This document shows, piece by piece, positions 1 to 64,000 of a stretch of 64,000 nt of DNA. Under the pieces are notes generated by a model, which saw only the letters and a list, made by a program, of their open reading frames with translations, had not been told where the DNA came from and did no database searches. This DNA is from Blepharisma stoltei ATCC 30299. Taxonomy: Eukaryota; Protista; Ciliophora. The position numbers and the translations under genes were made by a program. Positions within the stretch are counted from its first letter, which is position 1. Every line of letters starts with the position of its first letter. The stretch spans positions 310,001 through 374,000 of the forward strand of contig CBFDEM010000003.1 in assembly GCA_965603825.1 (NCBI GenBank). The letters are read 5' to 3'.

Positions 1-1573
1 TATCATAAGAGCCCAAACGAAATCTAATATTGCAAGCTTTGATGGCCTCGAATCAAGAATTGAGATTTTTGACAGCATAAAGTTTCCAGTTCTTAAAAGT
101 CCTTTAAGAAATCCAAGAAAAATTAAAGTTAAACGTATGAATTCAAATATTGATGATTCTCCAAGTCTCAATCCTGTTCACAGAAATTACAAAATTCCTA
201 AATCTTTATACCCAAGCAAGAGACCAAGGCTAGGATTTAAATTGAGTTCATCGTACGATTCAAATATAGGGCCAGGAGATTATAATCCAATCTCCAGGTC
301 GTTTACACCGGGAGGGATATTTTCAATTGAAGCTAGGTTTGAGACAAATCTCCAAGAAAAAGTGGAGGTTTTTCTGAGACAAAAAAGAATAAAGAATAGG
401 AGTATTTTCCTTTCTAATAAAATTTATGAAAGGAATATGGATATGGATCAGTATTCGTTGGAAAATAAAGAGAAATCTTTTAAAAAAAAGCAAAAAATAA
501 AGAAAGCAAAAGAAGAAATTGCGAAATTGACGAAGAAAAAAATTGATTTCTTTCAAAAAGAAAATAAAATTTCGAAACTCAATGAAAAAATGCAAAGAAA
601 TAAATACAGAGAAAAAAAGGTCGAAGGACAGCAAGTGATGAAATCATGAATAATTTTATCAATAATAGCTGGCATCCAAACTTCTTGCTGGCACAATTTT
701 GACAAAAGAAAAGTAAAGCTTATTTAGAAACTGAGAGAAAGATCGAGGAACCATCTAATATTTTTATTTAATATTATGAGGGTGATAGGCAGAATAAGAA
801 TTCTTTTAAGCAAAGCTAGGTGAAGTATACTGATAAAAGCATTGAAAAAGAACTCTTCTGTAATAAAAAATTGGCTTGCAAAAAGAAGAAAACTTTATTT
901 AAATATGTTGAGCTCTGTAACAGATAAAGTATTGCCAGATATCACACTATTTGAGCTTATGATGAAATTTCATAGAATAAGAGATTTGATACAAGCTGGA
1001 GTACTTAGTATCATAAAAATCAGAATTTCCAGGATATTTGCGCTAAGTTTATTGTGGGATAAATTTGAAACCTCAGTAATTCAAGACCTTCGAAAATATG
1101 GAAAAATTAAATACAATGATAAAAGTGATAGATTTATTCCACAAAATATTAAGGAAGAATACATCAAAAAATATTTTGCTTTACAAGCTAAAGCCCATAT
1201 AGAAAACATAAAGCAATATAATATATTATGCCAAGAAATTGACAAAGAAAAAGAGTTAAATATAAAAGAAATCGAATTTGAGCAAATGTTCAATGGAAAG
1301 CCAATCACTGAATTAAAAGATTTTACCTATCCGAAGCGTCCAGTTTTTATGCTTTATTCAAATAACAATTCAATGAAAAAATATATTAGTCAGCTTCTTA
1401 ATACTCAGCTTCATTACACAAAAGAAGAAAGCTATATCAAATCGTCGACTTTAAAAAGTAAGATCCGTCAGCCTTCAAGCAGTAAAGAAAAAGATGATTG
1501 TAGCAGTATCCGTTTAAAAGCAGCTAAGAACTATAACTTCAAAGCTTTTGCTAATGTTTCTAGTAAGAGGTAG
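1..1573 (+). CDS. Hypothetical basic/coiled-coil protein with PGDY (STPG/PGP-like) motif; 5'-partial; paralogue of 2051..3712
   Basis: Frame is open from the window start. ORFs 137..649 and 842..1573 join via TGA=Trp (647-649, 821-823) and a 15-nt intron (713-727). Shares YDxNIGPGDY, RFE and QVMKSW with the next gene. Confidence 0.75.
713..727 (+). other. 15-nt spliceosomal intron
   Basis: GTAAAGCTTATTTAG; removes an in-frame TAG; same position as the intron in the paralogue. Confidence 0.85.
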
Positions 1574-2050
1574 CAAACGATATTATTTAATTTATATAGT
1601 AAACTTATTAATCCTTTTTCAAATGCCGATTGAAATAAGCACCAAGCATTATTGTTTGCAATAATAAGAACTTTCATAATCTTTTGTTATAAAATAATCA
1701 AAATTCCATAAAAAAATTATTAAACATAATGGTAAATGATAAAATTAAATTATCAACACAAGCTCCTTGAGTTCAATTTTTAATTATGCCCATATCAAAA
1801 TATGGTTGAGAAAAATAAAATTTCAATAATAAATTCGTATAATTCACTAAGGCAAGGATTTAAGTTCCAAAAAGCCACTTAAAGTTTGTTTATCTTAGCA
1901 AAATTAATAAAATAAATAATATATTTAAGCATTCTTCTTTATATATATTTTTAGATTCTTTTAGCATAAAATAAATTGGTGCTAAGAGTTTCATATATCA
2001 GAAGCTTCTTATAATAAAAATAATCGATCAATCCAATAAGAATCCTAAAT

Positions 2051-3712
2051 ATGTTAAAAGAAGCTAAATACCAAAATTTTTGTACAGAAGAAAGTCCAGA
2101 GCAGTCCATGTCGCCCTATTTATCAACTCGGCAATCTTCGTATGAAGTCCCATCAGAACAGCATTACCACAAAAAAAACGTAAAGTCTCATTTCTCTAAA
2201 ACTGAAAGCCCAGGACAGAGTCCCTGAATTTCTGATACTATAAGGCCTCATGCACCAAAAACTCCAAATTCAAGCTTCTCTCCTGTCCGATCTCAAAGAA
2301 AGAGATTTTCTTGTGATTTATCCTCAGAAACTTCTCGCGCAATTCATCATTCTTATGGAGTCCCAAAAACTTGAATAACTCCGACTATTCCAGAGGAAAA
2401 TGGCAGTAAGCATTCTATTTATGATACAAATATTGGCCCAGGAGATTATGATCTTTTTGATAGACCTTTCACTCCTGGAGGTTACATATCTGCTGAGCCA
2501 AGATTCGAAAACACCTTTGAGCAAAAAGTTGAATCTTTTATTCAGCAAGTGAAAACCTTAAATAAAAGAAAAATTCCAAAGCCAATTTTTGTGAAGAATG
2601 TTGATTTAAGCAGATTTTCCCCTCCAAATAAAGAAAGGGAAAATTTAGAGAAATTCAGAAGGAGGAGTGTTAATTTCGAAGTTGTGAAATTGACCAGATC
2701 TATGATTGAAAAAGCAAAAAAAGTGTCTAGAGAAACAAAGTATAGAGAGAAAATGCAAAAATACGCATATAACCAAATGAAAAGTGAAGCAAAGCAGGTC
2801 ATGAAATCTTGAATACTTTTAATGAGTATCGTTGGATTCAGTACTGTAATCCATTATAAAGCAGAAGGGAAAAAAGTAATTGTTATTTAGAAATTAAAAT
2901 GCAGAGCAAAAAATCATCTTACCTTTCTGCTCAACATTTCAAGAGCAATTGGAAAATTTAGAATTCTCCTAAATAAAGTGAGGTGGAATCTCCTTAAAAG
3001 AAAATTAAAAGAGCATTTCCCAATAATTCAAAGATGGGTTAAAAACAGAAGAAACAAATTTTTAAATGCTGTTACGAATCAAGTCGAAGTCCTTGTTACA
3101 GGCAATACAATGTTCGATTTGATGCTAAAATACCGGAAAGAAAAAAAGGCTTTTCAAAGTGGATTATTAAGCCTTATTAAAATCAGAAAAGCAAGAATTT
3201 TATCTTTAAATTTGCTGTGAGAAAAAGTCGAAGAATCATTATCAAGTTTCCTGAAGAAATCAGGAAAGCTAAAAGTTGACAAAATCGGAAGGCTCATCCC
3301 AAAAAAGGTTCGAGAAGAATGCATTAATAAATATTATAACTCACAAGTGAAACTTTATTTGGAAAAACTGAAATTATATAAAACTCAATGTAAAGAAATA
3401 GAATATTTGAGAAATCATGAAATGAATATATTTGACTGCAATAATCCTCAAAAAGAGAGTTTGTACCCTCCAAAGCCAACATTTCAGCTGTATAGCAATT
3501 ATAACGTTATGAGAAAAATAATGTTGAAGGCCTATAATCTTTACGCTGATTCATTTAATGAAGAGGATAAATTCAAGCAAGATTATAAAAATAAGATTCA
3601 AAAAGCTAAAACAAGAGTCCTTGAGCCTGCTAAATTCCACAGATCTATCACTTCTGTCAAAAATTCTAGTGAAAGAAGGCATTTTTCTTTAACTCCTACT
3701 GTGTTTCCATAG
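2051..3712 (+). CDS. Hypothetical protein with PGDY motif, tandem paralogue of the upstream gene
   Basis: ATG 2051 is in frame with ORFs 2549, 2978 and 3347 through several TGA codons and intron 2876-2890; ends TAG. Confidence 0.75.
2876..2890 (+). other. 15-nt spliceosomal intron
   Basis: GTAATTGTTATTTAG; removes an in-frame TAG. Confidence 0.85.
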
Positions 3713-3744
3713 CTTATATTTTAAAAAAGTTTAAATTAAATTGA

Positions 3745-6700
3745 TTATGGGTCAATGCATATTTTCAGCACAGAGTTTATGTTCTCTGCTACTTGTTTCA
3801 AATTCTCTAAATCGTCTCCGTTATCTTCTTTCGAAGTTAGCTCATCGACACTTCTACTGGTATCACTCTGAACAACTTCTAGCTGTCTCAGTATTTCATC
3901 CTGTCTTAAAAGTCCTTTAACTTTCTGGTTATTATAAAGCAAAGCCCATAACGCAGAAGAGGCCAAATTTCTAAGTTTTGGTTTTTGTTTATTACTGCTG
4001 GTAAATGTTAATAGTAGCATTAAAGATCTTTGATTTGCTAAAATATGAGGCTTATTATTGGCTGAAAAACAAAGATTTCGAAGCAGTAATAAAGAGTTTT
4101 CAACGACTTCATATTTAATTCCTGTAGTTGAAAACCTTTCAAGTACCTCTACGAGAACATCAATTAGCCCAGGAATAGTAGCAATCACTTTTTGCCCTTC
4201 ATCATAAAACGCAAAAGCAGCTAAAAACTCAATCATTGATGGAGACTTAATAGGAATGGCTTGAGGATCTTTGCAATCATTCCAGACTTTGACTAGGCGC
4301 TGGCATAGTCCCTGAGGATATTTTGTTTTTATTAAAAGCTGCCTAGTGCTTGTACTTGCACACAAAGACCCAAGCATTTTTAAGGCAAGTCGAAAATTGA
4401 AATCAGACGCAGTTGACGGCCGACTTAAATACTCAATTACATAGAGCAAGAGACATTGCCGGTTTTCTTGGGTATAAGTGCAAGCCTCTTTAGATACCTC
4501 GCTTTCTGATATTAAAGTGCATATAGTTTCTAGAAGCAATGTAAATAAACTTTCTTTCCTTAATGCTAGCGGTCACAAGTTAAATAAGAGTTGAAGTAAT
4601 GGCCCTGATTTTTTTTCTTTTCCAGATAGGCTTGCTTTTGCGCTTTGAGAATTTGCAGACCAAAGTTTGAAAAGAGTTAAAAACCTTGTTAAGACTTTAA
4701 GGGAAAAATCATCTTGCTTTTTATTTTTTTGAGAGTCTTGAGCTTGGATTTCGTTAGATACCACTTTAGCGAGTCCGTATAAATCTTTAGCAAATCCAGT
4801 AGCAATCGCCACATTTTTGGCAGATTCTGAGTAAAATAATAAGCTTGCTAAAGCGTTTTCTGTATCTCTAGCCGCTGCTAATTGGTCTTCATGTTGGTTT
4901 TCTTTATAAATATGAATAAGATGAAGGACTAAACGGTCTGCTTCTTTTGCATCAATAGGAAAATGCGGCAATAAACATGTTAGAAGTCTTGATATAGTTA
5001 GTTTTAATTCTGAGCCTCTTGATATATCAAATATGTCACATAGTAATTCATATCTGAAATTTTCAATTGACTGTTTGGACTTCACAGGACTTTGGAATAT
5101 AGAAATATGGAGACAACTCAACAAACTTTGCAGTGTTTTTCCATATAGAAGCTCTTTTGATTCCTCGAAACTTTCCAGGCACTCTTGAATCCAGTCTAAG
5201 ACATAAGTCAATATGTGGGTGGACTCTAACAAATAATCAGTAATTTGAGCATCTTGCTTCATCATATGAGCAATAAAATTCAGAATGCTGACAAGCCCAA
5301 TCAAGGTGTCTTCAAATGAGTAGCTCTGATAGTCTTTGCATGGCTTTCTCTGCTCATTAAATAGTCTTTCAAGCAAGGCTCCAGGCCTGATAAGTCTTAT
5401 CAGAGGATCCCAGATATCAATTTGTATTAAAATTGGGCTTACTCGTGAGTAATCTAATAGAGTAATGTTATATAATAAAGTCACAATACTTCCGAAATAA
5501 GCTGGGTGAGGCCCAGAGTTTTCAAAAAGAACATTTTTCACATTTGAAATAACTCCATACTGATACAAAGTTTTTAAGACTGTATCTGTCATTTCTGCGG
5601 AATCTTCAGAGTTTATTAAAGACTCAGTCAAGCTGCATAGAAATGCACAGGCTTGAGTTTTAACACCATAGCTTTCTGCTTGTGCAAAAATCACATCTAA
5701 TGCAGTATCCAGCACGCTGCTATGCTTTTCATATGCTATTCTTGATTTTTTCCATAAGAAACACCAAGCTAATATTCTGATAGAAATTTCTCTATCTTCA
5801 GCAAGCTTCATGCACCAAATATAGCTTTCTGGCTGCACCCATTCTGGAATTCTTATACAAAGCTGCAATGCTTTTTTAAGAGTATTTTTATGCACAAAAG
5901 TAGAGGGAGAAGTAAATGGAATAAGCTTCGTAAGAACTAAATTTATAATTGATGTGATATTATATTGTGATTGTGGAGAGGCAATAATATCCATAGATAA
6001 TTTCAGATTGTCATTATCCATAACCAAAATCAACACTGAAATCACTTCTCCATAAAGCTTTAAATTGTCGATGGCTTGCAAAATTCTTTCTAATAAAGAT
6101 AATAGTGATGCTTTTCCTGGCTCAATTTGGAATCTTGAAAGAACTTTTATAATTCCTTCAACGTTAGGACAAGTACTGCCATGGTGAATTAGCAGCTTTT
6201 CTGAAAATCTTAAGATTGAGCTTATCAAGGCTTCTCTTGAGTGTAAATCAGTTAACTCTGATAAGAAAGGTAGCATTGATCGCTGGAGTAATAAGCATAA
6301 ATTTTGTATAAATTCAAATTCCTGCTGTGATGTTGACGGATTTGCATAAGCTAAAACGGTTCTAAAGCTTTCTAATAAATGAATGTATAGAAGGTCTTCT
6401 GGTCTGGAAGTGGGTGGGACTCTTAATATGCTGGAAATTTGTGAGAAAAACAATGAGTCTGGTTTCAATAAACTTTTATAAGCATTAAAGCTCACCGATT
6501 TGGTCGCCAGTACTAAATTTTCCCACGAGAGCATAGTCCTTAATATATCTGCATGTGTTTCAGCCTGGTTTAGCTCATTTCCATATTCATCCAATTTGTC
6601 TTCTACATCAAACTTATAAACTTTTCTATTAAATACATAATTATGTACCCTTTCCGAACTTGGTACCATTTCCCAGAAATCTAAAAACTTGCACAAAGTC

Positions 6701-9399
6701 GAATTTGTCACTTTCAAAACTTGAATAGGGAATGGACATAAAAATGTATTTTTAATAACATCTATTACTTGTATAGGCTTTAATTTAGAATGCTCTACAG
6801 ACTGTGGGACAAGCACAAATAAAGTCGAAAGAATAAATGAATTTCTTTGGATTTGATTTGAAAACGCTAAAATGTATAATAAATAAAGTGAATAGTATCT
6901 TATTGGTCTGTATGGGTTATATATAAGTGGCACAATGGTACACATAAATTTAACTGAAGACTGGTATATTTTTCTAGCTTGCTGTGGGTAGTTTAAAGCA
7001 ATTACTACTAAAATCTGCAAAGAATTACTCACTAGCCTAATCCCAGCTCTGTCTTCTTCGTCTGGAACCCTTAGCTCTTGGATTGCATTTACAATAAAAT
7101 CTTCAAGTAACTGGACTTCATTAGTCCCACATAGCAAGTGAATTAAAACTTGTTCAGCAGCCGCAACTTTTAAGTTAGTTTCCAAACTTTCTGATTTCAA
7201 AATGTTTAGTAAATTCATCATTTCTGCTGAGCTTACATTGTTATTTTTCGGAAGTTGGAGCAAATCAAGCTCTCCGTGGGATTCCAGCTCTGGAACAAGA
7301 TCTAAAGTTTCAGGTGAATCCCAGAAATCTCGCTGATTTGAAATTCATGACTCTTGGATATTTTCAGGCGTATGGCAAGATTTTAATATTTGTGCTGCCA
7401 AAATACGATTTGATGAATTTTGACTGAATAAGTCTCTTATGAACCGAAGTGGTTGAGAGGCTGGCTGCTGGTTTGTAAGTGTATGGATTATGCCGCCTAG
7501 ATTAGGATTTATTGCACTTAAGCCTTGCAAGATTGTGAAATATGGGACAAGTTTGTTATAGTCTTCTAAAGTTTCCAAAACTCTAGGTATGACATCATGG
7601 ATTTCAGTACAGGAAATAATTAAAAATCCTAAAATAGGTTCTTGCAAGAGCAAAGATTTAATAGCTTTGCTTCTAATAACCCCTTCTCCTATACCTGTCA
7701 TCGCAATATCTTCAATAACCGCTGCTTTTACAGCTTTAAAAGTATTTTGTTTAACAGTTTCTATAGGACTGGCTAATAATGCTAATAATAAATTTTGGCA
7801 TTGCTGAGATCTAGAATCTAGCGTGGAGTCTTGTGATAATAATTGGCTGTATACATTTAAATCTAAAATAGGGTTTTGGATTGGCAAGTCTTGCTGAAAC
7901 TCTAATACTGGCATAACTCTTTCGAAAAATATTATAGCATTATAAAACATCTCTGGAGAAGTTATAGGAAGAGTCTTCTGATGAGCAAGCAATTGCTTTA
8001 TTTTTATGCTGGCTTCTATAGCTTCCATACATTTTTTGGCATATTCGAACTCTTTTACTGCGTCTTTATCGATTTCTTCTAAATACGGCAGAATTTCATC
8101 GCAATTTTCGCCTTGAAATACAATTAAATCAGCTATGAATTTTGATAAATTGCTCTGTTTGGAGAGACATTCAGATATTCTGTCTGGAGGGAGCATGAAA
8201 ATGAATTTGAGCCCAAGTTCTAAAATTGATTTTATTATGATAGAGTTTTCATTGGAATTAGGCTTTTCTGAGTGCTGCTGCAGTGCATTTCCGATTTTTT
8301 CTAAGATATTGTTCACTACTTTGGGGTATTTTAGTAGTTTAGGCATAGTCCAAAGTCCAGCTTCCCAAGATTTAATAGCAACTCCTATAATTCTGGAATC
8401 TTCAAGGGGAATTCCATTGATTATTAATTCAGCCAAAGATAAACTTGATAAAGTCAGTCCTGGGGTCCCAACTCCCCACTGCTCACCTTTCAAACAAGGA
8501 ACAGAAATTTCGATATGCTCCAAAGGAAGCAGCACCTTTTTCGGTGTACAAGTAGCAGCCCTGTATTCAGCTTTGCTTGCTTGTGTTGTAAAATGTTCAA
8601 GCTTGATTAAAATTGCTTCCATTGATTTCAAAGCTTTATAAGTCACTTCTAAAGCTCCTTTTTGAAGCGCTATGCTAGCTAAGCTTATAATACTTCTTAT
8701 TAAGTCAGGTCTTTGCATTAGTGAATCCAATGGATAATTCTGTAAAATTGAATATTGGAAATCATTGCAGCTCTCAATCATTTCTTCCACGTTCCCAAAT
8801 TTGACCAAAACTCCTAAGTCGAAAATCACTTTTTCGTCACTATCACACAATAAGACAGGAGGAAATTCGCAATGTTCCAGAATTGTACCAAGCTGTTCAG
8901 GATCTTTGGTATAATTTTCTTTCTTTGGCGGGTTTTTAGGCCTTGTTACGTTTGGAAGTTCATTTGCTGGAAAAATTTGAAGCTTTTCATCAATATCAGG
9001 AATTTGGGAAGGCTGAGATATTGGGATTGGTGCAAATGCAGGGCTTACTAGCGCATTTAAAATTCCTGAAACTAAAGATTGAAGCGTGGTTGGGGCATTT
9101 TTGTAATAAGCATTAAAAAAATCTATTGCACCTAAGCTCATCAAGCTGAAATGTCCTTTAGGATTCAGTGCAAGTAACTGTAATACTTTGAGTGCTGCAT
9201 TTATTGTTTGAATTTCTGCCTCTTCTTGCCTTATATTAATTCAACTCATTATGAGCCCTGAAATAACACACTTCTCTATCTCGATAAAATCGTCAATACG
9301 AGCAACTCTATTTGAAAGTTTTGAGCAAACTGTTAAAATTGCCCTATCTGATATTTCAGGATGATCAAATCTCGCAATTTTTTTGATGATTTCTTCCAT
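3745..9399 (-). CDS. RTTN: Rotatin-like armadillo/HEAT-repeat centriole/basal-body protein (~1884 aa)
   Basis: Three ORFs in one frame joined by TGA. N-terminus MEEIIKKIARFDHPEISDRAILTVCSKL...SWIN...LMSLGAIDFF resembles the rotatin N-domain. C-terminal LLLLRNLCFSANNKPHIL...ASSALWALLYNNQKVK matches the rotatin C-terminus. Confidence 0.75.
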
Positions 9400-9488
9400 T
9401 TAAATAAAAATATGAATTTTTATTATTGACAGATATTTTAATTCATAATGATTTTGATAGTTTGGCATGAGCATTAATCGGATATTTA

Positions 9489-11195
9489 TTAAAGCGTGTA
9501 TCTAGCGCCTGTTGATATTTTAACCACCCGGTCTGCCCATTCGATCATAAGATCTTGCATTTCTACAAAGAAATCTTTTAATATTTTATACACTGTATCA
9601 ATTTCAGGGACAGCTAGCAGTAAATGTGAGACACTGTCGTTGTTTCTCTAAATAATGTTTACAGGTCCCAGTTTCATTGACTTTTTTCTATTTAAAATCT
9701 CATTTTCATCGACAACTGCATCTTGTGGCTCTCTCGAAGTTCTTGTAAACTTTGTTAGAATTAAAGTCTGTAGTATTGAAGCTAAAACCTTCAAGTTGCT
9801 AAATAAAAATTACTTCGGAGCTCTTGAGTTCATTCTGATAGGCAAGTTATGTGCTGAAGGGTTCAACAGAAACTCCTTAATCAAAATCCTTGTAATAAAG
9901 AAAAAAGCAATCATCATCCACTTTTTTTCGTCAGTTTGGTTCGTCAGGGCTCCAAAATGATTAAAACTAAGCCTAGCCTTCTCAAAGCCTAGAAGGTACT
10001 CCTGAGGTATATATGCACCATTAGAAGTCAGTTTGTCTATAAATAACCTCAGCTGGCGTGGCATTTCTTCTTCATTTGTGTGCTCTAATAATCCATCTAA
10101 GAAGCCCCTGACTCTTACTTGTAATTTCAGAAGTTTTGCATTTAAAGCATCTGGCTTTCCTTTATTCCACCAATTATCTTTTCCAGTGATGTCTAAGTCT
10201 AAATTTGGATCATTCAGTATAGAAGTCAATGTAACTCTAGATGCTTTGAGTACTCAGGACTGGGCGACTTCTAAGTAGAGGGTTATTGAGTCATTCATAT
10301 TTTTAATAGCATCGTTTTTCATTAATCCTTTTCTTTTAAGAACAGATGAATAAGTTAAAATAGGAAATAAAACGCCCAATACATATCCTCTTAATCTAGA
10401 AATCCCTCTAAGTTTTTGTTTGGCTGCTTCAGTTTCTTTATTCATACGTTCTTTTTTCAATCTCTGATATAATTTGGCTTTTTCTTCAACTGACATATTA
10501 GGATTGAATTCATATTTTTTTTGTTCTTCTAGATACCTTTTATTTTCTTCATCTTCGTTATCAAGAAATTCATCAATAGAAGGAGCTGGATTGTGTTTAG
10601 GAGATTGTAGGCTGCTCAATGGAGGCGAACGAGATCTTGAAGGTACCCTTCTTCCATATTCGTACCCATTAGGAGGCATATTATAGGGTCGCTGAGTTTG
10701 CATGCCTTTTACCATTTCTGTGATGGTTTCTTGCTGCTTTTGCATTGCTTTCATTATTTCGGTAAATTGGTTTTCAAATTGGGGTTGCATAGGAGGAGGA
10801 GGTGGTGGTGGTAGAGGAGGAGGGGGTGAAAGCTGTTTTTTCGACTCATTTCTTTCTAATAAACTCATTACAGAGTTTACTCTTCCTATAAGAGTTTTCC
10901 TTTTTTCATTGATTTCTTTTTCTTTCATAATCTCTTTTAGGTCTTTCAATTCATCTTTTAGTACCGTGTTATATACGGAATTTCTGGTTTTTCAATAATA
11001 TTGGCTGTCATAATGAGGAGACGGGAGAACTGCATATGATGCAGGTTTCGGATAATTCATTTGAAGGTTTGTTGGGGCAAAACTTTGTGGAGGCGATGAT
11101 GAAATCTTGAAAAAAGGATATATAGGACTTCTAGCTGAAACAGCTGGGCTTTGTGACATGATTTGTTGTCCGAAATTTGACATACGAGTGTCCAT
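9489..11195 (-). CDS. Hypothetical protein, proline-rich/coiled-coil N-half
   Basis: ORFs 10992, 10254 and 9810 are in one frame via TGA, plus introns 9799-9813 and 9648-9662; ends TAA at 9489. Confidence 0.7.
9648..9662 (-). other. 15-nt intron
   Basis: GTAAACATTATTTAG on the minus strand; removes an in-frame TAG. Confidence 0.8.
9799..9813 (-). other. 15-nt intron
   Basis: GTAATTTTTATTTAG on the minus strand; removes an in-frame TAA. Confidence 0.85.
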
Positions 11196-11254
11196 TTTAC
11201 TTTAATTTTATTATTTTAAAACCCAGCTCATATCCTATAGCCCACAAATTCAAA

Positions 11255-12640
11255 TTACTCTTTTGTTGATAGCTGAAATGATGAGTTCTCAACTCCTGAA
11301 GATTGATTAAGAATATTCAGAGTTTTTGCTTGTAAAGATCCGCTATAAGGTCCAACTATAATAGAACTAAAAGTTCCTCCTAGCCCTACCGCACAAATAT
11401 TTCTTCCAATCAGTTCATCCACCATTCTAGGTCTAAATATAGAATTTCCTGACTTAATCCCTAGCCTTCCAGCAGTATTATCTCCCCAAGCGAACAAATC
11501 TCCTTCACTTGTCAACAACGCAGAATGTGAATCTCCACAAAATATAAACCTAGTCGTTACATCAGATTCCCCAAGCATTCCTCTTGTTTCAATTTCTTGA
11601 GGCTCATAGCTCCTATTGGCATCGATTCCACATTGGCCTTCACTGTTATCTCCAAATGCAAAGACTTTTCCAGACTCTTCTAGTACCACAGAATGTCTAG
11701 CCCCAGCAGCTACATCTAGCACTGGTAGATTCTTAAAATAAGGAATCAGCCCTGGAGCGGATTTATAAGTGATTTCTCTAGGGAATCCAAGTTCGCCATA
11801 AGTATTGTCACCTACTGAGTATACTCTTCCTGACTGGGTTGATAAGATTGCATGCATTTTTCCCATAGAAATTCTTTTTATGCTGTCTCCAGCTGGAAGT
11901 TCAAATTGAAGCTCTTTTGGTTCTCGTTGTTTTAGCCCGTTAAACCATTCACCTCATATAAGGATTTTTCCAGATTCTGATTAAATTTTACGTAAAACTG
12001 CAGCTGATCTCATTTGTCCAGCAAAAATAGAATTAACACTTTCTTGGTATTTTTCTCGCAATGGGACTTCTGTTGGGATATGTCTATGTTCTCTATCCAA
12101 AAATCCGCAGCCAGTTTCATGCCCAAAAGCCATCACAACTCCATCCCCATTTGATATTTCTTCTTTTACAAGAATCAAAGAATGATATGCCCCTGCAGCA
12201 ATATCAACAATCTATATATGCTTCACCTTAAACCCAGGGATATTAAATGCGCTAAGTTTTTCATTTATTCTGGATTCTGAGACAATTTCTTCATTGCTTT
12301 TGTTTTCTTCTAAAAGTTTTGGGTCTCTTGCACACTGACCATAGGTGTTATTTCCTGCAGAAAGTACATAATTAACTTCGGTTAAAAACAAGACATGGTC
12401 AGACCCACAAGCAATTTTGATGATCCCTTGCTTTCCAAAAGAGTCTGGGATTCGCTTTAAATGTAAATCAGTTGGCCCAACTCCATAGATAAACACAATG
12501 TAGGGAGATCATAGTTTTTGAGTTGCAGGGTCTGATCTGACTTATGATTACTTTTCTGATTTAGGAAGTAGCCTTGTGTTATCACCAACATTTATATCGT
12601 CTCCAGCAAAGCAGCAGCAGATCTTTCGCCAGAATGACAT
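11255..12640 (-). CDS. RCC1/BLIP-II repeat (beta-propeller) protein with an N-terminal CCC motif
   Basis: Repeats IACGSDHVLFL, AAGAYHSLIL, AAGARHSVVL, FCGDSHSALL and WGDNTAGRLG; three 15-nt introns; TGA at the Trp of ILIWG. Confidence 0.85.
11977..11991 (-). other. 15-nt intron
   Basis: GTAAAATTTAATCAG; removes an in-frame TAA. Confidence 0.85.
12212..12226 (-). other. 15-nt intron
   Basis: GTGAAGCATATATAG; splicing restores FKIVDIAAGAYHS. Confidence 0.85.
12537..12551 (-). other. 15-nt intron
   Basis: GTAATCATAAGTCAG; removes an in-frame TAA. Confidence 0.8.
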
Positions 12641-12682
12641 AATTTTAAGAATTAGATGCAAATATAGTTTTATAAATCAGCG

Positions 12683-13978
12683 TTAAAGTTTTGGAATTAT
12701 TTTATTTTTGCTTAGTGCAGTAAGTATGATAAATAACTCTGAAATAAAGCAACAATAGATTATAAACATCATCCCATAAGGAGATTTCCGTCCACCTGTG
12801 TACTCACATATAATTCCATACACAATAGGCGCTGGAAGATATCCTAATAAATTTGTCACAACTGAAGCAAATGAGCTTGCTAATGGCTTCATGTTGTTTT
12901 TGACAGAGCTTATCATAATTCCTGTTAGCACAGGCATAACTCCACCTCCAAAGAATAAAATAAACCAGAAAAGCATTGCAAACATTTCAAGACTTCCGAC
13001 AAATGGCAATGGCAATGCAAAGATACATCCAAGAAACCCAAGTAATCCACATAATTTTTTTGCTCTTTCTCCATTATAGCCGCCGCATCTATGGCATAAA
13101 TAACCCCCTCCAGCAACCCCTAAGGTAGGTGCAGTTAAGCAAGTAACAGCATAAGGCGTAAATATTGAAGTTCCTTTAATTTTAAGCACATTTAATAAAT
13201 AATCAGTTGTTCAGAACTGTGCTCCTGTTACTACAAAATAGCTTGTCATTATCCCACATATTGACCATAAATAAGTAGGATTTGTCAGCAGTTGATAAAT
13301 TTTTTTCTTTAATTTCTTTTTCTCGTGAGTTAAAGATAATAAACTTTCACTTTGCCTTTTTGCAAGAGCATCTTCAGAATAATGTATCATGCTTGATGGG
13401 AAAAATTGCAATATTATTGCACAAGGTATAAATAAAGCGCCTTGTATTATAAAGCTATATTCCCACTAAATACGTTTTACATCCCAATATTCAGTAATGG
13501 CTGCAGTTAGAATATATCCAAACATCATCCCAAATGGAACAGTTAGTTGAAGGTATGTCAGTCATAATGTTTTTTGATTTTCTGAAGCAAAAATATCAAT
13601 TCACGCTGGAATATAAGCGATTAGGAAAACCTGTATATAATTTACTTGGAAAAAGCCTGTCATAAATCTCGATAAATAAACAAGAGCAATGCTATTTGAG
13701 GAGACTGGAAAGAGAGCTATAAAAATACATATTGAAAATAATGCAATCGTTAGGACAAATTTAGGGCTTAGTTTTTGGAAGCAAATTCCTGCAGCAATGC
13801 CGCCGATAGCTATACCTAAAAAGACCAGTGAGCCTAATGCTCCCAATTCCATTTTGCTTAGGCCTAAATCAAATGAGATTTCATTTGTTGCTGCTGGAAT
13901 TGAGCCATGATCCATGTTGATGCACGTATTTACAGTCAAAAATAGTAAAAATATTAAAGTTGTAGCTGCACTTCCCAT
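12683..13978 (-). CDS. Major facilitator superfamily transporter (Spinster-like)
   Basis: NMDHGSIPAA, LGALGSLVFLG, SRFMTGFFQ and LGYLPAPIVYG motifs; about 12 hydrophobic segments; joined by TGA=Trp and two 15-nt introns. Confidence 0.85.
13466..13480 (-). other. 15-nt intron
   Basis: GTAAAACGTATTTAG; splicing restores EYWDWEYSF. Confidence 0.85.
13631..13645 (-). other. Probable 15-nt intron (in frame, no stop)
   Basis: GTAAATTATATACAG; splicing gives FFQVFL instead of FFQVNYIQVFL. Confidence 0.65.
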
Positions 13979-14260
13979 TTGTTGCTCCTGTTTAATTAAT
14001 TCAATTTAGAGTTTAATGGCATATTTATGATAAAAGCTCAGAAATTGCTATCATGAAAATAGCAGTCTAAATAAATAAGCTATATCATGATTTTATTTTC
14101 GTCTAAATCTAAATATTTTAATAAAAGTTGAAATTTACAGAAGCAAAAATTAGCCACCACCTCGGTAATTTTACACATGAAACTTTTTTGGAAAATTTAG
14201 TTAGTTTTAATATCTGAAAAATGATTAGTTTATATAATAAAATCGTAAAAATTGCAATCG

Positions 14261-15094
14261 TTATGCATTATTTGGTGATCCAGAAAATTCATCAATTGAT
14301 GGAGGAGTATATGATACCTCATAAAAAGCGTTCAGTGAATTTCTATATATTCTCGGTGATTTCGAGTGTGTTTTATTTATCGTATCCTCATATTTCTTTG
14401 ATCTAATCGATGAAATTTCAGGGAAAATTGAAGATTTTTTATTTCCGATTACAAAATCTCCATCAAGTTCAGAATCTTTTTGCCTCTTTCTCATAATATT
14501 TGTGAATTCATTATAAGGCTCAGAAATGTATTCAAAATTTGTAAAAAATGTTGTATCTTGCTTAATTCTTGATATAAAAGGCTTTGAATTTGACTTGCTG
14601 ATTTGGCCAGTAGGTGTTACTGCATTTGTATTTCCTATTACACCAGTTGAATTCAAGCTCATCTTCTCATTAAGTGGTTTCTTTGAAAACTTAAAAGTTA
14701 GGGGTCCAATGATTTTGTTTTTATCATTTTTTCTCAAAGTTTGCATAAAATTTGCTTCATTATAAGGATCATTAATTTTTTCTCTCATCAAAGATTTTGA
14801 TCTGAATTTTACTTTTTTCGGGATTGGGCTATGTTTTAGCTCATCCCTGAATCTATAGGACAAAGGAGATACATTTGGTATAGTCCCATTCTTAATTACT
14901 GCTTAATAAATACCCTCATAAAGATCTTCATTAAGACTTGTTTGTTCTCATAAAGCAAGGCGTTCTTTAAACCTATCAGTTAATAAACTATTTTTTCTTT
15001 CCCTAATCTCTTTTAATTTGTCTTTATATTTTTCTTGATACTTCTTGGCTTCCTCGATATTAGATTGCCTTTTATGAAGATATCGGTTAAACAT
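14261..15094 (-). CDS. Hypothetical protein
   Basis: ATG 15094 joins ORF 14261..14863 through one TGA and intron 14899-14913. Confidence 0.65.
14899..14913 (-). other. 15-nt intron
   Basis: GTATTTATTAAGCAG; removes an in-frame TAA. Confidence 0.75.
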
Positions 15095-15197
15095 AGCTTT
15101 TATAATTTTATTTAAATTATGCAAAGTATCAATATAAAATATTCATAATAATTTTAAATTAGATAATCCAAAAAAATGTGTCATTTAGTTGTTTCTG

Positions 15198-15947
15198 TTA
15201 CCTATATCTATCAGAATATCGCAGATGAATTAAGCCATCTACGCTGGCTAAGCGTTTGAGGTTTTTCAGGCTTTCGCTGTAGTTTATATGCAATCCATCT
15301 GTTTTATAAATATATATATTTTGGTTTTTAGAAATTCCAAGCATTCTTTTCATAATCAGCACCAGTTGCGTCCCACTGCATTCTTCAAAGATTTTAACTT
15401 TATTCTTTTTTAGACTAGGAATTCTAGAATCATTTTTCGGCATCAATTTAAGTCCTATGAAGCCTTCTTCAACCTGGTTTGGGATCGGACAAGGCTGGAT
15501 ATATTCATCTAATATGACTGAATCTTCTTTTTTAGTCTGGTTAATAGAATCATATATAAACTTCAAAAAGCCATCATCTGACTTCAGACGCATATAAAGA
15601 GTTTCAATACTTGTGCAGTTTCGGGTCACGCTTTCTCCTTCTAAATACAGATTAATTTGTTCCTTGACTATAAAATAAATCATATCAGTCAGATTTACAG
15701 GTGTTATTGATTTAGGCAATATGAAAGTCCCTTCTGCTGCCGATGAAATTCTTGAGTTTTTTGCTTTTTCGATGGTGATAGGTATATCATCTGGATTTTT
15801 TGTAAAGATGCTTTCTTCATTTGCATCAGATCTCGCTGGATAAGTTTTATTTCCCATTTTAATTGCTATATTTTCGAATAAGCTTTTTATGAAAGTGAAT
15901 AGCACACTAAAACGTTTATCAATCCTTTCTGGAAGCTTTAAGCCCAT
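15198..15947 (-). CDS. Protein with two tandem Atg8/Atg12-like ubiquitin-fold domains
   Basis: KNPDDIPITIEKAKNSRI...TFILPKSIT...LYMRLKSDDGFLKFIY and NDSRIPSLKKNKVKI...IMKRMLGISKNQNIYIY...SVDGLIHLRYS both resemble Atg8 (PDRIPVIVEK...KYLVP...DGFLYxxYS). The start could alternatively be MGNK at 15857. Confidence 0.6.
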   Translation of the reverse strand: MGLKLPERIDKRFSVLFTFIKSLFENIAIKMGNKTYPARSDANEESIFTKNPDDIPITIEKAKNSRISSAAEGTFILPKSITPVNLTDMIYFIVKEQINLYLEGESVTRNCTSIETLYMRLKSDDGFLKFIYDSINQTKKEDSVILDEYIQPCPIPNQVEEGFIGLKLMPKNDSRIPSLKKNKVKIFEECSGTQLVLIMKRMLGISKNQNIYIYKTDGLHINYSESLKNLKRLASVDGLIHLRYSDRYR

Positions 15948-15981
15948 ACACCTATATTTTATTAATCTCTAAGTTAGAAGA

Positions 15982-16446
15982 TTAAAAGTCCGCCCTGCGG
16001 GCAATACGATTGCATTCTTCTAGAACGCGATTTCTCTCTGCTCCAAGCTCAAATTCAGTCCCCACATTGAGCATCTCAAAAAATCTTCTATTATGCTGGC
16101 TGAATCTTTTGCCGATTTGCCAATAATAAACTACAGGCCAAGCCATAAATAATGGGGTGAAGACAAGCTTCTTGCGTCTCCAGCTGACCAAAAGTTGTAA
16201 TGCATTGCCCACAAACATTCCATCGAAAAAGGATCTTAAATTAACTGCGAACCTGTATTCTCTTTTTACTATGTAAGCCCAATCTCTCTCTGCATCAGTT
16301 TTATAGGTATCTAGATTCTTGTTTAAGGCCCAATCCTTGATAAATTTCATGCGCAAGTTATCGCATACGTGATCTGCTTCTCTTTGATCATCAGGAGCGA
16401 GATCAGTCTTCTCCTTATAGAAGTACTCTTCATCCATTACGCCCAT
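15982..16446 (-). CDS. Small membrane protein, possibly a ciliate mitochondrial inner-membrane/respiratory-complex accessory subunit
   Basis: Intact 154-aa ORF with a central hydrophobic hairpin; all Trp codons are TGG. Function is inferred only. Confidence 0.55.
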   Translation of the reverse strand: MGVMDEEYFYKEKTDLAPDDQREADHVCDNLRMKFIKDWALNKNLDTYKTDAERDWAYIVKREYRFAVNLRSFFDGMFVGNALQLLVSWRRKKLVFTPLFMAWPVVYYWQIGKRFSQHNRRFFEMLNVGTEFELGAERNRVLEECNRIARRADF

Positions 16447-16543
16447 GGTATTAAATGATAAGCTAAATTTATATTAAATAAAAACCTTCGACAAGATATA
16501 TGATTCATATAATATTAGATAAAACAAACTAGTTTATTGTGTT

Positions 16544-17839
16544 TTAATCTAAAGTCGGAACTGGCCAATCATCGCACTCTACGACCATTTTTTTGTGCTC
16601 GTTAATTTGGAATTCGTGAAGAGAAGTTTGCATAAGTCTATATTGATAAATCTCTTGCCTATGTATAAGTCTTTTAAGGAAAAAATATTGGTCACTTGTC
16701 ATGAATTTAGGGTAAAAATAAGTTTTAAGCTTTTCTATTACTGAATTTTCTGCTTTGTTAAATAGGTTGGCATCGGTGAAATCGCCATTTTCTATTTCAA
16801 GATAAACTTCGGCTGGAATATGAACTATTTTTGTTTCTAAATAATCTTCAAATATGTTTTCTGCTAAGTTCGAGCTGCCACTATTAGCAAAAAGTCTGCA
16901 TTTTAAATAAAATTCAAGCATGCTTAATCCAGAACCACAGTTTATGGATCCAAAACTTCGAGTTGTTGTTAATTCTTCAAGTCTTAGGAACTCTTCAAAA
17001 GCTTCCAAAGTGGCCGCATTTTGCAATGTCAGCTCTAAAGAGCTTAGCATTTCTATCGTGAGAGGCTCAAATAAAGGTTTATTGAAAAACGATCATATAA
17101 CAGGAACTAATGATGATCTTAACATAAGTAAAATATTTCTTATTACATAAGGAATAGCTCAAATAACTTTAGATGATCTAATGTATATGGAAAATGCTGG
17201 GGTTAAAAATCAGATAATTCCAACATAGAACAGTTCATTACTCATATTAAAATCATCGCTAATATCTTTAATTGCATATATTCCAGCTATCATAATTAAT
17301 TCTTCAGTAAAACAAACAAATGTGTAAACACAATCAGGAATATCAACCCAATCATTTTTCGGTCTGCTTAAATTTAATGGGAAATATTTATCAGCATCTT
17401 TTCAAAACAAGCATATAATGCAAGCTGTAATGACTGGTATCATGCAGAAACAAAGCATTTTTACAAGCCATCTTTGTCGAGTTCTATGAATATTTTGTTT
17501 AAATCGATTATTTTGTATTTCTCAGTCTTTATCTAAGTGGAAAATAAAATACAATCTATAGCATCTCAAAATATAGGGAAAATACACAAGATAATGAGCT
17601 ATTAAAGCTGCGACTTGATAGAGCCGATTTTCATAATAGTCAAGTTCATATGGGTTGAGATATCCTTCTATTATAATTGGAAATGTTAATAAAGTCTCCA
17701 ATAAGTTTGATCAATGTGTAATATAAATCAATACAGGAGATCTAGATTTTATATTCCTCTCTTTTCTTCTTTTGTAGAGCATTATCCCAATCCCTACATA
17801 GACTAAAAATGCAAATGCTACGATAATATATAATAGCAT
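16544..17839 (-). CDS. 7TM-RGS protein (multi-pass membrane N-half plus C-terminal RGS domain), ~431 aa
   Basis: With TGA=Trp the frame opens from ATG 17839: IKSRSPVL, YILRCYRLYFIF, DDFNMSNEL and about 7 hydrophobic helices, then RGS-like LELTLQN...AFEEFL...LEFYLKC...AENIFEDYL...LFNKAE...FYPKFMTSDQY. Confidence 0.8.
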
Positions 17840-18102
17840 TTATTAAGTAGAGAAATTATTAAAAGGAGTAATGAAATAAAGAAAAACAAAATAATTTTAT
17901 AGAGTTCTTTATAATTAAATGCTAAAAATTAGTTTTTATAATAGGTGAAAATATGACATGATTTTTTTACTAATCTCTTGTTTAACATTTAAATTTTAAA
18001 ATCAGACTAATTTATAAGATAAAATATATGACTCGACTAACGCAAATTTTCATTTATTGTTTTTTTAGTTGAAATATCCTATATTCAATTCTAATAATTT
18101 AA

Positions 18103-19008
18103 ATGCATCAGCACTCTGTGAATTTACGACTTCCACTGCTTGAAAATGAGGAGATAAGAGCTCTAACAGATCGTCCCTGTTCACATACAAATAAACTCGT
18201 TGAAGAAGCCTTTTTTTCAAGCCGAACTCAGAATAAAGACCTTGATGAGTCTGATTGGAGTTCTATCAGTCTTCTTCAAAAAGAAATAAAAGAAGCGTCT
18301 AATGCTTTAAAAGGATATGACTGGCATAAGAAAAAAGTTTCACATTTTAATCCTGATGCTCGATACCCCTCAAGCGGAAAAATTCAAATTCCAAAAATTG
18401 AAAAACTGGAAAGAGAGTTAAAAGAAAAACAGAAAATTATCAATGAATTGAGAAAAAAAAATTATGAGCTTGAAAGAGCTATCAGAGAGCTACAGTATGA
18501 TAAGTAAGAGTAAGATAGAGAAGAGCTTACTAAAATCAATTTAAAATTGAGCAATGAGCTGAACGAAGCAATTATAGCGTGTCAAAAAAAATCTGTAAGA
18601 ATAAATTAGAAAACGATAGACAAGGATGAGAAAAAATTACCAGATATTTTGAAATATACACACTTTTTGATGAAAAGTTTAAAAGAAAATAATGAGTTTA
18701 GGATATTATTTGAAGACAGAATTACACCGACAAATTATTTATCTTTTATTATGGAAGAGAAATATGACACAGCTTTGCTGATATCATTGCAAATTTTAAG
18801 CGATGTAATCGTACATTTGATGCCTCTACAGTTGTCATCGAAAGAATATGAAAGTGAGGATAAAAATTATGAAAACAAAAATGAAGACGTGAGCATGACA
18901 ATTACATCTGACGACAGTAGCTTGATATTTCATCAAATAGATGCACAAAGCCAACGAATGGTGAAATTGAATCAAGAAATTGCTCATGCGATGGGTAAAA
19001 TAAAATAA
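18103..19008 (+). CDS. Coiled-coil hypothetical protein
   Basis: ORFs 18103 and 18649 joined by introns 18504-18518 and 18595-18609. Confidence 0.7.
18504..18518 (+). other. 15-nt intron
   Basis: GTAAGAGTAAGATAG; removes an in-frame TAA. Confidence 0.8.
18595..18609 (+). other. 15-nt intron
   Basis: GTAAGAATAAATTAG; removes an in-frame TAG. Confidence 0.8.
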
Positions 19009-19068
19009 AATTATATTAAGCAGGATTATTTATCAAAATCTTTTGTTTTTGCATTTTTCTTGATGAAA

Positions 19069-21018
19069 TTAAAAAAGGTTCTTACAAAAAATGCAGGTTT
19101 CTGCACACTTCTTATGAGTATGATGTCCGCATCTTCTTAATATAAATGGAAATCCCTCAAGCGGCCCTGCACATTTTTGGCACAGGAATGTTTCATCGAT
19201 TACATAAGGCTGTAAAATTTCTTCATATAGCATTTTGAAATATTCTGGGATTTCTTTTTTAGCAGATCTTGAAGCTGCAGTATAAGCTTTCAAATAGCTT
19301 CCTAAAGACATTATTAGATTTTTTATTTCGTCATCACATCCTTCAATATCAATTTCTTGGATAAATTCAACTGGGTTTGGATGGTATTTTAAAGCCCCAA
19401 TAACTGCTTTTTTCTTTGTGAAATTATCTTTTGCTTCAGAAAATGTTTGCTTCCACAATTCTGGAAATTGACCAATATGTTTTAGTCTTAAATCGAAATT
19501 ATCAACCAAATCTTCATATTTAATTTTTTCTTTTTTCACCTTAAAATACTCACTTGCTTTGGTTTTATCAATTTCAAATAAAATTGAGATATAAGAAGGA
19601 TTGCTTCCAACAAATTCAATTGTATCTGGGTGTTCACTTAGGATTTTAAAACAATGGTGTGACCTTACTTCTAACGAAATTTCCAAAGCTTCAATGATTT
19701 TTCCATGCTTTAAAAAATAGCTGTTAACTTCATCTTGAAAGAGTTTTGGAATGCTTTTATACAAGAAAACCGCTTTTGTTACAACATGTGGAGGGATTTT
19801 GTCTATAATATACTGAAACTGTATTAGTTCTTTATGATCAAGCACCTGTGTGAGTATTTCTTCAAGCATTTTTTCATCTTCAGGAAGAGGCATATTCATA
19901 ACTATCAGACACACCATTTTCTTTAACAAAAATTCTTGAATAATAAAATTCCATACTTGAGAACTATAAGGAATACCAATGGCAAGCTGCGAGGCTTCAT
20001 GCATCGAATTATTTTGAATAAGACCGACAACTTGCGATTCCATTATTGGAATCCTGTCAAGTTTGAATTTGCTTGCAAGCTCATATGCTTGATTATATTT
20101 CTTCTTTTCAATCAAATGAAGCAGCTTATCTTTTGCTGTTAAAGGTGAAATTTTATAAATTTCAGTTTCTCCAACTAAATAAAAAGGTGAGTTAGATTGA
20201 TTGTAAGACAGGAGAAACTTATTAACAGGGGCTTTTGCAGCAAATGTTAATTCTTGTTGCAAGGAGTACACCGATAAATTATTGGTATCAATTTCTAATA
20301 AATATAATTGATTAAATGACCCAATTGCTATAGGAATTGTAGATGTCATTATTGATTTTATATGCCTAAAAGTATCAAAGCCTTGATTTTGAGAATATTC
20401 CAGCACATGAACAGCAGTCCCAGCTGACACAAAGCACATAGCAGCTGATGCCCAATGTATCAAGCATTTCGAGTTATCAGCAATAGTAAGTGAATGAGTA
20501 GTTTTTTCTTGCAATAAATTAAAGAACTCTACTTTCGAATTCAATGAGAAACAAACTAAATGGTGATGAATTATCATATCTTTCAGCCCATTAATTCCAC
20601 TTTTCACAGCTCTTTTTGAAACTCTTACTCATCCTTTTTGCATTAAAATTAATTCTGTTTCAGTCGCACAAATAATTGCTAATTGCCCCAAATCTTTATT
20701 AGCAATCCCGACTTTCATAGGATTCGCAACATCGACATTCATTACCTCTGCCGCTTGTTCTGAATCATACGCAATAACCTTATTTTCAGTGCAGCAAGCT
20801 ACCAAATTTCCTTGAGTTGCTACATGTTTGATTTTCGTATATGGGCCGATCAATTCTGCTTCTTTTGCTTGTATGTTTAGTAAATGAATAAAACCTTTAT
20901 TTGTCCCCAGTGCTACATATTTCTGAGATATAGCTGCAGAAGTGATTATGTCGTCCTGCCTAATCAGCTCTTGTGAAAAAGCTTGGGCATAAACAGCAAA
21001 AGTAAACAATTCGACCAT
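19069..21018 (-). CDS. VPS41: Vps41-like HOPS subunit (WD40 propeller, alpha-solenoid, C-terminal RING-H2)
   Basis: ITSAAISQKYVALGTNKGFIHLL N-terminus; DKLLHLIEKKKYNQAYELA; CQKC...CGHHTHKKC; one TGA at 20629. Confidence 0.7.
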
Positions 21019-21030
21019 TTTTTTATATTT

Positions 21031-21813
21031 TTACAATGTGTTATCATTATCTCCCTTACCACAAGAATTATTTCTGTTGATGAGATTCAATGCGTCTTCC
21101 ATTGAAAGTCGTTTGTCCTGGTTAGGTTCTAACATCCCTAAAATTGCTTCCTTTATATTGCTGCAAAAATCTAATTTGTTGAGTTGTTCCTCTACGAATT
21201 TCCGAACAAAATTATCATCTCTCCTGTTTAAATCTGGAAACCTTACACCGCATAAGAGCTCCAAAAAGGTTTTTCCTAACGCCCAAACGTCTTCCTTTTT
21301 TGCGTCAATCCTACCATTTCACAGCCCTCCTTCGTAGTGCATAATATAAGCTCTGCTCATATATGATTTTGTTCCTCGGTTAATTTGTAATTCGTATTCT
21401 TCGTTTATAGAGGCGGCTTCTCCAAAGTCTCCGATCTTGAATTTTCCATCGTGATAGAAAATATTTGAAGGTTTAAGGTCTCTATGGACTATATCTGAAT
21501 CATGGAGAATTTTCATTGTGTTCAATGTGGACTTTATAAGATCTTCCAATTTTTTGGATTTTCCTTTGAAATCGTAATCTTCTGTTGTATATCGGCATCG
21601 TTGAAGTAAAATCCCAGGCTCACCATTATAGCTATTTGCACCTAAAATTTTAACAACCCCTCCCGGGCATAGTTTGAAAGCTTTCATATGTATTCGAGCT
21701 TCGTTGATGGATCCTTCGTGGTAAAGCTTTAAAACGAGTTTGCCGTATTGTTTAGAGTTTAAAAAGTATAACTTTGTGCCATTTGTAACTAATGAATATG
21801 CTAATTCAATCAT
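21031..21813 (-). CDS. Minimal, divergent Ser/Thr protein kinase
   Basis: LVLK, HRDLKPSNI, KIGDFG, GTKSYMS and DVWALG; one TGA at 21319; lacks a canonical GxGxxG loop and APE. Confidence 0.85.
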
Positions 21814-22518
21814 CTATAATTTTAATATAATTATATGTAAAAAGGGATAAAGTAATAGAGATTATTAAAATGGGCGTTTTAAAATCTTTTAAATTAGATT
21901 GGCTAGATTCTTTTTAAGAATATATGGCTATTTCATGATTATTTTCAAGTATAGGTATTTGGAATTTGAAAATTAAGACTTGTATGGAAATCAGAAAAAA
22001 AAGATTTTTAAAAAAAGAATGAAACTGCAATCGTCAAAGAAGAACACTGCTAAGGTGCAAAATTTTATTAGCAGTTGAAAATAAAAATTGAATTTAACAC
22101 TGTGATATAATCAATTACGATTTTAATCCTTTTCTCTTATAAGAATTTTATTTCTGATATTAATCATTTGTTTGCTTTTTGTCAATAATTCACAATATTT
22201 GAGGGTTTTCTTCTTGATGAAATTCTTAAACCCTGAATTATTCTTGAAAAAGGTAAGACTATTAAAGCTTTAAGTCAATTTTTAATTTTGCAAAATGCTT
22301 CCCTTTGCGGACAAAGTTATTCCCTATTATCCTATTAAGGTTAATAGCTATGCATAATTAATTGCTATTGAAGCCATTAGAGGATTGCACATACAAAATA
22401 GTTTAAATTTAATAAAAGTGATCATATAGGAATATGCTTTAAAAATTGAAAATATCTAGAAGAAATGGATTCACCTAAATTAATTTCTAGCGCAATAATG
22501 AACAATATACGATTTAAA

Positions 22519-24069
22519 TTATCTTCGATTAGCTATTTCTGCAAAGAAATCTTCAAACTCATCTCTTTGTTGGGCTTGAGGAGGCTGGACATAAGGCTGA
22601 GGGAATGGTTGTTGAAGATATCCTTGATTAAGCTGAGGATTATATAGAGGCTGAGGCATAGGCTGGCTTTGATAAACTGGAGGATAGCCTATTGGTACTT
22701 GAGGTGGGGCTTGCATTTGAGGATTAAATCCAGGAGTTTGATAAGCAGGCTGAACTGGAGGTTGCATAGGCTGAGAAAAAATAGATTGCAAGTCATATGG
22801 GTTTTCTTGCTCTCTATGAGGGGTTGGAGTATAATCTTCAGCTTCATCAAGTAATAAATCTGGTAAAGGAGCAAGCTTTCTCCCAGGATGAGGAGGTTCT
22901 TCTATTTTTGGAATTTCAGGAGGCGGAGTTTTAGGTTGTGCTCTAATTTCTGGTATTCTCTCTGGCTCAGGTTGTCTTCCCCAAACATATTTTTCTAGTT
23001 TATCTAAAGGATTTTCCTGAATTTCTAAAAAATCTTCACCGAGATCCAACAAATTATCTTCATTATTTGTTTTGCCCTTCAGCACATCAACTACTTCTTT
23101 GTTTGACCCTCCTCTTTTAATAACTCCTACAGCAGTTTTAAAGCTTTCCATTTTCGAATTTATAAAATCCATGATCCCTAATAGCTCGACAGTCTCTCTT
23201 TCATCTGTACTGTTAGAGGCTTTATAAGAAATGACCCAAATTAATTTCTTTTGTGCGGATCTGCAGTTTCTTACGACTTCTTTTACACTTGGCTCTTGAA
23301 GTTCTCTGACATCTCTAGTTCTAGCAATTATATCTTCTAGCATAGGTAAGTTTCTCTTCAAAGCATCAATGTCGCTTTGCATTAGTTTTGGCTCTTCATC
23401 TTCGTCAAGCCCTCCTCTAGCTGGGACTTTTGCTCTTGGAGGTGTTACCTTTCGAGGCAAGACGTCCCTTTCTGATGATCCTTTAAGCTGCTGCTCCATA
23501 TCAGCTAATTCAAAAGCAGGGGATGGGTCTCCATCAAATTTGATCATAAATCTTTCATTAGGATCTCTTGCTGGGAATTTCAATCCTTCTTTTCTTAATT
23601 CTCTATAAATTTTCATAAAGGATGGGTATGTGTCTTCATGCATCATAAAGGTGTCTGCCCAGAGCTGAATTAAGCACAAAACGCGGTCTTCAACTTTTCT
23701 TCAGCCAGGATTCTTGTAGAGTCCAGCCATCTTTTCAACCAGATTTAGCTTTCTTCTTCGTCTTTTAAGAAGCTGCGTGAAACTTGGAATAAATTCACGA
23801 TTGCTCAAATAGCGATGAAAATGACTATTACAATTTTTTACACAAGTTTCTAGGAGAGATAATGTAAGCTCAATGGTTTTCAGATCTGTTGATCTAAAAA
23901 GCTGTTTAAAATACTCAATTCCTTCTAGACAACTAAGTAAATGTTACTAGCGGCGGCGAGAATTCATGCGATCTGAAATTTCAAGGTTTAAACCATAGTC
24001 AGGCTCCTTTAATTCGTCAGAGGTGGCTTTTTCAAAGAGATCTATTAATTTGGGCCCGTGCTGCGACAT
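22519..24069 (-). CDS. VHS-domain (Tom1/GGA-like) protein with a probable GAT region and Pro/Gln-rich tail
   Basis: FEKATSDELKEPDYGLNLEISDRMN, LSLLETCVKNCNSHFH and LIQLWADTF; intron 23933-23947; one TGA. Confidence 0.85.
23933..23947 (-). other. 15-nt intron
   Basis: GTAACATTTACTTAG; removes in-frame stops inside the VHS domain. Confidence 0.85.
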
Positions 24070-24943
24070 ATATATTAGTAGATAATTTACTTGAATTTTA
24101 AAAAGCCAGTGATCTTAATTAGAATAAATTATTTCTCTGGTAGAATATACTGAGTTTTTTTGGATAATATAGTTATCTGCATTAATTAAGCTTTGAAGGC
24201 TCATTATTTAAACAGTAATAAATTTAAATTTAAAGATATGAAATGTTAGAATATTAATGCATGCTTTAATTTAGTGACAGCAGAAGCTCACCAAAAGCTA
24301 TTTAGGATTTTCCAAACTTATAAACTCAATCTCCTCTTAAATCTGTATGGTAATTCCCTTGATGCTTTTTATTATTTTTTTTTATTTTTCTTTAGTCGAT
24401 ATTTTCTACAATTCTTTGCGCAAATTTATAAAGTTAGAGTGAACATGGAGCAAACTAATATCATTTTACTTAGTTATTATTTTGTATTCAGCAAATAATC
24501 ATTTATTCTATATCTATAATAAATTCAAGTTATTATTAAGTGAAATATTTAATAATTTCTCAGCAATATTTATAACGCTTTAATTTAAAAATTTATTTCA
24601 GAGTTTGATTTTGAATTATAATTCTTCTTGGGAAAAAATAAGCAAATTTAGCTGATGTATATATTATTTTATAGAGAATGCAATGTTTATGTACTGAGCA
24701 GTTTTTAGTTAATTAAATTCAACTTCTTTCCAAATCTTAATAAAATAAAATAAGCATATAAAAATTCAACCAAGGCACAAGTTAATTTACTTACAACTCA
24801 CTGTTTCTTTCATAATTATATTTTAAAATGCTTAAATAAAAAATAAAAAATCTAGAATTGCATTTTCTCCATACTTTTTAATTTCAATATACAGCAATCA
24901 AATAAATTCTTTCGTAAACTTTTAATATCACTATAATATATAT

Positions 24944-26002
24944 ATGCTTAGAAGCGGAGAAGATCTTGAAGAAGTACGACAAATATCAACACAAGAAATT
25001 AAAAGAATCCCTAAAATGAATAAAATTGTCCCAATTAATGATTCGGAGGCAGCTCCAAAAGAAGCTGAAAGCCAACCCAGAATTGAAGACCATGAAGAAA
25101 AGTTATGCAGGATTTGTATGGAACCAGGAAGAGGCAGTAGAAATTTAATTTCTCCTTGCCGCTGTTCAGGTTCTGTAAAATATATCCATGAAATTTGTCT
25201 AAAAACTTGGCTTGTTTCACAAACTGAAGATATTGCTGAAGCAAAATGCGAGTTATGTAAAGAAAAATTTGACATGGAATTTAAAATCGAAAAAGTTTGT
25301 GTTCCAACTGAATACTGCAGACAAGGAGCTATTCAGTGCTTGTTTGTGCCTTTATTACTGATAGTTATGGGCATGCTTTTTATTGTTGCCTATTTGCTTT
25401 CTGATAAATATTTATCAAATGCAGATACACAAGAGAAAGGGTACATTATTGCTTTAATTGTTACATGTGGTATTTCTGGCTTTGTAATCCTAGTTCTTAT
25501 CCTTAACTCCTTAAGAGAAACTTGCACAACTTCAAAACTGACTGAGTGAGTAATTTTATCCAAGAACTTCGAAAACGAGCCTGCACAAGCTAGTGAAAAA
25601 GATGAAAAATCAAGAGACGAAACTTTATTGGATAGAACTGTACAAATTCAAGTAGCAGCAATAGGCGATTCCAATGAGAAGGACGAAGATGATTTGCTTG
25701 AAAGAAGTATTCAGATGAGACCTGTCATTATGGTTGTTCCGAAAAATTTGAAAATTGGGAATAAAAAAGTAAAAACGCCAATTTTGGATCCTCCAATGGT
25801 CCCAGTTTTCAAGTATGGAAGACTAAAGGCATTTACTCCAAAATATATGACACCTACTGGGAGCATTTCTCCTATGATGAGTTTAAATTTAAATGGAGCT
25901 TCAAACACTGATCCTTTCCATTTCAAAGAGCCAGGAAGTCCACAATATCATATGGTTTCTTCTAAAGCGCCCTTTCTGAATTCAATAGAAATCTCGATAT
26001 AG
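24944..26002 (+). CDS. RING-CH (MARCH-type) membrane E3 ubiquitin ligase
   Basis: CRICME...SPCRCSGSVKYIHEICLKTW...CELC followed by two TM helices; TGA at 25547 read through. Confidence 0.88.
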
Positions 26003-26144
26003 AAATCTGCAAATAAATTCATTAATTTTTGTAGCCATGCAATTAGGCAATATATTATATAAATATAATCAAAATGCATGCTTATCATCTAGATAACTCA
26101 CTTTTTTATTATCTATAGTAAACTTTTAATATCAGTTTATAATT

Positions 26145-27365
26145 ATGGCTGAAGAAATTAGAAAACTGCTAAATGATGAAAAAGCCCTTGCAAAGGTAGC
26201 AAGGCCTGCATTTCAAGAACTCGATACAGATAGATCAGGATACATAGAAGAAGGCGAATTATTGCAAGCTATGACAAAAGCAGCCCAATCAATGAGATGC
26301 AAAGTGCCTACGAAAGATCAAGTAAAACAAATTGCAAAAACAATTGACAAAAATCAAGACGGCAGTATTTCTTTTAACGAGTTTATAGAACTAGTCAAAA
26401 AAATGCTGCGAGATTTGATCGGCGAGCCCGAAGAAGACAAACCTGAGCCAAACGAGCCTAATAATTCCAATCAATTAGAAACCGAAAATATTGAGAATGC
26501 TATATCTCAACTTACAAAGCTATTGAACAACGACCAAGCTCTTGCGAAAGTATCAAGGCCTTCTTTCAATGAAATCGACACTGACAACTCAGGATACATT
26601 GAAGAAAAAGAACTTTTACGTGTTATGATTAATGCATCATCAAGCATGAGAGCTAAACCTCCTACTAAAGAAGATGTAAAAAATATTATGAGGCAGATTG
26701 ATAGAAACAGTGACGGAAGCATTTCTTTTCCAGAATATCAAGAAATGCTGAAAATCATGCTGAGAAAAAAAATTGAGGAACTTGAAAAGATGAAACAAGA
26801 ACAGCTTGAGATTCAGAGGAAACAAGAACAAGGAAGGCTGATATATGAGCTAAGAGAGCTTGTTAATGATACAGAGTCTCTAGCAAGAATGGCTAGGCAG
26901 CCATTTCAAGAAATTGACAGTGATAACTCAGGATACATTGAAGAAAAAGAGCTACTAAAGATTATGACAAAAGCTTCATTTAATATGAAGTGTAAACCTC
27001 CAACAAAAGAACAAGTAAAAGCTATCATGAGAGAAATTGATAGAAACCAAGATGGAAAAATTTCTTTCAATGAATTTTTAGAAATGCTAAGATCATTGAT
27101 AAGAAGAGTATTAGATGAATTAGAAGGAAGAACACAAATTATTGACCAAGATCAAGCAGAGCAGCAAATAAGACTATTCGAAAAATATTTGCAAGACAGT
27201 GGAATTGCTATGGCTTTTCAAATTATTTATACCGAAATCTTGACAAAGAAAATTGATCCAAGTAATGTGTTCACATATACGGCAATGAGGCTTCGGCAGA
27301 TAGGAAAAGAAGTCGCTCATTTACTTCCAAAAAACTTAACTGCTCAACTATCTAATGAAAATTAA
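26145..27365 (+). CDS. EF-hand protein with three calmodulin-like lobes (6 EF-hands) and a C-terminal RIIa/DPY-30-like helical motif
   Basis: Three repeats of F.EID.D.SGYIEE.EL...ID.N.DG.ISF.EF; tail FEKYLQDSGIAMAFQIIYTEILTKKIDPSNVFTYTAMRL. Confidence 0.85.
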   Translation: MAEEIRKLLNDEKALAKVARPAFQELDTDRSGYIEEGELLQAMTKAAQSMRCKVPTKDQVKQIAKTIDKNQDGSISFNEFIELVKKMLRDLIGEPEEDKPEPNEPNNSNQLETENIENAISQLTKLLNNDQALAKVSRPSFNEIDTDNSGYIEEKELLRVMINASSSMRAKPPTKEDVKNIMRQIDRNSDGSISFPEYQEMLKIMLRKKIEELEKMKQEQLEIQRKQEQGRLIYELRELVNDTESLARMARQPFQEIDSDNSGYIEEKELLKIMTKASFNMKCKPPTKEQVKAIMREIDRNQDGKISFNEFLEMLRSLIRRVLDELEGRTQIIDQDQAEQQIRLFEKYLQDSGIAMAFQIIYTEILTKKIDPSNVFTYTAMRLRQIGKEVAHLLPKNLTAQLSNEN

Positions 27366-27478
27366 ATTTAGTCGTAAATATATTTATTTAGTAAAAATGC
27401 AATAAAATATGTTAGCTTCGAATTGAATAATAAGGTCATATTGATTTACCCTTTATATAAGTTTGTTGAGAAATTATA

Positions 27479-28108
27479 ATGGAATTTAAATATAAAGACC
27501 AGCAGACTCCATTATGACAATTTTGGAGACTTCCAATAGACCCTTTAATCCCTAAAAGCAGGCATGATAGTAAAATATTTCCATTAAGACTAGCTTGTAT
27601 GAATGCCCACTATGATACTTCTCAAGGGTTTATGGATTTTTCAAGCCAAACTATTGAAAAATCTGAATTTGACTCAATTGCAAATAAAATTAAACAGAGA
27701 ATCCAATGCGGAAAAATTACTTATGATGCATTAAAATATTTATTTATAGTATGAACTGCGTTCTTGCTTGTCTCTTTAATTTCAGCAATTATATATTTAG
27801 ACTTTTTGGCACTTGGGGTAGATGTTGCATGAATTGCAGTGATGCTTACTGTGACTAGGCTGATGGGCCATTGCTTCATTAAGAGATTGCAAAAAATTAA
27901 AAATTCTGTTGAGCCTGATGTTGCTTTATTAAATGAGAAAATTGGTCAGAGAAATTTATCCTTCATAATAGGAAACCATTGTTATTGAATTGAAATCAAA
28001 ATAATTCATTATGCTCCTCCAGTGATTCCAATAAGTGATTTAGAAAGCTTGCCGCCTGCTTTGGCTGCTTTTGAAACAAACCCACCAAGCCGAAATGTGC
28101 AACTTTAA
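27479..28108 (+). CDS. Hypothetical two-TM membrane protein (209 aa), absent from the ORF track
   Basis: ATG 27479 to TAA 28108 is open if TGA=Trp; hydrophobic hairpin LFIVWTAFLLVSLISAIIYLDFLALGVDVAWIAVMLTV. Confidence 0.7.
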
Positions 28109-28244
28109 AAATATTAAATTCTCTTAAAAATTGCTAGAATAACCAGTCTTAATTCAGCTATTTTGAAATTCAGCAAAAAGCCAGTCATTCCTTCACCTTG
28201 AAATCTTGATAGCACTAAACACTTTAACTAAGCTTAGTAATAAA

Positions 28245-30401
28245 ATGGCTTATAGGTTTAGAGCTGTCCAGCACATTCACAATCGAATAAGAATCGACGA
28301 ATATGCAAAACTCGCCACAAATACACTGCAATTAGTTAGTTTTATATAGAACCAACTCCTCAAAAAAGAAGCTGACAATTTCAAAATTTTTTCAGAAAAT
28401 ATCAATCCTGAATATCAAGACTTTATGAAGAGATTAAAAATGAGGACAGTCGATCATAAAGATACTCCTCCTGAGCAAATTGGGAATTATTTCTATTTTT
28501 CAGTAGAAGAGCCTTTTTTTATTTGCTCCAGGAAAAGGATTTTTGATGTAATTGATATTTAGGATGGAACAATTGGAAACCCTGAGACTATTTTCCGAAT
28601 TGAAGAAATCCCTGAGCTAAGAAATGCGCAGGACGAGCAAAAATACAGAATTGGCTCACCTATAATAAGACTCTCTGATGATCACACAAAACTCATTTAT
28701 GTTGTTGATTTGCATGGAAATGATAGACCCACATTAGGAGTAAAAGATTTAAAGACCGGAAAAATTATTGTAAAAAATAAGCAGGATCGCATTCCTATGG
28801 CAGGAAATGCAGAATGAGCTGAAGATGGCAGAAGTTTTTATTATACACTTCCAGATGAACATAATCGTCCATCAAAGGTAATTTACAATAAGATCTTTCT
28901 TCACAATTTAAATGAAAAGAGCGAAAACGACAAATTAATATTCGAAGAAACCAATGGGGCTTATTATTTGGATTTATCCCAGACAAAAGACAAAAAATAC
29001 ACAATAATTTCGTCTCAATCAAGGAGCTCTTCAGAGATGCATGTAATTGATAGAAAAACAAATAAAACACAAATTGTTGCAAGCAAAGAGCCAAATACAA
29101 GGTATTTCGTTGAGCATAATAAGGTAGTACCTAGTTAGGATTATTTTTATCTCGTCACAAATAAGGATGTCCCAGATTTCAAAATTATCAGATTTCCTTC
29201 AAAAACTTCTCAAAAGCACGCACAAACTGTCGTTGGCTTTGAAGATGGCTTATGCATCGACGAAGTCGATATGTTTGAAAATCATTTAGTTGTATACTGC
29301 AGAGAAAAAACGATCCCAAAAATAAGAGTATATGATTTGCGTACAATGGAGCACAAAAAAATTGAATTCACTAAAAACAAGGAAGAAATTTATTCAATTC
29401 AGCCTGGAGTTAATATGGATTTCTACTCTAAAGAGCTTAGATTCACTTATTCTTCACGTTTAACTTATGAAATATCGTATGGGTATGACTTAAATACGAA
29501 CACTCTTTATCCAGTTCACGAAAAAACGTTTTCAGGAGTCCCTTATTATGCAAATAAATTTGAATGCAAGAGGCTCGAAGTTCCTTCTCATGATGGGTTA
29601 TTGATACCATTAACTCTATTTTATAGATCAGGCTTAGAAAAAAATAGAAAGTAATACTCATATAGTAATCGGCTGCTAATGACCGGATATGGGGCTTATG
29701 GAACTCGCAGTGACCATAGCTTTAAATATAGCCAACTAGCAGCAGTAGAAGAAGGGTGGATAATAGCTGATGCCCATGTCAGAGGTGAAGGAGAAAAAGG
29801 AGTTCAATGGCATCAAGCTGCAGTTAAAGAGCGAAAACAAAATTCATTTTTAGATTTTATTTCAACTGCTTCATTTTTAATTGCACAAGGATACACAAGG
29901 CCAAGACTTATGGCTGCTTATGGGACATCAGCAGGAGGTCTGCTCGTGGCAGCTGTTATGAATATGAGGCCAGAATTATTTAAAGCTGTAGTTTTAGACG
30001 TCCCATTTGTGGATCCATTATCAAATATGCTCAATGAAGAGTCAATTTTGACAATTCCTGATAGGGACGAGTGGGGAGATCCTATTTCTGATGTAAACAT
30101 CTACAATGAAATTCGTAGCTATTCTCCATATGAGAATTTGTCTATAGCTAGATATCCTCCACTTTATATTACAGCTGGGCTGAATGACTCCAGAGTTGAT
30201 TATGTCAGTATTTTGAAATATGTTGCTAGGATGAGGCAAAGAAAATATTTAGACTCCAAGGAGGGTTTAATTTGTTCTCAAAATATTGCACTTGATGTAC
30301 AAAAAACAGGACATTTTGGAGATGGGTCTTTGGAAAGCGAAGCTAAAATGTGGGCATTTTTGAATAAAATTATACCGTCTCCTTCAATCATTCAATATTA
30401 A
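28245..30401 (+). CDS. Oligopeptidase B / prolyl oligopeptidase (peptidase S9A)
   Basis: GYGAYG, AHVRGEGEKG, GTSAGG (catalytic Ser), VPFVD, YSPYEN, DSRV (Asp) and GHFG (His); up to six 15-nt introns; TGA in AEWAEDG. Confidence 0.9.
28335..28349 (+). other. 15-nt intron
   Basis: GTTAGTTTTATATAG; removes an in-frame TAG. Confidence 0.8.
28548..28562 (+). other. 15-nt intron
   Basis: GTAATTGATATTTAG; removes an in-frame TAG. Confidence 0.85.
28770..28784 (+). other. Probable 15-nt intron (no stop)
   Basis: GTAAAAAATAAGCAG; fits the consensus including A10. Confidence 0.6.
28878..28892 (+). other. Probable 15-nt intron (no stop)
   Basis: GTAATTTACAATAAG; splicing gives RPSKIFLHNL, which resembles the S9A RPxxVxRHxL motif. 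Confidence 0.55.
29124..29138 (+). other. 15-nt intron
   Basis: GTAGTACCTAGTTAG; removes an in-frame TAG. Confidence 0.85.
29651..29665 (+). other. 15-nt intron
   Basis: GTAATACTCATATAG; joins ORFs 29271 and 29679. Confidence 0.85.
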
Positions 30402-30799
30402 GCAGATAAATTAATTGGCTTATATAAAAATATATTCAAGTAAAGTTGTTGCTTATTGATAAGGTGTAAAAGCAAATGCATATATATTCACTAGCCATTA
30501 TATAAGAATGTAGATTACTGCATACTTTTATGATATTAATTATCCAGCTAGAGCAATTTAATTAAGAATATTTAAGGTAATCATAACAAAATTTACTTAC
30601 CAATTATCCAATACAAGTAGTAGAAATGGGCATTGATAATTTTTAATTTAACAGTTTTATAACTCCCCACATATCATTCTCAAAGTGATTCTATTAAAAT
30701 TTATATTTGATCGAACTATTTTAGTATATAAAATATTATATTCATTAAAATAAATGAGCAAAAAATGAGATTAACTCTGAATTTTCGAATCAATATAAA

Positions 30800-31780
30800 A
30801 TGTTTAAAGTCGAATTTAATGTGGAATATTCAAAGTCAAGCAGAGCTATCTGTAGGGCATGCGATAGTAAAATATTAAAAGGAGACATGAGAATTTATAT
30901 TTATCACTACGATGTCCCTAAATATTACCATTTGAAATGCTATACTCCAAAATACAACCAATATATTTGTAAAAATGACATCAAAGTTTGTGTAAATGAC
31001 GAAGATTCTAGGATATTTGATAAATGGCTTAATGAATGAAATATAAATTATGAGCCTCTTGACAAGCCTTATCATATCCCTCCAAAATTAGATAAACAAG
31101 TAGAATCAAAGTCTTCTAAATATAAAAGGGCATGAATAGAAGTATTCCGATTTATTTCGCCGCGAGAAACCTCATATACGCTTTCTTTGGTATGCAAGGA
31201 GTTTTATCATATCACTTGAGATGAAGAGCTTTGGCAATTTTATTATTCAAATCAATATAAAAATCCTATTGAACAATCTAATAGCTGGAAAGACCAATAC
31301 ATGCTGGCAACTCTCCACTCTTGCGCAGAATGTCTTATCTACTTAGACGAAAATAACTTCCATAAATGTCCATTATTGAAAAAACCTATTTGTGATAAAT
31401 GCCTGGGAACTCCTAAGTATAAAATATTAGATAAATCAGATATCAGATACCAGTACAAAATAAATCCAAATGTCTTAAATTTAAAATTTTGTAATGGCTT
31501 TTGTGGAACAAAACAAACTTATTTTTTCATGATTAAAAAAGCGCTAATTGAGTATCGCAATCAAAATAAACAAAGAATATTAAAAAAATTTGAAAATAAG
31601 TCAGAGCATGCTGAAATAAAAGAAATTGTTGACTCGATTGATGTTGAAAACATGAATGAAAATATCCTACAGGATATAAAATTGATAAAAAATCGTTTTT
31701 ATAATTGCTTTGATAAAATTTTTAAATATATTTGATACAAAAAAGGAGGTTTAAAAGAAATCGTGCCTTTAATCAGATAA
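30800..31780 (+). CDS. PARP-type zinc finger + F-box + XPA-like zinc/DNA-binding domain protein (326 aa)
   Basis: VEYSKSSRAICRAC..KILKG.MR...YYHLKC (zf-PARP); WIEVFRFIS..E..YTLSLVCKEFYHITWDEELW (F-box); CAEC...PICDKC...YKILDKSDIRYQY (XPA-like); four TGA=Trp codons. Confidence 0.75.
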
Positions 31781-31898
31781 TATAAAAGAAGCTTAGGTTT
31801 AAAAATAGGATTTTTAAAATTACCTTATTCCTTATTAATTTTTTGTTAATTATACAAAATTCTCATATTTCAATTGAATAAAGAAAGCTATATAATTA

Positions 31899-33329
31899 TT
31901 AAAGTTTGGTAATTGAGGAACCTACATGAAGCAGCGAAAGCCCTTTTCCTCTTTGAAAAGTTGAACCGAACCCTGGTCTTGGAATATTAGCTCCAAGTGG
32001 ATTAATAATTGGGTCATGCTTCTGAGGATCAAAGAAAAACTCATTTCTGCTTGTCTTTCTATTAGAAAAAGATCCATTTACAGGGCTTCCTGCAAAACTT
32101 TTATCATCCCCAAAATTACTAGCATTTCTTGACAATCCCCCTGGGCTTGGATCTCTTGAAGTCGGTGAATTCGGATTTGGCAATTGAGAAAAACTTCTAT
32201 GAGCTCTTAAAAATGCTTTTTGCAGTGGAGATTCCCTAGGATGAATTCCTGGGACTGCTTTAAACTCCAAATCTTCATTTGAAGTTAAAATTGGTGAAAA
32301 AATTTGTTTTTCTTTTTCATCCATCTTCAACTCATTATATTTTTGCATCATTTTATTCTGCGATTGGTTCTCAAGAACCTGCTTATATTCTTCTTTTTCC
32401 TTAGCTCTTAAAAACTTAAGCTGAGTTTCGTAACTTTTAGTGTTTTCAACTTGTCTTTGAATGGTTTGTTTTTCTCTTTCAAAATCCATTCTTTCCATTT
32501 CTCTTTTCATGTTTTTCTCCTGTAGCTGCTGCTGAAGTGTTTGTATGGTTTCTTGCTTGTTTGCCATTCTTCGTTCTCTTTCTTGGTTCATTTTTTCTTC
32601 AGCTCTTCTTCTTGCTTCATTTTCCCACTGATTTACAACCTCAACCTTTTTGATTTCTTTTTCTAAATTTTCTCTTGCTACAGGATCATATACAACTGCT
32701 TTATTAGTTCTCTGTTCGTCTAAATTTTTATTAAAATCCATCAATTTTTGGTCCCTTAAGTTGACTCTTTCAATATTTTGCCTAATTAATTCTTGGTCTC
32801 TTAGTCTTTCGTTTTCTCTTTGTTGGCGTTCATACTCTCTTTGCTGTTCTTTAAGCCTTAAAACTTCCATTTCTGTTCTAACTTTTTCTTCTTTTAAATC
32901 TCTTTTCATTTTGTTGTCACGATCCATTTGGTTGCTAAGTGTGTTGAGCCACGATTTATCAGCAGATTTTTCTTGTTGGTTCATTTGAGCTCTTAATTGA
33001 GCTTTATAGCTTGACATGTCTTGGTATTCTTGACCTAGTTGCTGTTGCATGTATTTATATTCTTGTTTGGCTCTTTGGTCATAGTCCTGAATAGCTTTGC
33101 TCTTTTTAAGCATAAGATTGGCTTCGATTTCTCTGAGCATTTGTTCATCTCGTCGCTGCTGTTCCTTTTCCTGTAACTGTCTATCAAGTTCGTCACGGAG
33201 TAATCTCTTATTAAGACTTGCTAACTCTGCATCAGCTTTTTCTTGCATGAGATTTGCCTTTGATTGGGCCTCGACGAGTGCTGCCCAATCATTTGGTCTT
33301 TGGTATGGTTTTATTCCTTGAAGTGCCAT
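31899..33329 (-). CDS. Trichohyalin-like charged coiled-coil protein, possibly cytoskeletal or ciliary
   Basis: Intact 476-aa ORF rich in E/Q/K/R heptads. Confidence 0.7.
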   Translation of the reverse strand: MALQGIKPYQRPNDWAALVEAQSKANLMQEKADAELASLNKRLLRDELDRQLQEKEQQRRDEQMLREIEANLMLKKSKAIQDYDQRAKQEYKYMQQQLGQEYQDMSSYKAQLRAQMNQQEKSADKSWLNTLSNQMDRDNKMKRDLKEEKVRTEMEVLRLKEQQREYERQQRENERLRDQELIRQNIERVNLRDQKLMDFNKNLDEQRTNKAVVYDPVARENLEKEIKKVEVVNQWENEARRRAEEKMNQERERRMANKQETIQTLQQQLQEKNMKREMERMDFEREKQTIQRQVENTKSYETQLKFLRAKEKEEYKQVLENQSQNKMMQKYNELKMDEKEKQIFSPILTSNEDLEFKAVPGIHPRESPLQKAFLRAHRSFSQLPNPNSPTSRDPSPGGLSRNASNFGDDKSFAGSPVNGSFSNRKTSRNEFFFDPQKHDPIINPLGANIPRPGFGSTFQRGKGLSLLHVGSSITKL

Positions 33330-33545
33330 TGTCTGATTTAATATAATAAAGAGATCATTAAATTCTAGAATTAAGGAACAGAAGCTTTATGATATAAAGC
33401 ATTGAAAATAAAGAGATATTTTTTAAAACTGAATTCACGAAACGAGCAGCCATTTAATTCCTATTTATATTAAAAGGCCATTTTTATTAATTACACAATA
33501 AAATACTAGCTGTTCATATTAATTAAATCATGATTTATTTTATTA

Positions 33546-36500
33546 CTAATCATCAAGTTGGCATAAAAAGGCAGCTCCTCTCTGAATCCAATGCTGAGGC
33601 CGCTTATGAGTCGGAACATCAATTGAGATTATATAATTTGTGGAGTGCCCTGTCGTTGATAGCTGCCCTGCTCTTGCTGAGGTTTTATAAACAGGCATTA
33701 AGTAGTACTCTTCCTCTTCATCAACATTGTCTTGTACTTCGCTCGGTATAAATGAAATTAAAGGAGCTAAAGTCCACATAACTCCAGGCTTAGAATCTTC
33801 CAGCACATTAGTTTCTGGATCCCATCTGCATCCTTCCATGAATAGTCCATGGACATAAACCCCATCATCAATTTTTTCTTCAATTCTTTCGATTTCACTA
33901 AATGACTGCAACTCAAATGTAAATACTAAATTATCAATTGGAACGCGGAATTTTCTTGAATGGCTTTGCATTACTGATGTTAAAAATCCTTGTGGGAAAA
34001 AGAAAGAGCTTAGCCAATAAGATTCAGGCTTACCATGGATGAGCCATTTACGAATAAATGAAACTCTTTCTTTGAGATCAGTAAACCAAGATGCAAGCGG
34101 CTTGAGTGAAGGATAAGCAACACGATTTCAAAGCTCAGGAATCAAGTTATTGTTCATGGCGTTATACATTCTATCAAGATCATCAGACATCAAGACAAGC
34201 CCTTGTATTGCTTTTCTCAAGTCTTCCAAACTTGTTTTGCATCTATTTAGAAGCCTGTTGAATCTTTCCATTTCTTGGCCTAGAAAAGTAGCCATGGCTT
34301 CCATCAGCCCATTTTCTACTACAAAAGTATGGCTGCCAGCTTCTGATTTCATTAAAATTTTAGGCAACTCCTCTAAAAATTTAGCCGCAAGCTCATCTAC
34401 CATCTCATCCGGCGTTTTCCCCATAGAAGACTTTCCTTTCTCCTTAGGCTGAATTAATAAAGCCGCATTTAGCACACTAGAACTTTCTTGCTGCTGGAAA
34501 GTAATATTTGCATTTTCATGCATCCCGAATATTTCTGGCTCATCTGTAATAGGCAAGTTCATAACATAATCTTTATAAGCTTGAACCGTACTTTCTGATG
34601 GAATTGCATATATACCACTTTCAGAAAATTTGAAGGCATCTTCAAGGACTTCTGGCTTTATGAAGTAGGAAAGAGTGCTCATTAAGCATCTTCTATCTAA
34701 ATCATCAGTAACTCTTCCACCATAGTTAATTTCTCCGGTAACAAATTTAATAGCTTCCCATGGAACCACTTCTTGCTCATTTAAGAAATTTTCAATCACA
34801 CGAATAGAAGTCTCTAGGTCACTTTCATTGAATTCATAACGGATATTCCAACCTAATGGACCGAATTTTCGACGTTCTTGTATTACTGCGTGGAATAAGC
34901 ATAAAGAGAAAATCAATTTTTGCCAAGTTTCTGGCTTATTTGACTCAGCGATTTTTTCATCAGTCATAAGAGTCATTGATCTAAGCAAGTTTGATTTGAT
35001 TCCTTTAGGTGGCTCAATTGTGACTTTGACTCCATTCTGCAACACAGGGATTGGGAAATAATTGCAAGGCATTGATGTCAAGAAAATTCTGAATTCTTCA
35101 TGGATTACTGTTTTAGGGTCGTCAAAGTTTTCTATTTGTTTTTCCAGGTCTGGCATCCACGATTTTGCAAGATGACAGTTTTGCAATATGACCCATTTTC
35201 CTTCCCTAAGGCCTTTTTCGATAGCTTTTCTTGCTTTTTCGTCTTGTCCTTTACCTAGAGAAATAGGGTCAATTCTATCTAGGAATTTTCTGTCACGAGC
35301 AAGCCTGGTAATCATAGACATTGGATCAGCACCTTGGCTTAAAATGAAAATGATTGGAGTCCTCTTGGTAGTTTCTACATAAACTTCTTCCATTGATGTG
35401 GGTGTAACCTGCACAAATTTAGGACCTAAAACGTGGCTAATGAATTCTGAGACCATGTATATGATTTTTTCTTCTCTGAAAGCTTTTATTAAAAGCATTT
35501 TGTGGAATATCGATAGGTTATTGTATCTTCCTGGCAGTGGCTCTTTTTGAGGCTCTTTGGAGTGAATCCAGGTATGCCATTCTTTTCTGTTATTTCTGAT
35601 ATCTTCGCCTACAAATGGCTCCATAAATGCTTCGCTGACATTTTGTAAAAATACAATGAAATTCCATGACTTTTCAGTGACTCCTGCTATATCAGGCTTT
35701 GGAGTCCTCCTAAAGTCAGCAGGGACCATAGAAACACCTCTCAACAGTATAGCCCACTCAGCATCTTTAATAAGCCCAGCATCTCTTTGTATTTGTGCCG
35801 CCAATAAAAAGCTGAAAATAAGTTTATGAGCGTTAAAAAGCCCTCTACAAATATTCGAGTAAATGACTTCAGTAATCGCATTAATCAAAATTTCAATCCT
35901 GACTTGGGCATCTGGATTTGTTGGAGCTTGGTCAATAATGGAATTAAAGAATTTTGAAAAATAACTCAAAGAATACTGATACATAGGATCAATATTTGCT
36001 AAATCAGCGATCACAAAATACAAAATTGACCCTCTTCTGGCGACTTTTTGATATTTAGCTCTAGCTGCTTCGTTTTCTTTTTTGGTGTTTTCAGCAGTTA
36101 TCATTCTTTTATTGATCAAATCTGATGACTTTTTGGCTGTTTCTAGTCTAGCTATTAGTTTCGCATCGTCGAGGATATTTCCTTCTGTAGCAGAAAGGGA
36201 TTGAAGAATTAAAGTTTCGAAGTTTTTGAGCTCTCTTTGTCCATCACCTATGTCTTTCACGAGCTTATTTTGCTCAATTTCTATTTTTGGCTCTTCTTTG
36301 CGGACGACATCACCTAGAAGCTGTTCTTCTAGACCTTTCATTGTGACTGTGAAATTGATTAAGCTGACCCTGATGCTGATTTCAGGGAGATAATGAGGAT
36401 TAGAAAGCTTTGTGATTATATACAGCTTAAAGTTCATATCATAGTCAATATCAGTTTCTCCCATTCTCAGCGTGAATCTTCCTGGAGACTGCTCTACTAG

Positions 36501-39500
36501 ATGCTTATTTAAAACAGGGTCAAGCAAAGGATTTAATGTTTCGCCTACATCTTCAATTAGCATAGGAACTCCATCCCTTAGACAAGCTTTTAAACTCCTT
36601 TCAAAGTCTTTATCAGTCTGCTTAATAAGTTTCAGTCCCTTTGACTCCTCCATCTTTCTAATCCACCTATTAGCCTGCTCTTGAGGATCAATCATAAGTG
36701 GCCATCTTTCTGACCTAGTGACCAAAATTGCATTGCTAACACTCACAGAATCAGTAGGAAGAGTCGCAATATTCCATTCTCTAATTACAAGTGGATCGCC
36801 CATTACGTCAATTAAATCAAAATTGCTGCTGAATGGTATTCCAAGCTCTTGACATTTGCTCATCCAAAAGGCTACTAGCTTGTTTCTATATAACCCAGAA
36901 AAAGGTCCATAATAGTTGATACAAGCTGCTGACAAATAAATGTCTCCTAAAATATTTCGCAATTTTTCTGTCAGTCTGTCCACTGAAATTTTCCATCTTT
37001 GGTGCTCATCTTTAAGACCTTCAGTTAATACAGAAGCTCTTGAAAGTCTTAAATTTGTGGTCTGGATTTCATTGTCTAAGCTGATTTGCTCATCTAGTAC
37101 TGCTTTAAATTTGGCCTCAAGTCCTGCAACCTTTTCTTGTTCGACTCTTAATCTGTTCTGTGTATCAGCTAAATTTGCAACGGCTTCAGCTAATGTTTTG
37201 TTGAGCTCTTCTAGTCTTTTTCGTTTAGGCTCGACTTCTTTTGATACTTGTGCGTAGTTTACTATGGCATAGACCCACTCACATAGAGATTTAGATGCGA
37301 CATTTTGGCCGCCAACTTTTTCAGGAGTAAAGTCAGGGAGACTGGCAATTTTATTTTTCAGCTTTTTGAGGGTGACTGGCTTTATACTGTCTTTCGGGAA
37401 TTTTATTAGAGTATCTAAGAAGTTGTTTTGGAGGATTTTTCTGATGGATTCCCAAGAAGTCTGGGCTTCTAACAAGATAGCGATCGCTTCAAGAGTGAAC
37501 ACAACTAGTTTAGGAGGGTTGGCGAAGGTTCTGATTTCTGCTATATCTTTTGTGTTTATATTTCCTAATGCTCTGATTGCTTCTTCTAATATAGGCATGG
37601 CTTGGTTCAGGTCAGCTTCAGCATCTTCTTGTAGGACTTTGATTTCTTGAGTTTTCATGTTTACCTCTCTTTCCTCATCTTCTACAATTTCTCTAACTTT
37701 ATTTGCTTGGACTGTATCTACTTCAAGTTTTTTCCCTAATTCTTCACATTCTTTTTTATTTACTTCTAAAACAGGTGCTAGATTCACAAGTGTTTTTTGC
37801 ATTTCCTGCACATCTAAATTAGTCTTAATTAACTGGTCAACACCATTTCTGTATCTTTGTCGGGCTCCGCTTAGCTCTTTCTGTTTTTCTTCGAGGAGCT
37901 TGAAATAGCCAGATATTAAATCAATGTAACTTTTTGGAGTGATATACACTTTTCTGTTTAAAATTTGGTAAAACTCATCAGCCATTTCAATGACACTCTG
38001 ATGGACATCAACGCATAATCGAGCTAAAGCTGCTTTTACTTTCAAAGACTCATCCCTTGGTAAGAAGTCAATACTCAAATCTTGGAATTTGCTTTCAGAC
38101 ACACTTAAAAGTGCATCATTAGGCCATGGATCAACCCAATCAATTGTGCAGCAATTTACTAATGATGGGAACATTCTCATTCGGACTCTCAAAGCATCAC
38201 CAACAGGACTCATGCATAGAACAATATGCAAGTTTTCTCTCACCCTTTGTATGAAAAAGTTGTAAACGTTTTCAAACACTTTTTCCTTTTCTGCAACAAT
38301 TCTAAGATCTTGTTCAATAGGATCAAGCTCTTCTTTTGTAAAGAGATTAGGCACTTCTCCAGAATTTAAAATATTGTTTATGTCTTCAAGAAAAGATTCA
38401 CTTATTATTTGGGTGTCAGTCAGCAAAAATACTGATGGCTTTGGAATCACCCCTCCTGCTGCCACAAACAGCTTTTTCAAGTCTTCTCTAAAAGAAGCTA
38501 ACTTATAGTCCTTGGTCACTTGAATTTGGAAGAATTCACAATGGCACATAAAAGCAGCCAGTTTCGTAAGTGACTGTTTTCCACACCCGCCGACACCAAT
38601 TAGCATAGCATTTCCTCTCTGTTGCCGTAAAATTCTGCACAGCCTAGATAGATGTTCAATTGCATCATTAAAGAAGACTAGTTTCATTTCGTGGGTTCCT
38701 ACTGAATTATACTCATCAAGGAACTCGTTTACTCTCCTCATAAGAATTTGTGTGCTGCCCACCATCTCGTACTCTCTTTCGTCCATAGCTAAATCCCCTT
38801 TAAGGAAATCTGCAAAAATGATGGTTTTTTCAACAAATACTTGATCATGGGTTAAAGCAAGTCTGAAATGCTGACCAAGGATTTTTGTGACCATTTCTGT
38901 GAACCAGCGCTTGTCTTGCTTATTAATAAGTCTGTCATGGAACACTCTCATTGCTTCGTGAACCCAAAGGAAAATCACACTATCAGGGTTATTCAAACTT
39001 CTAGGTTTGCCCATAAGAATCCCTTGGAATACTTTAGAAACATCACGAAGGTTGAATAAATAATGTGACTTAGCTGGAGTTGGCAATAGTTCTACACTAA
39101 TTTGCTGATAAATGTGAATGGTAGCGGAAACGATCTGTGGGACTATCGCAATGACCTCACTTTTCCAGCCTTTACTATAGAAGCCATCACAAATAGTCTT
39201 GAAAATGGTTATCATATTTTCTTCACTTGTATGTGGAATACACAATACATGGAAATGCCTTGTAAACCTCTGGGTTAGTTTGTTTCGTCCTCCTTCAGGT
39301 GGCGCTGCACAGCAGATAAGTGTGGTGTCTACAATTCTTAATGGGAACTTTTTCTCGCGATCATATATAAAGCCTTGATCGCAAAATTGACGCAAAAGCT
39401 CTATTGGTGGTTGGGCTCCAAACTTTTCTACAGCCGGCATATTAACGTCATCTATCAGTAAGGCTACTTTTTTGGTCCCTGGACCACCAAGTAAGTCTTT

Positions 39501-42500
39501 TCTTTTTGCGTCAAGTTTAGTAACAATTGAGTTTTGGGTGTAGAGCGATGAAGTTTGTGCTGAAAACGTGATGAAAATGGGGTACATGTTGTCGGTTTCT
39601 TTCATGCTTGTCAAAGTATTTGTGATGATTACGGATTTTCCTACTCCTGTGTAGCCAGTTATGAAGACTGGGTGCTGAATGCTTATATTGTATTTAAGAA
39701 GGTGCTCAAAACGTATTGTATCTTTAGTAGGAACGAGCAGCTGAAAATAACTCACATCAGGGTTATACACAAATTCATTTTTCATGGAATCCCACTGCTT
39801 GTAATCGCCTTGGATTTTGTTGGAAACAACACAAGAGTCATACAATGATCCCTTGGGTAAGTCTACATTAAGATCTGAAGATATAGCAGAGTCGAACTTA
39901 ACCATACTATTGGTATCTAAAGCGCCTCCAATCGACCAAGTCAAGCAGAACACAAATATTTTATCAAGATACTTCTTAAACTGCTCAATATTATCATTAA
40001 ATCTTGGATTTCTATCAAACTGAGCCACTGCTTTTAATAAGTTGCAAAATGAATTAATCAATGAATTGGTCATGGTTGGTATTGGCTCAGACAATCTTTG
40101 TACGATTGATAAAGCTTTACCCATATAAGTGCTTATAAGTGTAACTAAATGATCCCTTTGCTCAGGCTGCCATTCTGATAGCTCTTTGGTAATCCATGTT
40201 TGTATAAGAGCTTTCCAGCCAACAGCTTCGATATTCATATATACCATACCGCAACGAGAGACAGTAGCTGGAGAGGCTGAAGAAAGATCAGCGACTTCGA
40301 AGAGCATCCTCATTTCTGGCTTAAGTTTTATTCTTTCTTGGTTTGCCAAACATAGCATCATATTGTCATCAAGGACTGTGTTCATGTTTTCAATCCATAA
40401 TGAGTCTACTGGTCCATCAAATACAACCCACCGCCTTGTGAGTTCTTCTTTTTTAGCAAATTCTCTCATAATTGAGCTGGCTAAGCCATCTTTCCAGTCA
40501 AAAGTGACTTCGTTGTATTCACCATATAATTCACCCATTGAAATTGCTTTAGGATTTAGTATTTGGAATTGTACTTTTTGGTAGCTCTGGTTGCGAGAAT
40601 TTTTCATTCTCAGCAGAGTCAAGGCTTGTGCCAAAATTTTGTAGCAAATCGATTTTCCTGCAGTTGCAGGCCCCACAATCATGACACCAAATCTAACCTC
40701 AAAAGTTTCAAACAGCTGTATCACTTTATTCACAAATGTATCAATCGGCTGTAATCGTTCTTTATCAATGCATTCTCTAATTGCTGCTTCTAGCTCTCCA
40801 TAATCCACATTAGGAATATCAACATCTGGAAATAAATCTTGCACAATCGCATTAAATAAGACTAAATCTTCCTTCAAAAACTTCGGGACATTTGAATCTT
40901 TCATAGCTCTTATCAAAATGATATCTTCAGTCAGATGAGGCTCTTTTCTTTTCAAAGAACCAGCCATGTTCAGCACACTTTTTACAGCTCTCATACCAAA
41001 ATCATAATGGTCTTGCTGAGAAAGCTGTTCTGAAGCAAGCTTATAAAGCTTCGTCATTTTACCTGACAAGTGTTTGGCATTTTTGAAGCCTTCAGCATAT
41101 AGCATGATTTCTGCAATAAGAGTATAGTCAGGAACCATCATAGAAACAGGCCTAAACAGAACTTTTAAGTTGTCAGGGAGTTCAGTTCTGCCAGCATAGC
41201 TTGGGTTCATGGTAATAAACACGCCAGTTTCTATCCTCAGTAGAACTTTTTTGTCTTCAAAAAAGAATTCTGGTTTGTTGTCATCTTTAGACTGCTTAAT
41301 AATTCTAAGCTGCTGAGCAATAACTGAGAGAACCTCAATATCAATTCTATTGAACTCATCCAAACAGCTCCAAGAGCCTGTGTAGCAGAGCCCCATAAAG
41401 AGTTTTTCCATCATTTGGTAAGTGATTTGTTCAGAACAGTTGAAAACAATGCAATATTTGCCCATAGCTTTGGCAAGGTCTTTTACAGACTCAGTTTTAC
41501 CAGTACCTGCTGGGCCTGCAGGAGCTGAGCCTAAGTTGATTTTCATAGCCCCTGTGATGGTCATCCAGCACCTATCAGTAAGCGGAGTAATGACTAGCCT
41601 TGTGGTAGCTCCCATAAATTCGAACCCATACTCCAAGTCAGCATTCAGCTGAGAAATTTTGAATTTCTCTTCGAAATCAGCCCAATAGTAGCGTAAATGT
41701 TTTTGCCATCTAAAATCGCTTGCAGAAGTGACTTCTTCGTCTTTAAGCATCTCTATAGTATCTCTATTATGGACATCTTGAGTGACAAGAGCTACAATTC
41801 TTCGTCTCATTGCTAAAGTTAGCTCTTCTCTTACAAGATTTGTAAGTTCTTCCAGATATCCATTGATAACATCATGTCAATCAGTCAGAGACTCACTTAC
41901 GTCACTTTTTCCAGACAAATTCTCCTCTGTGCTTCAGGTCCACATAATCATAGCAGTGCATAGGATGACTTGGCTTACCAAATCAGTGCTCAAAATGAAA
42001 TCTTTGCGAGATAGGTCACCATATTTTTTGATGGCTTCTCTGATATAGCGACGCAATGACTCACTCATTTGTGTTTCAAGCGTTTTCAGCCACTCATCAG
42101 GATTTCCTTTAGACTTGATTTTGGAGTGCAGCGTCAAAGTTTCTTTCTCTGCTGAAATCAGCCCAGTAAAAGACTCTGCTTTGTCTTCTTCAAACTCTAG
42201 CTCATAGATATTCTCAAACATACTCTTCAAGTGGGTCTGAATTTCCCTTGCATTTTGTGAATTAGAAAGAATTATCAATAACTCATCGTTAGAAAGGAAG
42301 AAAAATCTAGGGAAATTGACCCTTTGTTTATCAAGATGCTCTTCTATTTTCTTCTGCAGTTTTTCTAAGTTTTTGTTTGTGTCTTGCAAGCTTTTAAGAA
42401 GCCCTTCTTCTGTAGCAGCTTTTAGTGCATTGGGAGAGTCCCACACTTTTTTCATTCTTTCTTTGAAAAAGGTGTCAATTGTCAAAAATGCTTTGTGGCT

Positions 42501-45500
42501 TTTATTAAGCTTTTTTGCAATATCTCCACTTCTGAAGATTTTGTCAAGCTCGCCCCATTGTTTTTGGCATAGAAGTCATTCATCAAGAGTGGCAGCAAAG
42601 ACTTTGAAAACTTTGTTCCAATAGTCAACTTTTTCAAACATTGGGCCTACGAATCTATTAGAAATTAAAGTTGAAAGACCAGCTTGAGAGTCTTCAAGCT
42701 TAACCATGATTTCGTCAACTTCTTTAAATATATAGTTCTCTTCGACTTTTTCAACGTGGAATTCAATATTGTCCCAGCCTGATACAATCTCGCTGAGCTG
42801 GTTTTGGATTTCTTCTTCTTTTCTAGCCCTTAATGCAATTTCTGCAATTTCTTCTCTCATATTGTTGACTTTGATGTCCAAAAGCTTTCTTAAAGTAAAA
42901 GTTTCGTCTTTTATATCAATATCAATCCCAATAACTTTTCTTATCTGTTCCCAATGCCTTTCTTCTAGTCCTTTAAACCTTAAATCGCTGACAATTGGCA
43001 TTGTGTCTTTCAGCACGTCAACATATGACTTAAGCACTTGTGGTACATAATTTCCTTGGTCTTCCAGCGATTTGCACTTTTTAGCGATTTTATCGTACCC
43101 ATCGACTTCTTTGCTGATAACTTCTACATCAATTTTGCAAAATGGAGTATTGCTCCAGATCACAATTTTCTTTTCCCATTCATCCAAAGCCTTCCACATT
43201 TCATTCTTATTTTTCCAGTCTTTAAACGTATCTTCTACCTCTGGGTATTCTTTAGGCTCCATTTCTAGCTCTAAATAGTAATTTCTGAAATCCTTGGTAT
43301 CTTGCACCAAATTTACTACTTTTTCTCCGATATCTGCTAAAAATGCAATGTTTTCTTGCTTATTTGCATCTTTATTAGCGAAATTTTCATTTTTAAGCAG
43401 CTCTTTGATATCGTTATTTCTTTTTTCTACTGAATGTGCGCTCTCCCTGAGCATTCTAGTAAATTTAGTCTTATCATTTTCTCCACGCTCATAAAAGGCT
43501 TGCATTTTTGTCCTTAGTGAGTCTAATTGTGTCAACGTTTCGTTATATTTTCTTTTATTAAGATCAGTGAATCTAATGCTATATGCTTCCATGAGCTGCA
43601 TTAAATCTTTCAAATCATTGACGCGATTTGTGATGTCTTGCAAGCTGTCTTCAATCACCTTCATATGCTTGACCACATTTATGTATTCCTCTACTTTTTT
43701 AGGGATTCCTTTGATATTGTTATTGTATTCTCCCAAAGTTTTGGTCAGTTTCATTGCTGAGTCTAAAGCAATTTCTGGAAGCAGCTCTTCTATTTTTTGC
43801 AAACAGTGTTTTGGGGATGGGATGAGCTTTCTCTTAATGTTCAGGACATGTAGCTGGAATATCCCAACGTCTTCTTCTTCCTTCATTGTTTTGAAATCGT
43901 GGATCTGCCTTTTATATTCATCAATTGCATGCTTAATTTCTTCAATTTCTGCATCTCTGTATTTCTCTATATCCATTCTTGAATTTTCGATATAAATGTC
44001 AAGATTTGGCAGCAAATGCTGAGAGAAATTTACAAGTGTGGCGAACGAGATATCAATTCCATCCTTAATGTCGCTGCCAATTTTCTTTATCATTTCATCG
44101 TTTACTACCATCTGTAATAAGTCGAATTCTTCTTCTACTGGCTTTTCTTCGAATTCGTCTAGAGCTTTTGTATATCTTTCGAACTCAGGGACGCTTACAA
44201 GCATGTAGTTGTTTAGAAGCATGGTTAAGCCCCTTAGTATGGCGTCATCAATAGCAATTTTCACAGCTTCGTTGTCAGGCTCATAAAAGATTTCTCGAAG
44301 CTCAAAATCTGAATTGATAACCAGCAGAGGGCTGTGCTGCCTTCTTTGCCCAATAAATTTTTTATCTTTTTGTCCATAGTCGAAATTGACGACTTTTAGT
44401 ACTTTTTGTGTGGATTGGACTGATAAGCTCATTTTTGCATCAATAATTTGATAGTCACATAGTCTAATGAACTTCGCTAATCTTTTATAGTGGGTTCTTA
44501 TAATTGCTTCTTGGGTGTATGGCATTTGCTTATTTGATATATCACCAACCAAAAATGGGTCAGCGTCTTCTTCTGGGCCTTTTCTGCCTTCTTCATCATT
44601 GACTGTAGTTTTATTTTCTCTTCTAAACGCTTCTAATGATTCTTTGCAAGAAATCGCGACCAGATTTTTGATATTCGTTTCTAAGTCTTCAAGTTCATCC
44701 CCAACAGCAATTCTTTTGGAATCCTGAGCTGCATTGAATTCTTCAAGAGTCCTTACATTGTCAAAATTCAAGTCAAGTAAATCAAATCTTAATATTTTCC
44801 AGCTTTGATGGCGGACATTTAGCAGAGGGTCTCTAAGCTTATTATCAAGAATAAACAGCTCATGTTCTAGGTATTGAGCTCGTTCAGTCATCATATTTCT
44901 TCTTCTTAGATTTTTCCACAGTGAAAAGTTTTTCCATTTTTTATATTGTTTGAAAAATTTGATTTCTTTTAGCCTCTGATAAAGTTTATATTCTCTTTCC
45001 CATTCTTCTAGTGATAAAAAGTAAGCTTCCCCTTTGATAAAATGAGTGACACCTCTTGAGCTAATAGTAAGGTATTCATTTGGGTTCTTCTTTTTGAATG
45101 GGACTAGCTCAAAGTCATAAGAATCCCCTTTTCTGTTGCAGTACCAGAAATCCTCCATAAGTTCAGGGTCTGATTTTATGACTTGTATAAAGTCATAAGG
45201 TGTTGGGTTTTCGGCCACTTCATTTGTAAGCATTTCTTCTTCTTTTAAAGGTCTTGCATCTCCATGGACGTGCTTTTTCCTGTTCCCAGTCTTTAATGGA
45301 GGCAAATTTTTAATTTTGAAGCTTTTAGTTGACGACAAAAGTGGCTCAATTTTTCTTGTTTCATCAGAAAGTATTCCAAGCCTTTTGGTTTCTTCTGTAA
45401 ACACCATCGACCCACCTTTTGTCATTAAAGTCATAGCTGGGGAAAACACGGAGCCTTTAAGAAATGGGGAAAGGGGTTCAAGCGTTTTGGGTTTCCGAAG

Positions 45501-45668
45501 ATTTGTGGTGGATTGAGCATTCAGTGATTGAAGCCGAGGGACTAAGGATGGTTTTGGCTTGGAGAGCTGGAGTGCAGTGTTGCTGGCGTTTCTGGCTATG
45601 CCTTTATTTCCAAATTTGTCTTGGGGTCTAAGCCGATCTGCGAGTTTTCTTCTTAAATCTTCTTCCAT
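33546..45668 (-). CDS. DNAH6: Axonemal inner-arm dynein heavy chain, DNAH6-like (~4040 aa)
   Basis: Four ORFs in one frame via 4 TGA; FPRFFFLSNDELL, P-loops GPAGTGKT, GPATAGKS, GYTGVGKS and GVGGCGKQS; WPLMIDPQ; C-terminal HWIQRGAAFLCQLDD. The subfamily call is tentative. Confidence 0.93.
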
Positions 45669-45940
45669 ATTGTTTGTATTCTCAGTAACTGTTTATTTGA
45701 ATTATTTTTTGGATTTTATAAAATAAATATCTGTAATACTTGCTAGCATGCAATCACAGTATTGCTTTTCTATATAAGCGTTTTTAAATTTTATAATGTT
45801 TATCAATGCAATAAATATACGTTTTATATAAATAAAGTGATTTATAATAATTGCAAATATAGATATTTATCTAAAGATTTTAAAATATTTAATTCCTATA
45901 CATTTTTTTATATAATCGGCTTTTATATTAATATGCAAAA

Positions 45941-47041
45941 TTATTTTCTATCAGGATCCCAATATGAAGTCAATAAAGTCACTGTCAAATGAAGATGCAC
46001 AATCATGGCTAAGTCCTCTTCATTCCCATTTTCAGGAAAAATGAAAACTTTGCCTCTTAAAATTGCATCTTCTAAATAAGATAAACTTCTCTTTCCTTTT
46101 TTCCCTTTTAGAATCAAAGATATCTCTTGCCCAATCGGAGTGGCTTCAATTGCTAAGACAGTTCAGCCTCCATGAACAGCCCTTTCAGCATCTTTCATAC
46201 ATTCCTCAACTTCTCCAGCTAAGATGCATAAGCCTCTACATTGGAAAGCATTGCTTCCTCCTACTCCTTTTCTAAGCTTGTCTGCTAACAAAATTTTGAA
46301 AAGGGCAATATCATTTCATTTCATATTATCATTTTTATGTCCCAGTACAAACAAATGAGAATGGCCAGCTGATAGTTCATTTGGAGGATTTCCGCTATTT
46401 ACTTTGGTAGGATACAAAATTTGATCTTCTGGGCAAATCCCTATCAGCTTTACTTTTTTTCTTAAACAAGAATATTCAAACCCATTTCTAAGCCCATTAT
46501 CAATTATTACAGCATCAGTCTTCATAGCAGCCCTTACAGTCCCTATAAGTAGTTCTGAATATTGAAACAAATTAAACCCAGAAAGCATAATTACTGGGCA
46601 ATTTTCTTTAAAGCCTGCGTCAATCAAAATTTCTTTAAAATTTAAATCTCTTCTATTTGGATTCGGGATATTGCACAATTTCGCAACATTTTGACCTGGA
46701 AATAGCATCTCATTTACAGTTCAATCTTTGTTAAGCTCTTTAATTGTTTGTCGTTTATTTGATAAATTTGTTTGAGCTTTATCAATTTCAGGGGTAAATG
46801 ATGAATAAAGATCTGGGGTTTCTGGGATTGAGTAATGATGATCATGGCGGCTTCTTGATACTGATCGCTTTTTAATGTGAGGAGATTCTTTTCCATAAGA
46901 AATTATGCCATATCTTTTTATTGGATCTCCTGGCCTGCTTTCAGGACTCATAGAAATACTTCTATGTGAAAAACTTGAATTTGTTTTCGATTCAAAAGAG
47001 TTTCTAATTCCATGATGAAAAGAATTTGATGCCCTGTCCAT
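45941..47041 (-). CDS. Stand-alone SLOG (TRPM N-terminal/LSDAT-like) domain protein
   Basis: PVIMLSG, AAMKTDAVIIDNG, KLIGICP and LSAGHSHLFVL..W; three TGA=Trp codons; ends TAA at 45941. Confidence 0.7.
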
Positions 47042-47181
47042 TTTATGATAAATCTTTATAAAAAGATTTTTATTTCTTCACATATTATCATATACTTATA
47101 TATAAACTAAATTTAATTATTCTGCTTACTTAACCCTAAAAATTTATAAATTTCAATTTAGGACAACTAAATCTGGTTATT

Positions 47182-48591
47182 TTAAGATGTTCTTTCATAT
47201 TCAACTTCAGACATGTTATTGCCTTTGTTTACTTGAAAAGCAAAATCAGTAGATGACACTTCGACCTTTCCCCATTTGTTGATTAGCAGTATCATGTAGC
47301 TCTCTTGTCTCATAAGTATAATGCCATTCCTTACGAAGATTGAAGAATTAATCCTGATCGTTCTGGCAACGTCTTCACTAGGCAGCTGCAGCTTTATGCA
47401 CCCAGTTTCGTCACCGACTAAGACTTCCCAAGCTGTAAAAGTGTTCGATCTGGTTTTTACTTGGACTTGGTAAGGCTCAGAAGCTGCTTTGCATTTGATG
47501 TTAAAGCCTCTGAGCTCAGGCTCTAAAGAACCGACTTGGGTAAACGCAGGAGGTTGCTTGGTAGAAGATTGTTCAGACCTCGGTTTGTAGTGCTGCTGGC
47601 CTTCAGTTTCTCCCCAGCTTTCATGAGGCTTTTCTTCGTGGCTTTCATATTGTCTGTTGTCTCGATTATTATAGCCTCCACGGTTTCCTCTTCTTTGATT
47701 TCTACGGTCATTGTTGCGTGGCCTATCTCCATAATAATTACGTTCTTGGTTTGAAGTTGATGGCCTGTCTTCATTTTGGTGCTCATCAGAGTGCTCTTTT
47801 GAAGTTTCTTGATTTCTGACTTGATCATGAGATGTATAAGGACGACCTCTGTAGTTGTTATTATATCCGCCTCTTCTATTTCCTCTCCCTCTATATCTGC
47901 CACGGCCTCTTCCTTCATTATATGAATCTTCTTTTATTTCATGATGTTCATCTTTATGCTCTTCATTGCGGTATCTCTGCTGATGCTCATCTCTATGGCC
48001 TTCATTATGGTATCTCTGCTGGCGTTCATCTCTATGGCCTTCATTGTTGTATCTCTGCTGATGTTCGTCTCTGTTGTATCTCTGTGGATTTTCATCTCCA
48101 TGGCCTTCATTATGGTATCTTTGCTGACGGCCTTCATTATGGTATCTCTGCTGACGATCATCTCTATGGCCTTCGTTATGATATCTCTGTTGGTTGTGAT
48201 AAGCGTCGTTAGTTCTCTGATTTTGCCTTCTATTTTCCACATTTCTGTCCTCGTGAGTCTCATTTTTTCTGAAACCCCATTGTTCTTCATCGCGATCACC
48301 ATGGCTTTGATAAGTTCTGTTATTTTCATGGGTATTGTCGCCATAGTGCTTGAATTGGCCTCTTCTACGGTTTCCTCTGTAGCCTCTTCTTTCCTGGGGA
48401 CGATTTTCTGAAGAGTAATGTCCTTGTTGACGATTGTCGCTTCCTCCGTATGAAGAGCCTTTGTAACCACTGGATTCGCCTTGATTTTGGGTATTGCTGG
48501 TCCCGTCAGCCCAAGGGTCATCGATGTTTGAATCACCAGCTACACCTGTGGATCCGCTGAATCCTTGAGGTTTTCTATCGAGATCAGACAT
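47182..48591 (-). CDS. Low-complexity RGG/RG-rich protein with a C-terminal OB-fold nucleic-acid-binding domain (SSB/At4g28440-like)
   Basis: C-terminus FTQVGSLEP..GFNI...EVLVGDETGCI...VRNG...INKWGKVE...NNMSEVEYE; N-terminal RGRGRYRGRGNRRGGY. Confidence 0.8.
   Translation of the reverse strand: MSDLDRKPQGFSGSTGVAGDSNIDDPWADGTSNTQNQGESSGYKGSSYGGSDNRQQGHYSSENRPQERRGYRGNRRRGQFKHYGDNTHENNRTYQSHGDRDEEQWGFRKNETHEDRNVENRRQNQRTNDAYHNQQRYHNEGHRDDRQQRYHNEGRQQRYHNEGHGDENPQRYNRDEHQQRYNNEGHRDERQQRYHNEGHRDEHQQRYRNEEHKDEHHEIKEDSYNEGRGRGRYRGRGNRRGGYNNNYRGRPYTSHDQVRNQETSKEHSDEHQNEDRPSTSNQERNYYGDRPRNNDRRNQRRGNRGGYNNRDNRQYESHEEKPHESWGETEGQQHYKPRSEQSSTKQPPAFTQVGSLEPELRGFNIKCKAASEPYQVQVKTRSNTFTAWEVLVGDETGCIKLQLPSEDVARTIRINSSIFVRNGIILMRQESYMILLINKWGKVEVSSTDFAFQVNKGNNMSEVEYERTS
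47950..48195 (-). repeat. Coding tandem repeat, ~39-bp unit (QQRYHNEGHRDE), about 7 degenerate copies
   Basis: Repeated ctctgctg..catctctatggccttcattatggtat on the + strand, with some truncated units. Confidence 0.85.
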
Positions 48592-48796
48592 CTCTTATAT
48601 AGTTTATTGCATTAAAATCAGTCGTAGATTAAGAATATACAAGTATTGCATCTTGTGTATATTATAGGCATTTTATTTATCGGATTTGAGAGAAGAGCTC
48701 AATTATATTTTTATATGGATTATGTTATAATTGTGAAATTTGATTATTTAATGGACTTTGGGGTGATAGTAAATTTCTCAGATGCAATAAGAATTT

Positions 48797-49492
48797 TTAA
48801 AACCAATCAGCCGAACTTTTACTAAAGGGGCATTCTGGAGTTTTTGCTTTCAGCTTGCTTGCAGAAGGAAGAGGCGGCTTTATTGAGTCTAAAGATGGCC
48901 GAATCATGTTGACATTTTGAAAATTAGTCATGCGATGGTGGGCTTCTCTTATTTTCACAACAACCCCCATCGAGCTTCTCAATCGATTTCCAGAAATTTC
49001 CTTTAAATCAGAGCCACTTTTAGAAATAGCAAGTTTTTGTGATTTTGGTCTTCTAAAGCCATTCATTGAATTTCTCAAATCTGAAGCATTATAAAACACT
49101 TCGCAGGAATTCATCCTATTAGGAAGAGGTTCTGCAAAGATATCAGTATTATTTTCATCAGAAACCCTATCTTCAGAGTCGGATTTCGTCTTGCAATTTT
49201 TATTTAATTTCAAACTTTGGATTCTTACAGTCCCACGCTTGGATTTAGGTATTATTTGTTCATCTTGGCTTGACGAAGGCTCAAAAGATCCTTCGCTTGA
49301 GTTAGAGCTGAGCGACGTTAGGCAGGCTGAGGGAGAAAGGCTTTGTGAGTTGGCTGAGGACCTTTGTGTAAAAGAACTGTGAGTTGCAGACCTTATATTT
49401 ATCCTTGATGCTTTGGAGCCAAGACTTCCTGGCCGTGGAGGAAGTTTGAGAGGGGCAAGTTGGACTAATTCGTTATTCGGAGAAGGATCCAT
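48797..49492 (-). CDS. Ser-rich disordered hypothetical protein
   Basis: Intact 231-aa ORF with higher GC than its flanks. Confidence 0.65.
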   Translation of the reverse strand: MDPSPNNELVQLAPLKLPPRPGSLGSKASRINIRSATHSSFTQRSSANSQSLSPSACLTSLSSNSSEGSFEPSSSQDEQIIPKSKRGTVRIQSLKLNKNCKTKSDSEDRVSDENNTDIFAEPLPNRMNSCEVFYNASDLRNSMNGFRRPKSQKLAISKSGSDLKEISGNRLRSSMGVVVKIREAHHRMTNFQNVNMIRPSLDSIKPPLPSASKLKAKTPECPFSKSSADWF

Positions 49493-49829
49493 TATGAAGT
49501 AATAAAATTCATCGTTAATTATAAGGATGGATTATTAGTATTATGTATGGTGGATGGTTGCATATGGAATTCTCCATAATTTTTAAATTAGTTTTGAGCA
49601 TATTAGCCGATAATAAACGGCTATGTTAAATATGATCTGTGAGAAACTCAATGAAAATGTCGTTTATTATTATAATTTTAACTTAGAAAAATTAAAAAAG
49701 ATTTTTATTTTGCAATTAATATCCCAAAAATTTTTGTGGAAAATTGTTTATTGAAATTTCAATGAAAAAGCTAATTATTGTCTTATAGGTCATATTATGT
49801 TTACTATTATAGAGATGCTTAAATAGAAA

Positions 49830-52742
49830 ATGGACGAAGACTTATATGATGAATTCGGAAATCCAATCAATGCAGGGTCTGAGTCAGGAGAACCAGAAGA
49901 AAGTCCTCCACAAGATGAAGAAGTTGAAAATAATGAAGAAGGTCAAGGAATCATTGCAAGCGATAACATCATGATTGAGCCTACAGGCCAAGAAATTGTG
50001 CTTCACGAAGACAAGAGATATTATTTAGATCTTGACCAGGTCTATCCTGAGGCAGAAGCTCTTATTATGGAAGAAGACGCCCAGCCTATTACTCAGCCTA
50101 TTATCCAGCCTGTCATTCAAAAGAACTTCGAGTTTACCTTTAAAGAAGTTCCTTTTACCACTAGCCCTATAGAGTTTTTGGTATCTTTATCTCATTGTCC
50201 TGATTCAATCCGAAACATCGCATTTATTGGGCATCTTCACCATGGGAAAACGACTTTTATTGACTTATTAGTTGAAGACACTCATCCTCAGATTGTAAGT
50301 GATCCTAATGACCCATTAAAATACATGGATACAAGAAATGATGAAAGGAAAAGAGAAATTTCAATAAAAGCGAAGCCTTTGACAGTTGTTTTAGAGACTA
50401 GCAGAGAAAAAAGCTATTTATTCAATATTATTGATACACCTGGACATCCTAATTTCAGTGATGAAGTGACTGCTGGTTTAAGATTGGCTGATGGGGTCAT
50501 ATTAATTGTTGATGTCATTGAAGGCGTAATGATAAACACAAAACAACTTTTAATCCATGCTTTAGAAAATGAACTAAAAGTAATAGTGGTCATCAATAAG
50601 TTTGATAGACTGCCATTAGAGCTAAAGATTCCTCCAGGTGACGTATATTTCAAAGTAAAACACACTTTAGATGAAATAAACTCAATAATCTCAGCACATG
50701 CACCGTGGCATCCAAAAGTATCTCCTATTAATGAAAATGTGATTTTTGCGAGTGGGCTGTATGGGATGGCTTTTACATTAAGCTCTATGGCGAAAGTATA
50801 TACAAATATTTATGGACCAAATTTTGATTCTGAAGAATTTGCTAAAAGATTGTGGGGTGATCTTTATTATAATAAAGAGACTAGAAGTTTTGCAAGGAAG
50901 CCGCCAATAGGAAAGTCAAATTCAGATAGAAGCTTTATTGAATTCATTGTAGAACCAATTTATAAGTTATTAGGGTATGCTGTTAGTGAAGAAAAAGAGC
51001 AACTGGAAAAATTTTTAAGTTCAGTTGGACTTTTTATGAAGAAAAAGCATTATACATACGACTCTAAAACTTTATTAAAAATTGTACTGCGAACTTTCTT
51101 CAAAAAACCAAGCTGTCTAGTAGATCTTGCCGTAAAAAATTTTCCTGCTCCTTCTAAATCTAAGAAATTTGAACAAAACTACAAAGGACCTTTGGCTGGA
51201 GAAATTATTGAAGAGATAATTAAAGGAAAAGACACCGGGCCTTTAGTTGTTGACATTGTCAAGCAGTATCATGACTCTGAATGCAAATTTTTTTATATAT
51301 TTGGCAGAGTTCTTAGCGGAACATTAAGGCCTGGGGAATTAGTAAATGTTTTAGGTCAAAAATATTCAATTCAAAACCCTGAAGACAAATTCCAAGCAGA
51401 AATTGATAAAATTTATTATTTTAATTCTAGGTATAAGCTGCAAGTTCAAGAAATCCCTGCAGGCTGCTGGGCTTTAATAGAAAGTTCACAAATTGATATT
51501 CCCAAAACCTGCACAATAACTAGCCCTGATCTTTCAGAAAATATAGAAATTCTTAAGCCTTACAGATTCAGCACATCAAGCATAGTTAAAATTGCAATGG
51601 AGCCATATAACCCTTCAGATTTGCCTAAAATGCTTCAAGGTCTCAATTTTTGTTCTAAGAGTTACCCATTGCTTGATTTTAAAGTGCAAGAAACTGGAGA
51701 ACACGTCATAGCTGGCACTGGAGAGCTTTATCTTGATTCAGTGTTGCATGATGTGCGTGAGCTGTATACTGATATAGAAATAAAACTTTCAGATCCTTAT
51801 GTCTCATTTAATGAAACTGTCATAGACTCTTCATCTTTTAAATGCTTCGCTGAGACTCCTAATGGTAAAAATCGCTTTTCTATGATTGCTGAGCCATTAG
51901 AAGCTGTAATAGGTTCTGCAATAGAAAAGCATAAAATCCATATAAATTGGCCTCCAGAGAAGCTTTCGAGCCATTTTGAAGAAAATTATAATTGAGATGT
52001 TTTGGCTTCTTCATCAATATGGGCATTTGGTCCAGATTCATATGGCTCTAATATTCTCATAAATGATATATTGCCATATGAGAGAGACGATGATTTATTA
52101 GCAAGCATTAAAAATCCAGTTGTTCAAGGATTTCAATGGGCTTGCAGAGAAGGGCCACTATGTGAAGAGCCAATACGTTTGACAAAGTTTAAGATTTTAG
52201 AAGCTGCTATGGCAGCTGAACCAATTTATAGAGCAAGTGGCCAAATAATACCTACAGTAAGAAGGGTCTGCTATTCATCATTTTTGTTATCAAGTCCTAG
52301 ACTAATGGAGCCTTATTATTTAGTAGAAATTCAATGTACTCAAGACTGCATCCCAGCTGTTCATTTAGTTATGACAAAGAGAAGAGGACACATTGATATG
52401 GAAGAACCTAAGCCAGGCTCTCCACATTATACACTTCTAGGGACCTTACCTGTTATAGATTCCTTTGGGTTTGAAACTGATTTAAGAACCTACACAAGCG
52501 GTATGGCATTTTGTGTATCAATTTTCGACCACTGGGAAGTCGTTATTTCTGACCCATTAGATCGAAATATAAAGATCAAGCCACTAGAGCCTTGCCCAGT
52601 TCCCCATCTAGCCAGAGAGTTTATGCTAAAAACTAGACGAAGAAAAGGCTTGACAGACGACATCACAATTACAAAATTTTTTGATCATCCATTATTAAGA
52701 GATATGGCCAAAGAAGACCAAGATCTTGCACCATATTTTTAA
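49830..52742 (+). CDS. EFTUD2: U5 snRNP 116-kDa GTPase Snu114/EFTUD2
   Basis: [41 protein letters not shown] and [15 protein letters not shown]; TGA 51993-51995 sits at the conserved W of WDx[10 protein letters not shown]. Confidence 0.95.
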
Positions 52743-52838
52743 TTAATTTAGTTTCGGATCAGTAAATAGCCATTTTATTTAAAACTACTATAAGCCATTG
52801 ATAATTGAAGTAACAGTTAACGTCTTTAATAATCAAAT

Positions 52839-53474
52839 ATGGTGAAGCTAGCAATTCTGATGGTCATTTCTCTCACAGCCTTAGCAGTGAACCCAAGTCT
52901 CTTTAAAGCACAGTTCTTAGAAACCCAAGAAGATCAAGCAGCATGCATAAAGCCAGAAGAACAAGTTTGTGAAGAACAAGTCCAAGTCTGCAAAGGAGAA
53001 AAAGGAGATAAAGGGGAACAAGGACCACAAGGGCCAGCAGGCCCAGCTGGACCAGCAGGACCACAAGGCTGCCCTGGTCCTAAAGGAGAAAAAGGAGAAA
53101 AAGGAGACAAAGGAGAAAAAGGTGAACAAGGCTGCCAAGGGTTGCAAGGAGAAAAAGGAGAGAAAGGATGCCAAGGGGCACAAGGTCCACAAGGGGAAAA
53201 AGGAGAAAAAGGTGAGAGAGGAGCCAGAGGAGTTTCTGTGAAATGCATTGAAGTTGATGATTGGAGCGAATGCGACGAAAAAGTAGTCCAAACTTCAGTT
53301 AAAAGCAGTGACGGATCTGTTTCATCAAGCTCGTGGGTTAGTAGTAGCTCAAGTGTAGACCAAGCTAATGTTGTGGGACAAGCCAATGTTATCGCTCAGA
53401 GCAGCTCAAGTGGCCAGAACAACGCAATAGCTCAAAACAACGCCATTGTTCAAAACAACGCTGTAGCACAGTAA
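52839..53474 (+). CDS. Secreted collagen-like protein A (signal peptide, 27 Gly-X-Y triplets)
   Basis: [16 protein letters not shown] signal; uninterrupted GXY at ~52995-53237; QxNxV/I repeats at the C-terminus. Confidence 0.85.
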
Positions 53475-53819
53475 TGCATTAAGCAAATTTTTTATCAATC
53501 GTCTTTATATCAGTAATTTCCTTTTTAAAATTCGCCATTTTGAATTTATGCTCAAAACAAAATTCTGACCTTTATTCTTTTATTGGAAAAATCCAAAATT
53601 TTAACTAGGTGAATGATTACTATTAGAATACGAAATTCTTTTATAAAGCATTTTTGTAGAATTTTAATTTTGTTTATGATATTCTTCTACTGAGAATATA
53701 CAAATTTCAGCTTCATCCTTTATATATACTTAAATTATTCAAATTTAAATAATCTCCATCTTTCTATTAATAATATACATTGAGATAATTCGAATGGCAT
53801 AACTTCAAAATAATTAAAT

Positions 53820-54530
53820 ATGGTGAAGCTTGCAATTCTGATGGTCATGGCTTTGTGTGCTTTTGCGGTGACTCCAAAAGTCTTTAGAAGTCAGTTTGTA
53901 GAAACAGAGAGCGATTATTCTGAAAGTCAACAATGCGAAGGACAGCAAGCTCAAGCTTGCAAAGGTGAAAAAGGAGATAAAGGAGATCAAGGCCCACAAG
54001 GTCCTCCAGGTCCATGTGGCCCACAAGGGCCTCAAGGCTGTCCAGGCCTAAAGGGCGATAAAGGTGAAAAAGGCGAAAAAGGATGCCAAGGGGATGCTGG
54101 CCTTCAAGGAATAAAAGGAGAAAAAGGAGACCAAGGAGCACAAGGACTAGCAGGATGCCAAGGCGAAAAAGGAGACAGAGGTGATAGAGGTTCAAGAGGT
54201 GCTTGTATTAAATGCACAAAAATTGATAATTATGATGAAAGCCAAGCCTCTTCATGTGCAGATCAACAAAAAGATTCCATAAAGCAAGATAGCTCACAAT
54301 GTAATTCCTCATCTGCTGCCAGTTCTCAATCTGATACTTCATCAGAACAATCACAGCAAGTCATTCAAATAAACAAAATTAACCAATCCAATGAAATTGT
54401 CAAAGGCGATGAAAGTGGAACAAGCTCAGTAGGTTCTGTTACTTCATCAACTTTTTCACAAGATGGAAAAGTAACGCAAGTCAATCAAATCGATCAGGCA
54501 AATATAATTTCTCAAGCTGCTAAAAAATAG
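53820..54530 (+). CDS. Secreted collagen-like protein B (signal peptide, 27 Gly-X-Y triplets), tandem paralogue
   Basis: [16 protein letters not shown] signal; uninterrupted GXY at ~53964-54206; S/Q-rich tail. Confidence 0.85.
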   Translation: MVKLAILMVMALCAFAVTPKVFRSQFVETESDYSESQQCEGQQAQACKGEKGDKGDQGPQGPPGPCGPQGPQGCPGLKGDKGEKGEKGCQGDAGLQGIKGEKGDQGAQGLAGCQGEKGDRGDRGSRGACIKCTKIDNYDESQASSCADQQKDSIKQDSSQCNSSSAASSQSDTSSEQSQQVIQINKINQSNEIVKGDESGTSSVGSVTSSTFSQDGKVTQVNQIDQANIISQAAKK

Positions 54531-54803
54531 AATAAACAGATTTTTAAATTGAATTATTTTTAAAATTTCCATTTTTATTATTAATTGATTTGCCTATCAA
54601 AATGTATTATTTTTAATAAAATAAATAATATAAATATTAATAATCTTAAAGAGGTTTTAGATAAAATAATCATAAAAGTTAAGCAATTATATTAATCTAT
54701 CGCATTAATCAATTTATATAAGATTTTCAAAATATTTGCTTAAAGTACATAGCTAATATAGCATACAAATTAATAATCCATATTTTTAAAATCTTATAAA
54801 TTA

Positions 54804-56588
54804 CTAATTCTGACTCTTTCTAATTAATTCTAAATCTTGCTTGATTGCTTGATTATCAGGATCCAATTTTAATGCTTGATTCAAATCTGCAGTAGCTGAA
54901 TAAAGCTGTCCCATTTCAGCATAAGCTTTAGCTCTTCTCCAGTGCAATCTTAACTGCAAAGAGGGTTTTGGCTCCAATTTAAATGCTTTATCCACAGTAA
55001 TTATTACATCCTGAGGGTTTTTTAATAATAAGTAGCAAGCAGAAATATTTGTATAAATTGAAGCTTTCTCTTCTTTATTTTTTTTACAAAGACCTAAAGC
55101 TTCCTTATATAGTTTTAAAGCTTCTTCTGCATTGCCATTTTTAAACGCATCGCTTGCAGACTGCTTAAGATTTTCATACAAAACCCTATTATTTTCTGAT
55201 GTATATTTCGAGGCAAGAATTTTTGCATGCTGATTTTGTGGCTCTATTTGCAATACTTGGTTAGCTAAAGCTAAAGACTCATCTTTATTTTCAATAGCTT
55301 CAGCTTTTCTCAATAAAACCTTGCATTTAAGTCTCAAATTATGACTGATCAACTCCAGAGCTTTATCACACATTTCCACACAATTATTTTTATCTTCTTT
55401 CTTTAAAAATATTTGTGCTAAATTTGCGATTGACAATTCATTCTCTGGGTCAATTTCCAAACTTTTTGTATATTCTATTTTAGCTTCATCGATTTTGTCT
55501 TCTTTATATAGCAAGTCACCTTTATTTTTTATTAAATTAGATTCTCGTCTTTTTTCAAGCATTTCAATATCTTTTTGGATACTTTCGTCATCAGGAATAA
55601 ATGATTTAGCAGAATTATATTCATCTATTGCCTCAGAAATCAATCCTTTTCATGCCAAAATGGCGCCTATTCTGACTTTGCAAATTCCTTTTAATAGATC
55701 TTCAGTGCATAAGCTAAAGCTTTTATATAGATCGTCCAATGCTTTTTGGAATTCGTAAATCTTCATATAACTAGCAGCTCTATTCATTAAGCATGCTAAA
55801 TTATTCTGATCAGCCTTTATAGCATTTGAATAAGCACTTATTGCGGACTCAAAATCACCTTTGGAAAATAGCTCATTTCCTTTATCTTTTAGCCATAATG
55901 GATGTGATTCGTGTACTGGGCCTTCTAAAGGTTTAATATTGTGAGGCAAAGGTGGCTCATTTTCATTGCTTTCTCTTGCAGGTACATTTGGGTTTTTTCT
56001 TGGTGTGAATTCAATTTTCTGTTTAAATGTTCCTCTTACTTCAGGCAAATCAGTTCTTTCTTTAAATATTTCATTATTTAAGCTTGGAATTGTGGAAGGG
56101 CTAAAAATGTCTTGCTCCGCTTTAATCTTTTCTTCTTCTTTTTTCTGCTCAATAACTCTTCTACGTTCATCATCCAGTTTCATTTGTTCTGTGACTGAAA
56201 AACGATCCATTTCGATTTTGTGCTTTTCCAAGGCTTCCTGGGTTTCTTTGGAATTTTGTTCAAATTCGGAAATAGAAAGGGCTCTACGTTGCTTTGAAAG
56301 ATCTTTATCAGAACATATGAGTGACTCCCAGGATTTTCCAATAATAAATTTGGCAAGAATAAGCTCCAAGCAAGTTTCTTTGGCGATTGCGCGATTAAGC
56401 GGACTTTTATAATCGATGTCTTCAGCAAGATCCCACTCCATGAACATTTTTGGAGATTTAAGATGAAACTTGACGTAATTTCGTGATAGAAAGAGATCAA
56501 AATAGCCTTTTTTACTGAGGATTGGATTTCGACAAGGAATAGTTATTTTTATGATTTCAAATTCCTGTTCCCAAGTATACTTGCTCAT
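54804..56588 (-). CDS. DNAAF4: Dynein axonemal assembly factor 4 (DYX1C1)-like CS + TPR protein
   Basis: N-terminal YTWEQ...YVKFH (CS domain), coiled coil, FTPR..VPARES and PLWLKDKGNELFSKGDFESAISAYS TPRs; one TGA at 55650. Confidence 0.8.
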
Positions 56589-56863
56589 TTTTAAAATTAT
56601 AAAACTAGAGTATTATGCTAAACGGAGATTTTTATTAAAATAATGAACATTTAATAAAAGATTAATTAGTATTTTTACCCATAATGTGAATAGTGAAATA
56701 TAAATCAATTAAATTAATAATTCGATGATAAAATTAAAAATTACTCTTTAATTATCACAAACAGTAGACTATTTTTAAAGTTAGTGAAAAGTATATATTT
56801 ATAAGCTATGTATTATTATAAATAGAAAATTTTTTCATAAGCTTTTGAAGTTATCTTAAGATT

Positions 56864-59800
56864 TTAACGATGAACGCTGTAAAAGCTTCTATTAAAGTTC
56901 GCCATTTCATACTGTCTTTGATAAAGATTTACAGCATCTTCGCCCGAAGCCACTCTCAAGATCTCTTTGCAAATTGCATTGGTGAGATTTTCCGCTCCTG
57001 AATGAGAATTTATATCTAAAAAGGCATTAGCTCCTCTGGTCGTTTCACCAATTTCTTCAAATGCACTACTTGAGCTTGGGCTTGTATAAAATCCATGAAT
57101 CGGAATTCCGTTTCTTGCAGCTTTTGCTAGCTCTTCATGATAATCTTCCATTGAAGAAATTTGGGAAGATTTATGCTTCTTTTTCTTGCTAAATTGATTA
57201 TTAAACGGACTTTGAGATGCAGTATTCACAAAGTCTCCAATAAGAATTACTTTAGAAATCTTTTCATGGTGATGTCTGTCATTAATATATTTCAATGCTT
57301 TATTGATGGCTTCATTTCCTTTTCCCCCTTGAGTGCGAATTTCTTTGATAAAGGATTCTAATACACTTGGCTTATTTGACCAAGGAGATGCTTGAAAAAT
57401 TAAATCATTAGGGCAAGAAGACGTTCTATAAATGCAATATTTAATTTGGAAACACCCTGGACTAACTGCTTTCTTTGCTAAAATTTCTCTAGCGCGCTTG
57501 AAAATCATCCCAATTGTATTCTTGGCATTTTGGAGGAGATGAGACATAGGCTCTGTAGCCTGAAGCAAAATAATGATATTATAGCTATTTTCTGTAAAGT
57601 TTGAGATGTTTTGTTCAAGTATGAAACTTTTGAACCCATCAAGATTTCCATGGGTGATATTATTTAAGAATTCAATGGATCTATCATGAGACTGTTTTAT
57701 GTATTTCACATGCTTATTTTCATTACTGTTTTTGGTTTCATAAAATTCGTTTCTTTTTTGACGCAAAAGATCATAGATTGTTGAATTATTACGAGCATTT
57801 AAAATATCTATATCATTGATTTGAAATTTTTGAAGCTCTTCTGCAAACAATACCATGCTGAATGATCCTTGCTGCCCTTGCCTTGCTGATCTACCCATAA
57901 TTTGAGTTTCTTCTGATGCCTCTTCGGATAAGAAAGTTTGAATTACATGGACTCCACCACTACTTTCAACGGTTTGATTTTGACATTTAAAATCAATTCC
58001 GCGTCCGAAGACTCTGGTAAACAAACTGACGTACCCAGATATTGTTGCCTGATTAATCATTCTATAGCGATCTCCTGACCTTAAATCTTCAGTTACCATT
58101 TGAAACTGATATTTTTTTCAGCTTGGATTAGAGGTATTATAAAAATCCAACAATTTTTCAGAAGTTTCGAAAAATATTAGAATTGCTCTCTCTCCTCGGT
58201 TGCTACCAATCATGCGATTGTTAATTTCGTCACTTATCCTTTGAAAATAATTTTGTTTATCATTTTCGACGTATATATCTGCATTTTCTCTAAAAATTCT
58301 ATTATTGTCTCCAAACACAGAAGGCATATAGGTGTAATTTCTTATATTATAGTCATTTTCAATTATATTTTTTTCATGGTGGCCAAGAGTTTTTAGAGTT
58401 CCTGTTACTCCCATAATATGAGTAAAATTATTTGGCATTTCAGCATAGGAAAAGTCTCCACATCTTATGCTAATTCCAATGTGATTTCCAAGGCTTCGTT
58501 TGCTAATGCGATTATTTTCATGCTCTTTATAATAAGTCCACATAGTATAATATCCATAGCTCGTATGGAATGACACTCCATCATGCATTTTATACCCTAT
58601 GCGATCATCTTGCAAAATGTACTCATGAGAGTCTAAGTATTGCAGATCATATATCATATCTTTTACTGCTTCAACAATCAATTCTTGATAATTAGAAAAA
58701 TAAGATCGACATTTTATAAATTCTTGAGATTTTAATATGTCTGCTAAATTGAGATTTCCATTTCTTCTGCTTCAAATTAGGTTAATTAGGTTTTTTATAA
58801 AATCATTCTGAAGGGTAGCAGCGGGCCTAAAAATTTTTCCATAAAATGATTTGCCAAAAAATACATCAACTTCATCAATCAACAATATTCTTGGTCTTTC
58901 AAGTTCCAGGTGAGTTCTAAAATCTGAATCTTCTGAGTTTTGATTTATTTCATTTTTAACAAATTCTCTTATATCTATTTTGCTATTGATCTCATTTTCG
59001 CATAGTTCATTGAAAGTTCCATAGTCGATTCAGTTTGAAATATGCAAGCAACTAAATAATTCGCTAAATTCTTCATGATCTCTTTTGCTTAAGTGTTCGC
59101 TGTAGCATGCACATCTTACACTGAATCCCAATATAGCTAGAATTGCTGATGCTAGACCTAAAGTTACAGATTTTCCCTCTCCTGTCAAAATTTGTATGAG
59201 ATTATTAGCAAATGTTATTTGGCCGCTATAGCCGATGCCAATCATTCTAAATATTGATAAAACTTGAACAGGATGAGGCGACAATATTTCTTTATCATTT
59301 TTCTCCTTTAAGTCAGGCTTAGTTTTTTTAATATTCAGTAAAGTTCACAATGTAGCTAAATATGCAAGAAGCTTTGGAATAATTTTTTTATCTATTTTGT
59401 TTAAGCTTGTAACAGAAGACACAGAGCCAAAATCAAAATCACTAATAGAGAACTTAGTAATTATCAATCCTGAAAGCGCATCTATTGCATCATTTATGCT
59501 TGAATCTGCTGTTATCTCTATATATTTGCTGCTAATCTTTTTATAAAACTTGCTATACTTTACAAACTGTTCTCTTAATGCAGTTTTATCTATATTAGAT
59601 CCATCTATTCTTTCCATAACATAATCTATATTAAATTTCTCTGTTCTTTCTGCCCATAGTCTATGCTTTTCAGTTTCAAAGAACTTATGTTCATTAATTA
59701 TTATAAGTCCAGTGTTCTCTTTTTCAAGCTTATCATAGATTGTTCTTACTTTTATGTTGCCGTGACTCTTAAATTGAATTAAAAGCTGGTCGATTAGCTC

Positions 59801-62800
59801 TTCAAGTGATTTCTTCATTGGAGGAAAGTTTATTGATATAGTTTTTATGCTGATTAATGATTTAGTAGCATCATCAATTGAGGTGAAAGAGCCTAAAGCT
59901 ATCTTTTTATAATTTTCTGCTTTTTTCCTGATTGTATTTTCTATCTTATCCAATATTTGTGTTAAATCTATCCCTTCAAGATGTATTGAATTTTTAAATG
60001 AACTTAAGAGTCTATGTCCAATTCTAAGCTTTGCATAATCAGCGTCTAAGAAATCATCTTTGGCTATACAATCTAATGTGCTTTGCTTGACTAAATCAAT
60101 TTCTGCTTTAATTGATTTAATACATTCATCAAAATATTGAGAGAAGTTTGAAATATGATTTTTAATCTCTTCAAACATTATCATTGCATGAAATTTTTCT
60201 TTTAATAATTTAAAGCGATCATCAAGTATTTTTTCGTGTTTTATTTCATCATCTTGGACTGTAAAACTCTTTAAATAATTCACAATCCCACCAAATTCAT
60301 TATTAAGTTCATCTCTAATTTCTGAGTAATTTTGACAATACGACAAATTCAAATAAAGTTTTATTGGATTGCTATCATAATAAAATTCTTCTCCAATTTC
60401 TTCATTATCACAATTTCCACAATGCAAAGATTTAAATTCTTTTAATGCCTTAAGCAATATGTCATATTCGCTGATTTTGTCAAGATAATATTTAGTAAAT
60501 TGCGTATTGTTAGGAGGTTTTGATAAGCTATAATTTCTATGTATAGATATAAAGAAATCTGACAAAGTAGAATAAGTATATTGAGTGAGCCTGTCAAGAG
60601 AAGATAATCTGTACCCATTTTCTATGTCAGTAAGTCTAATATTGAATTCTACTATTCTTTGAAAGTCTTTTCAGTTGTTTACAATAACATCTGCTTTCTC
60701 ATCTTTTAAGTTTCATATACAGCGACACAAAGCATCAAATTTTTTATTGATTTCATTTCCTAGCTTTTTATCAATAAGATTTTTCCCATCATTTCCTAAA
60801 GCTTTAAGTATGGACTTGTAGTGCTCATATATAGTTGCTTTTTCCAATGCTAATTCTAGATCATTTTGCTTTAAAGCATGGCATGCTTCATCAATTATTG
60901 AACTCAAGACACTTTTCAGCCTGTTCTTTGAATCATTTATTGATTTTGAACCCCTTCTATTATGCACGTCATCAATAATTATTTGACACAGTTTTTCTAA
61001 ATCCTTATCTCTAGTAGCGTTTTCTAGTAGAATGGCTCTTTCTTCCTTATTTAGCTTTAGGCTTTTTATCCATTCTTTAATTTTCAGCTTTACATCTTTT
61101 TCAATCTCTTCGGGCAAATTTTGATGAATACGTTCAATTGATTTAATTTTTTGTTTTTTATCGTAATAATTACTTTTGCTCATTTCTTCTTCAATAATTT
61201 CGATTTTTTTATTTAAAATTTGTTTGATTTTTTCAATGCAATCGATAAAATGAGGATTTTTTTGAGCTGCTTTTTCAAGTTCTTTAATAATATATTTTGG
61301 ATTGATACAATCTTTGTAGGATTCTATAGGGATGCTTTCAAAATTTTCTGGAAATGATTGTGGAAGATTTTCAATCCTTATTTTTAAATCCGAAATCTCA
61401 AACTCTAATAAGCTAGTAATTTCCGAAAAACTTAAAATGCAGGATATTTTTTCAAGATTTCCAATAAATGTTTCTGCATCATAGTAGCTATATTTATTAA
61501 TTGCCTGCTCAATTCTTATAATTCAATTTTTTATTCTATCCGCAAGGAAGCTATAAAACTGAGTTTCTGACTCAAAGAGGATTAATTTAGTCTCTTCATC
61601 AATATAGCTAAAAATTTTTTCTTTGGCATTTTTAATATTTTTTTGATTTTCCACAACATTGTTAATATTTTCATCATTAGTTTTGATGCTAGCCTCTTCC
61701 AAGCAATGTTGACTGTTTAGCATAAGGTTTGAAATAACCGATTGTATTTTATTTGAAATCATTCTGAAATTGCCACGCTTGTTGAGTTTATCCAAGCTAT
61801 TTATTAGTCTTTCTGCTTCAGAAAAATCTAAATTATGAATAAAATTAATGATATTTTTTTCAGTTTCACCAATTTGCTTGAAAAATTCATCTTGAATATT
61901 TGAAAATCGTTTAGAAAACGTGGTCTTATTAGCTATGATTTGATCTAATAAAGATAAGGATTCAAATATAAGCAAGGATAAGTAGTATTGATTTATTTGA
62001 TTCTCATGCTTATAGTGTTCAGACGTGTTAAAAAGCTCTTGCTCAATACGAATTATTTTAGTATTATATTCTTCAAGTGTATTTTCACATTTCAAATAAT
62101 CTACAATAGACTGAGATTTATTTCTTATATCTATTCCTTTTTCATATGCCAAATATAATCCCTGAGAAGCTTCTTTGCATTGGGCTTCTGACAACGGTTC
62201 TTTATTGATGAACCTCTGTATTATATTGAAAGAGTTATCAAAGCTTTGATTGATTTGCTGTCAGCTCTTCTGAAGAAACTCAGTAAATTCAGTTCATAAA
62301 CATTCAGAGTTTATATAAGAAATTTCTTTGCAGATTTTTAAATAATTAAATGCATGATTTGCCTTCGTTCAATTAAGTGTATTTTCCTTAGTCTGAGTGC
62401 TTTTGATTTGTTTTTCTTCTTCGTTTGCAGATGTTTTAATTTCATCAATATCTTCATGATAATTTTCTTCAAATGAGTCAGTTTTCAAGTTATTTTGATC
62501 CTCATTAAATGATTTTGAGTCTTCCTTTTCATGAAGAAATTCACTAGTAATTTCATGTAAAACTTGATTAATACTACTTTCAAATTTATTACAGTAGCTT
62601 TCTCCAATCTTTTCTAATGATGGTATGAACTCTTTTAAAGTTTCAATTGATTTCATTTGATTCACTAAATCAAAGGCTTTTTTAATTGAACTGGAGTGTT
62701 CGATGCTTAAGTCAATATATTTAAATTTCGAATCAATTTCATCCACGAAATTCATAATTTCTTGGTTAATTTTGCCTAATTCTGATTCGAAAACACCAGG

Positions 62801-64000
62801 GCAGTATTTTTCAAATCATTCCCCTTCTTTTAATCCTGCTAGAGAGATAGATAGTAATTTAAAATCTATTCTTTCAGAGTTTGCGAAACTATTAAGAATC
62901 TCTTTAATATTATTCTTAAACCTCATCATTTTTCGTTCTATTTCAAATTTAAGACCTTTATGTGCAGCACTCACTTTTACCTCAATTTCATTAATTTTTG
63001 TTAGTAATTCCATTTCTTCAAAAATTGCTTTAGCAGCTGATAAGCCACAGGTATCATTATCTTTTATGATATCAAATATTTTTGCACTTAGTTTATTATA
63101 ATGATCAGAATATTGCTCTACTGCATTTGCGATAGAGGACTCTAAGTTTTCAATGTCAATAATCTCTTTGAACATATCTATTTCTTTAATATTGCTCAAA
63201 ATTTCGAAATGATTAATTATAGTATCAATATCATTTTCTTCAGTTTTATCCTTAGCGTATAATGGCGCTAAATTCCCAACTACAGCCAATATAGAAGATT
63301 TTATTATTTCTAAGAGTTCTTTATATTTTATGTCTAAATCACTCAAATTCAAGTATTCCCCAATATTTTTTAAGTATGTTTTAACTTGTCTGATGTTACT
63401 AGAACATAAATTAAAATCCTTAATTTCAAAACTCTTTTCTGCTTCCTTTATCATGTTAATAATAAAATTTTCATATATCAGCTTTAATTCAGAATTTTTC
63501 CCATTAAACTCTTCGAAAAATTCAGCAATAAGACTCAAATTTTTTAGTTTAGCTTTAGCAACTTCAATATCAAAATTTTCAATATTATTTTTTTCATTTC
63601 ATTTGAGCTGCTGCTCAATATTATTCAAGAATTCTTCCGGAGAAGGTGTTTCTCCTTTTAGATGGCTTTCTCTAATTTTTTCTGATTCTTTAATTTCATT
63701 GAAGCTGCACTTATATGCTTCTACTATATCTTTGAGTAAAACATTCTTCTCATGAACTGAACTATTGAATAGCTTAGTAGCAGAATGAAATATTTCATTG
63801 GTTCCTTCAATTACTGAGTCGACGCATTGTTTGTATTTTTCTTCATATTCTTTAAATAAAAAAGATAATGTTTTTAAATCTTCTAGCCTGTCTTTTATTA
63901 TAGAGTAGTCCCTTTTTCGTAGGGCAGTTTCAATCTCTCCTTTATGAATATCAATTTGACTTTGTATTTTTTCTCTTGATTCTGATGTCAAAAAACAATT
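56864..64000 (-). CDS. Giant helical protein with a SecA-like DEAD ATPase/helicase and a C-terminal vWA domain; 5'-partial (>2370 aa)
   Basis: Nine ORFs share one frame and are separated only by TGA. Motifs QILTGEGKS, YGTFNELCE, LLIDEVD, GVTGT, FGRGIDF and GGVHVIQTF...QIMGRSARQGQQGS; vWA-like IIILLQATEPM...GGKGNEA...VILIGD...GIPIHGFY. Confidence 0.82.

Follow-up and report, generated by a model that had tools for sequence, protein, structure and literature searches.

A giant protein of the ciliate Blepharisma stoltei that joins a SecA-derived motor to a GIMAP/AIG1-like GTPase and a vWA domain

SecA is generally seen as the protein export motor of bacteria and plastids, tied to the SecY channel. 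SecA_DEAD proteins beyond SecA have been described as secondary ones in PVC bacteria (PMC4452313) and as giants in Omnitrophota and Actinobacteria (bioRxiv 10.1101/2023.11.21.568195), and both GIMAP-type GTPase and 'SecA-like helicase-related' domains have been noted in Amoebophilus effectors (PMC3482391). In these PVC, Omnitrophota/Actinobacteria and Amoebophilus proteins, as in the protein described here, the motor lacks the scaffold/wing part and lies inside large multidomain proteins. In intracellular bacteria the motor turns up in effectors, which bear GIMAP-type GTPases and ubiquitin-system domains as well. In this study, we report a giant gene on the minus strand of a 64,000-nucleotide stretch of B. 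stoltei DNA (the window), and the protein family to which its product belongs. The family's domain order is well supported and consists of a variable N-terminus, a helical bundle, a GIMAP/AIG1-like GTPase, a linker, a SecA-derived ATPase and a vWA domain. The fixed order of GTPase, linker, motor and vWA, and the eukaryotic members, are absent from the three sources cited above. The family is not described in two Aravind-group eLife papers, and literature searches on SecA-like proteins in a eukaryotic, vWA/GTPase or endosymbiont/effector context found no paper on it.

From base 64000 to its TAA stop, the gene follows a single frame without any other TAA or TAG (ORF scan of the window), interrupted only by 12 in-frame TGA codons; the other two frames contain 230 and 359 stops. 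The initial annotation had read nine fragments as one open frame running off the window with TGA as Trp. The open frame stands, and the number of fragments does not, as TGA splits the frame into 13 pieces, ten of them at least 60 aa long. TGA is a sense codon throughout the window, and a dynein ORF of 4,049 codons, for example, holds four. When 40 homologues from other organisms were compared, the TGA at residue 2288 was found in a nearly invariant Trp column and that at residue 2479 in an invariant one; at W2943, a TGG-to-TGA variant was present in one sequencing run. The gene starts at an ATG (G000:C3:376208), 2,208 bases beyond the window edge, and the full gene of 3,114 codons contains no frameshift. 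Its translation is identical to the deposited B. stoltei protein P0001. Heavy TGA use accompanies the low G+C of the gene.

Contigs from four sequencing runs, the RNA nature of which is a guess, cover the 3' 3.2 kb without joints, with the depth dropping towards the 5' end. They span five in-frame TGA codons with neither joint nor gap, where the initial annotation had envisaged that transcripts might fail to cross the TGA junctions, and they are a hint that the gene is expressed. Introns were rejected because the contigs on 56864-62863 have no joints and P0001 equals the uninterrupted ORF. Bacterial contamination was rejected on the 12 in-frame TGA Trp codons, the ciliate genes on either side (a dynein heavy chain among them), and the 576-kb length of the contig. 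The giant gene is a real, intact ciliate gene, and its features within the window are listed in Table 1.

Table 1. Features of the giant gene within the window
Feature	Position	Strand	Basis
Linker, in-window part, residues 737 to ~2308	59285..64000	-	Open frame; no Pfam domain above cut-off
In-frame TGA (Trp), first bases	63601, 62818, 62371, 62296, 62263, 61525, 60715, 60673, 59347, 59032, 58774, 58120	-	Frame scan
Span with all 12 TGA codons	58118..63601	-	2 at conserved Trp columns; RNA-like contigs cross 5
NBD1, first RecA-like domain	58820..59284	-	Pfam SecA_DEAD; phmmer vs PDB
Walker A TGEGKS	59168-59185	-	Sequence
Walker B DEVD	58865-58876	-	Sequence
Insert of ~130 residues between motifs II and III, at SecA PPXD site	58427..58819	-	
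NBD1 return strand and motif III (GVTGT)	58352..58426	-	Aligns to B. subtilis SecA GMTGTA segment
NBD2, second RecA-like domain, with GRGID and GRSARQG	57845..58351	-	Pfam Helicase_C, P-loop_SecA; NCBIfam; phmmer
Post-motor helices, including 42-residue helix corresponding to SecA first scaffold (HSD) helix	57587..57844	-	Model residues 532-573
vWA domain, ~residues 2875-3114	56867..57586	-	AF2 model, Foldseek, Pfam in homologues
Degenerate MIDAS QATEPM, residues 2883-2888	57545..57562	-	Alignment of 40 sequences
TAA stop of 3,114-codon gene	56864..56866	-	First TAA/TAG in frame; agrees with P0001 end

The motor occupies residues ~2290-2870 of the 3,114-residue protein. Pfam SecA_DEAD scored 34.4 bits on the frame piece, against 30.5 for the full-length protein (cut-off 24.6), and was above cut-off in 39 of 40 homologues, while Pfam Helicase_C and P-loop_SecA matched NBD2. 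A SecA_DEAD match is insufficient alone, since the same model also matches among the control genomes in Sulfolobus, which to our knowledge is without SecA. The only NCBIfam models matched were those of SecA and SecA2 (E down to 1.6e-8). In phmmer searches against the PDB, NBD1 retrieved SecA only and NBD2 had SecA as its best match. The family profile gave SecA at E 4e-16 to 3e-8 against the PDB and the best DEAD-box helicase at 6e-5, and Foldseek with the AF2 model of the motor-vWA part returned SecA at all of ranks 1-35 (E 1e-16 to 9e-10). Pfam DEAD stayed below its cut-off on the motor (17.8 bits against 26). An ordinary DEAD-box helicase was rejected by profile and fold scores and by the large insert between motifs II and III. 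The motifs TGEGKS, DEVD, GVTGT, GRGID and GRSARQG were all recovered where they had first been read, with ~150 residues from DEVD to GVTGT. Conservation across 40 sequences, the present one among them, extends to Walker A, Walker B and motifs III, V and VI, and on these residues the motor is predicted to be active in the family, the B. stoltei protein included.

The alignment of the family profile to SecA, over SecA residues 210-390, passes through the PPXD (preprotein cross-linking domain), and ~170 residues more align to full SecA than to a PPXD-less motor construct, in comparisons that took the insert together with the rest of the model; Pfam SecA_PP_bind had no match in the giant-family sequences searched. 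Past NBD2, the AF2 model has one 42-residue helix and one short helix before the vWA domain, and the VIA alignments to SecA reach model residue ~625, equivalent to SecA residue ~740. The SecA wing, two-helix finger and C-tail are absent, their place being occupied by the vWA domain, and Pfam SecA_SW matched none of 40 family members. No canonical SecA turned up in the nuclear genome, in which the SecA_DEAD search returned only nine loci, all of the giant family.

These results bear on two other readings of the motor. It is quite unlikely that the SecA core has gone back to RNA or DNA binding as a nucleic-acid-dependent SF2 sensor or translocase comparable to RIG-I-like receptors, with the GTPase and vWA domains serving signalling assemblies. 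SecA is far ahead of any helicase by profile (1e-15 against 6e-5) and by fold, the motor keeps both the scaffold helix and a SecA-specific insert where the PPXD would be, and no nucleic-acid-binding accessory domain was found in Pfam searches. A true SecA translocase acting through a SecY/Sec61-type channel in the mitochondrion or ER would account for the SecA-type motifs and the PPXD-like insert, yet it is exceedingly improbable: the two-helix finger, wing domain and C-terminal tail are all missing, the motor begins 2,300 residues into a giant protein without a transmembrane segment, and this copy lies far from canonical SecA on the tree. That the motor is SecA-derived, yet not a SecA orthologue, is well supported. 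The SecA-type motor proposed in the initial annotation is thus upheld by Pfam, NCBIfam, PDB profile and Foldseek searches, none of which placed it with DEAD/DEAH helicases; its SecA-family label is right as to derivation and wrong if taken as orthology, the wing/scaffold part with the two-helix finger being absent.

Beyond the motor, strands and helices alternate in the AF2 model from model residue 597 onwards (pLDDT mostly 85-95). Integrin beta I domains match this part in Foldseek (E ~2e-7), and Pfam VWA_4, VWA_2 or VWA matched 16 of 40 homologues. The MIDAS motif is DATGSM in the family and in the five C14 paralogues examined. In the gene described here (the C3 copy), alone among 40 aligned sequences, Q and P replace the MIDAS Asp and Ser, and the downstream GD is retained. 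Both the vWA fold after the motor and its degenerate MIDAS had been noticed at the outset, and the model, the Foldseek matches and the alignment agree with them. The metal site is predicted to be lost in the C3 copy only.

An N-terminal GTPase had been guessed to lie past base 64000, and extension of the frame revealed one, with G1 (GSTGCGKS) at 520, G3 (DTPG, then LMDT) at 590 and G4 (TKYD) at 664. The residues of G1 and G3 do not vary across 36 sequences. The best structural matches are GIMAP2 and GIMAP7, followed by IRG, GBP5 and Toc34; the ribosome-assembly GTPases Nog1, Era and EngB nearly tie with the GIMAP match, within ~1 to 1.5 Z units. As part of the family domain order, a GTPase of the TRAFAC fold is well supported, with a putative affinity to the GIMAP/AIG1 type. 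A homodimer prediction for the GTPase domain (two copies of residues 500-745) scored 0.00, which counts neither for nor against dimerisation. In the structure model, residues 190-900 are all-helical outside the GTPase core. The N-terminus of the C3 copy is possibly C2-like, as ESM Atlas neighbours of residues 1-200 were C2, NT-C2, RPGR1_C and DUF1005, with scores of 0.87-0.92 that are below the trusted recognition level.

Between GTPase and motor lies a linker of ~1,500 residues, which phmmer found conserved in 59 of 252 relatives. Pfam searches of the linker and the N-terminus gave sub-threshold noise only (TPR_AP5Z1, Rad17, PTPA). The helical stalk of more than 1500 aa first proposed for this region holds as a long linker; its helical character is modelled for residues 190-900, and residues 900-2290 are poor in Pro and Gly. 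No transmembrane segment was found in the giant protein, and its solubility is well supported.

Family proteins have ~2,500-3,600 residues, with GTPase, linker, motor and vWA collinear, and the modules of P0001 align collinearly with those of its relatives. The family comprises 302 clusters at E<=1e-30 (50% identity clusters). Members carry the automatic UniProt name 'SecA family profile domain-containing protein'. Eukaryotic members occur in ciliates, rotifers, Hydra, amoebae and diplomonads, and bacterial relatives in Legionellales, Chlamydiae, Wolbachia and Margulisbacteria, of which the close full-length ones come from Legionellales-like, Chlamydiae and Wolbachia genomes; P0157, P0154 and P0159 are on genuine bacterial contigs. 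Outside the crown group, a Chlamydiae member consists of GTPase and motor, and Gammaproteobacteria members carry a vWA domain. The distribution is patchy, with lineage-specific expansions, and the N-termini vary (U-box, GBP plus jacalin, ankyrin and RickCE domains), some bacterial members having host-directed domains such as the U-box. With canonical SecA as root, the tree places the eukaryotic sequences within bacterial branches; a single clade of all eukaryotic sequences was not rejected (p-AU 0.22), so that transfers in the crown group may have been one or several and may have run either way. The protein was presented initially as eukaryotic; its family is not purely so, given its relatives on bacterial contigs and this nesting.

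Paralogues, as had been anticipated, are present. Eight of the nine SecA_DEAD loci lie in a 100-kb cluster with broken copies and an inverted recent pair, and the C3 copy is a singleton outside it. It branches first among the Blepharisma paralogues, and its terminal branch (0.58) is the longest of all Blepharisma copies. A comparison of two recent paralogues gave dN/dS of 0.13 over the motor, which agrees with an active motor, and of 0.7-1.0 in the linker. The sequencing runs revealed 35 variant codons in the C3 copy, 19 non-synonymous and 16 synonymous. A decaying relic of an endosymbiont-transferred gene, transcribed and functionless, could show such a variant count together with the lost MIDAS residues, the singleton position and the long branch. 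We consider this very unlikely for a gene of 3,114 codons without TAA, TAG or frameshift, in which the ATPase and GTPase motifs are all intact and 12 TGA Trp codons indicate long residence under the ciliate code; moreover, the 19:16 ratio is well under the neutral ~3:1, a value assumed and not computed from the sites of this gene.

The tandem loci with broken copies, the linker dN/dS of 0.7-1.0, the variable N-termini and the patchy distribution suggest conflict-type evolution. The loci with broken copies, the N-termini and the distribution also tell against a housekeeping mechanochemical remodeller with no conflict link, which, in the manner of midasin/Rea1 or MoxR-vWA pairs, would strip a large cellular complex of assembly factors, or else reshape membranes or the cortex. 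Such a role would fit the layout of NTPase, long helical linker and C-terminal vWA/MIDAS, which parallels midasin, the strong purifying selection on the motor (dN/dS 0.13) and the conservation of the linker in part of the family. It is nevertheless unlikely, as the family is not universal, its close relatives, some of which bear a U-box, reside in obligate intracellular bacteria, and the MIDAS has been lost in one paralogue.

We give an even chance to the reading that the family is a SecA-derived GTPase/motor/vWA machine for GTP-gated polypeptide pulling in host-microbe conflict. The family most probably originated among intracellular bacteria and has since become established in several lineages of eukaryotes, where it has expanded. 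GTP binding would cause the GTPase module to assemble the giant protein on its target, as in GIMAP, IRG and GBP proteins. The SecA-derived motor, with ATP, would then grip a polypeptide and pull or thread it between the PPXD-like insert and NBD2. The vWA domain would hold either the substrate or an adaptor, and most members would use the metal site to do so; this is not possible in the C3 copy, in which the step would be unlike that of integrins or midasin because the MIDAS residues are missing. The most likely setting would be conflict between host and intracellular microbe, as cell-autonomous defence or symbiont control. GTPase assembly, threading and vWA holding are the mechanism that we infer for the giant protein, together with its conflict or immune role; the role as secretion effector that the initial annotation also suggested is likewise putative. 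A more specific version is put forward tentatively and is on the improbable side: an effector that intracellular bacteria aimed at their hosts would subsequently have been taken over by these hosts (ciliates, rotifers, Hydra and amoebae) and multiplied there, and its SecA-derived, polypeptide-pulling motor would now drive, in the eukaryotic cytosol, a new class of GTPase-gated machines for cell-autonomous defence or symbiont control.

In this family, the parts by which SecA engages its channel are gone from the motor, which is joined to an immunity-type GTPase and a vWA domain; nuclear genomes of distant eukaryotes, as well as the bacteria living inside their cells, encode this fusion, and it has multiplied in them. 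Should the motor still act on polypeptides, it would represent a new way of applying force to proteins in the eukaryotic cytosol and a candidate for a weapon that hosts and symbionts share in their conflict. The domain boundaries are now good enough for expression and assay.

Compared with SecA and SecA2, the giant protein shares two RecA-like domains with TGEGK(S/T), DEVD, G(V/M)TGT, GRGTD and GRxxRQG motifs, an insert between motifs II and III that aligns in sequence at the PPXD site, and a long helix after NBD2; among profile and fold matches to its motor, SecA comes first. Unlike them, it is without the helical wing domain, two-helix finger and C-terminal tail, its motor lies deep in a giant protein that also carries a GTPase and a vWA domain, it is the product of a eukaryotic nuclear gene, and it implies no Sec channel partner. 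The giants of Omnitrophota run to tens of thousands of residues and are membrane proteins, whereas the Blepharisma giant has no transmembrane segment. With GIMAP/AIG1, Toc34, IRG and GBP proteins it has in common the TRAFAC fold with G1, G3 and G4 and the helical bundles that flank the GTPase. The likeness to midasin/Rea1 and MoxR-vWA is one of analogy only and lies in an NTP motor, a very long linker and a C-terminal vWA/MIDAS in one giant polypeptide or pair; in contrast to these systems, the motor is of SF2/SecA type with no AAA+ ring, a GTPase is added, and the MIDAS is lost in the C3 copy.

The target gene, on the minus strand of contig C3 (CBFDEM010000003.1) of Blepharisma stoltei, runs past the end of the window and was extended with DNA of the same contig (assembly of 41.46 Mb in 64 contigs). 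Read from base 64000, the first TAA or TAG in the target frame is the TAA at 56864-56866; this windowed frame holds 12 in-frame TGA codons, while the remaining two frames contain 230 and 359 stops. Beyond the window, the open frame continues free of TGA and reaches an ATG at extended coordinate 66208, directly 5' of which lies a TAA, thus defining a gene of 3,114 codons with 12 TGA, 8 TGG and no introns. The deposited protein P0001 (3,114 residues), found by a search with the last piece, was identical to the target translation. Early searches were run separately with the pieces between TGA codons, and later searches with P0001.

TGA acts as a sense codon throughout the window, and long open reading frames appear on both strands when only TAA and TAG are taken as stops. 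Two TGA codons of the target coincide with Trp columns in an alignment of 40 homologues from other organisms; the column at residue 2288 is nearly invariant and that at residue 2479 invariant. Moreover, sequencing run X3 carries TGA in place of the TGG of the window at W2943 (57380-57382), a synonymous change if TGA encodes Trp. Both observations support this reading of TGA. The dynein heavy chain gene shows the opposite Trp codon usage to the target. The target, its neighbours and related loci are listed in the table.

Table. Location of the target gene, other genes of the window and related loci (window positions unless a contig is named)
Feature	Position	Strand	Remarks
Target gene (P0001)	56864 to C3:376208	-	extends beyond window end
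TPR-repeat protein	54804-56612	-	~603 residues, one in-frame TGA; immediately downstream of target
Snu114/EFTUD2 homologue (U5 snRNP GTPase)	49827-52742	+	
Dynein heavy chain	33546-45692	-	4,049 codons; 4 TGA, 55 TGG
Open reading frame	3745-9399	-	1,885 codons; 923-residue piece without Pfam match at E<=1e-5
Blepharisma C14 cluster (L005-L015)	G000:C14:647906-747382		eight paralogous loci in 100 kb
Recent inverted pair, first copy	C14:721712-732055	-	
Recent inverted pair, second copy	C14:738254-747382	+	
Wolbachia of Tribolium confusum (L062)	G003:C6:108000-127000		two SecA_DEAD ORFs ~7 kb apart

Only four sequencing runs, all of one study (X1-X4), kept as contigs and guessed to be RNA, cover the target stretch. 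Their contigs tile 56864 to ~60100 and are patchy beyond, with a depth of 8-12 at the 3' end of the target and 0-4 further 5'; they contain no joints or indels over the target and bridge the TGA codons at 58120, 58774, 59032, 59347 and 60715. The 3' bias of depth would fit poly(A) RNA, short of proof of transcription. Over 56864-58189, X4 contigs differ from the window at ~2% of the aligned bases and those of X1-X3 are nearly identical to it, which suggests that the study includes another strain or allele. Among the 35 variant codons in the target, 16 are synonymous and 19 non-synonymous.

The initial annotation had proposed a SecA-like ATPase joined to a vWA domain with a degenerate MIDAS. 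Pfam SecA_DEAD matched the piece carrying Walker A with 34.4 bits and the whole P0001 with 30.5 bits (cut-off 24.6), P-loop_SecA and Helicase_C were slightly under their cut-offs, and the only NCBIfam matches were SecA and SecA2 models. When two separate pieces were compared with all PDB sequences using phmmer, SecA was the best and sole meaningful match, the Walker-A piece matching nothing else. A family profile (residues 2280-3114, 40 members) retrieved SecA chains from the PDB with E values of 4e-16 to 3e-8, and the top DEAD-box helicase, Mss116, with 6e-5 over NBD2 alone. Family positions 58-524 correspond to residues 96-556 of B. subtilis SecA in one continuous alignment spanning the preprotein cross-linking domain, with matching short motifs flanking this domain and also within the return strand that precedes motif III.

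The AlphaFold2 model built on the same alignment (mean pLDDT 85.2, pTM 0.82) gave Foldseek ranks 1-35 all to SecA (E 1e-16 to 9e-10), followed by DDX21 (5e-8) and then integrin beta I domains (2e-7). The SecA match extends ~170 residues past the generic SF2 core; these extras comprise an insert between DEVD and GVTGT (model residues ~185-315) and a long helix after NBD2 (532-573), beyond which the model has a single short helix leading into the vWA domain. An ordinary DEAD/DEAH helicase, the reading that would have overturned the SecA assignment, is rejected on the profile and fold scores, which rank SecA best. Pfam SecA_SW and SecA_PP_bind matched none of the family members searched, and the AlphaFold2 model and Pfam show the target to lack the wing domain, two-helix finger and C-tail. 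Given the SecA matches together with these absences, the target protein is SecA-derived and not a SecA orthologue.

Model residues 597-835 adopt a fold of alternating strands and helices, matched in Foldseek by integrin beta I domains, and Pfam VWA_4, VWA_2 or VWA was found in 16 of the 40 homologues. The family consensus in the first vWA loop, D-A-T-G-S-M, is a MIDAS motif and is kept in all five C14 paralogues examined. Q-A-T-E-P-M occurs at this loop in the target only, among 40 aligned sequences; the degenerate MIDAS was thus borne out, as a peculiarity of this copy.

An N-terminal domain past base 64000, for which a GTPase had been suggested as an example, was indeed present: upstream of the motor and outside the window lie G1 GSTGCGKS (520), G3 DTPG (590) and G4 TKYD (664). 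In Pfam searches of the N-terminal half, the MMR_HSR1 score was level with its cut-off, and those of AIG1 and RsgA fell short. The model of residues 190-900 (36 sequences, pLDDT 86.5) comprises a helical bundle, a GTPase core and more helices, and its best Foldseek matches were GIMAP7 (1.9e-5), Irgb10, Irgb6, GBP5, Irga6, GIMAP2 and Toc34. Residues 1-190 had no Pfam matches and C2-like ESM-Atlas neighbours with weak scores. The linker (~740-2290) has no Pfam domain matches or transmembrane segments, is low in Pro and Gly, and is conserved in part of the family.

With the last 417 residues as query, 1,898 cluster representatives were found at E<=0.001, and 302 passed the stricter limit of E<=1e-30. 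Most of these proteins span 2,500-3,600 residues and match the query at their C-terminal end. Eukaryotic members with a named organism belong to Blepharisma, several Tetrahymena species, bdelloid and monogonont rotifers, Hydra vulgaris, Reticulomyxa, Arcella, Hexamita and the choanoflagellate Helgoeca; their database names are automatic or empty in all cases. The GTPase, motor and vWA modules are collinear among relatives, and their N-termini vary and are mostly unannotated, occasionally carrying U-box, GBP plus jacalin, ankyrin or RickCE protease domains.

A count of paralogues, as advised in the initial annotation, gave nine SecA_DEAD loci in the Blepharisma genome, namely the target and the C14 cluster; canonical SecA was not found in this genome. 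Three intact ORFs of the cluster have 2,709, 3,043 and 3,448 codons, and several other copies are interrupted by TAA/TAG stops or by shifts in frame. The inverted pair (dS ~0.12) has a dN/dS of 0.52 overall, with regional values of 0.13 (motor), 0.3-0.9 (vWA and tail) and 0.7-1.0 (linker). The motor is under purifying selection, and the GTPase and ATPase motifs are intact and conserved.

The closest relatives outside Blepharisma include proteins encoded on genuine bacterial contigs. P0157 (3,046 aa, U-box at the N-terminus), from a Gammaproteobacteria MAG (contig of 216 kb), neighbours pcnB, folK, rpmB/rpmG, radC, dut and phosphoglucomutase, and P0154 neighbours hemE, rubredoxin reductase, rarA and large TPR proteins (L018). 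The TPR gene beside the target parallels the latter, probably by coincidence. P0159 neighbours pdxA and ksgA, and the next protein on its contig (L020), of 1,398 residues, weakly matches the C-terminal domain of Coxiella CBUA0006, in keeping with a Coxiella- or Legionella-like host-associated bacterium.

A prokaryote scan using one genome per species placed relatives, some of them motor-only, in Legionellales, other Gammaproteobacteria, Chlamydiae, Wolbachia of Tribolium, Margulisbacteria and one Alphaproteobacteria MAG. In one Chlamydiae MAG, SecA_DEAD loci number at least seven: canonical SecA and at least six more (L051, L053, L057, L059-L061), several of which lie within ORFs of 2,500-3,500 residues. 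SecA-derived giant proteins have expanded in this one chlamydial genome. In Wolbachia, the first ORF is complete (1,515 residues) and motor-only, with the motor at the C-terminus, and the second, in a ~3,900-residue open frame, belongs to a more distant branch.

A maximum-likelihood motor tree (59 rows, 498 columns, LG+C20, SH-aLRT) was rooted with three canonical SecA sequences from the same bacterial genomes; L023, L055, L056 and L058, duplicates of loci present, and the truncated L044 were omitted. Its base is a ladder of bacterial-only branches, and its crown group contains the full set of 24 eukaryotic rows interspersed with six from bacteria. The four Blepharisma proteins are monophyletic (support 100), with the target branching first. 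One member from Chlamydiae, placed outside the crown group, combines the GTPase module with the motor but lacks vWA, and vWA is present in several Gammaproteobacteria members. On this tree the target lies far from canonical SecA, and the eukaryotic sequences nest among bacteria. From the bacterial ladder followed by the mixed crown group, we read the architecture as probably of bacterial ancestry. Well-supported branches need at least two label changes for eukaryotes, and a tree uniting all eukaryotes was not rejected (p-AU 0.22), so that the crown group may reflect one transfer or several, in either direction.

The insert at the site of the SecA preprotein cross-linking domain and the scaffold helix are retained and the channel-engaging parts lost. 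GTP may drive the protein to assemble on a target in the manner of GIMAP, IRG and GBP proteins; ATP would then power gripping or pulling of a polypeptide within a putative SecA-like clamp, and the vWA domain might bind substrate or adaptor, metal-free in the target copy. The setting is most likely host-microbe conflict, in view of the tandem expansion with broken copies, fast-evolving linker, variable N-termini, patchy distribution, probable immunity-type GTPase and presence of the same machine, at times joined to a U-box, among obligate intracellular bacteria. It agrees with an older remark on Amoebophilus effectors, which were noted to contain GIMAP-type GTPase and 'SecA-like helicase-related' domains (PMC3482391). 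No literature was found on the GTPase/SecA-like/vWA architecture or its eukaryotic members, and we rate the target as a motor of the SecA family whose architecture and cellular setting are both new. Bacterial SecA_DEAD proteins without the wing/scaffold part are known in PVC bacteria (PMC4452313) and also among giant Omnitrophota and actinobacterial proteins (bioRxiv 10.1101/2023.11.21.568195).
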